Source: Pelomyxa schiedti | Taxonomy: Eukaryota; Protista; Evosea | Direction: 5' to 3' | Assembly: GCA_020536535.1 (NCBI GenBank) | Contig: JAHLWZ010000927.1 | Location: 1 to 45,246, forward strand | DNA length: 45,246 nt | Shown here: piece after piece, positions 1 through 45,246 of the stretch | Position numbering within the stretch: the stretch's first letter is position 1 | How the letters are laid out: each line of letters starts with the position of its first letter | The notes under the pieces: model-generated | Databases searched by the model: none | The model's input: the letters and a program-made list of their open reading frames with translations, nothing else | Told to the model about the DNA's origin: nothing | Translations under genes and position numbers: made by a program

Positions 1-159
1 CCAGGTTCCTGCAACTCTCTTGCCATTGGGCAGTCTGGTTTCATCTTCTGCAAGCAGAGAACAAAGAAGACTGTGGATTTGAGTGACACCACTGGCTTCC
101 ATGTTGGAACCATCAATTTCCAAAAAGAGTTTGATTATTTCACTGTCACCTCCTTGTGA
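1..159 (+). CDS. 3' end of a lineage-specific family gene (same C-terminal style as 637-1846 and 43483-44505), partial at window edge
   Basis: Frame 1 is open from base 1 to TGA at 157-159 (…FIFCKQRTKKTVDLSDTTGFHVGTINF…), resembling the 'IHVTEESSGTHVVTL' and 'VDLVDAVTGSWLL' endings of the other two copies. Confidence 0.5.
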   Translation, partial: PGSCNSLAIGQSGFIFCKQRTKKTVDLSDTTGFHVGTINFQKEFDYFTVTSL

Positions 160-636
160 CAACATTCTCTAAAACCCAAAACAATCATCGTGCAGCCTTG
201 ATCCTGTTTTTGCAAATCTTTGAGTTGTACTACACAATTTTACCGCAAAAAAAGACTGAGAAATTTAATTTTTTTTTCCGATATCTCACCAACAGTGCCT
301 GCTTGCCCGTGGGTGTGTGGTTGTGTCGTTGGGTGTTGTCAAGCATTGCCCAAGGGGCCCTGCCGTTCACGAGGAAAATCTATTTTCCCCGAACAGTAAA
401 ATAGTGCCATCAATGCGAAGGTATCTCTTTGAGTTGGATACCTGGTGGTGGCGCTGGAGGGATGCCCACGGTTCTGCTGTGGTGGGCCCGAAAATCCACA
501 ACAACGATTGGGCAAAGTGGTTGTTGCTGTTGGACGGCCTGCTTGTTGTTGGTGTCCCTCGTCGTCGTCTACAACACCACCGCCACGTGCCTCCTCCTCC
601 AACAACACCAACACCAACACCTTGGGTGTCACGACG

Positions 637-1846
637 ATGAGGGACCAGGTGCCCTGGTCGTGGGTGCGCACGCCCGCTGCGGCTCCAGCTCCCCTTTGTC
701 ATCGTCGCGCTTGTCCCTCGTCGACGCGGCGAGGGTGCTGTGGTCGTGGCTGACGGCCGCCACGAGGCACTTCTACGTCGAGTGGTGTACGTCGGACTGC
801 GCGCACTCGCGGTGTCGCCGCCGCTGGCGTCGCTGGCGCGCCCCGCCAAGTGGTGGGCCAAGTACGGGTGGGCCAGGGAGCCGCTGATTGGGGCCAGCCG
901 CTGGTGGTGCACCGCGGGCCCGACTTGTACCTGAGGGACCAGGCCACGGCGCGGGCCGTGGCGCCTGTGGCCGGACCAAAGAGGAGGCCGGGGTGGAGGT
1001 GCCACACCAACGGCAAGTGGTTTGTGTGCCACGACCCTACTTCGGGGGAGCTGGAGTGGTCGAGCTGCCACAGAGCACGCCACGCCGTTGGGATGTGGGC
1101 GCCGGTGGCGGTGGCGGTGACCCAGCGCAGGCATCACTGTTGTTGTTTTTGGCTGTTGCGGAGCGAACCACTGTGGTGCCCACACTGGAATTTGGTGGCA
1201 GGAGTGCTTATGCACTCGATTTCTTTTGTGGGTGTGGGGATGACCACTTGCTGCTGTGCTTTCGCTGTAGACCTGAATTGAACGACCCCCCTTGGTTAGT
1301 TCTGGTGGACCTACTGCAAACCAGTTTGTCAAAGAAACTTGTGGTTCTCAGCAAAACCACTCCCCAGATTGGCTTTACATGGCGCAATTGGTGCTGTGTG
1401 ATGGCCAAACAGGACGGGTCCCATTCATTTGTGATTAAGAGGCCCAATGGGCAATTGAGGAAACTACAGGCAAAGCACAGATCATTCGTTCCCAGTGTGG
1501 TGCCGAAGAACTCTCAGTGCCACAACATAAGGGAGGGGGGGTGTCATGCCTGAGTCAGTCACTGTTTTGCCTCTTCGATTCTTGTTACAGCAGTGAGGGG
1601 GACCCTTCTTCTTACTACGAAGTGTGGGACATCAATGACACAAGCAAGCCTGTGAGGACAATGAGGTGCCTCCCTGGTTGCACTGCAGACAACACGTTTG
1701 TTGAGGGTGGCCTTTTGTTCCAGGTGACCAACGCCAACAAAGAAATACACGTTACCGAGGAGTCGTCTGGCACACACGTCGTCACACTGAACCTGTTCAA
1801 GCCCCTCAGTGCCATCACCAACCATTACTCCTTCCTGGAAGGATAA
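637..1846 (+). pseudogene. Lineage-specific 'RDQ..AHARCG..SP' family gene (beta-rich C-terminus), frameshifted
   Basis: MRDQ (637) runs into ALVVGAHARCGSSSPL only by a frame change; further frame changes at about 770-930; C-terminal exon YEVWDINDTSKPVR…GGLLFQV…IHVTEESSG ends at 1846. Confidence 0.55.
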
Positions 1847-2142
1847 CCACCACCACCGAAACAAGATTACAGATAACAGTGTGTTTGGTGATGGAGACAA
1901 TGACTGGGTGTGTGATCACCAATGGGATTTGTAGGTGGAACCAGCCAGATTACTGGTGTCAGAATTGATGGTGAATCACAGTCTCAACTCAGCAGCAAGT
2001 TGAGGTTGTGCATTGCTCCATCGTGTCGTGAACGGTCCAACTTTTTTTTTCGCACTTGTGTTTTGTGCCTCAATGCACTCACCTCTGTTTAAATTAAAAC
2101 AACCACCTGGCACACTGCTGGTGTGGTGGTTAATGAACGAAG

Positions 2143-5100
2143 TCAGTCAACAGATATTGTCACAGAGTCACCAATGTCAGCCATGGCAACGGCAGGGAAC
2201 AGTGGTGCATCAACAATTTGGCTGAATGCAACACCCACGTCAGTACCCTGCGGTTTTTTTCCCCAGCATTAGTGGGGTGGAGAGGGCAACAGAGAGGTGA
2301 ACATAACACACATTGATTACGAACGCAGCAGTGTGTGCGTTACTGTCAAAAATGAGGATAACGTCCTGTCCAGCTGACTTGCATGTTACACCGTTTGGTG
2401 GCTGGGTTAAGGTAACCACACCAGTTACTTTTAACCCCGGCTGATGGAAGTTGTTACTATGGTCCATGGAAAAGTCGCCACATTCACAGCTGTAGCAGGC
2501 ACCATACCCAGAGGAATTGGAAGGACGGGCTGCAGTGGAACTAGAACAACGAGCCATAACGTAGCTCGACCATAAAATACCTGTATGTTCTGAGTAAATG
2601 TTTGGGGGAAGGCACAACAACCTGTTTGGTTGAAACCAAACCCAAGCCTTCCACTCAGTGTCTTGTTGATGTGGAATCTTATTCTCACAATTCCACAGCT
2701 TTGCAGGTTTAAATTTGCAAGAGCCATCCACCATAAAGGAGAACTCCCTGTGTTAGTCACAGTGTGGTTGGAATCTGACAGGTTCCAGCAAGGAGGACAT
2801 GCCACTGCAACAAAGGCCAAACCTCCAACTTGAAGAGCTGCTTGATGAGTTAGAAACGAAAGTGATGGTTTCACAGGAGAAGACCTCTGCAGTTCTGTTC
2901 TGATGTGGCTACTTGTGCAATTAACTCTTCAAGTTTTCTTAGGAGATACATACACCAAAGGAGAGGTACAATGCTTACCAGTGATTTTTAATGTGGAGCT
3001 CGCAAGTTGCTGATTTAAAGTTAATTCCTTCATAGCCTGAGCTTGCTTCTCTTGATGTAACTCTGATTTGTCAGTAAAAAAAAAGTGTGAGATGACTTTA
3101 CTTGTTTTTTCCTGCTCTAAAACAGCGAGTTGCTGCTGTAGCCCTCTGCATTTCTCTTCTGAGGTTGTTACTTGTTCAGTCAATTCTGTAAGGTTTCTGA
3201 GATGCAAAGATGAGGAAACAACACTTACGGGTCAAAAAGTTAGTTGCTCTCTCAAGCTCCTCCTGAAGTGATGTCTTTTCTTGTTGTACCTCTGGGCAAA
3301 TGTTACCATAAAGGAATAGGCAGTGCCATACATACTTGCATTTTCTTGGTCAAGTTCTGTTACCTTCTGTTTGAGTTCTTGACATCTGTTATTCATAATA
3401 AGTTCGAAGATTATATGCCTTGAATGGTGTTGTTTGCCTCCTGTAACTCCTTCCTGAGATTGGGCTTGGAGTTCAGGGCTGAAACGTGTCCAAAAAACTA
3501 TTATTAAAAAAACAAAAAGCAAAGGAGATGAACATTTGAAGTCAACAGGGACTGCAACATGTGGCACAACAACTTGAGTATGCTGCAATGATTCCTTGAA
3601 TTTTGGTTGGAAGTGAAGAAACCTGCATTTCTTTTGTCAAATTGGGATGAAGTCACGTATTTGTACATGTTTGTAAATAAGAAGTCATCTAAGTAAGACT
3701 CAATAATGGTTGGAAGAGAGTGGGATGTACTCACCTTTAGAACTGGTGTGCATGGAAAGTAACTTCCTTGAAAGTGAAGCAGAATTTACTGATTCATGAA
3801 TCAACTTTGTGACACTCCCAAGTTTTTCAACAAGTTCTGCTGTTCTGCAGTGTGAAAGTGATTTTATCTCCGCAATGGCCTGCAAACTGAGTCAAATTGG
3901 ACTCCATCAGAACCCACATAACCTTTTCTTCCTCTTGGTGCATCTCTAAAATGACTTTGGAATAATGCCCCTGTGCATCATAAATTTCATGTGCAGCTTC
4001 TGTGAGGACAGTTTGAATCTCCTCGAGGATTTTCTTCCTCTGTTGAGTGAGTGTAGAAACGCCAACATCAAGATAATTGCAAAGTTGTGTGAGTTGCTCC
4101 TGGAGAAGGGTGATTCCAAGTAAACTTGCAAGAGTTACTGTAACCTTTGTTCGAATCACAGCATCGGGGAGTTTCTCTTTGGCGTGACCTTCATGTTCAC
4201 CAAGTTGACTGCAATAAACACACACTAACTGTCCAGGACGACCTTGTGGAGCGCAGGTTTTGCAAAGAAGGATGCGAGGTTGACCAGAATGCTGTGATTG
4301 TGTGCAGAATGGTGATGTCTCATGCAGAGGAAGCAACAGTGCAAGTGAGGAATGTGTTGGAAATTCCCCAAATAACTTGAATCTTGGTGCTGTGTCAGTC
4401 TGACCAGGTTGGCTCTGAGGTGATGTTAGTGCCTTGTGTGTGAAGCTGGTATTCCAACCTGTTGTTGGGTGTCACACTCAATCAACCGGGCTTTTTGGAT
4501 GAAGTGACCATACAACTCCACCGTTGTGGTGAGTTCTGCATTTGAATGGAAACCCACCATAAATGTGGTAGGCTTGATTTCCACATCCACAATAACTGGA
4601 GCCATGGAGATGAGTTTCTGTAAAAATGAGACAGGTGTGAAGACTGATGGTGTGTCACACCTCCAAGCAGACTCTTAAGGGTTTCCTCTTTTTGAGGAGT
4701 TCCATTGGAGTTGAGTGATCAATTTCGGTTTTGCACTGTTCAGCCCCAGTTTGAAGTTCGTTTTTGAGAGTTGTTATCACAGTTTTTTTTTCTTCTAGAA
4801 TGCCTATTGTTAAAAAGATGTTAGCCCTGAGAAAAACACCACTGTATACATTTATCCATGCAGTGTGAGGATGTTTGAGCAAGTAACTCCTTCTTTCTTT
4901 TTGCAATCTTTTCTTCAATATCCTTAAATGCTGCATTTATGCTCTGTGTGAATGTGGCCACCTCTTCTTCAAGGAGTTTTTCTGTGGTGTCAAAATTTTC
5001 AAGTGCAGAGTTCAATTCAATGATTTCTATAGAAGAGTTATCCTGGCAAGTGGAAAAAGGTGTGAATTACTTTGAGTGACAACTGACTGCAAATATTGGA

Positions 5101-5769
5101 GTTCGATCTGGTAATTGGGATTTTAGTGGCAAAAGTAGTTTGTATTCCCCTGAACCCCAAACATGTTTTCACTCACTTTGGTTATTTCTGCTGCTTTTTT
5201 GATCCCTGAAGCTGGATGACCCATGTGTTCTTCTTCCTTGTTGTAATTGAGAAATTAAATGTGGAATGCATTGCAACACCTTGCAGATAGAGCAAATCAA
5301 AGCTTCACAGCATGTGCAAAACAAATTTGCTTTCTCTTCTGGGTGTACAGCACACTGTGACCAAGTGGGTAGCCCAGAGCACAAGGTAGTAACACCCTGT
5401 GGCAATTCATTTCCGCTAGTGCACAAAGTAAAAAAAAAAAACCATCAAAAAAAAATTTTACCATTGCTGTGACTGTCCGGTACCTGTGTCCACACCAAAG
5501 GCACTCAGAATAGCAAAGAGTCGCGCGTTGCATGGAGCGTCATGAGGAACCGACACTGTCCCGCACACTGGGCACCACAGCCTCTTTATCTCCACCGCCT
5601 CCACCACCGCGTCCACTGCTGCGCCGGTGTTGCTACTTACAACCGGCGGCTGCTGCTGCGAGGGGCAACACGACCTACAAGCAGAATGACCACACGGGAA
5701 ACATATGGGGTCATCGAGAAGCCGGTGGCACGACAAGCACGTCAACGCTACCCTCAACTGCCCCTCCAT
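2143..5769 (-). CDS. TRIM-like E3 ligase: RING - B-box - coiled coil - second B-box - coiled coil - SPRY/B30.2
   Basis: ATG 5769. RING CLSC…CGHSACRSC…CPVC; B-box CAVH…FCTCCEALICSIC…HMGH; second B-box CTQSQH…CKTC…CVYC…HEGH, joined in phase by an intron at about 4406-4449. SPRY: WNLSDSNHTVTN…RLGFG…GQDVILIFDSNAHTAAFVIN|GTDVGVAFSQIVDAPLFPAVAM…DSVTI, stop 2143-2145. Some central coiled-coil exon boundaries were not resolved. Confidence 0.75.
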
Positions 5770-6242
5770 TTTTTTTCCTGGTTTGATGATCACCAAAACC
5801 CTTTTGGAAGAAGTGGACTGTAGTGTCCACTCACAGCAAAGGGGATACCAGAGGCCAGAGGTATTTACTGTGAATGGGAGAGGGAGATGATGTGTTCCAC
5901 CCTATTTGTAGAGTCCGATCGTTGCTTTCCAGGCCATTTCAAAGCTCTTAACAAGCAGAGAGTGATTTAGAACAAAAGATACGAGGGTGCCATGCAGATA
6001 CAGCCAAGAAAGCAGGGGACGCCACCCATAATGGCAACGACGGGCAGCACAGCCTGGCGCAGCGGGGCACGTGACCAACGCAGAGCATCGCAATTGCCTG
6101 CACACAACTCATGGTCGCAGTCGTTGTTGCTCTCATCGTCATCGTAATTTGGCGGAATAAAAAAAACAGCAGACCGCCGATACTGAGCGACATCTTCGTT
6201 CCGTCATAAAGTCTTCAGTCGTCACTGTGAATTAATTTTACA

Positions 6243-7288
6243 TTACACAACGCCCCTTGTGTCATGATGTGGATCGCTGCAATCACCAGGTACAGATTGA
6301 GGCAGTACAAGCTTTACCCAAAGAATTGGAAGGAAACCCCGCTGACCATTGCTGCAAAGCTCTCCTTCCAGCCAGTCATTTGGCTCCACGTCAATCAGCC
6401 AAATGTGGTCCCCCTTGGTAAAATTTAGAAGTGTAGCTTCTGGATCTAGGGGAAAAAATCTGAGCCCAGTGTGCGTGGGTGGTGAAAAAAAAAAAAGGAA
6501 CCTGTGTCTGAATAATCGTAGAGAGCCACAGAATCCAATTTGAAATCAGTAGTGGGTACAACAGTCCCATCTGGCATCGTCTGAGGTGGAGGTGGCACAC
6601 TGGGCATTGGAGGTTCTTGGACGCGCATACTCATGAATTCCGCATACTCCATAATGAAGGCTACAGCTTCTACACAGGAAGGAGGAACGTGCTCCGTGAA
6701 CTCATATGAAGGCCGTAGAAGGTATTTCGCAAATAGTTCTGCCACAAAGTTTAGCTGAAGACCACTGATGTACAAATACGACGCCAGACTAAAAACTATG
6801 TTGCGGGACACAGGAGGGAGCATGTGCAGCAAAACGCGCATCTGGAGTCCTCTGTTTTTGGGGTTTGGTATCTGAGCCACACGCAGCACAGTGTCGTAAT
6901 ACCAAGGTGGGATCACCGGATGTGGCAGCATTTTGAAGTACAGAAGCAAAACGCCAGCAACTACTTGCATGTCGTGTTCCAGCACCGCGGGGTGGTCCCC
7001 AGTGGGATTGCACCCGAAGTCGTCGAACTTAATCTTAAGCTGTTGTATTCGGCTGTCATCCGTGTTCAGGTCGAACAGATCGAACTGAGCGGGTGCGTGG
7101 GCAGACAAGACCTCAAGAGTCTTTTCAACAGGAACTGGAAGTGACGCGCCGAATGGCACGGCGCGACCCAAATTGCGACCGAAAACTGTCGCCGCGGGGC
7201 GAGGTTGTTCTATGTGTGGGGAGTCTGTCACATTTTCCACGTTAACGTTAGCAGCACCCTTCCAGCAGTCTAAGAATTTCCTCAACAT
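6243..7288 (-). CDS. RhoGAP-fold protein with C-terminal SH3 domain (arginine finger apparently absent)
   Basis: VFGRNL…LPVPVEKTLEVL…VAGVLLLYFKMLPHPVIP…LPPVSR…LFAKYLLRP (RhoGAP); after one intron ALYDYSDT|DPEATLLNFTKGDHIWLIDVEPNDWLEG…GFLP (SH3); TAA 6243-6245. Confidence 0.8.
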
Positions 7289-7457
7289 TGTTTGTTGGAA
7301 CAAGAAAGGCTTGATGGTGAGATCTTCGTCGAAAAAAAAAAACATTTTTTTCGAATGGCCGATGTGGTGGTTTCATGGGTCATGAGCGCGTGTGCCACAG
7401 GCCATGCTTGTCTGATCGTTCTGTGCCGGGTAGTAGTGTTGAGAAACCTTCGGAAAT

Positions 7458-7537
<80 letters not shown>
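7458..7537. repeat. (GACAAC)n microsatellite, about 13 units
   Basis: Perfect hexamer array read directly. Confidence 0.95.
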
Positions 7538-7612
7538 GCGTCACGCTTTTTTATTGTTTTTCCGGCTTGCCAACAGCACGGAAACAACCACAAAAAGTTT
7601 TGCTGCCTTGAA

Positions 7613-8990
7613 ATGAGTTTTTTCACAAACCTGAGCGGGTTCACCACAGCGTGCGCGACGGGGCACCTCGATCCGCGAGGGCTACGTTCCCGTCGTCGAC
7701 CGTATGCTCCGCCTCCCCGCCGTAGGCTCCGTCCCTTCGACCTAGAGAGTAATGGCAATTCAATCACCAGATTCATTCTCGAATGAGACACTCGAACATC
7801 GTGAGATGCCTTGGGACATGAGTGACCAGCACTGGTGGACTCTGGATCGTCTCCGAACTCATGGAAATGAACCTGAGGCAGCTCCTTCAGCGGGTTTGTT
7901 GTGATCGTTCTCTATTCCTCTCCAGATAATTGGCAAACAGAGAAGTTTGAGCTTTCAGGAAATCGTTGCACTCTCGTTGGGAATTTGCAGAGGAGTGGCC
8001 GCACTTCACAAGTACTGTTTAACCCAAATTTTACTTGGATGATGATGTTCATCAGGAGGAATATCATGCATCGCGACTTGAGCAGCAACAATGTTCTCCT
8101 GGATTCTCATGGGATTCCAAAGATAACCGACTTTGGTTTTCAACACTCCATTTTCCGATTACTTCATGACAGTATCCATGCAACAGGTGTGTCACGTGTT
8201 ATCAGAAGTACACTTGTGTCCACTTTTTCCATTGCCGGCACACCCGTTTACGTGGCTCCGCAGATGCACACTCGTCACTATGGAGTCCAAGGTATTTACC
8301 CCACTTTTTTTTTCTTGTTTATCCCCACCATTTCGCACAGGAGATATGTGGGAAATTGCGGTTTTACTGATTGAGATGCTGATTGGAACAATATCAGAGT
8401 TCGGACTTACGAAAGTTCAAAACAAATAGCCGATTTTATTAGAGAGCTGAGGGCATCACTCTCCCTTGACTTTGCCGGTTAGTTTCTTTCTTCCGTCATC
8501 TGTGAACGCACTGGCTGAAAACGCACATACAGAAGCGAATCGCCTTTGCAAGGAAACCGAAGGTGGCGATATTCCCATTGCAGAGTGCCTCATACGGCGG
8601 AACGCGATGCTCGAGGCACTGAAATGTGAGCCCAAGTTTTCCAACATACACCCGACTTGCGTCCGGCTGTTCTGCCTCGTCGTCGAGTCCTGCCTATCCA
8701 TTCTTGGTTTGTTTCCTCCCCGCCACGTCACATTTCTTCACACCCAATCTCGCCTAGTTAATGTTCCTTACATTCAGCCACCCAAACTGACATCACACAC
8801 AGAGTGCAACCGGCCGCCGTTCCGTGCCATTGAAAAGGAGATCATGACGTGTGCACAGCTCGCGGTTGGATCGTGGTCTGACGACGACGATCACGTGGAA
8901 TCTTGCGTTGCCCGCTGCCTCGCCTCTATGGTCGAATCTTCATCCCCCTCTTCTTCTCACCACGGCAGAACGGCCTTGTCATCGTCGTAA
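7613..8990 (+). pseudogene. Internally deleted copy of the ankyrin-UBL-kinase gene (20897-24381)
   Basis: 7613-7745 matches 20897-21120 with a gap and is fused directly to sequence matching 23139-24381 (HRDLSSNN, DFG, GTPVYVAPQ); frame disrupted near 8400-8430. Confidence 0.85.
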
Positions 8991-9148
8991 TCACAGTCAG
9001 CTGCTTTCTGAGTCTACAGAGGAAATGAGTGAACCCTGTGGTGATCCTGTGGTTGATACCCTCAGGGCACTGGGTCACTCCCAGAGAACCAGCAAACAAC
9101 CCGGTTGTAGTTCCACGTATTTCACAGAATTACCAAACAAAATTATTA

Positions 9149-10000
9149 ATGGCAACCAATTCATTTTCAGACGAGTGGGAGGCGTCGCTGGTTGCCAGTT
9201 TGGCAGAGAACGACGTGGACCCAGAGGACGTAGACTCCGTGGTCAAACGGGCATATGCCCTATTGCAAATATACCTCGAACCAGTGGGTAGGCTCTTGGC
9301 CAAGTGGAATATAGTGGGGATGGAAACATCTTCTGAACTGATGGTGCAGTATAAAATCGAGAAAGTGCAGAGCACCGTCGAGACTATAACTTCAACTCTT
9401 TCACAGGATGCCCTCGAGATGATGCGCAAGTCCTGTGAGAACTATATGGTTGGCTTAGAAGCCCAGATTGATTTCATCTTGGAATGCATTGAGGCCAAAA
9501 AAGTATCAAACTTACAGGATAGTGAAAGTAACATCTATGTTGTTGGGGTGGAACTACTTTCAATTATTAGTTCCTCCGATCACTTTCACTCCAGTCTGCA
9601 CCAGTTACTCCCAGAGAAGCCAGACATTTTCCATGGGTTGCTTTTTGATAACTCGGTTCCACTTCACCCGATGGAGCAGCATGTTGCTGTGAAGCACTTC
9701 ACCTTTTTGACGCTTCATGACACAAACGACACCTGTATGCGCCTATTTTGGCAGTGGGCACTGGACCACCCCAATATTTTGAGGCCCACTTTCTTCTCAC
9801 TTTCCCCCAATAGATCCTCCTGCCAGGTTGCATTTCCCTTCCTTCCCTTTACTTTGGATGATCACAGAAGCACATGTTCCACTGAACCTCCTTTTGGTTC
9901 TGCAAGTCGTGTCCAACAAGCTTATTACATTTGTGATGCCGTTTACTTCTTGCACAAGCATGGCATAACTCATAGAGATGAGGTTAAAACCACAGAATAT
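9149..10000 (+). pseudogene. Internally deleted, 3'-truncated copy of the dynamin-kinase-patatin gene
   Basis: MATNSFSDEWEASL…DPEDVDSVV matches the 29144 exon and is joined in frame to AYALLQIY…LSQDALEMMRKSCENY…HGITHRD (matches about 31270-32010); similarity is lost just after HRD. Confidence 0.8.
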
Positions 10001-11615
10001 CTCGTTGGGTGCAACCGGACAATTTCACACATAAGTCCGAGTTATGGGTCGCGAACGTTTGTAACCATTTTTTGGTGCTGTTTGTGTAATTTGTGGACAC
10101 TTAATTTTGAGGTTCGCGTCGTTTTTGCCTTGTTTGTGGACACTTTATTTTGAGGTTTGTGTTGTGTTTGTGTGTGGATGAGGGTATGAGAGTGCAGTAT
10201 CAATGAACGCAACGATCTGGAACTATCTGTGAAGCAGAGGAGTTGCTACCATTGGGTAGATGTACCTGAAACTTATACAGATCGGCACCTGCGTACATAA
10301 TCAGATCAGATAAAAAAAAGAAGAAACTACAAATATTATGAGCCCAGGAAGCGTTTCATAGAAATGGAGCATTTGTGGACAGCGGAATAGAGGGCCTGTG
10401 CTTCATCAGCACCAAACTGCTCAAAAGCCCAAGTACACTCTTGGTTGTCCATTTGGAATGGCGATGTACAAAGTTTGTGAATACCTAGAGGGTTTTAATA
10501 AAGCAAAAGAGGTGAGTGAAGAACACGCACATCACCCATTCTGTTTGTTTGGCATGTAACCGCATTGTGGAGGTTGCATAGCATTTTTGACAAAGGAAAT
10601 CTCTATCCATTGATACCCTTGTCCCAGTGACCTTCACACCTGTGGCATGCGGTTTTCTTCTGCAAGGCCACCCTAGCAGTATACAAAACCTTGAATGGGA
10701 TTATGGCTTCATCGATTGTAACATTCCTGAATGTAATCGGCGGTTAGTATGAAATAATCACTGTCAAGAACACAAGGTAGTGAACTTCCAATATAAATAA
10801 TCAACAATCCAGCGGATGGATCTCAGCCTGTCATCTGATCCTGCAACACTCTGTTGAGGTCCCTGAAGGGAAGGAAGGGCTCAGGATACGACGGAAATAA
10901 GGGGAAGAGCATGGAAAAGGGAAGTCCAAGCCTGGCAAATGCTAAAGCACCTGTGCTGCATAAGGATGTTGGTGGGAAAAGGGAAAACAACATCAAGTTG
11001 ATTTTTGCTAAGTCCGGGTATCCTGTCAGCAAGAACTGCTTGCACATACTTGTCGATTGTTTGTGTTGCTGTTGGTGTTGGTTGTTGGGACTTTTTGACA
11101 AATTTATGTGCTTTTTCCAAGTGGTAACTATTGCCGGTTAGTAAATAATTGACTAGAGCTCCTTTTCCCTCTTCCTGGGGCCTCCTTTCCCACATAGTTC
11201 ATCCCTCTCCCTTTTTCTCATCACCACACTCAATAGTACCAGGAACCGTGGGCCACAGCACAGCGAAAACGGGAACCGGACTGAGTATTCTTTTATCTCC
11301 GGTGATCAAGGTACTCAACAATCTCACTGTGGTGCCAAAACCAACCACAGTGTTACCTCACTGTCACCCACAGCTCCATGTCTCAATAAAACTGCAAGCT
11401 GCCACACGGACAGAACGTGGCAGGCTCCCACAGCCAGCACTTGGCTCCCACACAATTTGTCAGCTTCAACCTGAGACGTCGGCTCTCATGCTGGCTGTCA
11501 AACAATTTGCTGGCTGCCACACAACCTGCTGGCTGCCACCCCTTGTGTCAAACACCAGACCGCCGATCCTGAGCGACGATAACGAAAATGACAGCGTTCC
11601 GGTCTGTTGATTATT

Positions 11616-14600
11616 TTATTCAGCCTTTGACAGCCAGGGGAAATCGAGGTAGAGAACATTGGGCCCATGCATTTGAATCAAGGTTTTGGCCATGTCCCTT
11701 ATCAAGGCATTAGTGCCCTAATTTTGATTGAGACAACATACACATTCAGGATCCCAAGTGAGGTAAGGCGTTGAATGAGGTATTCTTCCCATTCTGGTGT
11801 GGTACTCCACACATGTCCAGAGTGTGAGAAAGGGGGCTGACCTGGTTGAACTGGTGACATGAATGTGGAAGGGGCACCAGGTGCACATGACTCCCTGGCC
11901 TCCCACGGCCGTGTGGTGCTGGTGTGCATCACCGGCTTCTTGCCAGTCCTTGACTGTGCCCATGAGTACTGTGGCAGTGGTGGCAGTGCCACAGTGGGCG
12001 CGGCTGCTGCACAGGAAGCTGTGGTTGTGGTCGCCGTAGTTGTGCTTGTGGTTGCGGTTGTGTTTGTGTTTGTGTTTGCTTTTACTGGGGATGAGGAGGA
12101 TATTTTTGGTGTGGAAGTTAGTGCCTGAGGGACTGGGGATGGAGTTGATGATCGTGCTGGTGATTGTGGAACCGGCTTGGGTGTTTCCGGTGTTGCCGGT
12201 ACGGCTACTGGTTTTGGTGATGGTGATGGTGATTGTGGAACTGGAGCCTGGTATGGGAATGTGAAGGATGCTGGTTGTGCCTGTGGGGTGTTGTCTCTTA
12301 CTGGGGATGGAGAGTTCACTGATGGGGAGAACATGGGCGACTTGGGGGCTGCAAGGTGTATCAAAGGGGAGAGAGATGACAGCCACTGTGCGATGCTCTC
12401 AGTCACTTGGTCGGCAGTCACTGCCACTGTTCCAAGTGGGCAATGGGTTGCTGTTGCTATGTCATGGACCGTGGCTGATGTGCAACAACAATGGAGAAGC
12501 TTCACAATCACGCTGAATGGAACTCGGCCTGTCTCTGGCCCAAATGCAAACCATAAAAACAGAGGCAGAGCTGGGGATACAAACCAATGATGGAAAGGCA
12601 TGAATTGACAACAAGGAACATGAGATCTGCCACTGTGGGTGTTTGAACTTGGGAAAGTGCATCTGTGGAGTGTGTGCGGCGATTCACAACATCGAGGCAA
12701 GCATTCCTCCTGCTGAGGCAGTGCGCAACTGCTGATTCACTTGATTCATGGCACAGTCTTTGCACCTCTTTTTTTTGTTGGTTAAGGTGTGTGAAACCAA
12801 GTGATGAAACCTTCAACCTTCCACATCAGGAGCTGAAAGGTGCTTCATTTGATCCTCCAGGAAAGTTAGTTGAGAGCGGAGAGGGAGTTTGTCAAGTGTG
12901 GAGTCCACAATGTCACAGTTGATCATCTCAGTCAGAAGAACACCAAACCCCCACATGTCCCCTGGGAGCGTTTAGTGTTGTTGGGGCAAGGGACAGAACA
13001 ACAAAAAGCAGCAACCTTGAATTGAGTAATGATTTGTTGACATCTGTGGGGCCATGTGAATTGGAGTTCCAGGTCCAATGGTTTTATCTCCACTGCTCAA
13101 TTCTTGTGTGTTCATTCCACGTGATAGACCTGTTTTTCAAAACTGATGAGAAGAGACAATACCTCTGTGGTACGTTGCACACCAAAGTCACAAATCTTTG
13201 GTGTTCCATTGGCGTCGAGGAGGACATTGTTGCTGCTCAAGTCTCGGTGCATTATATTTTGCCTGTTATGAGTGAGTGAAGGAGCACACAAAAGTTTAGA
13301 AACCACACACAAACCTGTGAAGACTGTCCATTCCTTTTGCAACTCCAAGGGCTATGGCTGCGACCTCTCTGAAACTGAGCTGCCTCTTTGAAGGATCACC
13401 TCGGATTTGTTTCAGAAGTTGCCTGAGACTGCAACACATGAGCTCAGAAACAATCTGCAGGTCCCCAGATCCACCTGATCCAACGCAGATCCCAAGGCAC
13501 ATCACAATGTTGGGATGCCTCAATCCCATGGTGATCTGAAGCATTGGTTTTTCTTGGCTATTAGAAACAAAAGAAAACCTCAGCTTCCAATTTGAATTTT
13601 GCAATGTTGTGATCTGATGCAATGACATCAAAAAGTTTCTTCACAGCAACTTCTTGTGATGATGGAGTGTGAATGCACCTGTAAACAGTTCCATAACACC
13701 CACTTCCCAATGCGGAAACATGACTCAACTCTGATTCTTTGATTTCCATCACAGGTTTCATTCTCACCTTCAACTGTGCCACAGTGTTGGTGTGTTTTCC
13801 TTTTTTGGTTTGGATTGACATTTCAGAACAGAAGAACAGCAAACCTGATGATGAGGTGCCTTGTGAGAGAAGAGAGTACAACTGAGACAGTGTTGATGAA
13901 GTCCCAGAGAGTGACAATTCCTGTGTATCACTGATCAGAGAGACAACCTGCTCACTTTCATCCACTCTAAATCGCTTCTCAACTGCCATCCTGACAACCT
14001 TTTTGTGTCAGGCCAGTGTTTTAGTGAGTTGGTTTGTTGTTTTTACCTTGTCAAGAGGGCACTGTGAACAAAAGGACTCATGAAATGTTATGTTGCTTGT
14101 TTCTAGTGTGACCATCACTTCTTTCATGACGCACTTGTTTTCCATTTGATCTGATTTCACCCACATTCCCTGTTGAATGTGTTGCAGGGTGTGTTCAATG
14201 TCTTGGGTGGGAATGATGTCAGCCAATCTGAGGTAGAAACACACGTGATCACACACATTCTTCTTGATCCTTGAACTCCTTTGTTTGTATTTGCATCACT
14301 TTTCAGTGTAAGATTTTGACAACCACACATGGACACATACATTCCATTTGTTCCTCAACTTGTTTTTGAAGTCTTTCACTCTTACTTTTAAATTCCAAAA
14401 ACATCTGAATTGTGTGAGTTGCAACATAAAACAAAGTAATAGGCGCACTGCTGTTTCGCCACAGTCAATTTTGCACTGGAAACCACCTGTTGTTTCTTGA
14501 AAAACTCTCCCTTCAAAAGTCCCATCAAGTTTCCGGTTAGGCTCAACACACCTTAATGTTACTGTTCCCTCGCCACAACAACCATCCATTGTGAACATTC

Positions 14601-15376
14601 CAGTGAATTCGTCACCATTCGGCCACCTCTTTGTGCCTGACTTGAGCACACCATTCTTCCAAACACCCCAGATGGATGTGCCGTCACGTGCCCACGTTTT
14701 CATGCCTGCTCCATGCTCCTTCCCGGACTCCCAATCACCCTCATACCTTGAGCCATCACCCCAAATCCTGATCCCACTTCCATGGAACATTCCGGCCTTC
14801 CACTCCCCAGCGTAGCTCCCTCCTGCGACAAACAGCATCCTCCCTGTTCCACTCATCTTACCATGATCAAACTCACCGTGATAGATACAACCTGTCCCAG
14901 GTGAGTGCCACGTTCCACACCCATGCCAGGTGTTCCCTTCCCACTCACCCTCATACACAGTCTCCAGAGTTGCTGCTGTTGGTGCTGCAGCTGTTGCTGC
15001 ACCCGCCGTCTTCTTCACTAGTACTCTCTTCTGCACACCCCAGCCCTGCATATGATACTGCTTTTTCGTGTCATCCCACACCCACTCCCCTTCCCACACT
15101 CCATTTTTGCTGTGGTATGTGCCGCGGCTACGGCGGCCACCTCTGTACAGCCCCTCGAACCAATCGCCCTCCTTGGGCCTGAGGTACACGCCCCAGCCAC
15201 TCGCCCTCGTACATGTTGCCGTTGTCCCACCTTTGAAACCCACGTCCGTGTTGTGCGCCATCCTTCATCTCACCTTCATATCCACTTGTTATTACCACTG
15301 GTGGTGACGATGGGGTGGCCGTGGCCGTCGTTGCGTTTGCCACTATGCTTTTTACAGCACCAAACCACCCTTGCAT
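11616..15376 (-). CDS. MORN-repeat - UBL-like - TKL kinase - Pro/Ser/Thr-rich tail - possible UBA-like end; one frameshift near 15195
   Basis: MORN repeats (YEGEW..G..HG.G) at 14580-15260; GSGCYGTVY, VAVKK, LRHPNIV, HRDLSSNN, DFG, GTPIHMAPQ, DMWGFG across introns; last exon VDMAKTLIQMHGPNV…TAA 11616-11618. The first MORN unit changes frame near 15195 (pseudogene or assembly error). Confidence 0.7.
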
Positions 15377-16778
15377 GTTGTTACGTCTGGTTTGATGTTG
15401 TTGGACGCGTTAAAACAGGCGCCTGCCAATTGAGCCGCTTTTTTTTTTAATTGATTCACCACCAAACAGCATCCTTCCAGTTCACTCCTCTTTCCGTGAT
15501 CAAACACTTGTGTTGTAGTTCTGAAGGTGATGTAAGCCGGCATGACGAACAATAATGAACACAAGGTTCACCCCTGGCTGATGTTGGCAATTCCTCTCTG
15601 TCAAATTGGTGAAAGTGATCCGGTGCTTGACCACACTCACAAACACAGACACAGACACAAACACACCGATAATGGAGAGGCATCACTGAACATGAGGTCC
15701 CCCACTGTTTCCAGCAATGCTGCTCACAGCCGTCGAAAGCGGCAATTTGGGGAGAGTGTGTGAAATAGTTCACAGCATCAATTACCGTGCGCAATCGCCG
15801 GCTTCAACCAAACTCACCAGTTTCAAATCTCAGTCTTCTTCTGAATTGATTAATTTAGAGAATTTGAAACGCACACTAAAGTCACTACGAGACAGACTGC
15901 ATCGAGTATAGAGTGATCACATGCCGGAAATAAGGTGGAAGCCACTGGAGAATGCCCGAAATACTGCGACAAGCACAGAACTGGGCATATGCTGGCGTAT
16001 TTGGCACTTTGGCACTTTGGCAGTTTAAGACCTGTGTGTCTGTTAAAGACATTGGTGAACTGTAGTCGCAGTAATATATTATCAAATAATTGATAATTGT
16101 TTGTCCTAGTAATTGTTGTTGTTTCAACACAGGTAATTCTAGGGCACCAACTCACTATGTGCAAAGGAATTTTGGTTCTAAATTCAAAGTGGCAGCCAAC
16201 AACGGAGGAGTTTCACAATAACTGGCGAACATAAGCCCAGTTACTCTGTCAAGGTGATCCTACACTCCGCGTACTGATCCACTCGCGTGTTAACAGAAAA
16301 AAAGAATGTTATGTATATAATATTAGATAATTATGAGAAGAAGCTGGCACAATAGTAAGTTTCCATTTATCTTCTCTGTTTTTCTTTTTCGACTTCTCAC
16401 ATTTGATAACAGGTGGTGTTTTAGATGTTAGTTGAGAGGCAGACAGGAGCAGAGAGACCTGAAGGCAGAAGTGGGCATGCACCCAGTAGAATGTGTGCAG
16501 CTCGTTTCTTCTTTTCCTCATTTCACCTTGTCCTACTTGTACCGTTGTAAATCCCCTCTCCCTTTTCATTGTCACCCCACTCAAACATAATAGGTACCCT
16601 GGACTGACACCGCCCAGGAGAATGGTGTGCAGCTCTGCTCCGTGTTCCTCAGGTTTTCACTTTCAGTGTCCCCCCGTATGGCCTCACCTCCACTCCCAGG
16701 TTTTTTTTTCCCACATTCAAACATCTTCTGCATTTCCAGCCTTCCTCACTTGGCCCCTACATGCCAGAGAAACTCCAA

Positions 16779-16996
16779 GGGTGTTATGGAACTGCTTACA
16801 GGTGCCTTCACACTCCATCATCAAGACGAGTTGCTGTGAAGAAACTTTTTGAGGTTATTGCATTAGATCGCAAAATTCAAGTTGGAAGCTGAGGTTTTTG
16901 TTTTTGCTTGTAAGGAAAAATAACCCAACAAAAGTGCATCTTCAGATCACCAGGGGGCTGAGGCATCCCAACATTGTGAGGTGCCTTGGGATCTGA
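16779..16996 (+). pseudogene. Inverted kinase N-lobe fragment copied from the MORN-kinase gene
   Basis: GCYGTAYRCLHTPSSRRVAVKKLFEVIA…KFKLEAEVF…LRHPNIVRCLGI* mirrors 13480-13710 on the opposite strand, with a frameshift and a stop. Confidence 0.8.
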
Positions 16997-17420
16997 TGCT
17001 ATTCAACAACAGATTCAATCAGATCTATAATATACACATTGAATTCAAAGAATAATCGGGTGATCGGACATAACAGCACTGTAACAACAACAAGAGTGTG
17101 GACATGGAGCGTTTTCACACACAAGTGAAGGAGTGCCTCACGTAAAACATCAACCAATGCAGTCTGCCTTTGAGAAGGATCACTTGATGAAGAATGTTTT
17201 TATCTTGAAGTATGTTCACTCTCTCCTCAAAGTGTAAATAATCCCTGATTTTTACTTACTCTTCTTCTTCTTATCTCAAGGTATCCTGCTCACTTGGAAG
17301 TCCCTGAAACCCCAAAAAGTGTTCTTTTCTGAAGTTTGGCAAAGAAAGAATCACTGACTACCACTGTTTCATGTCCAATCCAGGCAGCTCCCAGATAATC
17401 TTGAAAACAACTTCTGATGA

Positions 17421-17864
17421 GTCATTCCCAGCACTGAGGGTAACCAACACCAGCGTATGGTTGCTTCTTACACTGCTGACCCTCAGCCTGGACAGCAGGG
17501 CCAAGAAGACCACAATCGGAACCACCACCACCATAGCCACAGCCGTCAGCAGCATACCCAGCAACCCCAATCACAACAACAGCGGCTGCAAGCACAAGCA
17601 CAGGCCCTCAACACTTTGCCAGTTCTGTGTATGGCAGCACAGCCCACTGTCATCACCACACCCCCACCACCTTGCACTTACGCACAAGTGGTACCACATC
17701 AGGGAGCCACTGCTGCTGCTCCCCAGGCTCAATCACAGTTGCTGCAACAACTCCATCAAGGGATGTGCCAGAACCGCCAGCAACAGCAGTATCATCACCC
17801 AACGCAATCTCCCAAACAACTGTCTGACAGTGTCTCTTCCTCCCACACCACTCGCGATGTGTAA
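17421..17864 (+). CDS. Gln/His-rich low-complexity exon of an unknown gene
   Basis: Open Q/H-rich frame (…QPGQQGQEDHNRNHHHH…) ending at 17864, convergent with the PARP gene; upstream exons unresolved. Confidence 0.35.
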   Translation, partial: VIPSTEGNQHQRMVASYTADPQPGQQGQEDHNRNHHHHSHSRQQHTQQPQSQQQRLQAQAQALNTLPVLCMAAQPTVITTPPPPCTYAQVVPHQGATAAAPQAQSQLLQQLHQGMCQNRQQQQYHHPTQSPKQLSDSVSSSHTTRDV

Positions 17865-17920
17865 CAACGTGCTTCAAGGAAGACACAAAAAGAGGAGAAT
17901 AGTTCAAGCTACATCTTCCT

Positions 17921-20416
17921 CTAAGTAAAAGTGGAGAGCTTGGTGAGGAACGACGGCTGGGGCAGGGATGGCTGTGGCAGGTCCTCTGGGCTGCGAGTGT
18001 ACACGACGACGTACTCGGAGTACGCCTGGTGCTTCGCGTACAGCACGATCTCGCGTGCCTTTGGGTTCCTCTCTGGGGCCACGGCGGCCTGCCTCGCCGC
18101 GTCGCACTGGTCGCACCTCTCCGCCACCACGGAGTCGTACGACAGCCCCGTCGCGTCGTTGGTGGGCGGCTTGCGCACTGGGTCCGCCAGAGTCCCGCGG
18201 TATTTCGCCGCCGTGTACTGCGATTGTGGGATTGTGGGAGGTTAGAGTTTGATGAATTTTGGGTTGGCTTACTGCATCACAGATGTGGGCGTCGCCGAGG
18301 GCCGCGCGGAATATAAGCATGCTGCATTCCACGGCTTCCGGGGCTGCGCACCGGCAATAATGGGTGGGAGAGCGCATTTCGTAATCGGCTTCTTGGTTTT
18401 GATCTGTTATTGCTGTGAAGTATTCAAAAGGGGTAGAAAAGTATGAATCACTGGCCCTGGAAGTGGCAGTAGAAGTAGAAGTTGTAGTCGTAGTTGTGCT
18501 TCTTGAGTGTTCTTCTTCACGGCGGCACGGAAGGTGGCACCTCGAGCAGGGGATGTACCAGTTTGACTTGGAAGAATTTTCGGCGAGGTAGAAGCCTGCT
18601 CCAAACATTCCTGTGATGTTGGACACGCGGAAGTCTGCTCCCTCTCGCGTTAGTTGTGACAGCACCTCACTTGAGCACCCATGAAAAAGGAGATATTCAT
18701 TGACTGACGAGTCCAGGAGCGAGGTCTGCATCGGCTTGTTGCTGAGGTACCTAGACGAAGGCTTTGCTGCTGCATTTCCAGACACTCTTTCTCTCAGAAT
18801 ATTTTTATAGTTGGTGTATGACTCCCACTGAAGTCTATCTTGGATCCGTATCACTCTTCTCACTTTCAATCCACCAGGCCATTTTCCCCTCACACACCCA
18901 ATTTCTAAGATGGGTTGGAAAGGCAGGTTTTATTGGTGGGAACTAGTCATATATTGTAGTGATGGAAATAAAATGTAAATACTTGATGAGGAGTTCTTTT
19001 CGTAAGTGGAGTATACCAATGAATTGATGAACTTGAATTCATCCGATTCTTGGCCTACCTCCACTTCTCTGTGTCCTGTTCAAATATGAACCGTAAAATT
19101 CAAGAAAGTAAGGCCCTAGTACCCGTTGGTCCCCACGGATCTGCGCCCCAGTACCGTGGGGTCCTGGAACATGTAAACCCTTCCGTCACTTGAAATTCAG
19201 TTCCCCATTTAAGAACTTTCTCCGAATCCACAAGTTCGTCATCAAACTACTAGAGAATCAATCAGGAATTCTTTAAAAATGGGAGAACACAGACCTCAGG
19301 GTCCATAAGGGCAAAGGTAGATGGATCTGCTCCGGTTCGCCTGCCAATGTTGACTTTCAATTCTCTGAAGGTGCTGCTGGGTTGGACTCTAAATTTTAGT
19401 TTCTCCAGTGTTGTTGTGGTCACAGTCACTAGAGTGAGACCTACCAGAGGAGGATGCAGATTAAGAAAGCGCTGTGCTGCAAGGATCGTTGAATTCAATA
19501 TTCGCATTACTATGAGGTCGGTTTTGTCATTTGTGCAGTCCTGATCTGCAGCGTAATTCGATATGAAAAAGACATCAGAAGGATGAGAGCCGCATGCTGA
19601 AGCAGCATATGATGCGATAATGTCCCGTTGTAGCTGCAATGTAATTGAGGCCTCATGAGTGATCACAACAACTGGAGCTATTCCCAACATCTGGAACCAT
19701 TTTCTCGGAATTTCCAGCGGTCTTACGAATTGGTTGTTGGCCAGCCTGGGATCGGTGGCTTTCATTACCCATATTACTGCATGTATGCGGTCCACGTATG
19801 GAATTTCTGGTCCCTGCTCGAAAGGTGAGCAGGTAGTTACGAAACCAAAGCCTACATACATCACTACGCTGTTGCTCTATGACTTTCTTAGCTTGGGTAT
19901 AATCTGACACAGCCTCATCTTCAGGATCCCATTTAACTATGTCTCCGTGCTGGTACATTCCCTCGATAATTCTTACGCAAGCCATTCCTTCAGCAGAATT
20001 TAAAGTGAACAAGCCCCTTGTGTCAACCAAGGTGATGCCCTTGGATATGGGAACATCTTCGACACGTACTGTTCCTTCCCACTCGCTCATAGTCCCCGGT
20101 CCTTTTATTTTACCAACTGTGGGAAACAATATGCCACAGAGTTAGGTCGAACAAGTACCTTCAAGAGCTCTGTCAATTGTGTTGATCAAGGAAGTCTTCC
20201 CTGTTCCGGTCTGACCCAGCACCGCAACCCGTATGCGTTTTTTCAGCTCTGGTTGTCCATCAAACACCTTTTGGTTGGGTTTAACGGGTCTCTTACGAGG
20301 GCTCGTTCACAAGTTGTCAAAAAAAAAAAAACCTCAATGCAGTGAGGGAAATCATTAACGTTGGTCCCGGGCACGAATCTCTTGATGTGTTGTCTGTGTT
20401 CTTCAATCTCAAACAT
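17921..20416 (-). CDS. IFI44-like P-loop GTPase - ubiquitin-like domain - tankyrase-type PARP (ADP-ribosyltransferase) fusion, at least 704 aa
   Basis: Exons 20416-20333, 20267-20159, 20116-19860, 19813-19295, 19246-19123, 19075-18983, 18904-18273, 18217-17921, all GT-AG and in phase (2115 nt). RIRVAVLGQTGTGKTS, LVDTRGL, DRIHAVIWV, VVVITH, SDVFFISNY, ILAAQRFL (IFI44-like); KFRVQPSSTFRELKVNIGRRTG (UBL); NEYLLFHG, GMFGAGFYLAENSSKS, RKPP…YDSV, REIVLY…YSEYVVVY (PARP). The true start may lie further upstream (to about 20660). Confidence 0.85.
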
Positions 20417-20896
20417 TTGCTGACTGGAAAAACTATCACTAACGGGCAGTTTCTTCTTATTGATTTTTTTCAGCGAAGCAAGGGAGCGATAACATACAGA
20501 CGGTTGCCGCAACGTTGTCCATGCACCAAAAAGAACCGCAGTGACAGCTTGTGGAGTGAGAACTGCAGATCCGTGAAAGAACGAGGCCCGACTGACGGTC
20601 AGGCAATGAGCCCGTGATTTTGAAGTGCAGAAGCAAGATTATGTCTCTTAGGAGACATTGATCTGATCATTCCCCGAAAAACACAGCTGTGTTTTCCGCA
20701 ACAGCACCGTTGTTACGGAGTTGTCTGACGTACCGATGTAGTGTTTTGATGTGCACAGCAGGTGGTCCGCGGGTGATGACGCCGAAAATAAGTTGAGGTA
20801 CCTTGCAAAAATTTCCGCTCGGAAACGCTTTTTTTTTTTGGTTGGAACAAACCTCAAAAAAAACAACCACAAAAAGGCTCTTTCTTTTACTGGGAA

Positions 20897-23800
20897 ATGA
20901 GTGGAATTTTGGACTGGTTCACTCTCAGAATGACCGGGTTCACCACAGCGTGCGCGACGGGGCACCTCGACCGCGTCGAGCTTCTCATCACGTCGACCAA
21001 CGCCCACTTCGACCCCACGGAGATCTCCCGCGGCCTCGTGTCGGCCTGCCGCGGGGGCCACGTTCCCGTCGTCGCCCACCTCCTCCGCCTTCCCGCTGTT
21101 GGCTCCGTCCCTTCGACCTACAGAGGCTCCCTCAGGCAGCCCATAAACTACGCCGTCCCATGCGATGGAATTATTAGAGGCACAGGCTCAGCCTCAGGCA
21201 CGACGCCCGGCAGCCCCCCCGCGGCAGGAGCAGGAGTGACCACGGCAGCGAGCGCGGCGCCGCCTGCAATAGAGACGGCGCTCGGGGCAGCGTGTCAGGG
21301 GGGCCATGTGGACGTGGTCAGGCTGCTGCTCGGGGAGCCGGGGATCGACGCCGGGGCGGGGAGCCCTCTGTGCCTCGCGTGCCAGGGGGGGCACGTGGAA
21401 ATAGTCAACATGCTGCTGGGGAAGCTGCTCGACACCATCAGCACCGACGAGATTGGCAGGAGCTTGGTGGCTGCGTGCAAAGGGGGATTCTACGAAATCG
21501 TGGCGGCGCTGATGGGGCTGAAGCCGCACATGAAGCTGAACTTGCTGTTCACTGTGGTTGCTGGAGAGACTCCGCTCTGCGCGGCTTGCGGGACCGGCCT
21601 CTTGGAAGTTGTCAACTTGCTGCTGGAGGCAATGGGAAACAGCACTGTTTACACCAGGGATATATCAGAAGCGTTTGTTATTGCGTGCAAGGGTGGCTAC
21701 GTTGACATCGTCAACAAGTTTTTGAGCTTGCCACGACACATGAGGCCTTCTCTCGCACACACGTCGAAGCTGGATAGGACTGCCCTGAGTGCTGCGTGTG
21801 AAGGTGGGCACCAGGCCATTGTGGACTTGCTTCTAAGAGAAGACCTTGATGTCAACCTTGGAAACCCACTGTGGCACGCCTCAAAGAACAATCACTTGGA
21901 AATTGTTATCAGTTTATTGAGGAATCCCACCATTACCGTGAACAAAATGCTCGAGAACAAAACGCCACTTGTCGTTGCCATTCTTGACAATCAGATTGAC
22001 AAAGACTTCCTTGTTGCCCGAGTGCTGATTTCACATTCTGGTTTAATTCCACCGCATTGCCAAGAAGATGTTGTACGCAAACTTGGGAGCTATCAAAAAT
22101 TTTGTGAGCTCTTACAACTCGGTAAGATCAAACAAATGATTAGTTGCTTCGAAATTAACGTGAATGATGCAGCAACCAGTATTGAGCTTGCGAATTTATT
22201 GTTGGATCGCCAACACCCAAGAAGTTGAAATTTGTTTCCATTTGATTTTTCTCACATCTTTTTAGATTTTCAACCGTTAATAAGGAGAGAAAGTGACAGG
22301 GAAGCAATTCTCGAACTTAATAAGAGTTCCAGGCCGCTGTGTTTTTGAAAGTACTTACACCCTCCAAAGAGAATGCCGAACTGGAAGCGCGAATCATAAG
22401 AATTCAGGAAGAAAGGGCATCGGAGTTGGCAGAAAGCAAACTCAACCAACAGATGTCTTATGAAATCCAAAATTGTGTGTATCATATCACTCACTACCCA
22501 ACCCTTAGTGAAATTGCTGTGTCAACCATCTATCAGACACCGATCACGTGCTGGCACATATGAAAGGGGGCTCGTGGTGCAATGTACTCCCTGACGGCAG
22601 TTGCAAGATGGGCCAAATCAAGATTTCGTTTGAGGAGTATCCCTCATTTGATGAAATCGTGTGCTCTTCTTGCCCTCTCGACATGGTACTGTAATGTACT
22701 TCTCTCTCTGTGATTTATTAATTTTCTCTGCTCCCAAAGGCTGTGAAGATCATCATCACAAGAAAGTATGGTGTTGACACCAACGAACTAGTCGTTACAG
22801 CGGTTGGAGCAAACAACTCATCAGAAGAACTGTTGACGGATACGAACAGAACCCTGTCAGACCTTCAGCAAGGCAGCAGTGGTGCTGACAGGGTTACATG
22901 GATGAAAGTCAGAATAACTTCCCCGGTGAGATTCCAAGAGAGCGACCTAAAAGTGGTGAGCACACTGGGGGTGGGGTCATATGGAACTGTTTTCAAGTGC
23001 CTCCACATCCCAACAAACACATTCGTGGCAGTGAAGGCTCTTCACGAGGCTATCCGGTCCGAGTTCAACAACGCCCGTTTTTTGGAGGAATTCGCGGTAT
23101 TTTTGTCCACCATCCTCCACAAAGCTTTTTTTTTGAAAGTAATGGCAATTCAATAACCAGATTCATTCTCGAATGAGACACCCGAACATCGTGAGATGCC
23201 TTGGGACATGCGAGACAAGCACTGGTGGACTCTGGATCGTCTCCGAACTCATGGAAATGAACCTGAGGCAGCTCCTTCAGCGGGTTTGTTATGATCGTTC
23301 TCTATTCCTCTCCAGATAATTGGCAAACAGAGAAGTTTGAGCTTTCAGGAAATCGTTGCACTCTCGTTGGGAATTTGCAGAGGAGTGGCCGCACTTCACA
23401 AGTACTGTTTAACCCAAATTTTACTTGGATGATGATGTTCATCAGGAGGAATATCATGCATCGCGACTTGAGCAGCAACAATGTTCTCCTGGATTCTCAT
23501 GGGATTCCAAAGATAACCGACTTTGGTTTTCAACACTCCATTTTCCGATTACTTCATGACAGTATTCATTGAACAGGTATCTCACGTGTTATCAGAAGTA
23601 CGCTTGTTTCCACTTTTTCCATTGCCGGCACACCCGTTTACGTGGCTCCGCAGATGCATACTCATCACTATGGAATCCAAGGTATGTTCTCACTTTTTTT
23701 TTTCTTGTTTTGCCATTTATCCCCACCATTTCACACAGGAGATATGTGGGAAATTGCAGTTTTACTGGTTGAGATGCTGACAGGAACAATACCAGTCGGA

Positions 23801-24381
23801 CACCAAGGAAGTGCAGAACAAATAGCCGACTTTATGAGAGATCTGAGGCACTCACTCTCTCCCCTTGACGTTACCGGTTTCTTCCTTCCATCCCTTGTGG
23901 ACCCGCGAATTGAGCACACACATACAGAAGTGACTCGGCTTTGCAAGGAAACCGAAGGTGGGAATATTCCCATTGCAGAGTGCCTCATACGACGGAACAG
24001 AATGCTGGAGGCACTGAAATGTGAGCCCAAGTTTTGTGCCAACATCCACCCGACTTGCGTCCGGCTATTCTGCCTCGTCGTCGAGTCCTGCCTCTCCATT
24101 CTCGGTTTGTTTCCTCCCGGCCACGTCACATTTCTTCACGCACAATCTCGCCTGTTTCATGTTCCATTCAGTTAATGCACCAAAACCTGACATCACACAC
24201 AGAGTGCAACCGGCCGCCGTTCCGTGCAATTGAAAAGGAGATCATGACGTGTGCACAGCTCGTGTTTGGATCGTGGTATGACGACGATCACGTGGAATCT
24301 TGCGTCGCCCGCTGCCTCGCCGCAATGGTTGCATCGTTATCCCCTTCTCACCACGGCACCACAACCTTGTCATCGTCGTAG
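20897..24381 (+). CDS. Ankyrin-repeat - coiled coil - UBL-like - TKL kinase
   Basis: Ankyrin units (TALGAACQGGHVDVVRLLL, SPLCLACQGGH, TPLCAACGTG, NPLWHASKNNH) in ORF 20897-22228; later exons give AVKIIITRKYGVD…TDTNRTLSDL (UBL-like), GVGSYGTV, VAVK, HRDLSSNN, DFG, GTPVYVAPQ, DMWE; stop 24381. Exon joins at 22230-22520 are uncertain. Confidence 0.75.
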
Positions 24382-25770
24382 TCACAGTCACTTCTCAGCT
24401 TTCTGTAGTCTACATAGGAAATTGAGTTAACACGACCTGTGTAGTGCTGGAAAGATCCTGTGGCTGATATCCTCAGGGCACTGGGCTACTACGACACTCA
24501 GTTAATCCAGTTGTAAAGAAAAATTGAAGACTGATGAAAACAGAGTTTCTTCACTTACTAAAAAGGGTGCCGAGTGTATGTGCAACAGATGAGTAAATAA
24601 TTCAATTTTCTGGTACAGATTTGACAGTTCCCCTTTAAAAAAAAATTCGAAAATAAATCAGTTTTAATTTTTTTTCCTCTTCTTTTTGGACTTCGACCCA
24701 CTTCCTAACTGGAGTCTCCGCCGTTGTTGTGTTTGGTGAGAATGTGCCGGTCTCATCGGGTGCAGGTGATTTATGAAGACGCCCAAACGATCTTCCTGAA
24801 CCCTTCCATCCCCCATGAGAAAAGGACCAAATGTTATTTTACTGTGAAATGATCAGTCCGGCAACAGATCCAAAAAAAAATCGCATTTTGGGGGATTGAC
24901 GCGTTTGGTGCGGGTCGATGCAGGCACAACATCGAACAGCTGCGTACCACGCGAGAGTAAGCAGTTTGTGTCAGAGAGCAAGTTCCAAGAATCATCGGGG
25001 AACTTGGTTCGGGACATAGCCGGCCATTCACAGGAACGGCCGGAGCGTTCATTCTAATGGCCTTTCCTTGAATCACCCGCCGTTGTACCACAGAAAGATT
25101 GTAAATAGGAATAATAACAAAAATAATTCTTCTTGATAGACACCATATCTGGGTCAAAGGGCGGCTGTTTTTTGGCCTGTCAAGTTCCTGTAAAAACAGC
25201 CGCCCTTTTTTTTGGGCGGCTGTCCTATCAAAACCATGTGCAAAACAGCCACCCAAAGGGGCGGCTGTCTGAAGTACTTCAGGAAGGGGTGGGCATGAAA
25301 GGAAACTGTGTCCCCTTGTGGGCTAGACTATCAAAACAGCACAGGAGCGTGATTAATCGAAGGGTGTTTGTTCTGGCTGGAAAGTCACGGTTACAAACAA
25401 CAGTGTAGTACAACAATAGGGGGAAGTAAAAAGGGGCAGCAACAACAACAGTACTCTGCCTCAGTCTACAGCAACAGATTTGTCCAGTCTCCGTTTTTTC
25501 GAAAACGATCAGAAAAGGCTGTTGGTGTCGCTGTGGGTGTCGGCACCCACGTATGTGTAGGTGTCGAGCGGCGGTGTTGGGAACAACAGCAGCAACAACC
25601 AAGTGAAGGGGGTGAAGGTTTACCCAACAGCGCCGGCGCCCACGCCATCAGCTGTGCCACTGAGGCCTACAACGACGCCAGCCCCTCACCACCAGGGCTG
25701 ACCGGACTCCACGTAATACACCTGCACCTACGACGCCGACGCCGACGACGCCTACACCGCCTACACCTAC

Positions 25771-25876
25771 GCCAACACCACCAACACCACCAACACCACC
25801 AACACCGCCAACACCGCCAACACCGCCAACACCGCCAACACCGCCAACACCGCCAACACCGCCAACACCGCCAACA
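25771..25876. repeat. (CAACACCGC/CAACACCAC)n 9-mer tandem repeat
   Basis: Read directly. Confidence 0.9.
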
Positions 25877-25920
25877 ACACTGACACAAACACACTGAAGA
25901 ACACACAACACACAACACAC

Positions 25921-26028
25921 AACAAGAAACAAGAAACAAGAAATAAGAAACAAGAAACAAGAAACAAGAAACAAGAAACAAGAAACAAGAAACAAGAAAC
26001 AAGAAACAAGAAACAAGAAACAAGAAAC
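25921..26028. repeat. (AAGAAAC)n 7-mer tandem repeat, about 15 units
   Basis: Read directly. Confidence 0.95.
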
Positions 26029-26661
26029 AGAACCCACACTTAACCAGCACACAAACTCTCCCAACATTAATGCCATCCAAGATGCTCCTTTCTTCTCCTC
26101 CCTCCCCTCCACTCACCCCCCATCTCCTGCTTGGCACCAACAAACCAACAACACAAACAACTAATTGGAGATAAGTAATCAAAGAGAAAGGAAAGGTTGC
26201 ACAAGGATAATGCACTGTAACAATACAAAAATTTACCTTGCACTTGTTTGGTGTGAGGTGGAAGCTGTTTTTTCACAAGGGTCCACATATATTCTTCACA
26301 AAACAAAAAAAATTTTCCCCTTAGAACTACCAACTGTCCACCTTGTCTACATGTTGCAGACTCAAACCTGTTAAAAACATTGAAAAAACATGGCTTTTCC
26401 CCATTGGTAAAACAGCCGCCCGGCGGCTGTTTTAATTTTTTTTCCTTATTAAAACAGCCGCCGGGCGGCTGTTTTGAGGGGGCGGCTGGGTGGCTTTTTT
26501 TACAGGAAAGTGAGAGGGAAAAAAACAGCCGCCCTTTGACCCAGATATGCCCCTATCACGCACACAACTCAAATGGGAACGAGAGTCCTATCATTTGGTA
26601 TTAGCACGTCAAGCTAAACACCAAAAACTTTGTGCTAAGGTGCTGAAACAAACACAATTAG

Positions 26662-26840
26662 AAGACCAACATCTTTGAAAAGCCAGTTCTTCATGCACTG
26701 AGGTATGCCAATATTGTGGGATCAACAGCCAAAACCTTCACTGTTAAGAATATGAGAGCTTGGCTTAGAAAGTACAAAATGCCTGTTACTGGATGCAGAA
26801 CCCCTCTCATTAAAAGAATACGAGCTGTAGTTGTTGGATA
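26662..26840 (+). CDS. Terminal exon encoding a SAP-like DNA-binding motif (gene remnant inside the IR element)
   Basis: After acceptor caattag: KTNIFEKPVLHALRYANIVGSTAKTFTVKNMRAWLRKYKMPVTGCRTPLIKRIRAVVVG*, fitting the SAP consensus LTVxELKxxLxxxGLxxSGxKxxLIxRL. Confidence 0.6.
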
Positions 26841-27599
26841 AAAAATTTTTTCGTCTGATTCGGTGCGACAGAGTCGTCAGATCGAAACCGGGAACAGGCG
26901 ATTTTTTTTTTGGATCTGTTGCCGGACTGATCATTTCACAGTAAAATAACATTTGGTCCTTTTCTCATGGGGGACGGAAGGGTTCAGGAAGATCGTTTGG
27001 GCGTCTTCATAAATCACCTGCACCCGATGAGACCGGCACATTCTCACCAAACACAACAACGGCGGAGACTCCAGTTAGGAAGTGTGGCTCAATGAAAAAA
27101 AATAATTCCACAAAACTCACTGTCAACTCAAATCAGTGGCCGAGTTTCTGACAAAATTCCTTTTAAGGGAACTTTGGCACAAAATTATGTTTTCTTCTTC
27201 ACTTGGGACCTTAATAACTCGGAAAATAGAGCAGACCCTCAGGAAAAAAATCCTGGAAGTCATTAAACACATAGGAGAGAGTCCATCCCAGAGATAACAT
27301 ATGTTGGGTGGAACACTGCCGAGACTCAGGGTTGATTTATCAAATTATCAGAAATTCCTTGATTGAAAATGAAGATAATCGTTACGACAAAGCAACAAAT
27401 TTGTGGGAACGGCGAGCTGAGGCGGAGCTCTGGTCAGTGCTGTAATTTCCCCGGGATTTTTTCCCTTTCCCGGAGGGGAGAATTTGGGGAGGGAGGGGAG
27501 AATTCGGGGAGAATGACTCTCCTCAGTCTTTTTGATCATCACTCACTCAATCTTTTCAGTCTCAAACTTGCTGCGACAGCTGAAAAACGCGAAGTCAAA

Positions 27600-28737
27600 G
27601 CGCCCATCAGGATCAAAAAGAGTGTGCATTGGTTGAACCTATGGAGCCAGCTGCAGAGGATCCTGCATGTGTAAGTTGCTGCCTTTGTGGAGATGGAGGA
27701 GGAGGATTCTTTGCTGTTTCTGAGCACAGTGCCACCTGATATTGCATTCCAAAGAGCACAGTGTAGCTTCTTTCCCATTCACAGGGTTTGTGCAATAGCC
27801 ATCAACCAAAGATGTAATGTGTTTGCACCACATACAAGCTCGTTTCACCTTTGGCCAAGAACAAGTATCGTGGATGCATACCTGGGATGTTGTATTGGCT
27901 TCCATTTGAGGAGGAGCAAGTGCTTATTTAACTTCAAAAGTAATGAACAAACATAGTTGTAATGGTAAGCATTATTGAACAGAGCATAAAGAAGCATATC
28001 AAATGTGGCACACCAGTAATATAATGATCGATGGTCCTGACGGATTTGCACAATGATGTGTTTATTTTTGTCCTCAAAGTTATGCACTTTGTTATACCTT
28101 CACCAGGGTGCATTAATATCAAACCAAATAGAATAAAGATTACAAAGATATTGCGATACAGCACTGAACCTCTTTGTTTAGCTTTTCGATCCCAAACCAG
28201 ACGAGTAGTTCTTGTGGTTAAATTTGGGATATTTGTGAGGATGTTAATGATCTTCTTCTTTTGATTTGCTGCAACTTTGGCATAATATGAAAGAGCCATC
28301 AGGTGTGGTGCCTGTGAAAATCACTTATCAAACTTTGAGAGTGTGAATGTCATCTAGTACAGTTTGGTGTGATGGTTGTGTCAATTGTGTTTGCCCACCA
28401 TCTAGCAAAGTGTAAACTTAAAAACAAATAATTGACTTGTACTTTGGTTGGTGCCATCAACAAACACAGATGTAGTTGAAGATGTGGTTGACATTGGAAG
28501 AAAACCAGTGATGGAACCTGAAGAAACAAATGGTATCACAGGGGGAGCAAGGATGAGAGGAGGTGGTGGTTGGGTTGCTCCAAGAAGCCCCACAGTTTGA
28601 GGGGGTGGTTGAAAAAGCTGACTACTCAAGAGTAGGTTGGTTGTTTGAGACTGCACAGGTCGTACCCATTGGATATGAATGATTGGCATGGTTTTCACTG
28701 TCTCCGTATTTTTTAGGCCAGAGACAAGCAAGTGCAT
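27600..28737 (-). CDS. Probable multi-exon gene of unknown function (Pro/Ser-rich 5' part, Cys cluster at 3' end), possibly decayed
   Basis: Fragmentary ORFs with plausible splice sites; CMWCKH…C…CSLEC…HC near 27700-27840. Confidence 0.3.
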
Positions 28738-29143
28738 TTATTTACACAGCTGTCTGGTGTCGGTTATTGTCGTTAAGCAACATGGTAATATGTAAACCAT
28801 TGTGCATTCTAATCTGTGGCCTGCTGACGTCTCAGTGCCGTGCCGGAGGCGATGCGTAATTACGAAGACAAAGATCACTTTTTGATGGTTAGGGGAAGCA
28901 GCAAACGAACAATCAACCATCACTGTTTTTGGAAACGCTCGATAAATTGTCTGACTGAGATTGTTTGTAGATCTCCCCAAATTCTCCCCTCCCCAATCCC
29001 GGGGAGACTTTCGCCAAAGGGATACAACAGGACTGGCTCCGGTGGTTCAGGCACCAAGTTGGCCAATGATATGTGCCAACTTCGGCAACTTTTTGAGGCA
29101 AGTTTTTCCACATTTCACAGAATGACGAGGAAAACGCTCTGAA

Positions 29144-32100
29144 ATGGCAACCAATTCAGTGCCCGCAGACGAGTGGGAGGCGTCGCTGGTTTCTAGTCTC
29201 ACAGAGGACGAATTTGACCCAGAAGACGTGGACGCGGTGGTCCTGGCGTGGCGCTCGCTCCCGCCCACCAGCAGGACCGCCTCTGGCTTCCTCGCCAAAT
29301 TCCCCAATGCTGCTGCGCTGGTCTCCGCGTGTCCCAAGTTGCGCCTCCGAGACGCCCGAGTGGTTACGGAACGCGTGCGCGAATTGTGGGAGGCGAGCGG
29401 GTGGACCGGCGCGGTTTCAAGGGCCGCGGCGCGCCGTGGCTTCGACAGGGTGGTTTTGGGTCGGTTGTGCTCCGCGGTGGCTGAGAGGTTCGACTCTATA
29501 GACGCCTTCGCGTAAGTTGAATACAACTAAAATGGGACATATAAAAATTTAAATAAAATATAAAATTTTCGACATTATTGACGGTGATGTACCCCTTTTT
29601 ATTAAAACTCAAAAAGGTGCGCCATTGCACACCCTGAGCTGGAGGAATTTGGTGCTGTTGGAGCAGAGACTCTGAAAATAGCTCGTACTTTGGTGGCAAA
29701 GAAATCGCTGTCATCACTTTCTAACATATCACGGCTTCGTGAAGAGGCGGAGCAAAAAGTTGCAGAGATTAGGCATCTCTCCAAGGCTGTGACAGATATT
29801 CTCAAGCAGTATTTAGCTGCTTCCGAGTCTGATTCCCATAGCAGCAATTCTCGTCTAAAGGCTGTTATGCTGAAACATCTCAGCTCTGATCCTGCAGCTT
29901 CCCTTCCTGGACCCTCAAGTGAGGAGCTTGTGACTCTCCTGGTGATTGGCCAAACGAATTCCGGCAAGTCTCAGTTCATCAACTCCTTGCTGCAATGCAA
30001 CCTGCTACCTGTCTGGGCCATCTCATGCACAGTATGTATGACTGTCATAAAGTATGGTGTCCAAAAGAAATACCGTCTCGGAACCAGGGAGGCGTCTGGT
30101 TCTATGCAAATCTCTTGGGGGGAATTAGTGAATATACGTGAGACTGCTCCCTCCGGTGACTTCCTCCTGCCAGCAATTGGACGAGACACAAAGGGTGAAG
30201 TGGACCTTAGTGTTACTAACGTTATACTGGAGGTCTTTTGGCCACACCCTTTGTTGCAAGCTGGTGTGCAGCTTGTTGATTCACCAGGAATGCTTGAGTC
30301 ACCTGAGCTTGAGAAGATTGTTTTTGACTATGCGCAAGGGCAACGCCTGGGCGTGATATGCCTGTTTGATTTGGCCACTGGTGGCCTTCCTGCTCACAAG
30401 CACTTCATCACTAAGTTGAACTTGGACCCAGCAACAATCTTCTTTGTTGGAAATAAAGTGGATACAGTTCGGCCATATAATGGACCTATTGACCCTGTAG
30501 ATAAGTTGTTTCACTTCACACAACAAGTCCTCGAGCAGATGGGGGAGCGGTTATATGATAGCCCTGACAATTTCCCCCGGTTTTCTGCGTATTCATCTTT
30601 GGAAGCATACCTTCTCAGTCAAAGTTCTGGAGACCAGGTGGAACCCCTCAAAGAGCCTCAAGCCATATTCTCCTTCAACGCGAAACTGGTGGATTGGATC
30701 AAAGCACTGTTTAATCGCTCGCTAGTCGCTGTGACTTCGCAGCTTCTTGACGCAGTTTGCACCCTTTCATCTGTAAATCTCATTACGTGGAACTACGCCG
30801 AAATAGAGCCGAAATTGCGTGGATGCTGTAAAAACATGAAGCTGGACTTTGAGGCAATGCAAAAGTCCATGATACCGATACTGCAGGGGCATGTCGAGGG
30901 TTTTTGTGAACATGTGTCAAGTGCTGACTCAATAAGAAAGATCAGTGAAAAAGTTACCAATGAACAAAAACAGATTGGAATGCAGCTATTTTCTGATGTG
31001 GACGAAGTAAGTTCCATAGTGAGCTCAGTACTTACCAACTACACGAACGCACTTCAAATGATTACAGCAGATGTAGTGAGAGACCAGTTTTTTGAGTTTT
31101 CCAAAGACTTTTTCAACCTCTTTACTGAGCAGTGTCAAGCAGTTATTCAGAAGTACGAGACTCAGCTAACAACTTTAACATTAGATTTTATCTTTTCAGA
31201 AAAGAGCCACCGTAGATTCTATGGTGGTACAACAGTAGGGTTGATTGCTGCTTTTGAAGCACCTTTTATAGCAGCATTTGCCCTATTAAAAATGTACGTA
31301 TTAACTGTGGCAAAGGTCTTGAAAGTGGGTCATGGGAAACTTTCTGAAGTTCAGACACGTGAACTGATGGTGCAATATAAAGTCAACAAAGTGAAAAGCA
31401 CAATTGCGATGATCACATCAACCCTTTCCCAGGATGCCCTCGAGATGATGCGCAAGTCCTGTGAGAACTATATGGTTGGCTTAGAGGCCCAGATTGATTT
31501 CATCTTGGAATGCATTAAGGCCAAAAAAGTATCAAACCTGCAGGATAGTAACATCTACTTTGTTGGAGTGCAACTACTGTCAATGATTTGTTCCCTCAGG
31601 TCACTTTCACTGCAGTCTGGCCACCAGTTACTCCCAGAGAAACCAGACATTTTCCACGGATTGCTTTTTGACAACTCGGTTCCTCTTTACCCAACAGAGC
31701 AACATGTTGTTGTCAAGAACTTCACCTTTTCCATGCTTTGTGATACAAACCGTACCTGCATGCACTTGTTTCAACAGTGGGCACTGGACCACCCCAATAT
31801 TTTGAGGCCCTCTTTCTTTGCACTTTCTCCTGATAGATCTTCCTGTCAAGTGGCATTTCCCTTCCTTCCCTTCACCTTGGATGAGTACAGAAACACATTT
31901 TCCATAGAACCTCCTTATAGTTCTACAAGTCGTGTCCAACAAGCCTATGATATTTGTGATGCAGTTTACTTCTTGCACAAGCATGGCATAACACACAGAG
32001 ATATCAAACCACAAAATATAATGGTCAATATGCAAGGAACTCCATTTTTGATTGACTTTGGGTGTGCAAAACCGGTTGCACCCCAGAATCTTTCAACTTT

Positions 32101-33913
32101 TACTGGTACACCAGGGTACATAGCCCCAGAGGTGTATGATGGTCGATATGACAACCGTGTTGATGTTTATAGTCTTGGGAGGACACTAACGCAGTACGAA
32201 AACCCAAGTGCTGTGGTGACTCCACCATCTCCACTGAATGATTTGCTCAAGAAGATGTGTATCAGTAACCCTGATTTGCGACCAACTCTTATGGATGTGA
32301 AGACCCAATTAATTGACATTGGAAGGAGGCTGAGCTTGGCCAGACCAGATGGCAAATATAACATCTTAAGTCTTGATGGTGGAGGCATGAGAGGACTTGT
32401 TGAGATAGAAATGCTGATGATGATCGAGAAAGCAACGGGAAAGAAAATTTGGGAACTCTTCCATTTGATTTCAGGCACAAGCACTGGAGGGATTTTAGCA
32501 ATTGCAATTGGCTTGCTTCATGTGGACTTAAATACCCTTAAGCACTTGTATATGACCTTGGGCCCAAAAGTGTTTGGGCACGGGTTTAGCAAAGCACATA
32601 ACGCATTTTCCTTCATGTCATCTCTCAGCTTTCAGCAGTATTCAAGTTCAACTCTAAGGGCTTTACTGTCATTGCACCTTTCTGGCCACAAGTTTCTGGA
32701 CTTTCAGCATTGTATACCGAAAGTATTTGTTACCTCAACACAGATTACAAGCAACATATCAGATATGGTGCTCTTCAGATCTTACCCAATCCCTTTTTAT
32801 GAAGGGCGAAACACAAGTGCTCCACGTAGGTCTGCACCAAACTGCGAATTGATAGATGGAGCGATGGCAACTGCTTCTGCACCAACTTATTTTGAACCTG
32901 TTCACATTGAACAATGTCCCTATATCGATGGAGGCCTGCTTGCAAATAATCCCACACAGGAAGCAATAAATGAGGCAAAGTTGCTGTGGCCGAACGCTCA
33001 TTTAAATCTGTTGGTATCGCTGGGGACTGGAAAGACCACTCAAAACATAGCTGTACCAGCAGAGAAAAACATTTCTCTTTTCCAGCTGGCTGAATCACTT
33101 GTTTCCATAGTAACAGACCCGGAAAAGATACATAGGCAAATACAGCTACAAATGGCAGAAAAGCCAACAGTAACATATGTTCGCTTGAATCCTGAGCTGC
33201 CCATTGATCTTCTGAAGATGGATGAATCCGACAAGGGACACCTAAGACAGATAGTTTCATCTACAAATGTATTTCTGCAGGAATCTGCCGCAGCATTTGC
33301 TCACATTCTCTCTTGCCTTGGAGTTAGTCCTCCTCAAGACGCTCCAAAACCCATACACAAAGGTATCACGGAATGGCACCCACATATGGAATTCCTTTTT
33401 CTCCCAGAGACTTCATCCCAAGACCTACGTCAATGTGTTTCCCGGCACTGTGCACAAATGAACCAGTGCCCCTTTGCTCCAAACGACAACCCAGTTGACT
33501 CCTTGTTCCTCCTCATTACTCATGCCATTCGTTCGGATGGCAATGCCATGGACTTGAGCAAATCAGTGGCAAAGTGGTTTTTACGCAATACTCAGTTACC
33601 TCTTGCAACCGGCAAGTCTCTGGGTGAAAGCTGTTCAAAGTTTTGGAGCACCTGTACTGACGCAACTTTGCTCCTCAGACTAAGTGCGGAATCAATACCG
33701 CATATACTTCCGTGGCTGCTGTATGTTATCGCTAACATTCATCCACAGCTGTGCTTGGTACTTGTAGCTGCCGCGAGGCCGCAATGTGTCCGCTTCGGCA
33801 GTGGCAATGTTGTTGTATCCTTGGCTCTTGATTTTGAAAAGGAACAATCTGAGCCACCAACAGAGAACCCTGAGGATTCCCCTGCTTCACAGTCAGCTAC
33901 CGTGAAGGTGTGA
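29144..33913 (+). CDS. Dynamin-like GTPase - Ser/Thr kinase - patatin phospholipase fusion (1554 aa, single intron 29512-29616)
   Basis: Exons 29144-29511 and 29617-33913 join in phase. G1 GQTNSGKS (29948), G3 DSPG (30278), G4 NKVD (30452); kinase HRDIKPQN (31994), DFG (32054), GTPGYIAPE; patatin DGGGMRG (32375), GTSTG (32474), DGG (32927). Confidence 0.9.
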
Positions 33914-34429
33914 AATATGTTGCTGATCTCCCACTCAATCAAGATTTTTAGGAAACGACAAGTCATTCTCCACAGCTGGTGCTTCTCAGTAACGTGACCC
34001 TTTGATCCTGATTTAATCCTGCATACAGTTGCTTTTTGTCTCGGTTTTTAGTCTCTTTCCAGTAGGCTGTACCTCTGAAGGTTGTGCTTCACCTACACAC
34101 TCGGTACATACCACTCGGTTGGTGAGAGAACTTCATCGTTTTTTTTGAAAGGGAAACGGGTAGAGCGTTTTGACAACCACTAGGAGCGGAGGAAATCCTC
34201 CAACACCGAGTGCCCGTGCTTCCAAAAATCACATATTATTTTTTCACGTAGAGAACATGCACAAAATTCCGTGGTGGTGCCAGTATCTGTTGCCTTGTTG
34301 GAAAAGGGCTTATGCAAACCACAAGTTGGTTGGGCTTTTAAAAAGGGCACATCAGATCATCAGATAGCGTTCCTTTCTTAGAAAATTGATTGGCTCCGGT
34401 CACAGGTCATAAAAGAACATAAATCCACA

Positions 34430-37400
34430 CATAGCGGCTTTGGACTTGAAATCAACAAAGGCATATCCCATGGACTGTTGGTGCAAGTCCCGTGCAACAC
34501 AGAGTTGCTGTGTGATGGCAATTTTTACTGTGGTTCCTTGTACTTCCACATTATTGTCTTGGAACAGTTTATGCAGGTCACTGCATTCTACACTGGGGGA
34601 AGGTTGTCAATGAACAGAGTTTTCTGTGAGGGAACCCTGTTCAAGGATACCGTATGTTGAGAAACCTTCGTTCTGAAAAACTTTCGTAGCCGAAAACTTT
34701 CGTTGCTGAAAACTTTGGCGTCTCAGCACCAGGGACGAAAGTTTTGGCACCAGCATTTTCGCGGCTGTGGATGTAGGTGTAGTGGATAGATCGAGACGGA
34801 TAGAAAATCAAAATATGAGCACCGCCTTGGTTGTCCGTCGGCAACAGTGCACGTTGTTGGATATGTGGTCCAGTCCGGTGCACTTGGAAAGCTTTGCCGA
34901 AGTGTCTCTTGACACTCTTAAGAAATCGGCGGAGGTGTTTGGAATGGACCAAAAAAAAGTGGCAATAATAATCCACACACAGCACAAGTTTGGGACCAGG
35001 CAAGGCCTTCTAAATACCAAAAGGTATCACATTACAGGCACTATGGTCCTGTTCACTAACTTATGGAGGTTCCTAAGGACACACAACTCGAAATTGTGAA
35101 AACAATTGTGAGCTCTCATTGCCTTACAATTCCAGAGGTTTAGAGTTGTTTTTCTTTTTTTTTTTTTTGAGTTGATACAATTGTAGTTTCTGCACTCTTC
35201 TCCTCTTGTTAGGCAATTTATTTTACCTGCAACAACAATTCGAACTTGGGTGACTAAGTACAAGAAACTGCTGCTCAAGTACTGGTTTTCAGAGAGCCCA
35301 TGACAATATTGAACTTTGTGCAGCCGGCAAAGGAGACCAGTTGCAGGTTTTAATCCATTGCTACAAACCTGACTTACCTAATGTAGATGGGCCGGCATAC
35401 AACTGATGAACCTAGGGCACCACTCCTAACCGTACAACCTCCACACCTCCCTCAACCATTTCCACAACTTCCGCACCTCCTTCACAGACTCCAATAACCA
35501 TTTCCATAACTTCCGCTTCTCAGTCGATGGACTCGCCCTAACACAACAGCTGTCTCCCATAGTGCGTTATTATCTCCACTTTTGTAATCGCTATTAACAC
35601 AAATCTCCACAGCCTGTTGTTGCTTGCCCAGCACCTGTAGTTTCCATACTGACTGATCCTGTGTGTATACTAGTGTTTGGATTACCTTCTTACATCTAAC
35701 AGGGAAGAATTCTACCGATGGGTACTTCTCTCATGGCAGCGATGACGATGGATACTCTTCCCATGGAAGTGGAATGGACAATCCCAGCCCCATGCTTCCT
35801 CCGCTTTCTGCCACCGATACCTAACCATAGAAAAAGAAATTTTATTTCTATTACTAATTTCTAATCGGCTTCGAAACTTTTGGGACGATCATTTTGGCCA
35901 CGAATCATTTTCGGCAACAAAAGTTTTTGACAACGAAAGTTTTCTGGAACGAAGGTTTCTCAACATACGGTATATCCTGGTCAATCAGTTGTGATAGTGT
36001 TAATATTACCTTTGTAGCAGTGGTTCTCGATGTGCAGGTTCTCCATGAAACACAGAATTTCTGAGAAGAGAAATGCAGAGAGAGTTTGAATGCAGAATGG
36101 ACAGGCATTTCTGGGAACATCTCGTGCAAGTTGTTCTCACTGAGGTGAATCAATGCCCACCCAGGAATGTGCAACAGCTTTCCTGATGATGTTGAGATGC
36201 AGTCTGACTGGAAGCTTCCAGTTTTTGAGTGTTGTTGTGCTGTTGGCTGCTTATCCCAAGATAGACCATGAATGTCTTGTTGAAGAAGTTGTGAAGTGCC
36301 TCTCCATCAATTGCGTTCCTGATCAAGATTTCACCAACATGGTGACTGAACTCTGCTGAGAAAAATGAGTGAGTGATAAAGTAGAATAACACACGCACAC
36401 ACCATAGGAACTGGTGGATGCTGAGGAGTTCAACAGCACTTGATGGTTATCTGCATTTTTTTTCCTGGAGTGGCAAACAAATTTCTAAATTTGTGCTGCC
36501 ATTGGCATGTTAGTCTGCAGATTGGAAATTGTTATTTTGGATTTGGGAGTATAGAGCGTGTACTGCACATACAGAGACAATTTTGAGGTCATCCTGTCAT
36601 CTTCTGGGGATACAGTAGGCAGGAAGTGAGACAAAGTCACCCATACAACATTCTGCAAATGAGCAATTTGCCCAAGCTCATTGTATTCAAGTTCTACATC
36701 ATGCTGCAGCTTCAAGGCAATCTTTATTTTCGTTAGTCAGCTGCACAAGCAAATGGGAATGCATACCTATTTGATAGCTGTGATCTCCAGGCATCTCTAT
36801 TCTGGCTACCATTGTAATTTGCTGCTGAACCAGCACTGGCATGACAATATGACAATTCTGTTGAGAGATTCACGCCATTGGAAGGCATCCAAGCACTCAG
36901 GCATTCTCTCTTTGGCGAAATTATGGTCATTTATTAGGCGGAGATCAAGGAATTGTTCTTACCTGACACTGGAGGAATCAGCACTGTTTTCAAAGGCGTT
37001 TTCACATCGTTTTGAAGCTCCTGCAATGGAATAAGTTATTCTGGCAATAGTAACCAGGAAAGGAATACCTGGAATGGCGCAGGAACTCTGGAAAGCAAAT
37101 CTGAAGTACAGCAAACTCTGTTGCAATTCGAGGACTGATTTCCAATGCTACATATCGGCCGTATATGACAGCAATGCATTCTTCATCTATGGCAACAATG
37201 TTAGGCAATGCCAAGCTACACCCACTTCAAGGACCACTTGCACTGAAGTCCCTAGGAAGCTCATAATCTCACAAAGTCCCTTTCTGGACAAACAGTTAAA
37301 TACTGAGAGATCTGTGACTGGAACACACCAAAATCGAGGCAAGAGTACTTCTCTACATCTCATAGTTCATTCCATAGCCTGCAAGCATCACCTACTGCAT

Positions 37401-39865
37401 TTGCCAAAGAAAAATCATCATCATCATGGCGCAGCCATCAAACTCAAGCATGAATTCCAACACCTGCATGCAATTAATTTACACACCAACATTCCTACAT
37501 ACCTGCAAGTCACACCAATTCACTGCAAATTCGGCCCTCATGCAAATTCTCTCCCTCTCTGCCCGAGAAACTCCCATGGCTGTGGCGAGTTCCTTCTGTT
37601 CCTGGGATAGCTTGGACTCGGCCAAACCAGATTCTTCAACAAGACTCTGGTGTGATTTCAGGGCCTCCCTTGATATTATCAGTTGTATGGCCGATAAAGC
37701 AGTGTAAAGTCTCTTCCAAGAAACTTTGTTTCACTGAACTTTCAACAACCAAGGATGATGATACAGCAGCTTTACAATGAGAAACCATTGACTTCAGTTG
37801 GAGAAGCCAGTGGATGTCATGCAAGTCCTCCCATGTTACCTTGATGATGTTTTCACTTGGTGGGTCTGGCCACTTTCTTCTATGTGTGATGGTGGATTGT
37901 TGATGGAGAGTGCTGCATGCTTCCCCTGTTGGTGACTTGTTGATTTGAGGGCAGCAATTCTGTGAGTGAGGTTGCACCAATCCCCAATTGCCTTTATCCC
38001 CAGTCTTTTAAGGTCACTGTGATTGAGATGGATGAACGCCCAACCTGGAATCATCAACTGTGACTTTGGTGAACCTGGCAATGGTTTCTGCCAACAGGTC
38101 TGTGAACCCTTCACACTTCAGCCAGTTGATGACTTGGTCAGCACTCCATAATGTGGCAACAGACGCAGCAGTAAACTTGGAGTTGCTACTACTTGCAGAT
38201 GGATTAGGAAAATGCAAGGAACCCAATGTGTGGACATTCTCGATAATGTGACAGACAGCCTTTCTGTGCAACAGGTTGTGGAGCCCAAGCTGCTGCAGAT
38301 CCTCATCGGCAAGTTGTTCAAATGCTTCCCCATCGATTTTATTCCTCAGGAAAGAGTGCTTAAGTTCCTCTTCCCAACTCCTTTCTATTGCAATCCTTGC
38401 TGAATCCTCATCTGAATGATCACCTCAAAAAGTGGAGTGAGGAATATGAAAAAACAGTGCATAGAAACTTACCTTGAAGTGGGGAACAAAGTGACAAGAA
38501 ATCCATCTCAGGAAGGAGGAGATTTGCAACATCTTCTTTTGCAAGTCCTTGCAGAGATTTATTTGAGGCAGCCTGCAGGAGTCTCTGAAGGTTACTTTCA
38601 GCCAGTACCAACTCTCTGTTGACGTTTTCTTTCTCTTTCAGTAGCCACCATAAAACGCAGGTGTGTGCCTTGGCACCCTCCAAGGCATTATTAGAGAGTT
38701 TCTTGGTCTTGGAAAAATCTATTTCAGCCTTCACCATCTCTTCATCACATTGTTTCATTAGTGTTTTCATTGAAGTGACTTGTCCACGAAGTTCTGCATG
38801 CTTTGTAAGAGCTTTCTTTGTGGAAGTGCATCTTGCCTCCGCTTTTTCATGGCTGCATGCAATGGCATTTTTTGCTGAATCTCTGCAGAGTTCAAGTGTT
38901 GGCAGCCACTTTGAGGTGCTGTCTTGCATTTCCACACTTGAAGTCTGTTGAAGATTGTAAGTACAGGAGGGAAAAGGTGGTGTTTTCCAATCAATCTTTC
39001 CAAAATCCATTGCCTTTTGCCTTGATACCTTTTGTCCACTCTGGCTTGCAGTACTTCATTGGAAAGAATTTCTTTGATGTGGTTTTCTTCCCTTTCATTC
39101 AGTTCTGGATACCCTGTGTCTAGTAGTGCCATTGGTTTCACATCCAAATGTTCTTTAATGGCTACTTCTTGCGCATTTTCTCCTGTGGTAGAACTCTCAA
39201 AAAAAGCCTTCACTATAGGGAGATTCAGTGTTGAAAGATTGTCTCGAACCCTCAGGAATTGTTCTACCAGCACAAAGAAGCTTTTCAACCACCTCAATGT
39301 GCCCTTTGGCACCAGTGAGCAACACTGGTGTTAAAGAGGTGCCACACACTGGAGTGTTGACATCCATTGGCGTTGTTCTGATGAGGTGCTCAACGATATC
39401 TACAAACCCCTTCTCACAAGCAGTATGCAGCACTGTACGCTCTTTCCAGGTTATATTCAAGTCTGCAGCTTTGGTGAGGAGAAGCTGAACAATAGAAGTG
39501 TTGCCGTGATAGCAGGCAATATACAATGGCATTCCCCCATCACTTGCTTTGTTTGCATCAGAGTTGCCTTTTGTGAGCAGGGCATCAACCACGGCAAGGT
39601 GACCCTTCTTGCAGGCAAAATACAGTGGTGTGTATCCACCATTCAACCTGTTTACATCAGGTCTTGCTTTGCAACCGCTGTGTTCCCATAGAAGGACGCA
39701 AGCCACAGCGGCTCCTCGGCCTGCCACTGGGTCAGTGCCAAGTGAGAGCAGCGAAGTAAGGGCCATGGCGGCGTCGGAGGCCAGCCAACGGCCCCTCACG
39801 GCGTCCTGTAGCTTCCGCACCAAATCCAGTGGCACCTCAACAGCATTTGTACACGCTCTCTCCAT
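34430..39865 (-). pseudogene. Decayed ankyrin - coiled coil - SAM,SAM - coiled coil - SAM,SAM - RRM gene, interrupted by a transposon
   Basis: Ankyrins TPLYFACKKGH, PLYIACYHGN, TVLHTACEKGF; SAMs IDGEAFEQLADEDLQQLGL, WSADQVINWL…IPGWAFIHLNHSDLKRLGI, IDGEALHNF…LGI, IPGWALIHLSENNL; RRM TLFIDNLP…GYAFVDFKS. Several frameshifts and stops. Confidence 0.7.
34650..35970. mobile_element. Non-autonomous Tc1/mariner-superfamily (Tc2/pogo-like CCGTA ends) element, TA TSD
   Basis: TIR CCGTATGTTGAGAAACCTTCGTTC at 34650 and inverted ending at 35970; TA at 34648-49 and 35971-72; repeated AAAACTTTCGT subterminal motifs at both ends; no transposase recognised. Confidence 0.85.
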
Positions 39866-42800
39866 GCTTCCCAACAGAGAGCTGCATTTTGCATTCCTCT
39901 GAGCTCCATCATCAGTATTGAATAGACAAAGGAAGCACCAGTTTAATACACCAATGGGAAAAATGCTGACCCTTTCATTCACTATTGCAGGATGTGAATC
40001 CACTCTTGAAAATACAAGTGAAATGGTACTAATCCAGCTGCACCATTCAGCACTGGGCACAATAGCAGGTATGACTTGATACCACTGGACCCGCTTGTAA
40101 CCAGCTTTCTTGTGTGCCCTTCTGGGAATGGAAGAAATTTGTTGTCCCAATGTGCCTCTTTGATTCAAGTTTTTCATTCTCAGGCTAAATCGGCATTGCA
40201 ATATATTCTGTATAACTTGCTGCCATGTGTTACCATTCTAGATACAGTGGATGAGCCATCTGCCACAGGAAAACCATTCCCCATGGATGCCACTTGTGCA
40301 AGGGAAGGAAGCATATATTATCAAATAAAACAACCAATCCCAGAGGTTCTTCTTCCATGTGGCTTGTGGTATGGTTTTCATCGACCTTTGGAATAAAAGT
40401 GACATTGCTATAGCATGCAGTACAAGGTCAGAATAGATCACAACACCAGAGACATCTGGAGGGTAGGCTGGATCCACAAGTTATAGCACCGTGGCGTTTG
40501 AACAGGAACCAAATCAAATCAAATTGAACCAAAGGAAATCGCAATTTCCCAAATCACAGCTAGTCTTCCACTCCTTCAAACCCAAATTCGTAACAGTGAC
40601 AGCAATAAATTCACACTTACCACTCAAATCAGCTCCACCAGCACTCTCAGTGAGCTGTGTAATGTAAGGAATTATTATCTTACCGCAAGTGGAGTCATAC
40701 CCAGAACAGGATGCTGCAGTCCAAGCATGGCCTTCTCTCAAGCTGGAAGGAGAATAGCCATGCTAGTTGCCGTAATGAGAAGGCAGTTTACGATAATTCT
40801 GAACGAATTTGCAAGCCATACAAAGAGAGTTTATATCCAGGAATCTCTGATGTCAGGATTACATCTAGCAAGAGTTGATTCTATTGGGCAAAGTAGGATA
40901 TAGGGATTGCAACAATCCTGGACATACCACAAGGCTTTCTGAGTAAAGTATAGGGATCACTTTTTGGGGTGCAGGAGTAGTTCTTCGGCACATCTGAAGG
41001 AATTGAGTCCACATACTGGTTTTCATCTCATACGAACCTGGGGTAATTTCTCCCTCAACCAGCACAGTCTCGACAATGAGCCATGGGCATGCAGGCTGGC
41101 ATAAACCACCTGCTTTCAAAAACTTCTATCAGTGAGTCCCTGGCTAATCATTAGTCAGCTTTTAGTGAAGGAGAATGCATACCAACGCAAAGGAATCATC
41201 ACTTCTGTCAGGCTTTGCACATAATTCTGGTGATATATGCATCAGAGTATCATGGCTGAATTCTTGCCTTTGGGAGCTTCTTGACTTGTGCAGTGACAAT
41301 GAGATGCAGACAGTTTCTGGTACTTCACAGTAATATCATCAACGTCAGTGCTCTTCCTCTTTCCCTCCTCACAAGTCCTCTCCAGTTCCACGGCAATAGT
41401 TCTAGCTTGGCCCACAGTAGAAATTCCAGGTATGCCAATATACTTGTGCCTCACAGGTACCGTTGTACCTTTCTTGAACACTAGAAGTCTTAGTATTGTT
41501 TGGTTGTTAGAATCAGCAGGTTAATCATTGACTTGTCCCCAGAATTGTGTTATAGTTTGGTTACGTAATGGAGTTAGAGTCATAAGCCTCACAAAGTTTC
41601 CTCTGTATCAGCACTAAAGCAGTTGAGGAATACCTTCTTGAAGTCAACCCAACACTTCATCTTGGAGATGCCAGGCTTGACCCAGTCTTGGGTGTTGCCA
41701 GTAGGAGCTGAGGAGCAAGATTCGCATACAAGTACAGGGTCAGAATAGCCCCACAGAGCTGGCAAGCTGTCCCTAGCAAAATTTGATATGATCCCAGAAA
41801 GGTGGAAATCTTCAAAAATGAGTACTTGGAGAGAACCCACTTCCAAAAAACAAGAATTGAACTCATAGCAATATAGACATATTGAGTCAGCAGGGGAAAC
41901 GCCAAGGTCTTGGAAACAGAGAAATCGGAGATAAAGCAGCAGGAAGAATGCAGAGATGATGCAAGATTTGCTGGCAAGAAAGTCAAAGTGCAGCACACAA
42001 TAGGAGATGGAAACCTAAGGGTATAGATCTGTCAACCAAGCAGCATGCGGAGGTGATGTACAATTGCTGTAATGATATGTGATGTGGAATCTGTGCAGAC
42101 TGAGATGTGCAGGGCATGCCAATACTTTGAATCTCTGTGGTAAGTAAGGATCTGAAAGGCTGAGAACAGGATTACTTTAGGGAGCTCCAATCAAGCATAC
42201 TTCAGGGGGAAGGTTCAACGTTTAGAGGCAGTAAAAATATGGACAACTTGAATGAAGTAAATTGGAGGCACAGACAAAGAAAGGCACGGCATACACAAGT
42301 AGTATATTTGAGGAAATGTGAAAATGCCAGCAATATAGCAGCAATACATCAAGACAAGAAGACACACTAAAAGCCTGGGTATATATGGAAAGGGAGTGTG
42401 AGAGCCAAAAAGAGAAAATTGAGTGAGTTGGGAAATAATAACCTTGTTTCCTGCTCCCAAAATGCCAGGGGTTGGGAGTTTCCAAACAGTGAAGAGGAAG
42501 AGAGGAGGGGAAATGGCAAGCGGAAGGAACAGTGAACCACAAGTAGTATGCACATGAAAGCGTCCCCTTCCATTTCCAAATTTTTTGTTTGGTGGATCTC
42601 TGGCGGTTTTGGTAGCCCCCACCACATATCACTTCCCCCATACTCTTTCCTTCCCTTTTCTAGTTCAGGGCCACCACACAACCTGGCATTTTTTTTTTGT
42701 TAGCAGGGTGAGTGAGTGGGGTCATCGTTACACTTTGCGTTGCTGATGGCCACAGCCATGGCAAATGGGCTAAGCCAGATGGGGTTTTCTTTTGTTTCTT

Positions 42801-43482
42801 CTTGCTACTTCTCCCAGTGTCCTATCCCCCTCTTTTCTTCCATGGAGTGCAATTTTGGGATCTGTGTACATTTAAATTGTTTGCATTACATAAGGCAAAA
42901 CCTTAGCGATGCCGAGAGCTCCTGATATTTTCACCACCACCGTTGAATAGATGGCTCTGACTCGCTCGCAACCATATTGCCCCCAATGTCACTGTGTGGG
43001 TCCCACAGCCGCCGGCTCACTCCGCGGCCTCCCAACTGAAGTCACCGACTTGCTTCCAGCCTCTCTCTGGTTGCTGCCGACGTCGCGTAGCCGCCTCGCC
43101 CTCGACATCGCGGACATCGCCGACAACTCCCCCACAGGGAAAGTTGATGAAACGGTAATGCGACCCCAGAGTGGACCAACACCCTTTGAACTGTGTTTCA
43201 AAGAAAGGAAAAGTATGTTAGCGGTATGGATAGAAATAGAACTTTAGATGATCAACAGCTGAGAAAAGACACAGAAATGCAACCACAATGGCAGAAAATC
43301 CTACACCACAAGGACTTCTCAAATTAAAAATTAATCACTCTCACTAATCCACAAAATGACAACTTGTCCCATGAACACCATTTTTTGCAGAAGGACCCTT
43401 CACCTCAAGTGCTCAATCATCAAATCTCTCATGTACCTCAGCCAAAGAAAAAGAGATTTCCTTCAGTGATCAAACGCACCAG

Positions 43483-44505
43483 TCAGTTCCCCAACCACCC
43501 CACCACTTCAATATGGGGCTTATCAGAGAGAAGTGGTTGGCGCAACAACCAACTGCCAGTCACAGCATCCACAAGGTCAACGCACCCTTTTTGCACCAGC
43601 ACAAGGAATCCATTTTCAACGATGAGACATCCAACACCAACGTCAGGGAATACGCGCACGGGATGCTCAAAATCATCTATGGAGAACACAGAGATGGTTC
43701 TGTTCCTTCCAGCCGTGACGTGTGTGTAACCCACCTCTGCAACGTGTGTATAATCCACCTTTTGAGCGTAGCTGGGTTTTGGGTAATTGTGAATAACTGC
43801 AAGTGACCATATTCGCATGTGACCACTGCAATCCTCCCATGTTGCAATGTAGTCACGCCCGGCGAAAATGAGCTTGTGGCCCTTTATGGGGAAGACCACG
43901 GGATCCACAGTCTCCATTTCAGAAGATGGGAATGACTGCCTCACAACCAACTGACCAGATGCGTAGGTTTTTGCCAGATCAATGAATAGCACCATGGACC
44001 CAATTACTGTCCACACACAGACGTCATCATCACTAATCATCCCTTCCCACCTGTACCCTCCTCTCACATCCACGACTTTGCTCACCCCCAGCAATCCCAC
44101 TGGTCAGATACAGATACCCCCTGATTCACCAGACCTGTCATACAGCACGACCCACTTCCGCCCCTTGGTGCCACCCAACGAGCTGCAACTCCAAAGCCTC
44201 ACAAGTTCCAGAACAGCCCCCGCGTGCCAGAAATCCACGACTTCGAACACATCAGGCCCGCTCCCGCGCCTCGCCCCCAGCCGTCGCCGAGCCACGCGCA
44301 CACGTCCACGATGGGGGCACCCCCCCAGCGCCTCACCACCCCCAGCGTGTGCGACACCCCAACGAACAGCGCCCCCCCAGAACGCGCCGTAGCCGGTCGC
44401 GACGACGCTCCTGTCCACTTGCATGACAAAGCTCGCCCCGATCTCGTCGGCCACTATGTGCAGAGGCAGGGCGGCGGCTGGGCTCAGCGCGCCGCAGCGA
44501 GCCAT
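43483..44505 (-). pseudogene. Lineage-specific 'ARCG..SP' family gene, probably frameshifted
   Basis: MARCGALSPAAAL…; LFVGVSHTLGVV lies in a different frame from flanking segments; C-terminus ISVFSIDDFEHPVRVF…VENGFLVLV…VDLVDAVTG parallels 1560-1846. Confidence 0.55.
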
Positions 44506-45246
44506 TCCTTGTGGAAACTCTGCTGCCTAGTGAGCGTTTGAGATGTTGTATAGTATCGGATAGGCAAACCGGGGTGAGTATGAAAGATATCTCGCAACAA
44601 TAATATACCTCTTATTCCATACAAGTGTGTCGACTGTTTATCTAGGTGGAACGCAAATTTAAGTTAGGAGGAACACAACCAAACTCCCAGCACCTTCTTA
44701 CCGTACAGTAAAAATAGCCAAAGGCACGAATCAGCACCAACTGAAACCAAGTTGAAACAAACAGATCTTTTTTTGGCGTTAATTCACAAAGTTACATAGC
44801 CTACGAAGGTTGTTATGTGTGCGGTGTATAGTCAGTGTCGTTGTACGTAATGTGAACTTTTTTATTTCAGCTGGCCTGTTCATATGTCTCAAGTGGTATG
44901 TTGTCAACTCCAGTTGACCCCGTGCACCTGTTTCACTCTGTCGGAGCCCAAATCAGGTGTTTGGGTACCGGTTGTAGGTCCTCCAAAAGGCTGCAACAGA
45001 ACACAAGTGCTGTGCTCTCCCCCTCCATTCACAACAGCTCTTTTTGGGTAAAACTTTGTTGTTGTTCCTGAGTAACCCAAAAAGAATGAAAACGGTATTG
45101 ATTAATAAGTGACTGTTGTTTGATGTATGTGTGGATGGCACACAGATTGTGTTTTTTGCTGGGGAATGAAGGTGTAGCATTTTATAAGAATCTCTAGATG
45201 CCACTTAGGCTTTGCTTGGTTCTTATGTGTCAGTCCTCAGACGGCA

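Follow-up and report, generated by a model that had tools for sequence, protein, structure and literature searches.

A single gene on the minus strand of the window, the whole 45,246-nucleotide stretch of Pelomyxa schiedti DNA analysed here, was found to encode in one chain a G domain, a ubiquitin-like domain (UBL), a short linker and a tankyrase-type PARP catalytic domain. We consider that the protein is probably a switch coupled to a swappable effector, with a role in conflict, defence or stress signalling as the most likely one. The sequence itself is already public as a gene model, which the depositors named IFI44; the new part is its description. The sequence-only reading had proposed that this fusion was undescribed, and the literature searched indeed returned no paper on a G domain-UBL-PARP combination. 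Surveys of PARP architectures listed none with a GTPase, the term 'GTP' appearing zero times in PMC4245714.

The coding region is interrupted by seven introns of 65, 57, 46, 48, 47, 78 and 55 nt (introns 1 to 7), all of the GT..AG type. Its spliced translation is identical at every residue to KAH3744315.1 (P0001), a 699-aa protein of P. schiedti. If the upstream AGs of intron 2 (15 nt) and intron 3 (3 nt) were used, so that exons 3 and 4 began at 20116 and 19816 instead of 20101 and 19813, the frame would be kept and the protein would reach 705 aa. The single ORF of at least 704 aa and seven GT-AG introns predicted from the sequence alone was thus recovered, at 699 aa in the public model and 705 aa with the alternative acceptors, and the motifs cited from the window, from the P-loop through REIVLY, were all present in the spliced protein. 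The P. schiedti genome has 7.43 introns per gene, of which 98.4% are GT-AG (PMC8887013). By alignment, the start of exon 1 is equivalent in position to the N-termini of three relatives (P0050, P0002 and P0003), and the AF2 model placed N-terminal helices at aa 2-12 and 24-30. A second copy within the window was rejected, as tblastn matched this locus only, and scanning the window against Rfam and for tRNAs gave no matches.

Table 1. Coordinates of the gene, its exons, domains and motifs in the window.
Feature	Residues (aa)	Position	Strand	Remark
Whole G domain-UBL-PARP coding region		17921..20416	(-)	8 exons, 7 GT..AG introns
Exon 1	1-28	20416-20333	(-)	start codon and N-terminal helix
Exon 2		20267-20159	(-)	
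Exon 3		20101-19860	(-)	
Exon 4		19813-19295	(-)	
Exon 5		19246-19123	(-)	
Exon 6		19075-18983	(-)	
Exon 7		18904-18273	(-)	
Exon 8		18217-17921	(-)	
G domain	~29-262	19463..20267	(-)	exons 2-4, spans introns 2-3
P-loop GQTGTGKT	46-53	20216-20193	(-)	
DxxG motif DTRG	91-94	20024-20013	(-)	
DRIH motif (DRIHAVIWV)	153-161	19792-19766	(-)	
G4-like motif ITHEA	196-200	19663..19649	(-)	
FFISNY	227-232	19570-19553	(-)	
AAQRFL	257-262		(-)	G-domain motif
Ubiquitin-like beta-grasp domain	~271-341	19178..19438	(-)	interrupted by intron 4
Trp/Gly/Pro linker WGADPWGPTG	351-360	19074..19150	(-)	last codon split by intron 5, phase 1
PARP catalytic domain	~361-677	17990..19073	(-)	exons 6-8
H465 codon (FHG)	465	18683-18681	(-)	catalytic triad
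Y496 codon (GMFGAGFYLAENSSKS block)	496	18590-18588	(-)	catalytic triad
E657 codon (REIVLY)	657	18052-18050	(-)	catalytic triad
Cys-rich loop in PARP		18336..18551	(-)	PCSRCHLPC 18551-18525, YCRCAAPE 18359-18336
Low-complexity Ser/Thr-rich insertion core in Cys-rich loop		18500-18459	(-)	

Judged from aligned sequences, at least five genes, from Archamoebae and from environmental eukaryotes, conserve the whole chain. The same three domains were found in a 765-aa Pelomyxa paralog (P0050), in an uninterrupted 683-aa ORF present on two 2.1-kb JGI environmental contigs (P0002), in a single TRINITY transcript of Mastigella eilhardi encoding 652 aa without interruption (P0003), and at 4474-6527 of an ENA metagenome contig (L001), where a second G-domain copy lies downstream. 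P0050, P0002 and P0003 align with P0001 over their full length and across its exon junctions. The proposal of a GTPase, a UBL and a PARP in one chain is borne out by these relatives. Other members of the family combine the G domain with other partners. P0050 adjoins P0025, a PARP-less member with a G domain and an apparent UBL-like C-terminal stretch; UBL-like segments also follow the G domain in P0018 and in the paralog P0019, where the G-UBL part continues into a kinase recognised by Pfam. Without a UBL, the G domain carries a TIR domain in an amphioxus protein (P0009) and SH3-SH2-tyrosine kinase in a protein of Ptychodera (P0027).

All the residues that we found invariant in the G-domain family and looked for in P0001 are present (G46, G49, G51, D91, G94, D166 and T197). 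The family is rare, with 44 representatives in 1.84 billion. Its G4-like consensus is (V/I)TH.D, with Asp occupying the last column in at least 90% of 27 aligned G-domain sequences; the paralog P0050 has THND and orthologs have THED, THDD or THCD. The window copy has Ala in place of this Asp (THEA), so that its guanine specificity is uncertain and recognition may be weakened. The G-UBL part (aa 40-340) was modelled by AF2 at a pLDDT mostly above 90. By family profile, septins came closest among solved structures (E 4e-9 to 1e-8, covering about 170-220 positions), and the nearest folds by Foldseek were septin-9, GIMAP2 and Toc34 at TM 0.35-0.58, a range in which EF-Tu and EngB score similarly.

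None of the Pfam GTPase families claims the G domain at threshold. Septin membership (PF00735) was rejected: P0001 gave no match in the Pfam scan, while P0002, P0004 and P0027 scored 20.8, 17.0 and 23.8 bits, below the cut-off of 26.2. AIG1/GIMAP (PF04548) and Ras (PF00071) were discarded as well, neither matching full-length family members at E<=0.01 nor appearing among the 25 listed Pfam matches to the P-loop exon; the sequence-only reading had likewise kept the GTPase apart from these two families. The IIGP/IRG model (PF05049) matched the P-loop stretch only, with 16-21 bits where the cut-off is 24, and Roc gave a P-loop match only (E 0.05). PADLOC and NCBIfam returned matches restricted to the P-loop region (LeoA, RsgA and YqeH), far under their cut-offs. 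Word-indexed searches with the P0001 G domain, the 27-sequence alignment or an alignment freed of the P-loop retrieved, among the matches listed, only the query itself and close paralogs. Taken as a whole, the G domain appears to be of the TRAFAC class and to belong to a rare family that lies inside the septin/GIMAP-like group or close to it.

We also examined the proposed identity of the GTPase as IFI44-like. The G domain is 32% identical over 242 aa (116 bits) to the amphioxus RefSeq protein XP_019628879.1 and 29% identical over 234 aa (105 bits) to XP_070553848.1 of Ptychodera; both bear the name 'IFI44-like', which RefSeq gives to three members of the G-domain family. The proposal therefore stands insofar as the protein matches invertebrate proteins of that name, which is also the depositors' name for the Pelomyxa gene. 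It does not extend to the TLDc domain: IFI44 is also listed as TLDC5, with a putative N-terminal TLDc domain (PMC5614904), and no TLDc match was obtained with Pfam in P0001, whose P-loop starts at aa 46, or in any scanned family member. A relationship to vertebrate IFI44 is plausible and supported indirectly, through pipeline annotation names and pairwise matches to invertebrate proteins. As stated in the sequence-only reading, the host lacks interferon, being an amoebozoan by public record; interferon is not known outside vertebrates.

Following the G domain, the segment predicted to be ubiquitin-like adopts a beta-beta-alpha-beta-(short helix)-beta order in the AF2 model, with a mean pLDDT of 85.7. 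Foldseek aligned this model with ubiquitin, NEDD8 and SUMO at TM 0.75-0.84 and an rmsd of 1.6-2.3 A, in agreement with the ubiquitin-like middle domain first suggested from the letters; the score with the Pfam ubiquitin model (17.2 bits) lies below the cut-off of 25.4. The domain is internal, ends in ...EFQVTEGFTC without a C-terminal Gly-Gly and is followed in the chain by the linker and the PARP domain. With no exposed C-terminal Gly-Gly, it is predicted to be non-conjugatable. Within the linker, W351, G352, W356 and G357 do not vary among the five aligned sequences.

The PARP catalytic domain scored above the PF00644 cut-off of 26.7 bits, with exon 7 alone (36.3 bits) as with P0001 (38.3 bits), and likewise in P0002 (42.6), P0003 (40.8) and P0050 (30.0). 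In a phmmer search of the PDB, tankyrase-1/2 were matched at E 1e-8 to 5e-15 (P0003 5e-15, P0001 9e-10) and, apart from a weak match to PARP12, were the only matches at E<=1e-3, a comparison that covers solved structures and is not a phylogeny. Alignment with tankyrase-2 placed H465 at lfHG, Y496 at GAGiY and E657 at the E of aEYVIY, and the H-Y-E triad was also found in the alignments of P0003, P0050, P0002 and L001. In sequence, the catalytic triad is thus intact, and the tankyrase-like PARP with an H-Y-E triad that had been read from the letters was supported. Directly after the SKSN.Y block comes a Cys pattern, C-x2-C-(H/K)-x2,3-C ... C-x-C, interrupted by a disordered insertion that differs in length between members. 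Four proteins show no variation at C152, C155, H156, C160, C177 and C179 (P0003 numbering); L001 retains the Cys residues of the loop and has Lys in place of His. By its location, this loop may be the counterpart of the tankyrase zinc site. With four sequences, the PARP half was poorly modelled by AF2 (pLDDT 30-45), at a confidence too low to judge the active-site geometry or a zinc site.

These features suggest how the protein might work. The G domain would be a nucleotide-dependent switch or mediate dimerisation, in the manner of septins, GIMAPs and ROCO proteins, and would control or localise the ADP-ribosyltransferase, with the UBL as a docking or relay element; GTP may gate the PARP, as the sequence-only reading proposed. 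Its modular logic would be that of a sensor or switch with an exchangeable effector (PARP, kinase, TIR or tyrosine kinase). Because effectors are swapped and paralogs are clustered, a role in conflict, defence or stress signalling seems the most likely one, although it is the least secure step of the explanation. Searches with G-domain or PARP patterns detected no relatives on viral contigs. In prokaryotic genomes only two weak local G-domain matches were obtained, covering about 80-90 residues from near the P-loop, and the pattern search of metagenome contigs gave two weak loci at the P-loop level. Nothing in the viral contigs and prokaryotic genomes thus points to an origin from viruses or bacteria, and with no viral relatives and only weak prokaryotic G-domain matches, genomic-context support of the defence-island type is absent.

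Could the fusion be an artefact, in which a G-UBL gene and an adjacent PARP gene were falsely joined? A prokaryotic gene caller did predict two products at the L001 locus, one of 419 aa and a PARP product of 209 aa, and family members without PARP are known (P0025 and P0018). Nevertheless, two separate genes were rejected on the uninterrupted full-length ORFs of the Mastigella transcript and of the two JGI contigs. Moreover, the conserved WG.DPWGP.G linker contains a codon that is split by intron 5, there is neither a stop nor room for a promoter between the two halves, and the public P. schiedti gene models were refined using transcript data (PMC8887013). We therefore regard a false join as highly improbable. 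A different question is whether one of the two enzymatic modules is dead in the window copy, the THEA change turning the G domain into a pseudo-GTPase scaffold, or the low-complexity insertion disrupting the acceptor or zinc loop of a PARP that would then be a mono-ADP-ribosyltransferase or inactive. The G4 Asp is missing in the window copy only, the insertion is variable in length and the PARP model is poor; human IFI44, in addition, still shows antiviral activity after deletion of the G1 region (bioRxiv 10.1101/2020.02.24.963900), so that even for IFI44, GTP gating is a hypothesis. Against such a loss, the P-loop, DxxG and the other family-invariant residues are intact, the H-Y-E residues and the GMFGAGFYLAENSSKS donor-site block are near-identical to tankyrase, and the insertion is flanked on both sides by conserved Cys residues. 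On this evidence the loss of a module is unlikely.

The same architecture might also serve a housekeeping role and no defence at all, the PARP marking proteins for turnover or assembly control and the septin-like G domain and UBL targeting it to membranes, the cytoskeleton or the ubiquitin system. Tankyrase-type PARPs act in animals mostly in housekeeping signalling. They are the only strong solved relatives of the catalytic domain, septins are the best profile matches of the G domain among solved structures, and defence-specific families reach no further than the P-loop region, with no viral or prokaryotic context to add. These points give a housekeeping role a modest chance. What speaks against it is the absence of ankyrin and SAM domains, the rare and patchy occurrence of the family in lineage-specific paralog clusters, which is atypical of a core housekeeping gene, and the sister architectures with TIR and kinase effectors, together with relatives that RefSeq names IFI44-like. 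A switch with a swappable effector, most likely engaged in conflict, defence or stress signalling, is the reading that we hold more probable.

On a broader scale, we tentatively suggest that an IFI44-type G domain with a UBL forms an ancient, pre-metazoan switch module into which lineage-specific effectors were plugged; in Archamoebae the effector may have been a tankyrase-type PARP or a kinase, and in invertebrate deuterostomes TIR or a tyrosine kinase, two propositions that we hold as possible but doubtful. If they were true, the Archamoebae fusion would be a 'Rosetta stone' implying that vertebrate IFI44 and IFI44L work via or with ADP-ribosylation and ubiquitin-like signalling, and a tankyrase-type catalytic domain would exist outside animals. 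The fusion hints that an antiviral-type switch predates animals and provides a testable hypothesis on the output controlled by IFI44-like G domains. It also widens the range of PARP architectures by a predicted GTPase partner, and may offer a small eukaryotic model of the logic of an NTPase switch plus effector beyond animals and plants. Finally, it puts a tankyrase-like catalytic domain, without implying clade membership, into Amoebozoa, a group believed to lack clade-4 PARPs.

Of the known systems compared, IFI44 and IFI44L belong to the prominent interferon-stimulated genes and have antiviral function. Like the Pelomyxa protein, these vertebrate proteins have a G domain whose P-loop reads GxxxxGK(S/T) and which contains DxxG. 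IFI44 has no complete G4 (bioRxiv 10.1101/2020.02.24.963900), and the TH.D of the Pelomyxa family likewise departs from (N/T)KxD. Unlike IFI44, the Pelomyxa protein has about 40 residues before the P-loop and no TLDc, and carries an appended UBL and PARP. IFI44 homologs are also switched on as part of the antiviral programme of cnidarians (PMC13319465). The nearest solved relatives of the G domain, septins, GIMAPs (AIG1) and Toc34, belong to a group whose Pfam models are sub-threshold (Septin) or without match (AIG1), and septin/GIMAP-clade GTPases have been described as switches of conflict systems (PMC8195603, PMC7159879).

The resemblance to tankyrase-1/2 (PARP5a/b, clade 4) lies in the aligned H-Y-E residues, the near-identical GMFGAG.Y.AENSSKSN block and the Cys/His-rich loop that follows it. 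Tankyrases contain ankyrin clusters and a SAM domain, whereas no Ank or SAM Pfam matches were obtained in P0001, P0002, P0003 or P0050, and the Pelomyxa PARP differs further by the long variable low-complexity insertion within its Cys-rich loop. Clade-4 tankyrases have been considered a metazoan innovation (PMC4245714). An analogous layout, with a G domain and a C-terminal effector, is that of the ROCO proteins (LRRK2 and the Dictyostelium Roco kinases), to which the G-UBL-kinase protein P0019 can also be compared. In ROCO proteins, the G domain regulates a C-terminal enzymatic effector of the same chain. Compared with their Roc-COR-kinase order, the G-domain family of the Pelomyxa protein is unrelated, COR is absent and the effector is a PARP. 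PARP9-DTX3L, PARP14 and PARP12 likewise place a PARP in an immune-type multidomain protein near ubiquitin-fold chemistry, and PARP12 was the sole non-tankyrase PDB match, far weaker than tankyrase. PARP9, PARP14 and PARP12 are H-Y-(I/L/T/Y) mono-transferases or inactive, and carry macro, WWE or zinc-finger domains. The Pelomyxa protein is set apart from those antiviral PARPs by its H-Y-E triad and by its partners, a GTPase and an in-chain UBL.

The coding pieces of the G-UBL-PARP gene follow one another in three frames of the minus strand, from 20416 to 17921, and are separated by seven introns of 46-78 nt with canonical GT..AG borders. The eight spliced exons translate to exactly the 699 aa of the public protein KAH3744315.1, deposited as "Interferon-induced protein 44 [Pelomyxa schiedti]", confirming the multi-exon, in-phase ORF and the motifs proposed by a sequence-only reading. 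That reading had put the length at 704 aa or more. A second in-frame AG acceptor is present in both intron 2 and intron 3, respectively 15 and 3 nt upstream of the one retained in the public model (positions 20101-20117 and 19813-19817, minus strand). Use of both upstream acceptors yields 705 aa, which accounts for the longer estimate, and alternatively spliced products could carry an additional VGKIK and Q at these positions. The better pyrimidine tract (tttcccacag) of intron 2 lies at its upstream acceptor. The genome of P. schiedti, a free-living anaerobic archamoeba, has 7.43 introns per gene, 98.4% of introns being GT-AG, and its gene models were produced with Augustus, then refined by PASA/EVM on transcript data (PMC8887013). 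The window is eukaryotic in character, with fragmented ORFs, and tRNA and Rfam scans of it gave no matches.

Features of the G-UBL-PARP gene, of its PARP domain and of neighbouring ORFs in the window.
Feature	Position	Strand	Remark
Exon 1	20416-20333	-	GT..AG joining
Exon 2	20267-20159	-	GT..AG joining
Exon 3	20101-19860	-	GT..AG joining
Exon 4	19813-19295	-	GT..AG joining
Exon 5	19246-19123	-	GT..AG joining
Exon 6	19075-18983	-	GT..AG joining
Exon 7	18904-18273	-	GT..AG joining
Exon 8	18217-17921	-	GT..AG joining
Tankyrase-2 block 1			N-terminal helix and first strand
Tankyrase-2 block 2			llfHG to GMFGAGfYlAENSSKSN.Y, near-identical
Tankyrase-2 block 3			C-terminal rEivlY..qAY.EY
1407-aa ORF	29690-33913	+	uninterrupted
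Dynamin_N	aa 84-228 of 1407-aa ORF	+	
Protein kinase	aa about 699-833 of 1407-aa ORF	+	
Patatin-like phospholipase	aa 893-1093 of 1407-aa ORF	+	
Ankyrin-repeat ORF, 443 aa	20897-22228	+	intronless
Second ankyrin ORF	39197-40201	-	
Low-complexity ORF, 185 aa	17371-17928	+	Thr/Ser/His/Pro-rich
Short ORFs	16761-16996		kinase-like strings
ORF with weak zinc-finger match	3827-4336	-	B-box or UBR-type

Relatives were sought by an exhaustive HMMER search of 1.84 billion representatives with exon 4 as query. Only 44 proteins were recovered at E<=1e-3, and the best matches share the length class of the window protein and the order of its parts. The three domains occur in the same order in P0002 (683 aa), an uninterrupted ORF that fills each of two independent 2.1-kb JGI contigs, in P0003 (652 aa), encoded by one TRINITY transcript of the archamoeba Mastigella eilhardi, in P0050 (765 aa), a second Pelomyxa gene recovered with the G-domain region as query, and in the ENA metagenome contig L001, which carries the full chain in three frames at 4474-6527 and an extra G-domain copy right downstream (7264-7864). 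With the window protein these make five sequences, which align over their full length, including the linker WG.DPWGP.G; in the window gene, a codon of this linker is interrupted by intron 5. It is therefore very unlikely that two genes were merged artefactually, and the proposed single chain of three domains is supported.

Exon 7 alone matched Pfam PARP (36.3 bits, threshold 26.7), as did the full proteins. At E<=1e-3 the PDB sequence matches were tankyrase-1, tankyrase-2 and, much weaker, PARP12, and nothing else; tankyrase E-values were 1e-8 for exon 7, 9e-10 for residues 355-699 of the window protein (P0001) and 5e-15 for P0003. The tankyrase-2 alignments were collinear over three blocks, H465, Y496 and E657 falling on the H, Y and E of tankyrase. 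These residues are kept in 5/5 family members with the fusion, and the claim of an intact tankyrase-like His-Tyr-Glu triad held. A conserved C-x2-C-(H/K)-x2,3-C ... C-x-C cluster follows immediately after the SKSN.Y block. A low-complexity insertion interrupts it; P0003 and L001 have a short version, P0001 a much longer one, and that of P0050 is especially long. Tankyrases have a zinc site at this position, and we regard the correspondence of the two as a lead only, because the PARP half of the AlphaFold model, built with four sequences only, had pLDDT <50.

By sequence the ubiquitin signal of the middle domain is weak (Pfam ubiquitin 17.2 bits, cut-off 25.4), and the scores of PDB polyubiquitin matches to it are repeat-summed. 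In the full-length model this region reached pLDDT >90, its elements being ordered beta-beta-alpha-beta-beta. A separate model of it, made with seven homologous segments, had mean pLDDT 85.7 and gave TM 0.75-0.84 and rmsd 1.6-2.3 A against ubiquitin, NEDD8 and SUMO, a predicted beta-grasp fold that bears out its assignment as ubiquitin-like. Since it is internal and without terminal Gly-Gly, it is a UBL domain rather than a modifier. In three other family members (P0018, P0019 and P0025) the G domain is likewise followed by a UBL-like segment, indicating that G domain and UBL form a recurring unit.

The P-loop GQTGTGKT and the DxxG motif (DTRG) are intact in the window protein. H156 in DR(I/V)H, D166-P-(R/K)-L, T197-H198 and N231 in FFISNY are invariant in a 27-sequence alignment, and the family G4-like motif is (V/I)TH.D. 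Its Asp is kept in the paralog P0050 and in all orthologs; among close relatives, the window copy alone has Ala (THEA, 19649-19663, minus strand), which may relax or change nucleotide specificity, with weakened guanine recognition. No Pfam GTPase family passed its threshold over the G domain: MMR_HSR1, RsgA, IIGP and Septin were all sub-threshold and covered mostly the first part, from the P-loop to about G3, while AIG1 and Ras, the alternatives envisaged earlier, gave no Pfam match. Septins were the best full-domain relatives of the family profile among solved structures (E 4e-9 to 1e-8), and in Foldseek the confident model gave modest TM-scores to septin-9, GIMAP2, Toc34, EF-Tu and EngB. These results indicate a distinct TRAFAC family, probably placed in or near the septin/GIMAP-like group.

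The depositors named the gene IFI44, and the family contains three RefSeq proteins called "interferon-induced protein 44-like". Two match the entire window G domain: XP_019628879.1 of Branchiostoma belcheri (116 bits, 32% identity over 242 aa) and XP_070553848.1 of Ptychodera flava (105 bits, 29% over 234 aa); the third is XP_070552681.1, also of P. flava. IFI44 is described as having G1 and DxxG and an incomplete G4 (bioRxiv 10.1101/2020.02.24.963900), which fits a family with TH.D in place of the canonical (N/T)KxD. However, IFI44 is also TLDC5, with a reported putative TLDc domain (PMC5614904) that is absent from the window protein. The proposed likeness is probable for the G domain, on the indirect evidence of its named invertebrate relatives, the depositors' name and the G4 motif, and did not extend to TLDc.

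The effectors joined to this G domain vary. P0019 (Pelomyxa KAH3766473.1) is G-UBL-coiled coil-kinase, P0009 (B. belcheri KAI8487014.1) has a TIR domain N-terminal to the G domain, P0027 (P. flava XP_070553852.1) ends in SH3-SH2-tyrosine kinase, and several members stand alone. Paralogs are neighbours on L001, on one Ptychodera chromosome and on the Pelomyxa contig L002 (JAHLWZ010001057.1), where P0025 (456 aa, PARP-less, with an apparent UBL-like C-terminus) lies head-to-head with P0050 at 413-5091. A UBE2O-like E2 gene is found 2 kb downstream. Another Pelomyxa protein, P0011, was named TRIM56 by its depositors; no Pfam domain was detected in it.

This modularity is the main support for a G domain acting as a regulatory or assembly module, of which the PARP would be the output. 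The family looks like a switch that is rare, patchily distributed and duplicated locally, and whose effectors can be exchanged, a pattern typical of conflict or stress-signalling proteins that is not in itself evidence of function. The nucleotide-binding core (intact by motifs), the in-chain UBL and the PARP with its complete polymerase-type triad are conserved together in several genes, and the cnidarian antiviral programme includes IFI44 homologs (PMC13319465); a GTPase-gated defence enzyme would be plausible. A housekeeping, tankyrase-like signalling role is a serious rival. Three points caution against gated defence: the THEA substitution, the antiviral activity kept by human IFI44 without its G1 region (bioRxiv 10.1101/2020.02.24.963900), and the lack of viral or prokaryotic genomic context for the family among viral contigs and prokaryotic genomes.

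Among the neighbouring genes, the 1407-aa ORF, 9 kb away, is another unusual GTPase-plus-effector fusion. The 443-aa ankyrin-repeat ORF is transcribed divergently, with about 480 bp between it and the start codon of the G-UBL-PARP gene. Tankyrases carry ankyrin repeats in cis, whereas here they are in an adjoining gene; as the paralog locus L002 has no ankyrin-repeat neighbour, this proximity may be coincidence. The 185-aa ORF ends 8 nt inside the 3' coding end of the PARP gene and may be a convergent, overlapping gene; upstream of it, short ORFs contain strings such as HPNIVRCLGI, and Pfam matched neither piece. The zinc-finger match was sub-threshold (22.8 bits, cut-off 24.1).

Protists commonly have multidomain fusions, and the present one is described from sequence analysis. 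Its sequence and gene model were already public, and precomputed Pfam annotation shows the PARP. As had been proposed, the architecture appears undescribed: we found no account of it in the literature on IFI44 evolution, IFI44 in amoebae, Amoebozoa PARPs or IFI44/PARP fusions, and GTPases are not among the many accessory domains of a broad PARP survey (PMC4245714). What is new is best classed as a PARP architecture and an effector-bearing form of the IFI44-like G-domain family. With its sister architectures, the fusion should be informative for the PARP and innate-immunity-evolution fields, and directly testable. Clade-4 tankyrases are reported to be a metazoan innovation (PMC4245714). The window protein resembles them in its catalytic blocks and H-Y-E residues, but Pfam detected no ankyrin or SAM domain in it; it would be a tankyrase-type transferase in its predicted working and not a tankyrase in architecture.

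Follow-up and report, generated by a model that had tools for sequence, protein, structure and literature searches.

The domains combined at the locus described here are each known from better studied systems. The animal proteins IFI44 and IFI44L contain a GTPase of the septin/GIMAP-like P-loop class, and in vertebrates a TLDc domain forms their N-terminus. The tankyrases (PARP5a/b) carry ankyrin clusters and a SAM domain in addition to a PARP catalytic domain. DSTYK-like kinases, of about 900 aa, have a dynamin-type GTPase at the N-terminal end and a kinase at the C-terminal end; overexpression of DSTYK is reported to lead to cell death (Zha et al., 2004, as cited in PMC9573974), and phosphorylation of STING by DSTYK at late endosomes is described in PMC11933320. 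Patatin domains occur in iPLA2beta (PNPLA9), in the bacterial CBASS effector CapV and in fungal patatin-NLRs, where the controlling modules are ankyrin repeats, a cyclic-nucleotide signal and a STAND NTPase, respectively. At the level of gene neighborhoods, both bacterial defence islands and the IRG, GBP and GIMAP arrays of animals show local duplication, pseudogenes and transposons amid NTPase-switch genes, as does the locus reviewed below.

The window, by which we mean the whole analyzed stretch of 45,246 nucleotides, is scaffold C927 of the anaerobic amoeba Pelomyxa schiedti. Contamination with human or other animal DNA was ruled out, as the matches carry the name Pelomyxa schiedti. Three real and unusual multi-domain genes, called A, B, and C, lie side by side. 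Gene A was analyzed through its deposited protein KAH3744315.1, which tblastn places at 20416-17924, while genes B and C (the latter as first exon and main ORF) were searched one exon at a time, without joined spliced models. The features are as follows:

7644..9034, plus strand: B', a truncated duplicate of gene B without most of the ankyrin repeats and the first kinase exon
9148..10153, plus strand: C', a remnant of a gene C duplicate with large internal and 3' deletions
12574..15261, minus strand: MORN-repeat kinase gene, a bystander between C' and A, with a pre-kinase exon of the gene B type
17921-20416, minus strand: gene A, IFI44-like GTPase, ubiquitin-like fold and tankyrase-like PARP (deposited as KAH3744315.1)
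17924..18929, minus strand: exons for the PARP catalytic domain of gene A, including a low-complexity insert rich in cysteine
within 19265-19876, minus strand: distal part of the gene A GTPase and start of the ubiquitin-like (UBL) domain
19265..20306, minus strand: GTPase exons of gene A, with the IFI44-like profile match and the P-loop and G3 motifs
20145-20306, minus strand: P-loop exon of gene A; the G3 exon lies within 19656-20141, minus strand
20417..20896, no strand: head-to-head spacer between A and B, 480 bp between the start codons
20897..24431, plus strand: gene B, ankyrin-repeat kinase with Ank_2 and kinase exons; the 3' end is approximate (about 24400)
20897-22225, plus strand: ankyrin ORF of gene B (Ank_2, E 1e-34)
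22722-23153, 23143-23316, 23267-23569 and 23573-24172, plus strand: kinase exons of gene B
24551..29042, no strand: nested dispersed-repeat insert of 4.5 kb between B and C
24699-24884 and 26898-27084: 186-bp inverted repeats of the outer element of the insert, enclosing the 1.4-kb element
about 25141-26549: inner 1.4-kb element with terminal inverted repeats of about 62 bp
29144..33913, plus strand: gene C, DSTYK-like dynamin-type GTPase, kinase and patatin phospholipase (Pfam)
29144-29515, plus strand: candidate first exon of gene C; the main ORF is 29690-33913, plus strand, 1407 aa

Gene A encodes a protein of 699 aa (P0097/KAH3744315.1) that bears the GenBank name 'Interferon-induced protein 44'. 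A Pfam scan of P0097 (E <= 0.01) returned only PARP, MMR_HSR1, and RsgA_GTPase, and the TLDc domain was not found in that scan. The GTPase carries the G1 and G3 motifs, and in a Foldseek comparison of the structural model with known folds this part resembles septin, GIMAP, and Toc GTPases. Searched as a profile, the third exon finds a Branchiostoma 'interferon-induced protein 44-like' (E 1.8e-17) as well as many animal IFI44-type proteins of 300-450 aa, which makes the gene A domain homologous to the GTPase of IFI44/IFI44L; in amphioxus, an IFI44-like GTPase of this kind is fused to a TIR domain. Compared with IFI44/IFI44L, gene A adds a ubiquitin-like fold (Pfam E 0.0056, with a beta-grasp pattern in the model, block pLDDT of about 56-78) and a C-terminal PARP, and it does so in an amoebal host without an interferon system. 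The PARP domain (Pfam E 1.3e-9) has tankyrase-1 and -2 as its closest solved relatives (E 7e-9), tankyrase also being a fold match, and the catalytic triad H465, Y496, E657 (H-Y-E) is invariant among four homologues. The PARP half of the model is of low confidence and was not used for structural claims. After the tyrosine motif comes a conserved Cys/His cluster, at a position that we take to correspond to the short zinc-binding motif of tankyrase. In contrast to tankyrase, the Cys-rich loop contains a long insert of low complexity, and neither ankyrin clusters nor a SAM domain are found in gene A, whose N-terminal part consists of the GTPase and the ubiquitin-like fold. Full-length relatives are confined to the Archamoebae; the only ones found come from Pelomyxa, one Mastigella eilhardi transcript and one environmental protein. 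In Mastigella, the gene is conserved and transcribed. Gene A may be a single-chain switch-plus-effector protein, in which an IFI44-like domain under the control of GTP, followed by a ubiquitin-like fold, precedes a PARP that would ADP-ribosylate targets and consume NAD+.

In gene C, Pfam identifies Dynamin_N (residues 84-228), Pkinase (733-833), and Patatin (893-1093) in the main ORF. Residues 82-257 align with Dynamin_N 97-262 of a Ptychodera DSTYK-like protein (29% identity, E 2e-13) and residues 747-830 with its kinase at 744-827 (42% identity, E 2e-15; both BLASTP), and the nearest Atlas clusters combine Dynamin_N and Pkinase, so that gene C is collinear with DSTYK-like kinases. It differs from them in that the kinase, of which Pfam recognizes only profile positions 85-187, is not the last domain, but is followed by the patatin domain and a 300-aa tail, about 520 residues more. 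The patatin match covers the full profile (positions 1-191 of 191), and the oxyanion glycine motif, the GxSxG serine and the DGG aspartate are all present (ORF and P0001 alignment). Among solved chains, 6aun (iPLA2beta, E 3e-22) and 8zr9 (CapV, E 1e-16) come closest to the patatin part, and the sequence matches include fungal patatin-NB-ARC/NACHT proteins; unlike in these proteins, the module that would control the lipase in gene C consists of a dynamin-type GTPase and a kinase. Another protein with a similarly positioned patatin, P0002 (1225 aa), was considered and rejected as a full-length relative, since its patatin alone aligns. Genome-wide, gene C matches lie on C927, C1256, C433, and C682, to which a match of the patatin part alone on C829 is added; separately, C882 carries a Dynamin_N ORF of 1004 aa. 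The sole full-length relative is an old paralogue on C682, which has lost the kinase catalytic motifs and retained the lipase. Two of the only approximately 11 NACHT loci of the genome are located 7-12 kb from this paralogue, which suggests that the gene C family may tend toward immune-type genes. In the proposed order of events, the protein would first assemble in a nucleotide-dependent manner through its dynamin-type GTPase and a helical stalk, probably on membranes, the kinase with its intact catalytic motifs would come next in the chain, and the added patatin, whose catalytic dyad is intact, would then cut membrane lipids. For both A and C, we infer enzymatic activity and the order of activation within the chain from domain content. 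The view of the preliminary description that both genes couple an effector that consumes NAD or lipid to a P-loop GTPase switch holds at the level of the single gene, and each may plausibly be a switch-plus-effector protein.

Gene B is of a commoner type. Its family of ankyrin or repeat kinases has at least 50 loci in Pelomyxa schiedti, the other members being scattered or arrayed elsewhere; the exon with the pre-kinase region and N-lobe has 134 genome matches, and the closest paralogue lies on C762. Genes A and B begin on opposite strands, with start codons at 20416 and 20897 that are 480 bp apart, in agreement with the preliminary description; this is within the <1 kb spacing used for bidirectional promoters. 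However, as the genome holds 19,876 genes in 52.4 Mb (PMC8887013), a divergent spacer of 480 bp is ordinary. Other parts of the earlier inventory were borne out to differing degrees. Of the three UBL domains listed, only that of gene A is supported; the one assigned to gene B has no Pfam match, and its AlphaFold model, built from two sequences, is of no use at a pLDDT of 38.8. The gene described as TRIM-SPRY shows a RING and two B-boxes below threshold and no Pfam match to SPRY in the tested ORFs, while in the gene described as ankyrin-SAM-RRM the SAM and ankyrin matches are significant and no Pfam match to RRM was obtained in the tested ORFs. A RhoGAP gene and the MORN kinase (MORN repeats E 4e-11; 31-58% identity to the gene B kinase exons in tblastn) are ordinary genes interleaved in the window.

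The rapid turnover that had been read from the locus is evident in its duplicates, truncated copies and transposon insertions. Genes B and C were indeed duplicated jointly: 7745-9034 matches 23135-24431 at 89%, 9148-9244 and 9334-10000 match parts of gene C at 81-85%, and the resulting B' and C' are truncated remnants. Additional B-C copies are present on C1256, a near-identical copy of the window locus (94-97% identity) on which gene C is full length and frame-broken, and on C433. The insert between B and C proved to consist of nested dispersed repeats, with 254 first-look candidates genome-wide and copies at 82-99% identity; they have no counterpart in the C433 copy, where only about 86 bp take the place of the 4.5 kb. 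Gene A has a different history. Its matches lie on C927, C571, C1057, C4417, and C1256, and homology to the nearest paralogue (C571, dS 0.51) is confined to 17928-20408 and stops at the ends of the coding region, which indicates that gene A arrived recently and, since homology stops at 20408, that the 480-bp spacer did not travel with it. Gene A was copied here as the gene body only, introns included, at a dS of about 0.5, at a time when the B-C unit, too, underwent duplication (dS 0.1-0.56). Taken together, the arrival of A and the contemporaneous duplication of B-C suggest that A, B, and C were brought together incidentally, as genes arose and were lost locally.

The neighborhoods of the paralogues point in the same direction. 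The divergent neighbor of gene A is different at each paralogous locus: on C1057 it is an IFI44-like GTPase, no ankyrin kinase lies upstream of the C571 paralogue in the stretch read, and the A-B head-to-head pairing is kept at neither. No B- or C-like gene was found near these two paralogues in the parts of the contigs that were read, no A- or B-like gene beside the old gene C paralogue in the part of C682 that was read, and no B-family match on any of the three contigs; matches of the A, B, and C families overlap only at the window locus and its copy C1256. Instead, a NADAR-like gene follows the gene A paralogues on both C571 and C1057, and this candidate ADP-ribose remover is probably the older genomic partner of gene A, of which no remnant is detectable downstream of A in the window, even at E 10. 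Given about 29 PARP loci, 31 Dynamin_N loci, and 9 patatin loci in a genome with a very large kinome (1492 first-look kinase candidates), about 0.39 PARP-dynamin pairs, 0.13 PARP-patatin pairs, and 0.2-0.6 pairs of PARP with the B family would be expected by chance at the spacings seen here, so that co-occurrence is within chance. If only the small families are counted, with about 3 loci for A and 2 independent ones for C, the raw chance expectation for adjacency within 11 kb is about 0.003, a figure that concerns a pair picked after the fact and is not trivial even so. Values of dN/dS are 0.05-0.5 for whole domains and 0.05-0.3 for catalytic domains (0.05 between gene A and the C571 copy over residues 400-523, in the PARP exons), which leaves no arms-race signal at whole-domain resolution.

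These results bear directly on the reading put forward in the preliminary description, a coordinated cell-autonomous immunity island. In such an island, A and B would share a bidirectional promoter, the ankyrin repeats of B would sense a ligand and its kinase would signal, and A and C would execute the response by NAD+ consumption or ADP-ribosylation and by hydrolysis of membrane lipids. The 480-bp spacing, the fact that all three genes encode switch, sensor or effector domains of the kind usual in immune proteins, the duplication, decay and transposon insertion at the locus, and the non-ancestral upstream DNA of gene A, which may leave it dependent on the shared spacer, are all compatible with such an island. 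However, its linkage is conserved at no paralogous locus, the adjacency is young (dS about 0.5), gene B belongs to a large dispersed family, domain co-occurrence does not exceed chance, two ordinary genes are interleaved, and dN/dS is well below 1, indicating purifying selection on the coding regions. The check proposed in the preliminary description, for co-localization elsewhere beyond chance, found no recurrent linkage in this genome. A neighborhood that is young, unrepeated at related loci and no denser than family sizes predict does not support an island, and the absence of conserved linkage together with similar density elsewhere is largely the outcome that the preliminary description itself had named as speaking against it. 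Bacterial defence islands recur across genomes, whereas here there is one young locus and its near-identical copy, and each immune cluster of animals is an array drawn from a single family, whereas three unrelated families meet in this stretch. We therefore regard a coordinated island as improbable. A variant in which gene A, copied without its own upstream DNA, came under the promoter of B, so that A, B, and C are co-induced as a newly assembled sense-signal-execute module, seems to us similarly improbable; if true, such a module would act against intracellular bacteria or viruses, or police the endosymbionts of the amoeba.

It is easier to imagine, although still rather unlikely, that the three are independent housekeeping genes without any role in conflict: C as a DSTYK-type endolysosomal kinase that gained an iPLA2-type membrane-remodeling lipase, A as a GTP-controlled, tankyrase-like protein that regulates protein turnover, and B as a routine signaling kinase. 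The proximity of the gene C patatin to iPLA2beta, a housekeeping enzyme, and of the gene A PARP to tankyrase, the purifying selection on the catalytic domains, the conservation and transcription of gene A in Mastigella and the size of the kinome all fit this explanation. Core housekeeping genes, however, do not usually show recent turnover in copy number with pseudogenes, and IFI44-like GTPases are found joined to TIR, vWA, and kinase modules, while the C682 paralogue, which gave up its kinase motifs and kept the lipase, adjoins NACHT-phospholipase genes. On balance, we favor a young, duplication-prone stretch of genome that contains three independent multi-domain genes and not one system, an interpretation that we consider somewhat more probable than all others combined. 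Three observations count against this interpretation, namely the low raw chance of the A-C adjacency, the exact head-to-head position of A relative to B, where A, its own upstream DNA lost, may use the promoter region of B and so be co-regulated with it, and the proximity of the old gene C paralogue to NACHT loci. With the three genes taken as independent, each may still act in defence, regulated cell death or the control of endosymbionts.

The failure of the island guards against over-reading domain-rich windows in the Pelomyxa schiedti genome. What is new lies in the single genes: neither an IFI44-like GTPase joined to a ubiquitin-like fold and a H-Y-E PARP, nor a DSTYK-like dynamin-kinase joined to a patatin lipase, was found described in the literature searched, where searches on DSTYK and dynamin, on IFI44 and PARP fusions and on IFI44 and Amoebozoa returned nothing relevant; both architectures are already deposited under generic names. 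Their presence in an amoeba suggests that the IFI44-type GTPase and the DSTYK scaffold are older than animals, and that protists use them as switches for NAD- or lipid-consuming effectors. The architectures of A and C thereby offer testable handles on what IFI44 and the N-terminal part of DSTYK do biochemically.

The Pelomyxa schiedti genome has been described as 52.4 Mb in 5337 scaffolds with 19,876 proteins and 7.4 introns per gene (PMC8887013), and the assembly containing the present contig (C927) totals 52,367,397 bases in 5337 contigs. It was prepared from seven micromanipulated cells (PMC8887013), so redundancy and errors in it are possible. Database matches for the window and its paralogues bear the name of this species, and the DNA is neither human nor animal. 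The preliminary description of the window, which was largely right about its genes and duplications, went on to propose a coordinated cell-autonomous immunity island at 17921-33913. Judged by the refuting condition set in that description, the island is not supported: the linkage on which it would depend is not conserved and the co-occurrence of its domains lies at chance level; the window is best read as a young birth-and-death hot spot with three independent genes. Its main features are as follows:

6449-7345, minus: RhoGAP gene (E 2.5e-16), immediately upstream of the shortened gene B copy; contig C1256 has it at its end as well
12574-15261, minus: MORN-repeat kinase gene
17921-20416, minus: gene A, IFI44-like GTPase, ubiquitin-like fold and PARP (KAH3744315.1, 'Interferon-induced protein 44 [Pelomyxa schiedti]', 699 aa, mapping back to 20416-17924)
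20897 to about 24400, plus: gene B, a 443-aa ankyrin ORF (Ank_2, E 1e-34) followed by kinase exons
24699-24884 and 26898-27084: 186-bp inverted repeats, 98.9% identical, of an outer element around the following one
25141-26549: 1.4-kb element with terminal inverted repeats of ~62 bp; many genome copies at 82-95% identity
29144-33913, plus: gene C, including a 1407-aa ORF (29690-33913) with Dynamin_N (84-228), Pkinase (733-833) and Patatin (893-1093)

The exons of gene A, read as stop-to-stop ORFs, carry in order the P-loop, the DxxG motif, the distal GTPase with the start of the ubiquitin-like segment, and twice a part of the PARP domain, whose nearest match is tankyrase; a Pfam scan found no TLDc domain in the protein. 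In the AlphaFold model the GTPase and ubiquitin-like segment mostly reach pLDDT values from the mid-50s to 89 per 10-residue block and the PARP half is of poor confidence; Foldseek matches the model to septin, GIMAP and Toc GTPases and to tankyrase. When the third-exon sequences of the window gene and its paralogues on C571 and C1057 were combined into a profile and searched against 1.8 billion representatives, the 699-aa protein itself was recovered, together with a Branchiostoma 'interferon-induced protein 44-like' (E 1.8e-17) and many coral, hemichordate and amphioxus proteins of 300-450 aa. Two fusion proteins were also among the matches: in one, from amphioxus (Branchiostoma belcheri, 732 aa), the IFI44-like GTPase domain is joined to TIR, and in the other, from P. 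schiedti (729 aa), it is joined to a protein kinase. The domain looks like a mobile switch module. Full-length relatives of gene A are few (the C1057 paralogue, a Mastigella eilhardi transcript and one environmental protein); their alignment shows no variation at H465, Y496 and E657 or in a Cys/His cluster.

Gene C retains motifs of all three of its domains that can be read directly from the ORF: G1, G3 and NKxD in the GTPase, HRD and DFG in the kinase (PK_Tyr_Ser-Thr match at 699-833), and the glycine motif, GxSxG and DGG in the patatin. Its neighbours in the protein Atlas are of the DSTYK type, with Dynamin_N and kinase, and BLASTP aligns its residues 82-257 (GTPase) and 747-830 (kinase) with 97-262 and 744-827 of a Ptychodera DSTYK-like protein, so that the positions correspond in both. 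The patatin domain is nearest to iPLA2beta and next to the CBASS effector CapV. Word-based searching returned a single full-length relative, the paralogue on C682 (34% identity), whose kinase lacks HRD and DFG and whose lipase motifs are retained; the remaining matches have only single domains in common with gene C.

Genes B and C were examined per exon rather than as joined spliced models. The kinase exons of gene B contain the glycine loop, VAVK, HRD and DFG, and the gene starts 480 bp from the start of gene A on the opposite strand. The ubiquitin-like module proposed ahead of its kinase could not be confirmed (no Pfam match; AlphaFold pLDDT 38.8). The genome contains 134 matches to the exon that encodes this proposed module together with the kinase N-lobe; many of them are in tandem arrays on C530, C418, C695 and C361, and ~50 of the 134 span the pre-kinase part at 50-62% identity. 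Together with 1492 first-look candidates in a Pkinase scan of the genome, this indicates that kinases with ankyrin or other repeats form a very large family in P. schiedti. The pre-kinase exon of the MORN-repeat kinase is related to that of gene B (31-58% identity), and therefore one kinase cassette is paired with various repeat types.

The paralogous loci argue against conserved linkage. Matches to gene A occur on C927, C571, C1057, C4417 and the end of C1256, those to gene C on C927, C1256, C433 and C682, and the two sets overlap only at the window locus and its near-identical copy C1256. None of the 134 gene B exon matches lies on C571, C1057 or C682, and tblastn over the fetched parts of these contigs was likewise without a B-family match. 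The A paralogues have other neighbours:

C571 (stretch L046:8444-9448), plus: NADAR-like gene, on the same strand as and 3' of the A paralogue
C1057 (stretch L049:5097-6149), plus: NADAR-like gene, on the same strand as and 3' of the A paralogue
C1057 (stretch L049:1052-1783), minus: second IFI44-like GTPase, 456 aa, head to head with the A paralogue, ~800 bp apart

The similarity to NADAR/YbiA is weak but recurs: Pfam gives NADAR at E 6.6e-5, and E. coli YbiA (2b3w) matches a profile of the two sequences at E 5e-5. Since this downstream gene is common to both paralogues, PARP and NADAR-like neighbour may constitute an ADP-ribose writer-eraser pair, and the arrangement on C571 and C1057 is the older one. 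The window contains no NADAR-like remnant. Sensitive alignment confines the homology between gene A and its C571 paralogue to 17928-20408 and C571:15599-18274, almost exactly the coding sequence plus introns; the flanks show none even at word size 7. Gene A of the window is a recent gene-body copy, set beside gene B without promoter or downstream DNA.

The proximity of the domains is compatible with chance. With ~29 PARP, ~31 Dynamin_N and 9 patatin merged loci genome-wide, the expected number of chance pairs (n1 x n2 x 2d / genome size, a rough estimate that ignores contig ends) is 0.39 for PARP-dynamin within 11.4 kb, 0.13 for PARP-patatin within 13.5 kb and 0.2-0.6 for PARP and a B-family exon within 3.9 kb. 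PARP and Dynamin_N are near each other only on C927 (C187 has both, ~85 kb apart), and the raw expectation for the small A and C families is ~0.003, for a pair picked post hoc among roughly 20,000 genes. The RhoGAP and MORN kinase genes, both of an ordinary kind, are interspersed. For the TRIM-SPRY and ankyrin-SAM-RRM genes reported nearby, ANK and SAM give significant matches, those to RING and to two B-boxes stay below threshold, and the ORFs tested yielded no SPRY or RRM. Elsewhere, C682:2333-11012 holds two tandem intronless ORFs (1370 and 1408 aa; L053:2333-6442 and L053:6789-9998 with L019:3-1013, both minus) combining PLA2_B, a cPLA2-type lipase, with a NACHT NTPase, 7-12 kb from the divergent dynamin-pseudokinase-patatin paralogue of gene C (L011:1219-5105, minus). 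The genome has only ~11 NACHT loci, and this phospholipase-armed NTPase cluster looks more island-like than the window, though it too was spotted post hoc.

Turnover is evident in the window. It contains truncated copies of the gene B 3' part (7745-9034, 89%) and of parts of gene C (9148-9244 and 9334-10000, 81-85%). C1256 (10.7 kb) is 94-97% identical to 6841-10001 and 17890-18078, and its gene C copy is frame-broken though full length; it represents the same arrangement, either as an allele or as a copy made very recently. C433 (12.5 kb) carries the end of gene B and the start of gene C at 93-95% and lacks the 4.5-kb insert between them. Both contigs differ from the window in insertions and deletions and could represent alleles or redundant haplotigs in the seven-cell assembly, in which case apparent copy numbers are inflated. 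The insert is built from dispersed repeats nested in one another, for which the genome has hundreds of matches, and no transposase ORF was recognised in its nested elements. Within it, low-complexity repeats at 25368-26215 produce long spurious ORFs on both strands, with imperfect tandem copies at 25740-26032. Pairwise dS for gene C is 0.12 (C433), 0.41 (C1256) and 0.56 (window remnant) and is saturated against C682; for gene A it is 0.51 (C571) and about 2 (C1057). All pairwise comparisons of A and C give dN/dS of 0.05-0.5.

As far as their predicted domains indicate, genes A and C represent architectures not described in the papers searched, in which switch and effector are combined in a single chain, and a role of both in defence, cell death or symbiont control is plausible.

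What the first reader, a model, noticed from the sequence alone, without database searches (positions are those of the whole stretch)
29144..33913. Single-chain dynamin-like GTPase - kinase - patatin phospholipase
Sequence: intact G1/G3/G4 motifs of the bacterial-dynamin/mitofusin type, a long helical stalk, a kinase, a patatin with glycine loop and Ser-Asp dyad motifs (GTSTG, DGG), and an unknown C-terminal domain of about 180 aa. Established: dynamin-like GTPases (Mx, GBP-related, bacterial DLPs) act in antiviral defence; patatins are cell-killing effectors in CBASS (CapV) and fungal NLRs; as I recall, animal DSTYK pairs a dynamin-like N-terminus with a kinase. Inference: a membrane-assembling sensor/switch that triggers a lipase (programmed death or vacuole rupture). 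I know of no description of the three-enzyme fusion.
Basis: partly seen in the sequence, partly recalled or inferred. Interest (0 to 1): 0.87.

Follow-up and report, generated by a model that had tools for sequence, protein, structure and literature searches.

The report
Amoeba dynamin-kinase-patatin lipase fusion protein
A gene of the anaerobic amoeba Pelomyxa schiedti really does join a membrane-binding dynamin-like GTPase, an atypical protein kinase and a patatin phospholipase in one 1554-residue chain. I found this combination in no other organism, and its nearest relatives in animals carry immune-type domains.

Summary
Window 29144-33913 (+) is one two-exon gene (105-nt GTAAGT...AG intron at 29512-29616) encoding 1554 aa. 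The window is contig JAHLWZ010000927.1 of Pelomyxa schiedti.

Domain order:
- N-terminal helical region.
- BDLP/mitofusin-type GTPase with G1-G4 intact, then a helical stalk with a hydrophobic tip.
- Protein kinase: beta3 Lys, HRD, DFG and APE present; no glycine loop, no alphaC Glu, shortened C-lobe.
- Patatin with GGGMRG, GTSTG and DGG.
- An unassignable tail of about 210 aa.

A 35%-identical paralogue on another contig has the same collinear layout. It keeps the patatin triad but has lost the kinase HRD and DFG. Two further copies are truncated.

The GTPase groups (99/96 support) with animal Dynamin_N-kinase proteins. Some amphioxus members of that family also carry CARD+TIR or a trypsin-like domain. 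The patatin falls in the eukaryotic iPLA2beta/pPLAI clade and folds like CapV and iPLA2beta.

No protein with this three-enzyme layout turned up outside Pelomyxa. The gene itself is absent from the protein databases I searched.

Most likely mechanism (inferred): GTP-driven assembly on a membrane activates the lipase, with the kinase-like domain acting as the coupling switch. An immune or cell-death role is plausible but not shown.

The parts
29144..29511 (+). Exon 1: start codon and the first 122 codons plus 2 bases. This N-terminal region has no recognisable family.
   Evidence: ORF and sequence. No Pfam or PDB match. Conserved in the L001 copy (73-97% aa) and in the partial copy at 9149-9244.
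29512..29616 (+). Spliceosomal intron of 105 nt: GTAAGT donor, AG acceptor, AT-rich, frame-preserving.
   Evidence: Read directly from the sequence. A gap of about the same size lies at the same place in the L001 copy.
29617..33913 (+). Exon 2, including the stop codon. Read from 29618 it gives a 1431-aa piece. Full-length residue number = piece number + 123.
   Evidence: Uninterrupted translation.
29918..30652 (+). Dynamin-like GTPase domain of the BDLP/mitofusin type. G1 29948-29971, G2 Thr 30029-30031, G3 30278-30289, G4 30452-30463.
   Evidence: Pfam Dynamin_N 1.6e-13. BDLP 2j68 at 7e-12. Motif positions. Conserved columns. AF2 pLDDT 85-95.
30653..31621 (+). Helical stalk (neck and trunk bundles): long helices at residues 347-434, 436-457, 464-522, 528-567, 577-638 and 644-668 of the piece.
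   Evidence: AF2 model. Foldseek full-length matches to BDLP, IniA, Campylobacter DLP1/2, SynDLP, Drp1, dynamin and MxB.
31229..31327 (+). Hydrophobic segment (residues 538-570 of the piece) running into the loop of the 528-567 / 577-638 helical hairpin. Candidate membrane-inserting paddle.
   Evidence: Kyte-Doolittle scan. Position in the AF2 model. Less hydrophobic in the paralogue.
31655..32332 (+). Atypical protein-kinase domain. Has beta3 Lys (VVVK, 31706), HRDIKPQN (31994), DFG (32054), APE (32123), DVYSLG and the subdomain XI Arg. Lacks the Gly-rich loop and the alphaC Glu, and has a shortened C-lobe.
   Evidence: Pfam Pkinase 7.4e-26, or 1.2e-27 on the isolated piece, covering profile positions 57-188 only. 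Alignment A3.
32342..33280 (+). Patatin-like phospholipase domain. Oxyanion loop GGGMRG 32378-32395, nucleophile GTSTG 32474-32488, Asp of the dyad in DGG 32927-32935.
   Evidence: Pfam Patatin 4.5e-23. PADLOC CBASS phospholipase effector model 1.2e-50 over its full length. iPLA2beta 6aun 6e-23 and CapV 4e-17. AF2 pLDDT above 90. Foldseek AbCapV 5e-18 (TM 0.73), iPLA2beta 1e-16. Tree.
33281..33910 (+). C-terminal tail of about 210 aa with no detectable relative. Predicted helical at low confidence. Contains a hydrophobic stretch at residues 1366-1386 of the piece.
   Evidence: No Pfam hit even at E up to 10. Not alignable with the paralogue's tail. pLDDT 30-50. Hydrophobicity scan.
9111..10027 (+). 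Partial paralogous copy inside the same window. The promoter-proximal part and first 33 codons are joined directly to the equivalent of residues 553-821 (end of stalk to kinase HRD). It has no GTPase and no patatin.
   Evidence: tblastn 68-73% aa. blastn 76-85% nt, within a collinear duplicated block: 7.6-10.0 kb matches 20.9-32.0 kb. Annotated as the 201-aa protein P0084.

Best explanation
The gene, called DKP1 here, encodes a self-contained, membrane-targeted, nucleotide-switched phospholipase.

Shown:
- One chain carries a BDLP/mitofusin-type GTPase with a complete G1-G4 set and a helical stalk ending in a hydrophobic tip.
- A kinase-fold domain follows directly.
- Only about 10 residues later comes a catalytically complete patatin lipase of the iPLA2beta/CapV structural type.
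- The GTPase-stalk-kinase-fold-patatin order is kept in a paralogue only 35% identical, so the order is maintained by selection.

Inferred mechanism:
1. GTP binding opens the dynamin-like module. This lets the paddle bind a target membrane and the G domains pair, as in BDLP, mitofusin and DynA.
2. Assembly brings the kinase-patatin units together.
3. The kinase-fold domain acts mainly as a dimerising or allosteric coupler, possibly with autophosphorylation in DKP1. This is the arrangement seen in IRE1, RNase L and MLKL. I favour it because the paralogue keeps the fold but has lost HRD and DFG.
4. Oligomerisation opens the patatin active site, as shown for CapV and CapE filaments and the iPLA2beta dimer. 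The bound membrane is then hydrolysed locally.

Inferred role: conflict-related, meaning attack on the membrane around an intracellular bacterium or virus factory, or host-cell suicide. A regulated housekeeping role in membrane remodelling is nearly as likely.
For: Domains, motifs and folds.

The fusion is real:
- A single 4.3-kb exon spans all three enzymes.
- An independent paralogue on contig JAHLWZ010000682.1 is collinear over residues 50-1221 at 35-42% identity.

Pattern of constraint:
- The patatin is the best conserved part of the paralogue pair (46% identity over residues 905-1225 against 35-36% overall), with all catalytic motifs kept.
- In the paralogue the kinase HRD has become LKI and DFG has become NYF. 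The G1 and G4 motifs are partly degenerate.

Kinship of the GTPase: it groups with animal Dynamin_N-kinase proteins at UFboot 99 / SH-aLRT 96 after long branches were removed. That family also occurs as CARD+TIR+Dynamin_N+Pkinase and as Dynamin_N+Pkinase+Trypsin_2 in amphioxus.

Family turnover within Pelomyxa: one intact gene, one diverged copy, one copy cut off where a Ty3/gypsy-like sequence begins, and one internally deleted copy in a segmental duplication.

Precedents from the literature:
- CapV is activated by filament formation and then disrupts membranes (PMC12480259).
- The bacterial dynamin-like protein DynA needs membrane binding for phage defence (PMC8844932, PMC12998192).
Against: - No biochemical, expression or infection data exist for this protein.
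- The patatin sits in the eukaryotic iPLA2beta/pPLAI clade. As I recall, characterised members of that clade are regulated cellular lipases rather than suicide effectors.
- The kinase lacks the glycine loop and the alphaC Glu, so even DKP1 may not phosphorylate anything.
- The hydrophobic paddle is not conserved in the paralogue.
- The stalk and kinase parts of the models have only moderate to poor confidence.
- The grouping with the animal proteins joins long branches and rests on about 250 columns.
- The kinase domain shows no special affinity to the animal family's kinases.
- No dynamin-patatin linkage was found in the flanking DNA (at most 5 kb a side, often less) of the 80 best bacterial patatin loci.
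Confidence: 0.5

Rival explanations
1. A housekeeping, regulated iPLA2-type lipase. The usual N-terminal scaffold (ankyrin repeats in animal iPLA2beta, LRR/ARM in plant pPLAI) has been replaced by a dynamin-like membrane anchor. The protein remodels phagosome, vacuole or symbiosome membranes in a large phagotrophic amoeba full of endosymbionts, without any killing function.
For: - The patatin lies inside the eukaryotic iPLA2beta/pPLAI/Naegleria/fungal clade with SH-aLRT 99. iPLA2beta is the best solved match by sequence.
- Members of that clade recovered here carry varied N-terminal scaffolds.
- Pelomyxa schiedti lives with several prokaryotic endosymbionts (PMC10579272).
Against: - The family was found only in Pelomyxa among the proteins searched, which is unlike a core membrane-traffic function.
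- The paralogues are highly diverged and several copies are decayed.
- The nearest GTPase relatives include fusions to CARD/TIR and to a protease.
Confidence: 0.33
2. A signalling kinase of the DSTYK-like kind in which phosphorylation is the main output. The patatin domain would be an accessory that produces lipid messengers or serves as a membrane tether.
For: - Collinearity with animal Dynamin_N-stalk-kinase proteins and the tree grouping.
- DKP1 keeps the beta3 Lys, HRD, DFG and APE.
Against: - The paralogue has lost HRD and DFG yet keeps the whole patatin machinery, so the lipase is the constrained output, not the kinase.
- DKP1 lacks the Gly-rich loop and the alphaC Glu, and has a shortened C-lobe without the usual substrate-docking region.
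Confidence: 0.1
3. A non-functional accident: a recent chimeric fusion, an assembly artefact of the single-cell genome, or a pseudogene with no biological role.
For: - The assembly comes from single-cell genomics (PMC8887013).
- The gene is absent from the protein databases.
- Related copies are broken.
Against: - 1431 codons are open in one exon.
- All catalytic motifs of three enzymes are intact.
- A paralogue on another contig has the same order at only 35% identity and is open over 256 + 1053 codons, apart from one frame change inside a T6 run. This requires long purifying selection on the fused layout.
Confidence: 0.05

Closest known systems
Animal Dynamin_N-stalk-Pkinase proteins (about 1000 aa; amphioxus, Ptychodera, Pecten, Lymnaea, Biomphalaria). 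NCBI names one member 'dual serine/threonine and tyrosine protein kinase-like', i.e. DSTYK-like.
   Same: Same order of BDLP-type GTPase, helical stalk and kinase. BLASTP is collinear from residue 101 to 891. The GTPase domains form one clade at 99/96 support. The module accepts extra domains at either end: CARD+TIR, or Trypsin_2.
   Different: None of them has a patatin or the Pelomyxa tail. Their kinases match the full Pfam profile, whereas the Pelomyxa kinase lacks the glycine loop, the alphaC Glu and part of the C-lobe. Overall identity is only about 21%. Vertebrate DSTYK itself was not tested.
Bacterial dynamin-like proteins and mitofusins (Nostoc BDLP, IniA, DynA, Campylobacter DLP1/2, MFN1/2)
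   Same: G1-G4 motifs, a GTPase followed by neck and trunk helical bundles, and a hydrophobic membrane-binding element near the tip of the trunk. These are the best sequence and fold matches.
   Different: Those proteins end after the stalk and act through membrane tethering, fusion or repair. None of those matched carries a kinase-plus-lipase extension. Two kinase-BDLP proteins found here have the kinase at the N-terminus instead.
Calcium-independent phospholipase A2 beta (PLA2G6) and plant pPLAI-type patatins
   Same: Same patatin clade. 31-33% identity over the whole catalytic domain. GGGxRG, GxSxG and DGG motifs. As in those proteins, the catalytic domain sits C-terminal to a large regulatory scaffold.
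   Different: The scaffold here is a GTPase plus kinase fold, not ankyrin or LRR/ARM repeats.
CBASS phospholipase effectors CapV and CapE
   Same: Best structural matches (TM 0.73-0.81). Strong profile match over the full effector length (PADLOC 1.2e-50). They set the precedent for activation by higher-order assembly followed by membrane disruption (PMC12480259).
   Different: CapV and CapE are stand-alone bacterial proteins switched on by cyclic nucleotides from a neighbouring CD-NTase. The Pelomyxa domain scores below the NCBIfam CBASS_lipase cut-off (139 against 200 bits) and branches with eukaryotic patatins rather than the bacterial ones sampled.
Kinase or pseudokinase domains coupled to effectors (IRE1, RNase L, MLKL) and fungal Pkinase-patatin proteins such as Xylaria P0006
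   Same: A kinase-fold domain lies immediately upstream of an effector domain. A family member tolerates loss of the catalytic residues. P0006 shows that kinase-patatin adjacency occurs elsewhere.
   Different: The resemblance to IRE1, RNase L and MLKL is one of logic only, recalled from established knowledge and not tested here. P0006 has no dynamin-like part, and its patatin is not the sister of the Pelomyxa pair.

Membership tests
Dynamin superfamily, BDLP/mitofusin branch | Large GTPase domain with G1 GxxxxGKS/T, G2 Thr, G3 DxxG and G4 N/TKxD | tested here: met
   GQTNSGKS, T138, DSPG and NKVD are present. Pfam Dynamin_N scores 51.5 bits against a cut-off of 27. BDLP 2j68 at 7e-12.
Dynamin superfamily, BDLP/mitofusin branch | Helical neck and trunk stalk following (and partly preceding) the GTPase | tested here: met
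   AF2 model, mean pLDDT 72.7. Foldseek aligns 624-654 columns to BDLP at E 3.5e-17; further hits are IniA, MFN1, DLP1/2 and SynDLP. TM scores are low (about 0.3), as expected for hinged helical bundles.
Dynamin superfamily, BDLP/mitofusin branch | Membrane-binding paddle or transmembrane hairpin at the stalk tip | tested here: inconclusive
   A hydrophobic stretch at 538-570 runs into the tip loop of a helical hairpin. It is not conserved in the paralogue.
Dynamin superfamily, BDLP/mitofusin branch | Nucleotide-dependent self-assembly and stimulated GTP hydrolysis | not testable with these tools
   Needs purified protein.
Eukaryotic-type protein kinases | Catalytic loop HRDxKxxN, Mg-binding DFG, beta3 Lys and APE | tested here: met
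   HRDIKPQN, DFG, VVVK and APE are present. Pfam Pkinase scores 91.5 bits against a cut-off of 31.7.
Eukaryotic-type protein kinases | Gly-rich loop GxGxxG and the alphaC Glu that pairs with the beta3 Lys | tested here: not met
   Only one Gly remains in the loop, and the alphaC position holds His. There is also a gap of about 25-30 residues between alphaF and alphaH. The Pfam match covers profile positions 57-188 only.
Patatin-like phospholipases (PNPLA), iPLA2beta/pPLAI clade | Oxyanion loop GGGxRG, nucleophile elbow GxSxG, Asp of the dyad in DGG/DGA | tested here: met
   GGGMRG, GTSTG and DGG are present. These columns are invariant or nearly so in alignments A4 and A6.
Patatin-like phospholipases (PNPLA), iPLA2beta/pPLAI clade | Patatin fold and placement among iPLA2beta-like sequences | tested here: met
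   pLDDT above 90. Foldseek: CapV, iPLA2beta, CapE and patatin, TM 0.7-0.8 normalised to the small targets. Tree: inside the eukaryotic clade with SH-aLRT 99.
CBASS effector CapV | Score above the NCBIfam CBASS_lipase equivalog cut-off | tested here: not met
   139.3 bits against a cut-off of 200.
CBASS effector CapV | Stand-alone protein encoded next to a CD-NTase and activated by a cyclic nucleotide | tested here: not met
   Here the domain is embedded in a 1554-aa eukaryotic protein. The ORFs scanned in the window gave no nucleotidyltransferase family. Ligand activation cannot be tested.
Animal Dynamin_N-kinase (DSTYK-like) family | Collinear GTPase-stalk-kinase layout and a GTPase that groups with the family | tested here: met
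   BLASTP collinear over 101-891 at 1e-19. One clade at 99/96 support after removal of long branches.
Animal Dynamin_N-kinase (DSTYK-like) family | Kinase domain specifically related to the family's kinases; homology to vertebrate DSTYK itself | tested here: inconclusive
   Kinase scores to family members (44-49 bits) are no better than to unrelated bacterial-type kinases (up to 63 bits). No vertebrate DSTYK sequence was available. Only an NCBI name links the family to DSTYK.
Fungal or animal NLR/STAND death proteins with patatin | NACHT or NB-ARC NTPase plus a repeat sensor | tested here: not met
   No such Pfam family in the protein.

The most novel reading that the evidence does not exclude
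The dynamin-like GTPase plus kinase pair is an old module shared by Amoebozoa and animals, to which human DSTYK would belong. It works as a membrane-surveillance switch of cell-autonomous immunity and is wired to interchangeable outputs: a patatin lipase in Pelomyxa, and CARD/TIR adaptors or a trypsin-like protease in amphioxus. DKP1 would then be the first single-chain sensor-switch-executioner of this kind. It would give a direct handle on what the DSTYK N-terminus does.
Probability: 0.2. Interest if true: 0.85.

Novelty: new variant of a known kind. Interest (0 to 1): 0.62.

Why it matters
All three enzymes are well-known families, but I found their union in one chain in no other organism and in no paper. 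It suggests a simple, testable design: a membrane-assembling GTPase that carries its own lipase.

It also draws attention to a little-noticed family of dynamin-like-kinase proteins. These occur in amoebae and invertebrates and combine with immune-type domains (CARD, TIR, protease). The family may include DSTYK, which papers read here link to human urinary-tract malformation and spastic paraparesis SPG23 and describe as poorly understood.

If the mechanism holds, it extends the rule that patatin effectors are activated by oligomerisation from bacterial CBASS to a eukaryote. It would also add a new branch to dynamin-superfamily immunity, alongside Mx, GBP and DynA.

Tried and rejected
- **Whole-protein homologue search.** It returned only single-domain hits and even missed the 35%-identical paralogue, so its negative result is weak. 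Domain-wise searches were needed.
- **Pattern scans.** Scans of JGI metagenome contigs and IMG/VR viral contigs with the two-paralogue alignment found no relative. These scans use only two short peptide patterns, so sensitivity is low. A giant-virus origin therefore has no support.
- **Prokaryotic dynamin-patatin gene pairs.** None of the 80 best bacterial patatin loci holds a dynamin-like, kinase or tail homologue in its flanking DNA, which is at most 5 kb a side and often less.
- **Recent bacterial (CBASS) origin of the patatin.** Rejected by the tree.
- **Helix-hairpin-helix-like N-terminus.** This was my own impression of exon 1. It found no support in Pfam or PDB searches and is dropped.
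- **First combined alignment (A1).** MAFFT placed the kinase-only rows under the patatin, so A1 was discarded. A4 without those rows was used instead, which left the kinase part of the model poorly supported.
- **Paralogue break.** The break in the L003 paralogue was first taken for an intron. It is a frame change inside a run of six T.
- **DSTYK.** Literature searches for a dynamin-like N-terminus gave nothing. The original 'Dusty kinase' paper is not held. P0227 has no close solved structure. A search from the Lymnaea protein found only unnamed relatives.
- **dN/dS.** DKP1 against the two truncated copies gave 0.46 and 0.36. This is intermediate and not decisive.
- **Public gene calls.** A look-up meant to show the public gene calls around 29-34 kb failed because the ORF tried is not a recorded product.

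Full report
**What is at the coordinates**

The window is a eukaryotic contig. Long ORFs are sparse, and the neighbouring genes encode ankyrin-repeat, PARP, MORN-kinase, RhoGAP-SH3 and B-box proteins. It is identical to contig JAHLWZ010000927.1 (45,246 bp) of assembly GCA_020536535.1. The proteins of that assembly are named Pelomyxa schiedti, an anaerobic archamoeba sequenced by single-cell genomics (PMC8887013).

The finding's coordinates are exactly one gene.
- ATG at 29144.
- Exon 1 runs to 29511.
- A 105-nt AT-rich intron with a GTAAGT donor and an AG acceptor spans 29512-29616 and keeps the frame.
- Exon 2 runs from 29617 to the stop at 33911-33913.

The product is 1554 aa. Residue numbers below refer to the 1431-aa exon-2 piece; add 123 for full-length numbering. 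The same exon-intron layout appears in a paralogous copy on another contig.

**The three enzymes are real**

Pfam gives Dynamin_N (1.6e-13), Pkinase (7.4e-26) and Patatin (4.5e-23), all above the curated thresholds.

*GTPase.* It has G1 GQTNSGKS, G2 Thr138, G3 DSPG and G4 NKVD. Its best solved relatives by sequence are Nostoc BDLP (7e-12), IniA and mitofusin. An AlphaFold2 model of residues 1-690, built on 77 aligned dynamin-like sequences, has mean pLDDT 72.7. It shows a confident GTPase core followed by six long helices. Foldseek aligns it over 624-654 columns to BDLP (3.5e-17), then to IniA, mitofusin-1, Campylobacter DLP1/2, SynDLP, Drp1, dynamin and MxB. A strongly hydrophobic stretch (538-570) runs into the tip loop of one helical hairpin. 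As I recall, that is where BDLP has its membrane paddle.

*Kinase.* It keeps the beta3 Lys, HRDIKPQN, DFG, APE, DVYSLG and the subdomain XI Arg. It has only one Gly left of the GxGxxG loop, a His where the alphaC Glu should be, and about 25-30 residues missing between alphaF and alphaH. It may bind nucleotide, but it is not a textbook active kinase.

*Patatin.* The domain (909-1221) has GGGMRG, GTSTG and DGG. It matches PADLOC's CBASS phospholipase effector model end to end (1.2e-50) and iPLA2beta (6e-23) and CapV (4e-17) among solved structures. It is modelled at pLDDT above 90. Foldseek hits are A. baumannii CapV filaments, iPLA2beta, CapE filaments and potato patatin, with TM 0.7-0.8 normalised to the small targets.

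*Tail.* The last 210 residues or so have no match in Pfam even at E up to 10. The model there is helical but at pLDDT 30-50. I leave them unassigned.

**The fusion is not an artefact**

All three enzymes lie in one uninterrupted 4.3-kb exon.

A second Pelomyxa contig (L003, JAHLWZ010000682.1) carries a paralogue, called DKP2 here. It is collinear with residues 50-1221 at 35-42% identity. The public annotation splits DKP2 into two proteins. One is a 169-aa 'hypothetical protein' with Dynamin_N. The other is a 1350-aa 'calcium-independent phospholipase A2-gamma'. The split sits at a frame change inside a run of six T at L003 10494-10499. Everything else is open over 256 + 1053 codons. At this divergence, that requires long purifying selection on the fused order.

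The pattern of conservation is informative.
- The patatin is the best conserved part (46% identity over residues 905-1225 against 35-36% overall), with every catalytic motif kept.
- The kinase HRD has become LKI and DFG has become NYF, and Pfam no longer detects a kinase there.
- G1 has lost its first Gly and G4 its Lys. The paddle region is less hydrophobic.
- The tails of the two paralogues are unrelated.

So the lipase is the constrained output. The kinase fold can serve without catalysis.

Two further copies are wrecks.
- L001 matches the N-terminus up to residue 407 at 85-90% identity, with frame changes. It then runs into Ty3/gypsy-type reverse-transcriptase sequence.
- The window itself holds an internally deleted copy at 9111-10027. 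It lies inside a collinear, deletion-riddled duplicate (7.6-10.0 kb) of the 20.9-32.0 kb block.

**Distribution**

I ran a full HMMER search of residues 1-690 against 1.84 billion cluster representatives. It found only the Pelomyxa copies as close relatives. All other hits share at most 35% identity over the matched stretches, which in most cases cover little more than the GTPase domain. None of the 150 listed hits has a patatin or the tail.

A patatin-focused search of proteins 787-2504 aa long found DKP2. After it came plant LRR/ARM-patatins, Eimeria, Naegleria and vertebrate iPLA2beta. None of the 120 listed hits has Dynamin_N.

DKP1 itself gave no self-hit in either database. It seems not to be annotated as a protein. 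These searches are not exhaustive: only the best 150 of 713 and 120 of 372 hits were visible.

**Where the parts come from**

In a tree of the GTPase domain, the Pelomyxa proteins group with animal Dynamin_N-stalk-kinase proteins. Support is SH-aLRT 95 in a quick tree. It rises to UFboot 99 / SH-aLRT 96 in a careful tree built after removing the longest branches and the near-copy.

These animal proteins are about 1000 aa and come from amphioxus (many paralogues), Ptychodera, Pecten, Lymnaea and Biomphalaria. BLASTP aligns DKP1 residues 101-891 collinearly with one of them. NCBI names one amphioxus member 'dual serine/threonine and tyrosine protein kinase-like'. I could not test a vertebrate DSTYK, and I found no paper linking DSTYK to dynamin.

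Amphioxus members of this family also occur as CARD+TIR+Dynamin_N+Pkinase (P0357) and as Dynamin_N+Pkinase+Trypsin_2 (P0155). The kinase domain alone shows no special affinity to this family, so a single origin of the GTPase-kinase pair is likely but not proven.

The patatin falls inside a eukaryotic clade (animal iPLA2beta, plant pPLAI-type, Naegleria, Eimeria, fungal proteins) with SH-aLRT 99. Nearly all of the 40 bacterial relatives sampled fall outside that clade. The protein therefore looks assembled from eukaryotic modules, not from a recent CBASS transfer.

**How it most likely works**

Shown: the anatomy and the constraint pattern described above.

Inferred:
1. GTP binding opens the BDLP-like module.
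2. The paddle binds a membrane and the G domains pair.
3. The kinase-fold domain sits only about 10 residues upstream of the patatin. It couples assembly to the lipase by dimerisation or allostery, perhaps with autophosphorylation in DKP1.
4. The patatin active site opens on oligomerisation and hydrolyses the bound membrane.

Precedents:
- CapV is inactive as a dimer or tetramer. It becomes active as a cGAMP-induced filament that disrupts membranes (PMC12480259).
- CapE filaments are among the closest folds.
- DynA needs membrane binding for phage defence (PMC8844932, PMC12998192).
- IRE1, RNase L and MLKL use kinase or pseudokinase folds next to effectors. This rests on established knowledge and was not tested here.

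The physiological role is less certain. A conflict-related role is favoured by three things: the lineage restriction, the turnover of copies, and the CARD/TIR/protease company kept by the nearest GTPase relatives. Such a role would mean attack on membranes around intracellular microbes, or suicide. A regulated housekeeping iPLA2 with a novel membrane anchor is nearly as likely, given the patatin's clade and the biology of an amoeba packed with endosymbionts (PMC10579272).

**Verdict**

- The architecture is a new variant built from known families, so far seen only in Pelomyxa.
- The most valuable by-product is the dynamin-like-kinase family with interchangeable immune-type partners, and its possible link to DSTYK.

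Noticed in passing
window 7632-10027 versus 20931-32019: A collinear segmental duplication with large deletions. 7745-9074 matches 23135-24485 (88%, a kinase gene). 9111-9244 matches 29106-29242 (76%). 9334-10000 matches 31360-32019 (85%). It created the truncated DKP copy (ORF 9029-10153), which is annotated as the 201-aa protein P0084.
   Followed up: partly
window 24699-24884 and 26898-27084: A 187-bp inverted repeat, 98.9% identical. It flanks about 2 kb of A-rich DNA whose ORFs have no Pfam match. It could be the ends of a mobile element or a recent palindromic rearrangement.
   Followed up: no
window 13486-13701 / 16779-16995 and 34647-34712 / 35908-35973: Two further inverted repeats, of 226 bp (81%) and 66 bp (88%), of unknown meaning.
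   Followed up: no
L001 (JAHLWZ010000433.1) 600-2891: The public gene model P0081 (Pelo_5400) runs from a frame-shifted DKP copy straight into Ty3/gypsy-type reverse-transcriptase sequence. It is therefore a chimera of a pseudogene and a retroelement.
   Followed up: partly
L003 (JAHLWZ010000682.1) 15513-17844, minus strand: A 601-aa SIR2-domain gene lies directly downstream of the paralogue DKP2, and an 1849-aa DENN/WD40 protein lies upstream. SIR2 domains are NAD-consuming effectors in several defence systems, so the neighbourhood may deserve a look.
   Followed up: no
P0357 and P0155 (Branchiostoma), relatives found: Amphioxus proteins with CARD+TIR+Dynamin_N+Pkinase (1469 aa) and with Dynamin_N+Pkinase+Trypsin_2 (1790 aa). 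The dynamin-kinase module is combined with innate-immunity adaptor and protease domains, and the family has many amphioxus paralogues.
   Followed up: partly
P0159 and P0179 (Logan assemblies): Proteins of about 2060 aa with Dynamin_N, a bacterial dynamin helical domain, AAA, a STAND/NB-ARC NTPase and TPR repeats. This is another dynamin-like GTPase fused to conflict-type modules.
   Followed up: no
P0001, P0007, P0010, P0346 (hits): A separate family with a patatin at residues 670-1000, preceded by an N-terminal zinc finger, a P-loop and a RING finger. It occurs in fungi and in an unnamed assembly. I saw no detectable dynamin relationship.
   Followed up: partly
window 2143-5769(-), 6243-7288(-), 11616-15051(-), 17921-19968+(-), 20897-22225(+), 39200-40201(-): Neighbouring genes encode B-box, RhoGAP-SH3, MORN-kinase, PARP-domain and ankyrin-repeat proteins. 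This domain mix is often seen in rapidly evolving signalling or defence gene sets.
   Followed up: no
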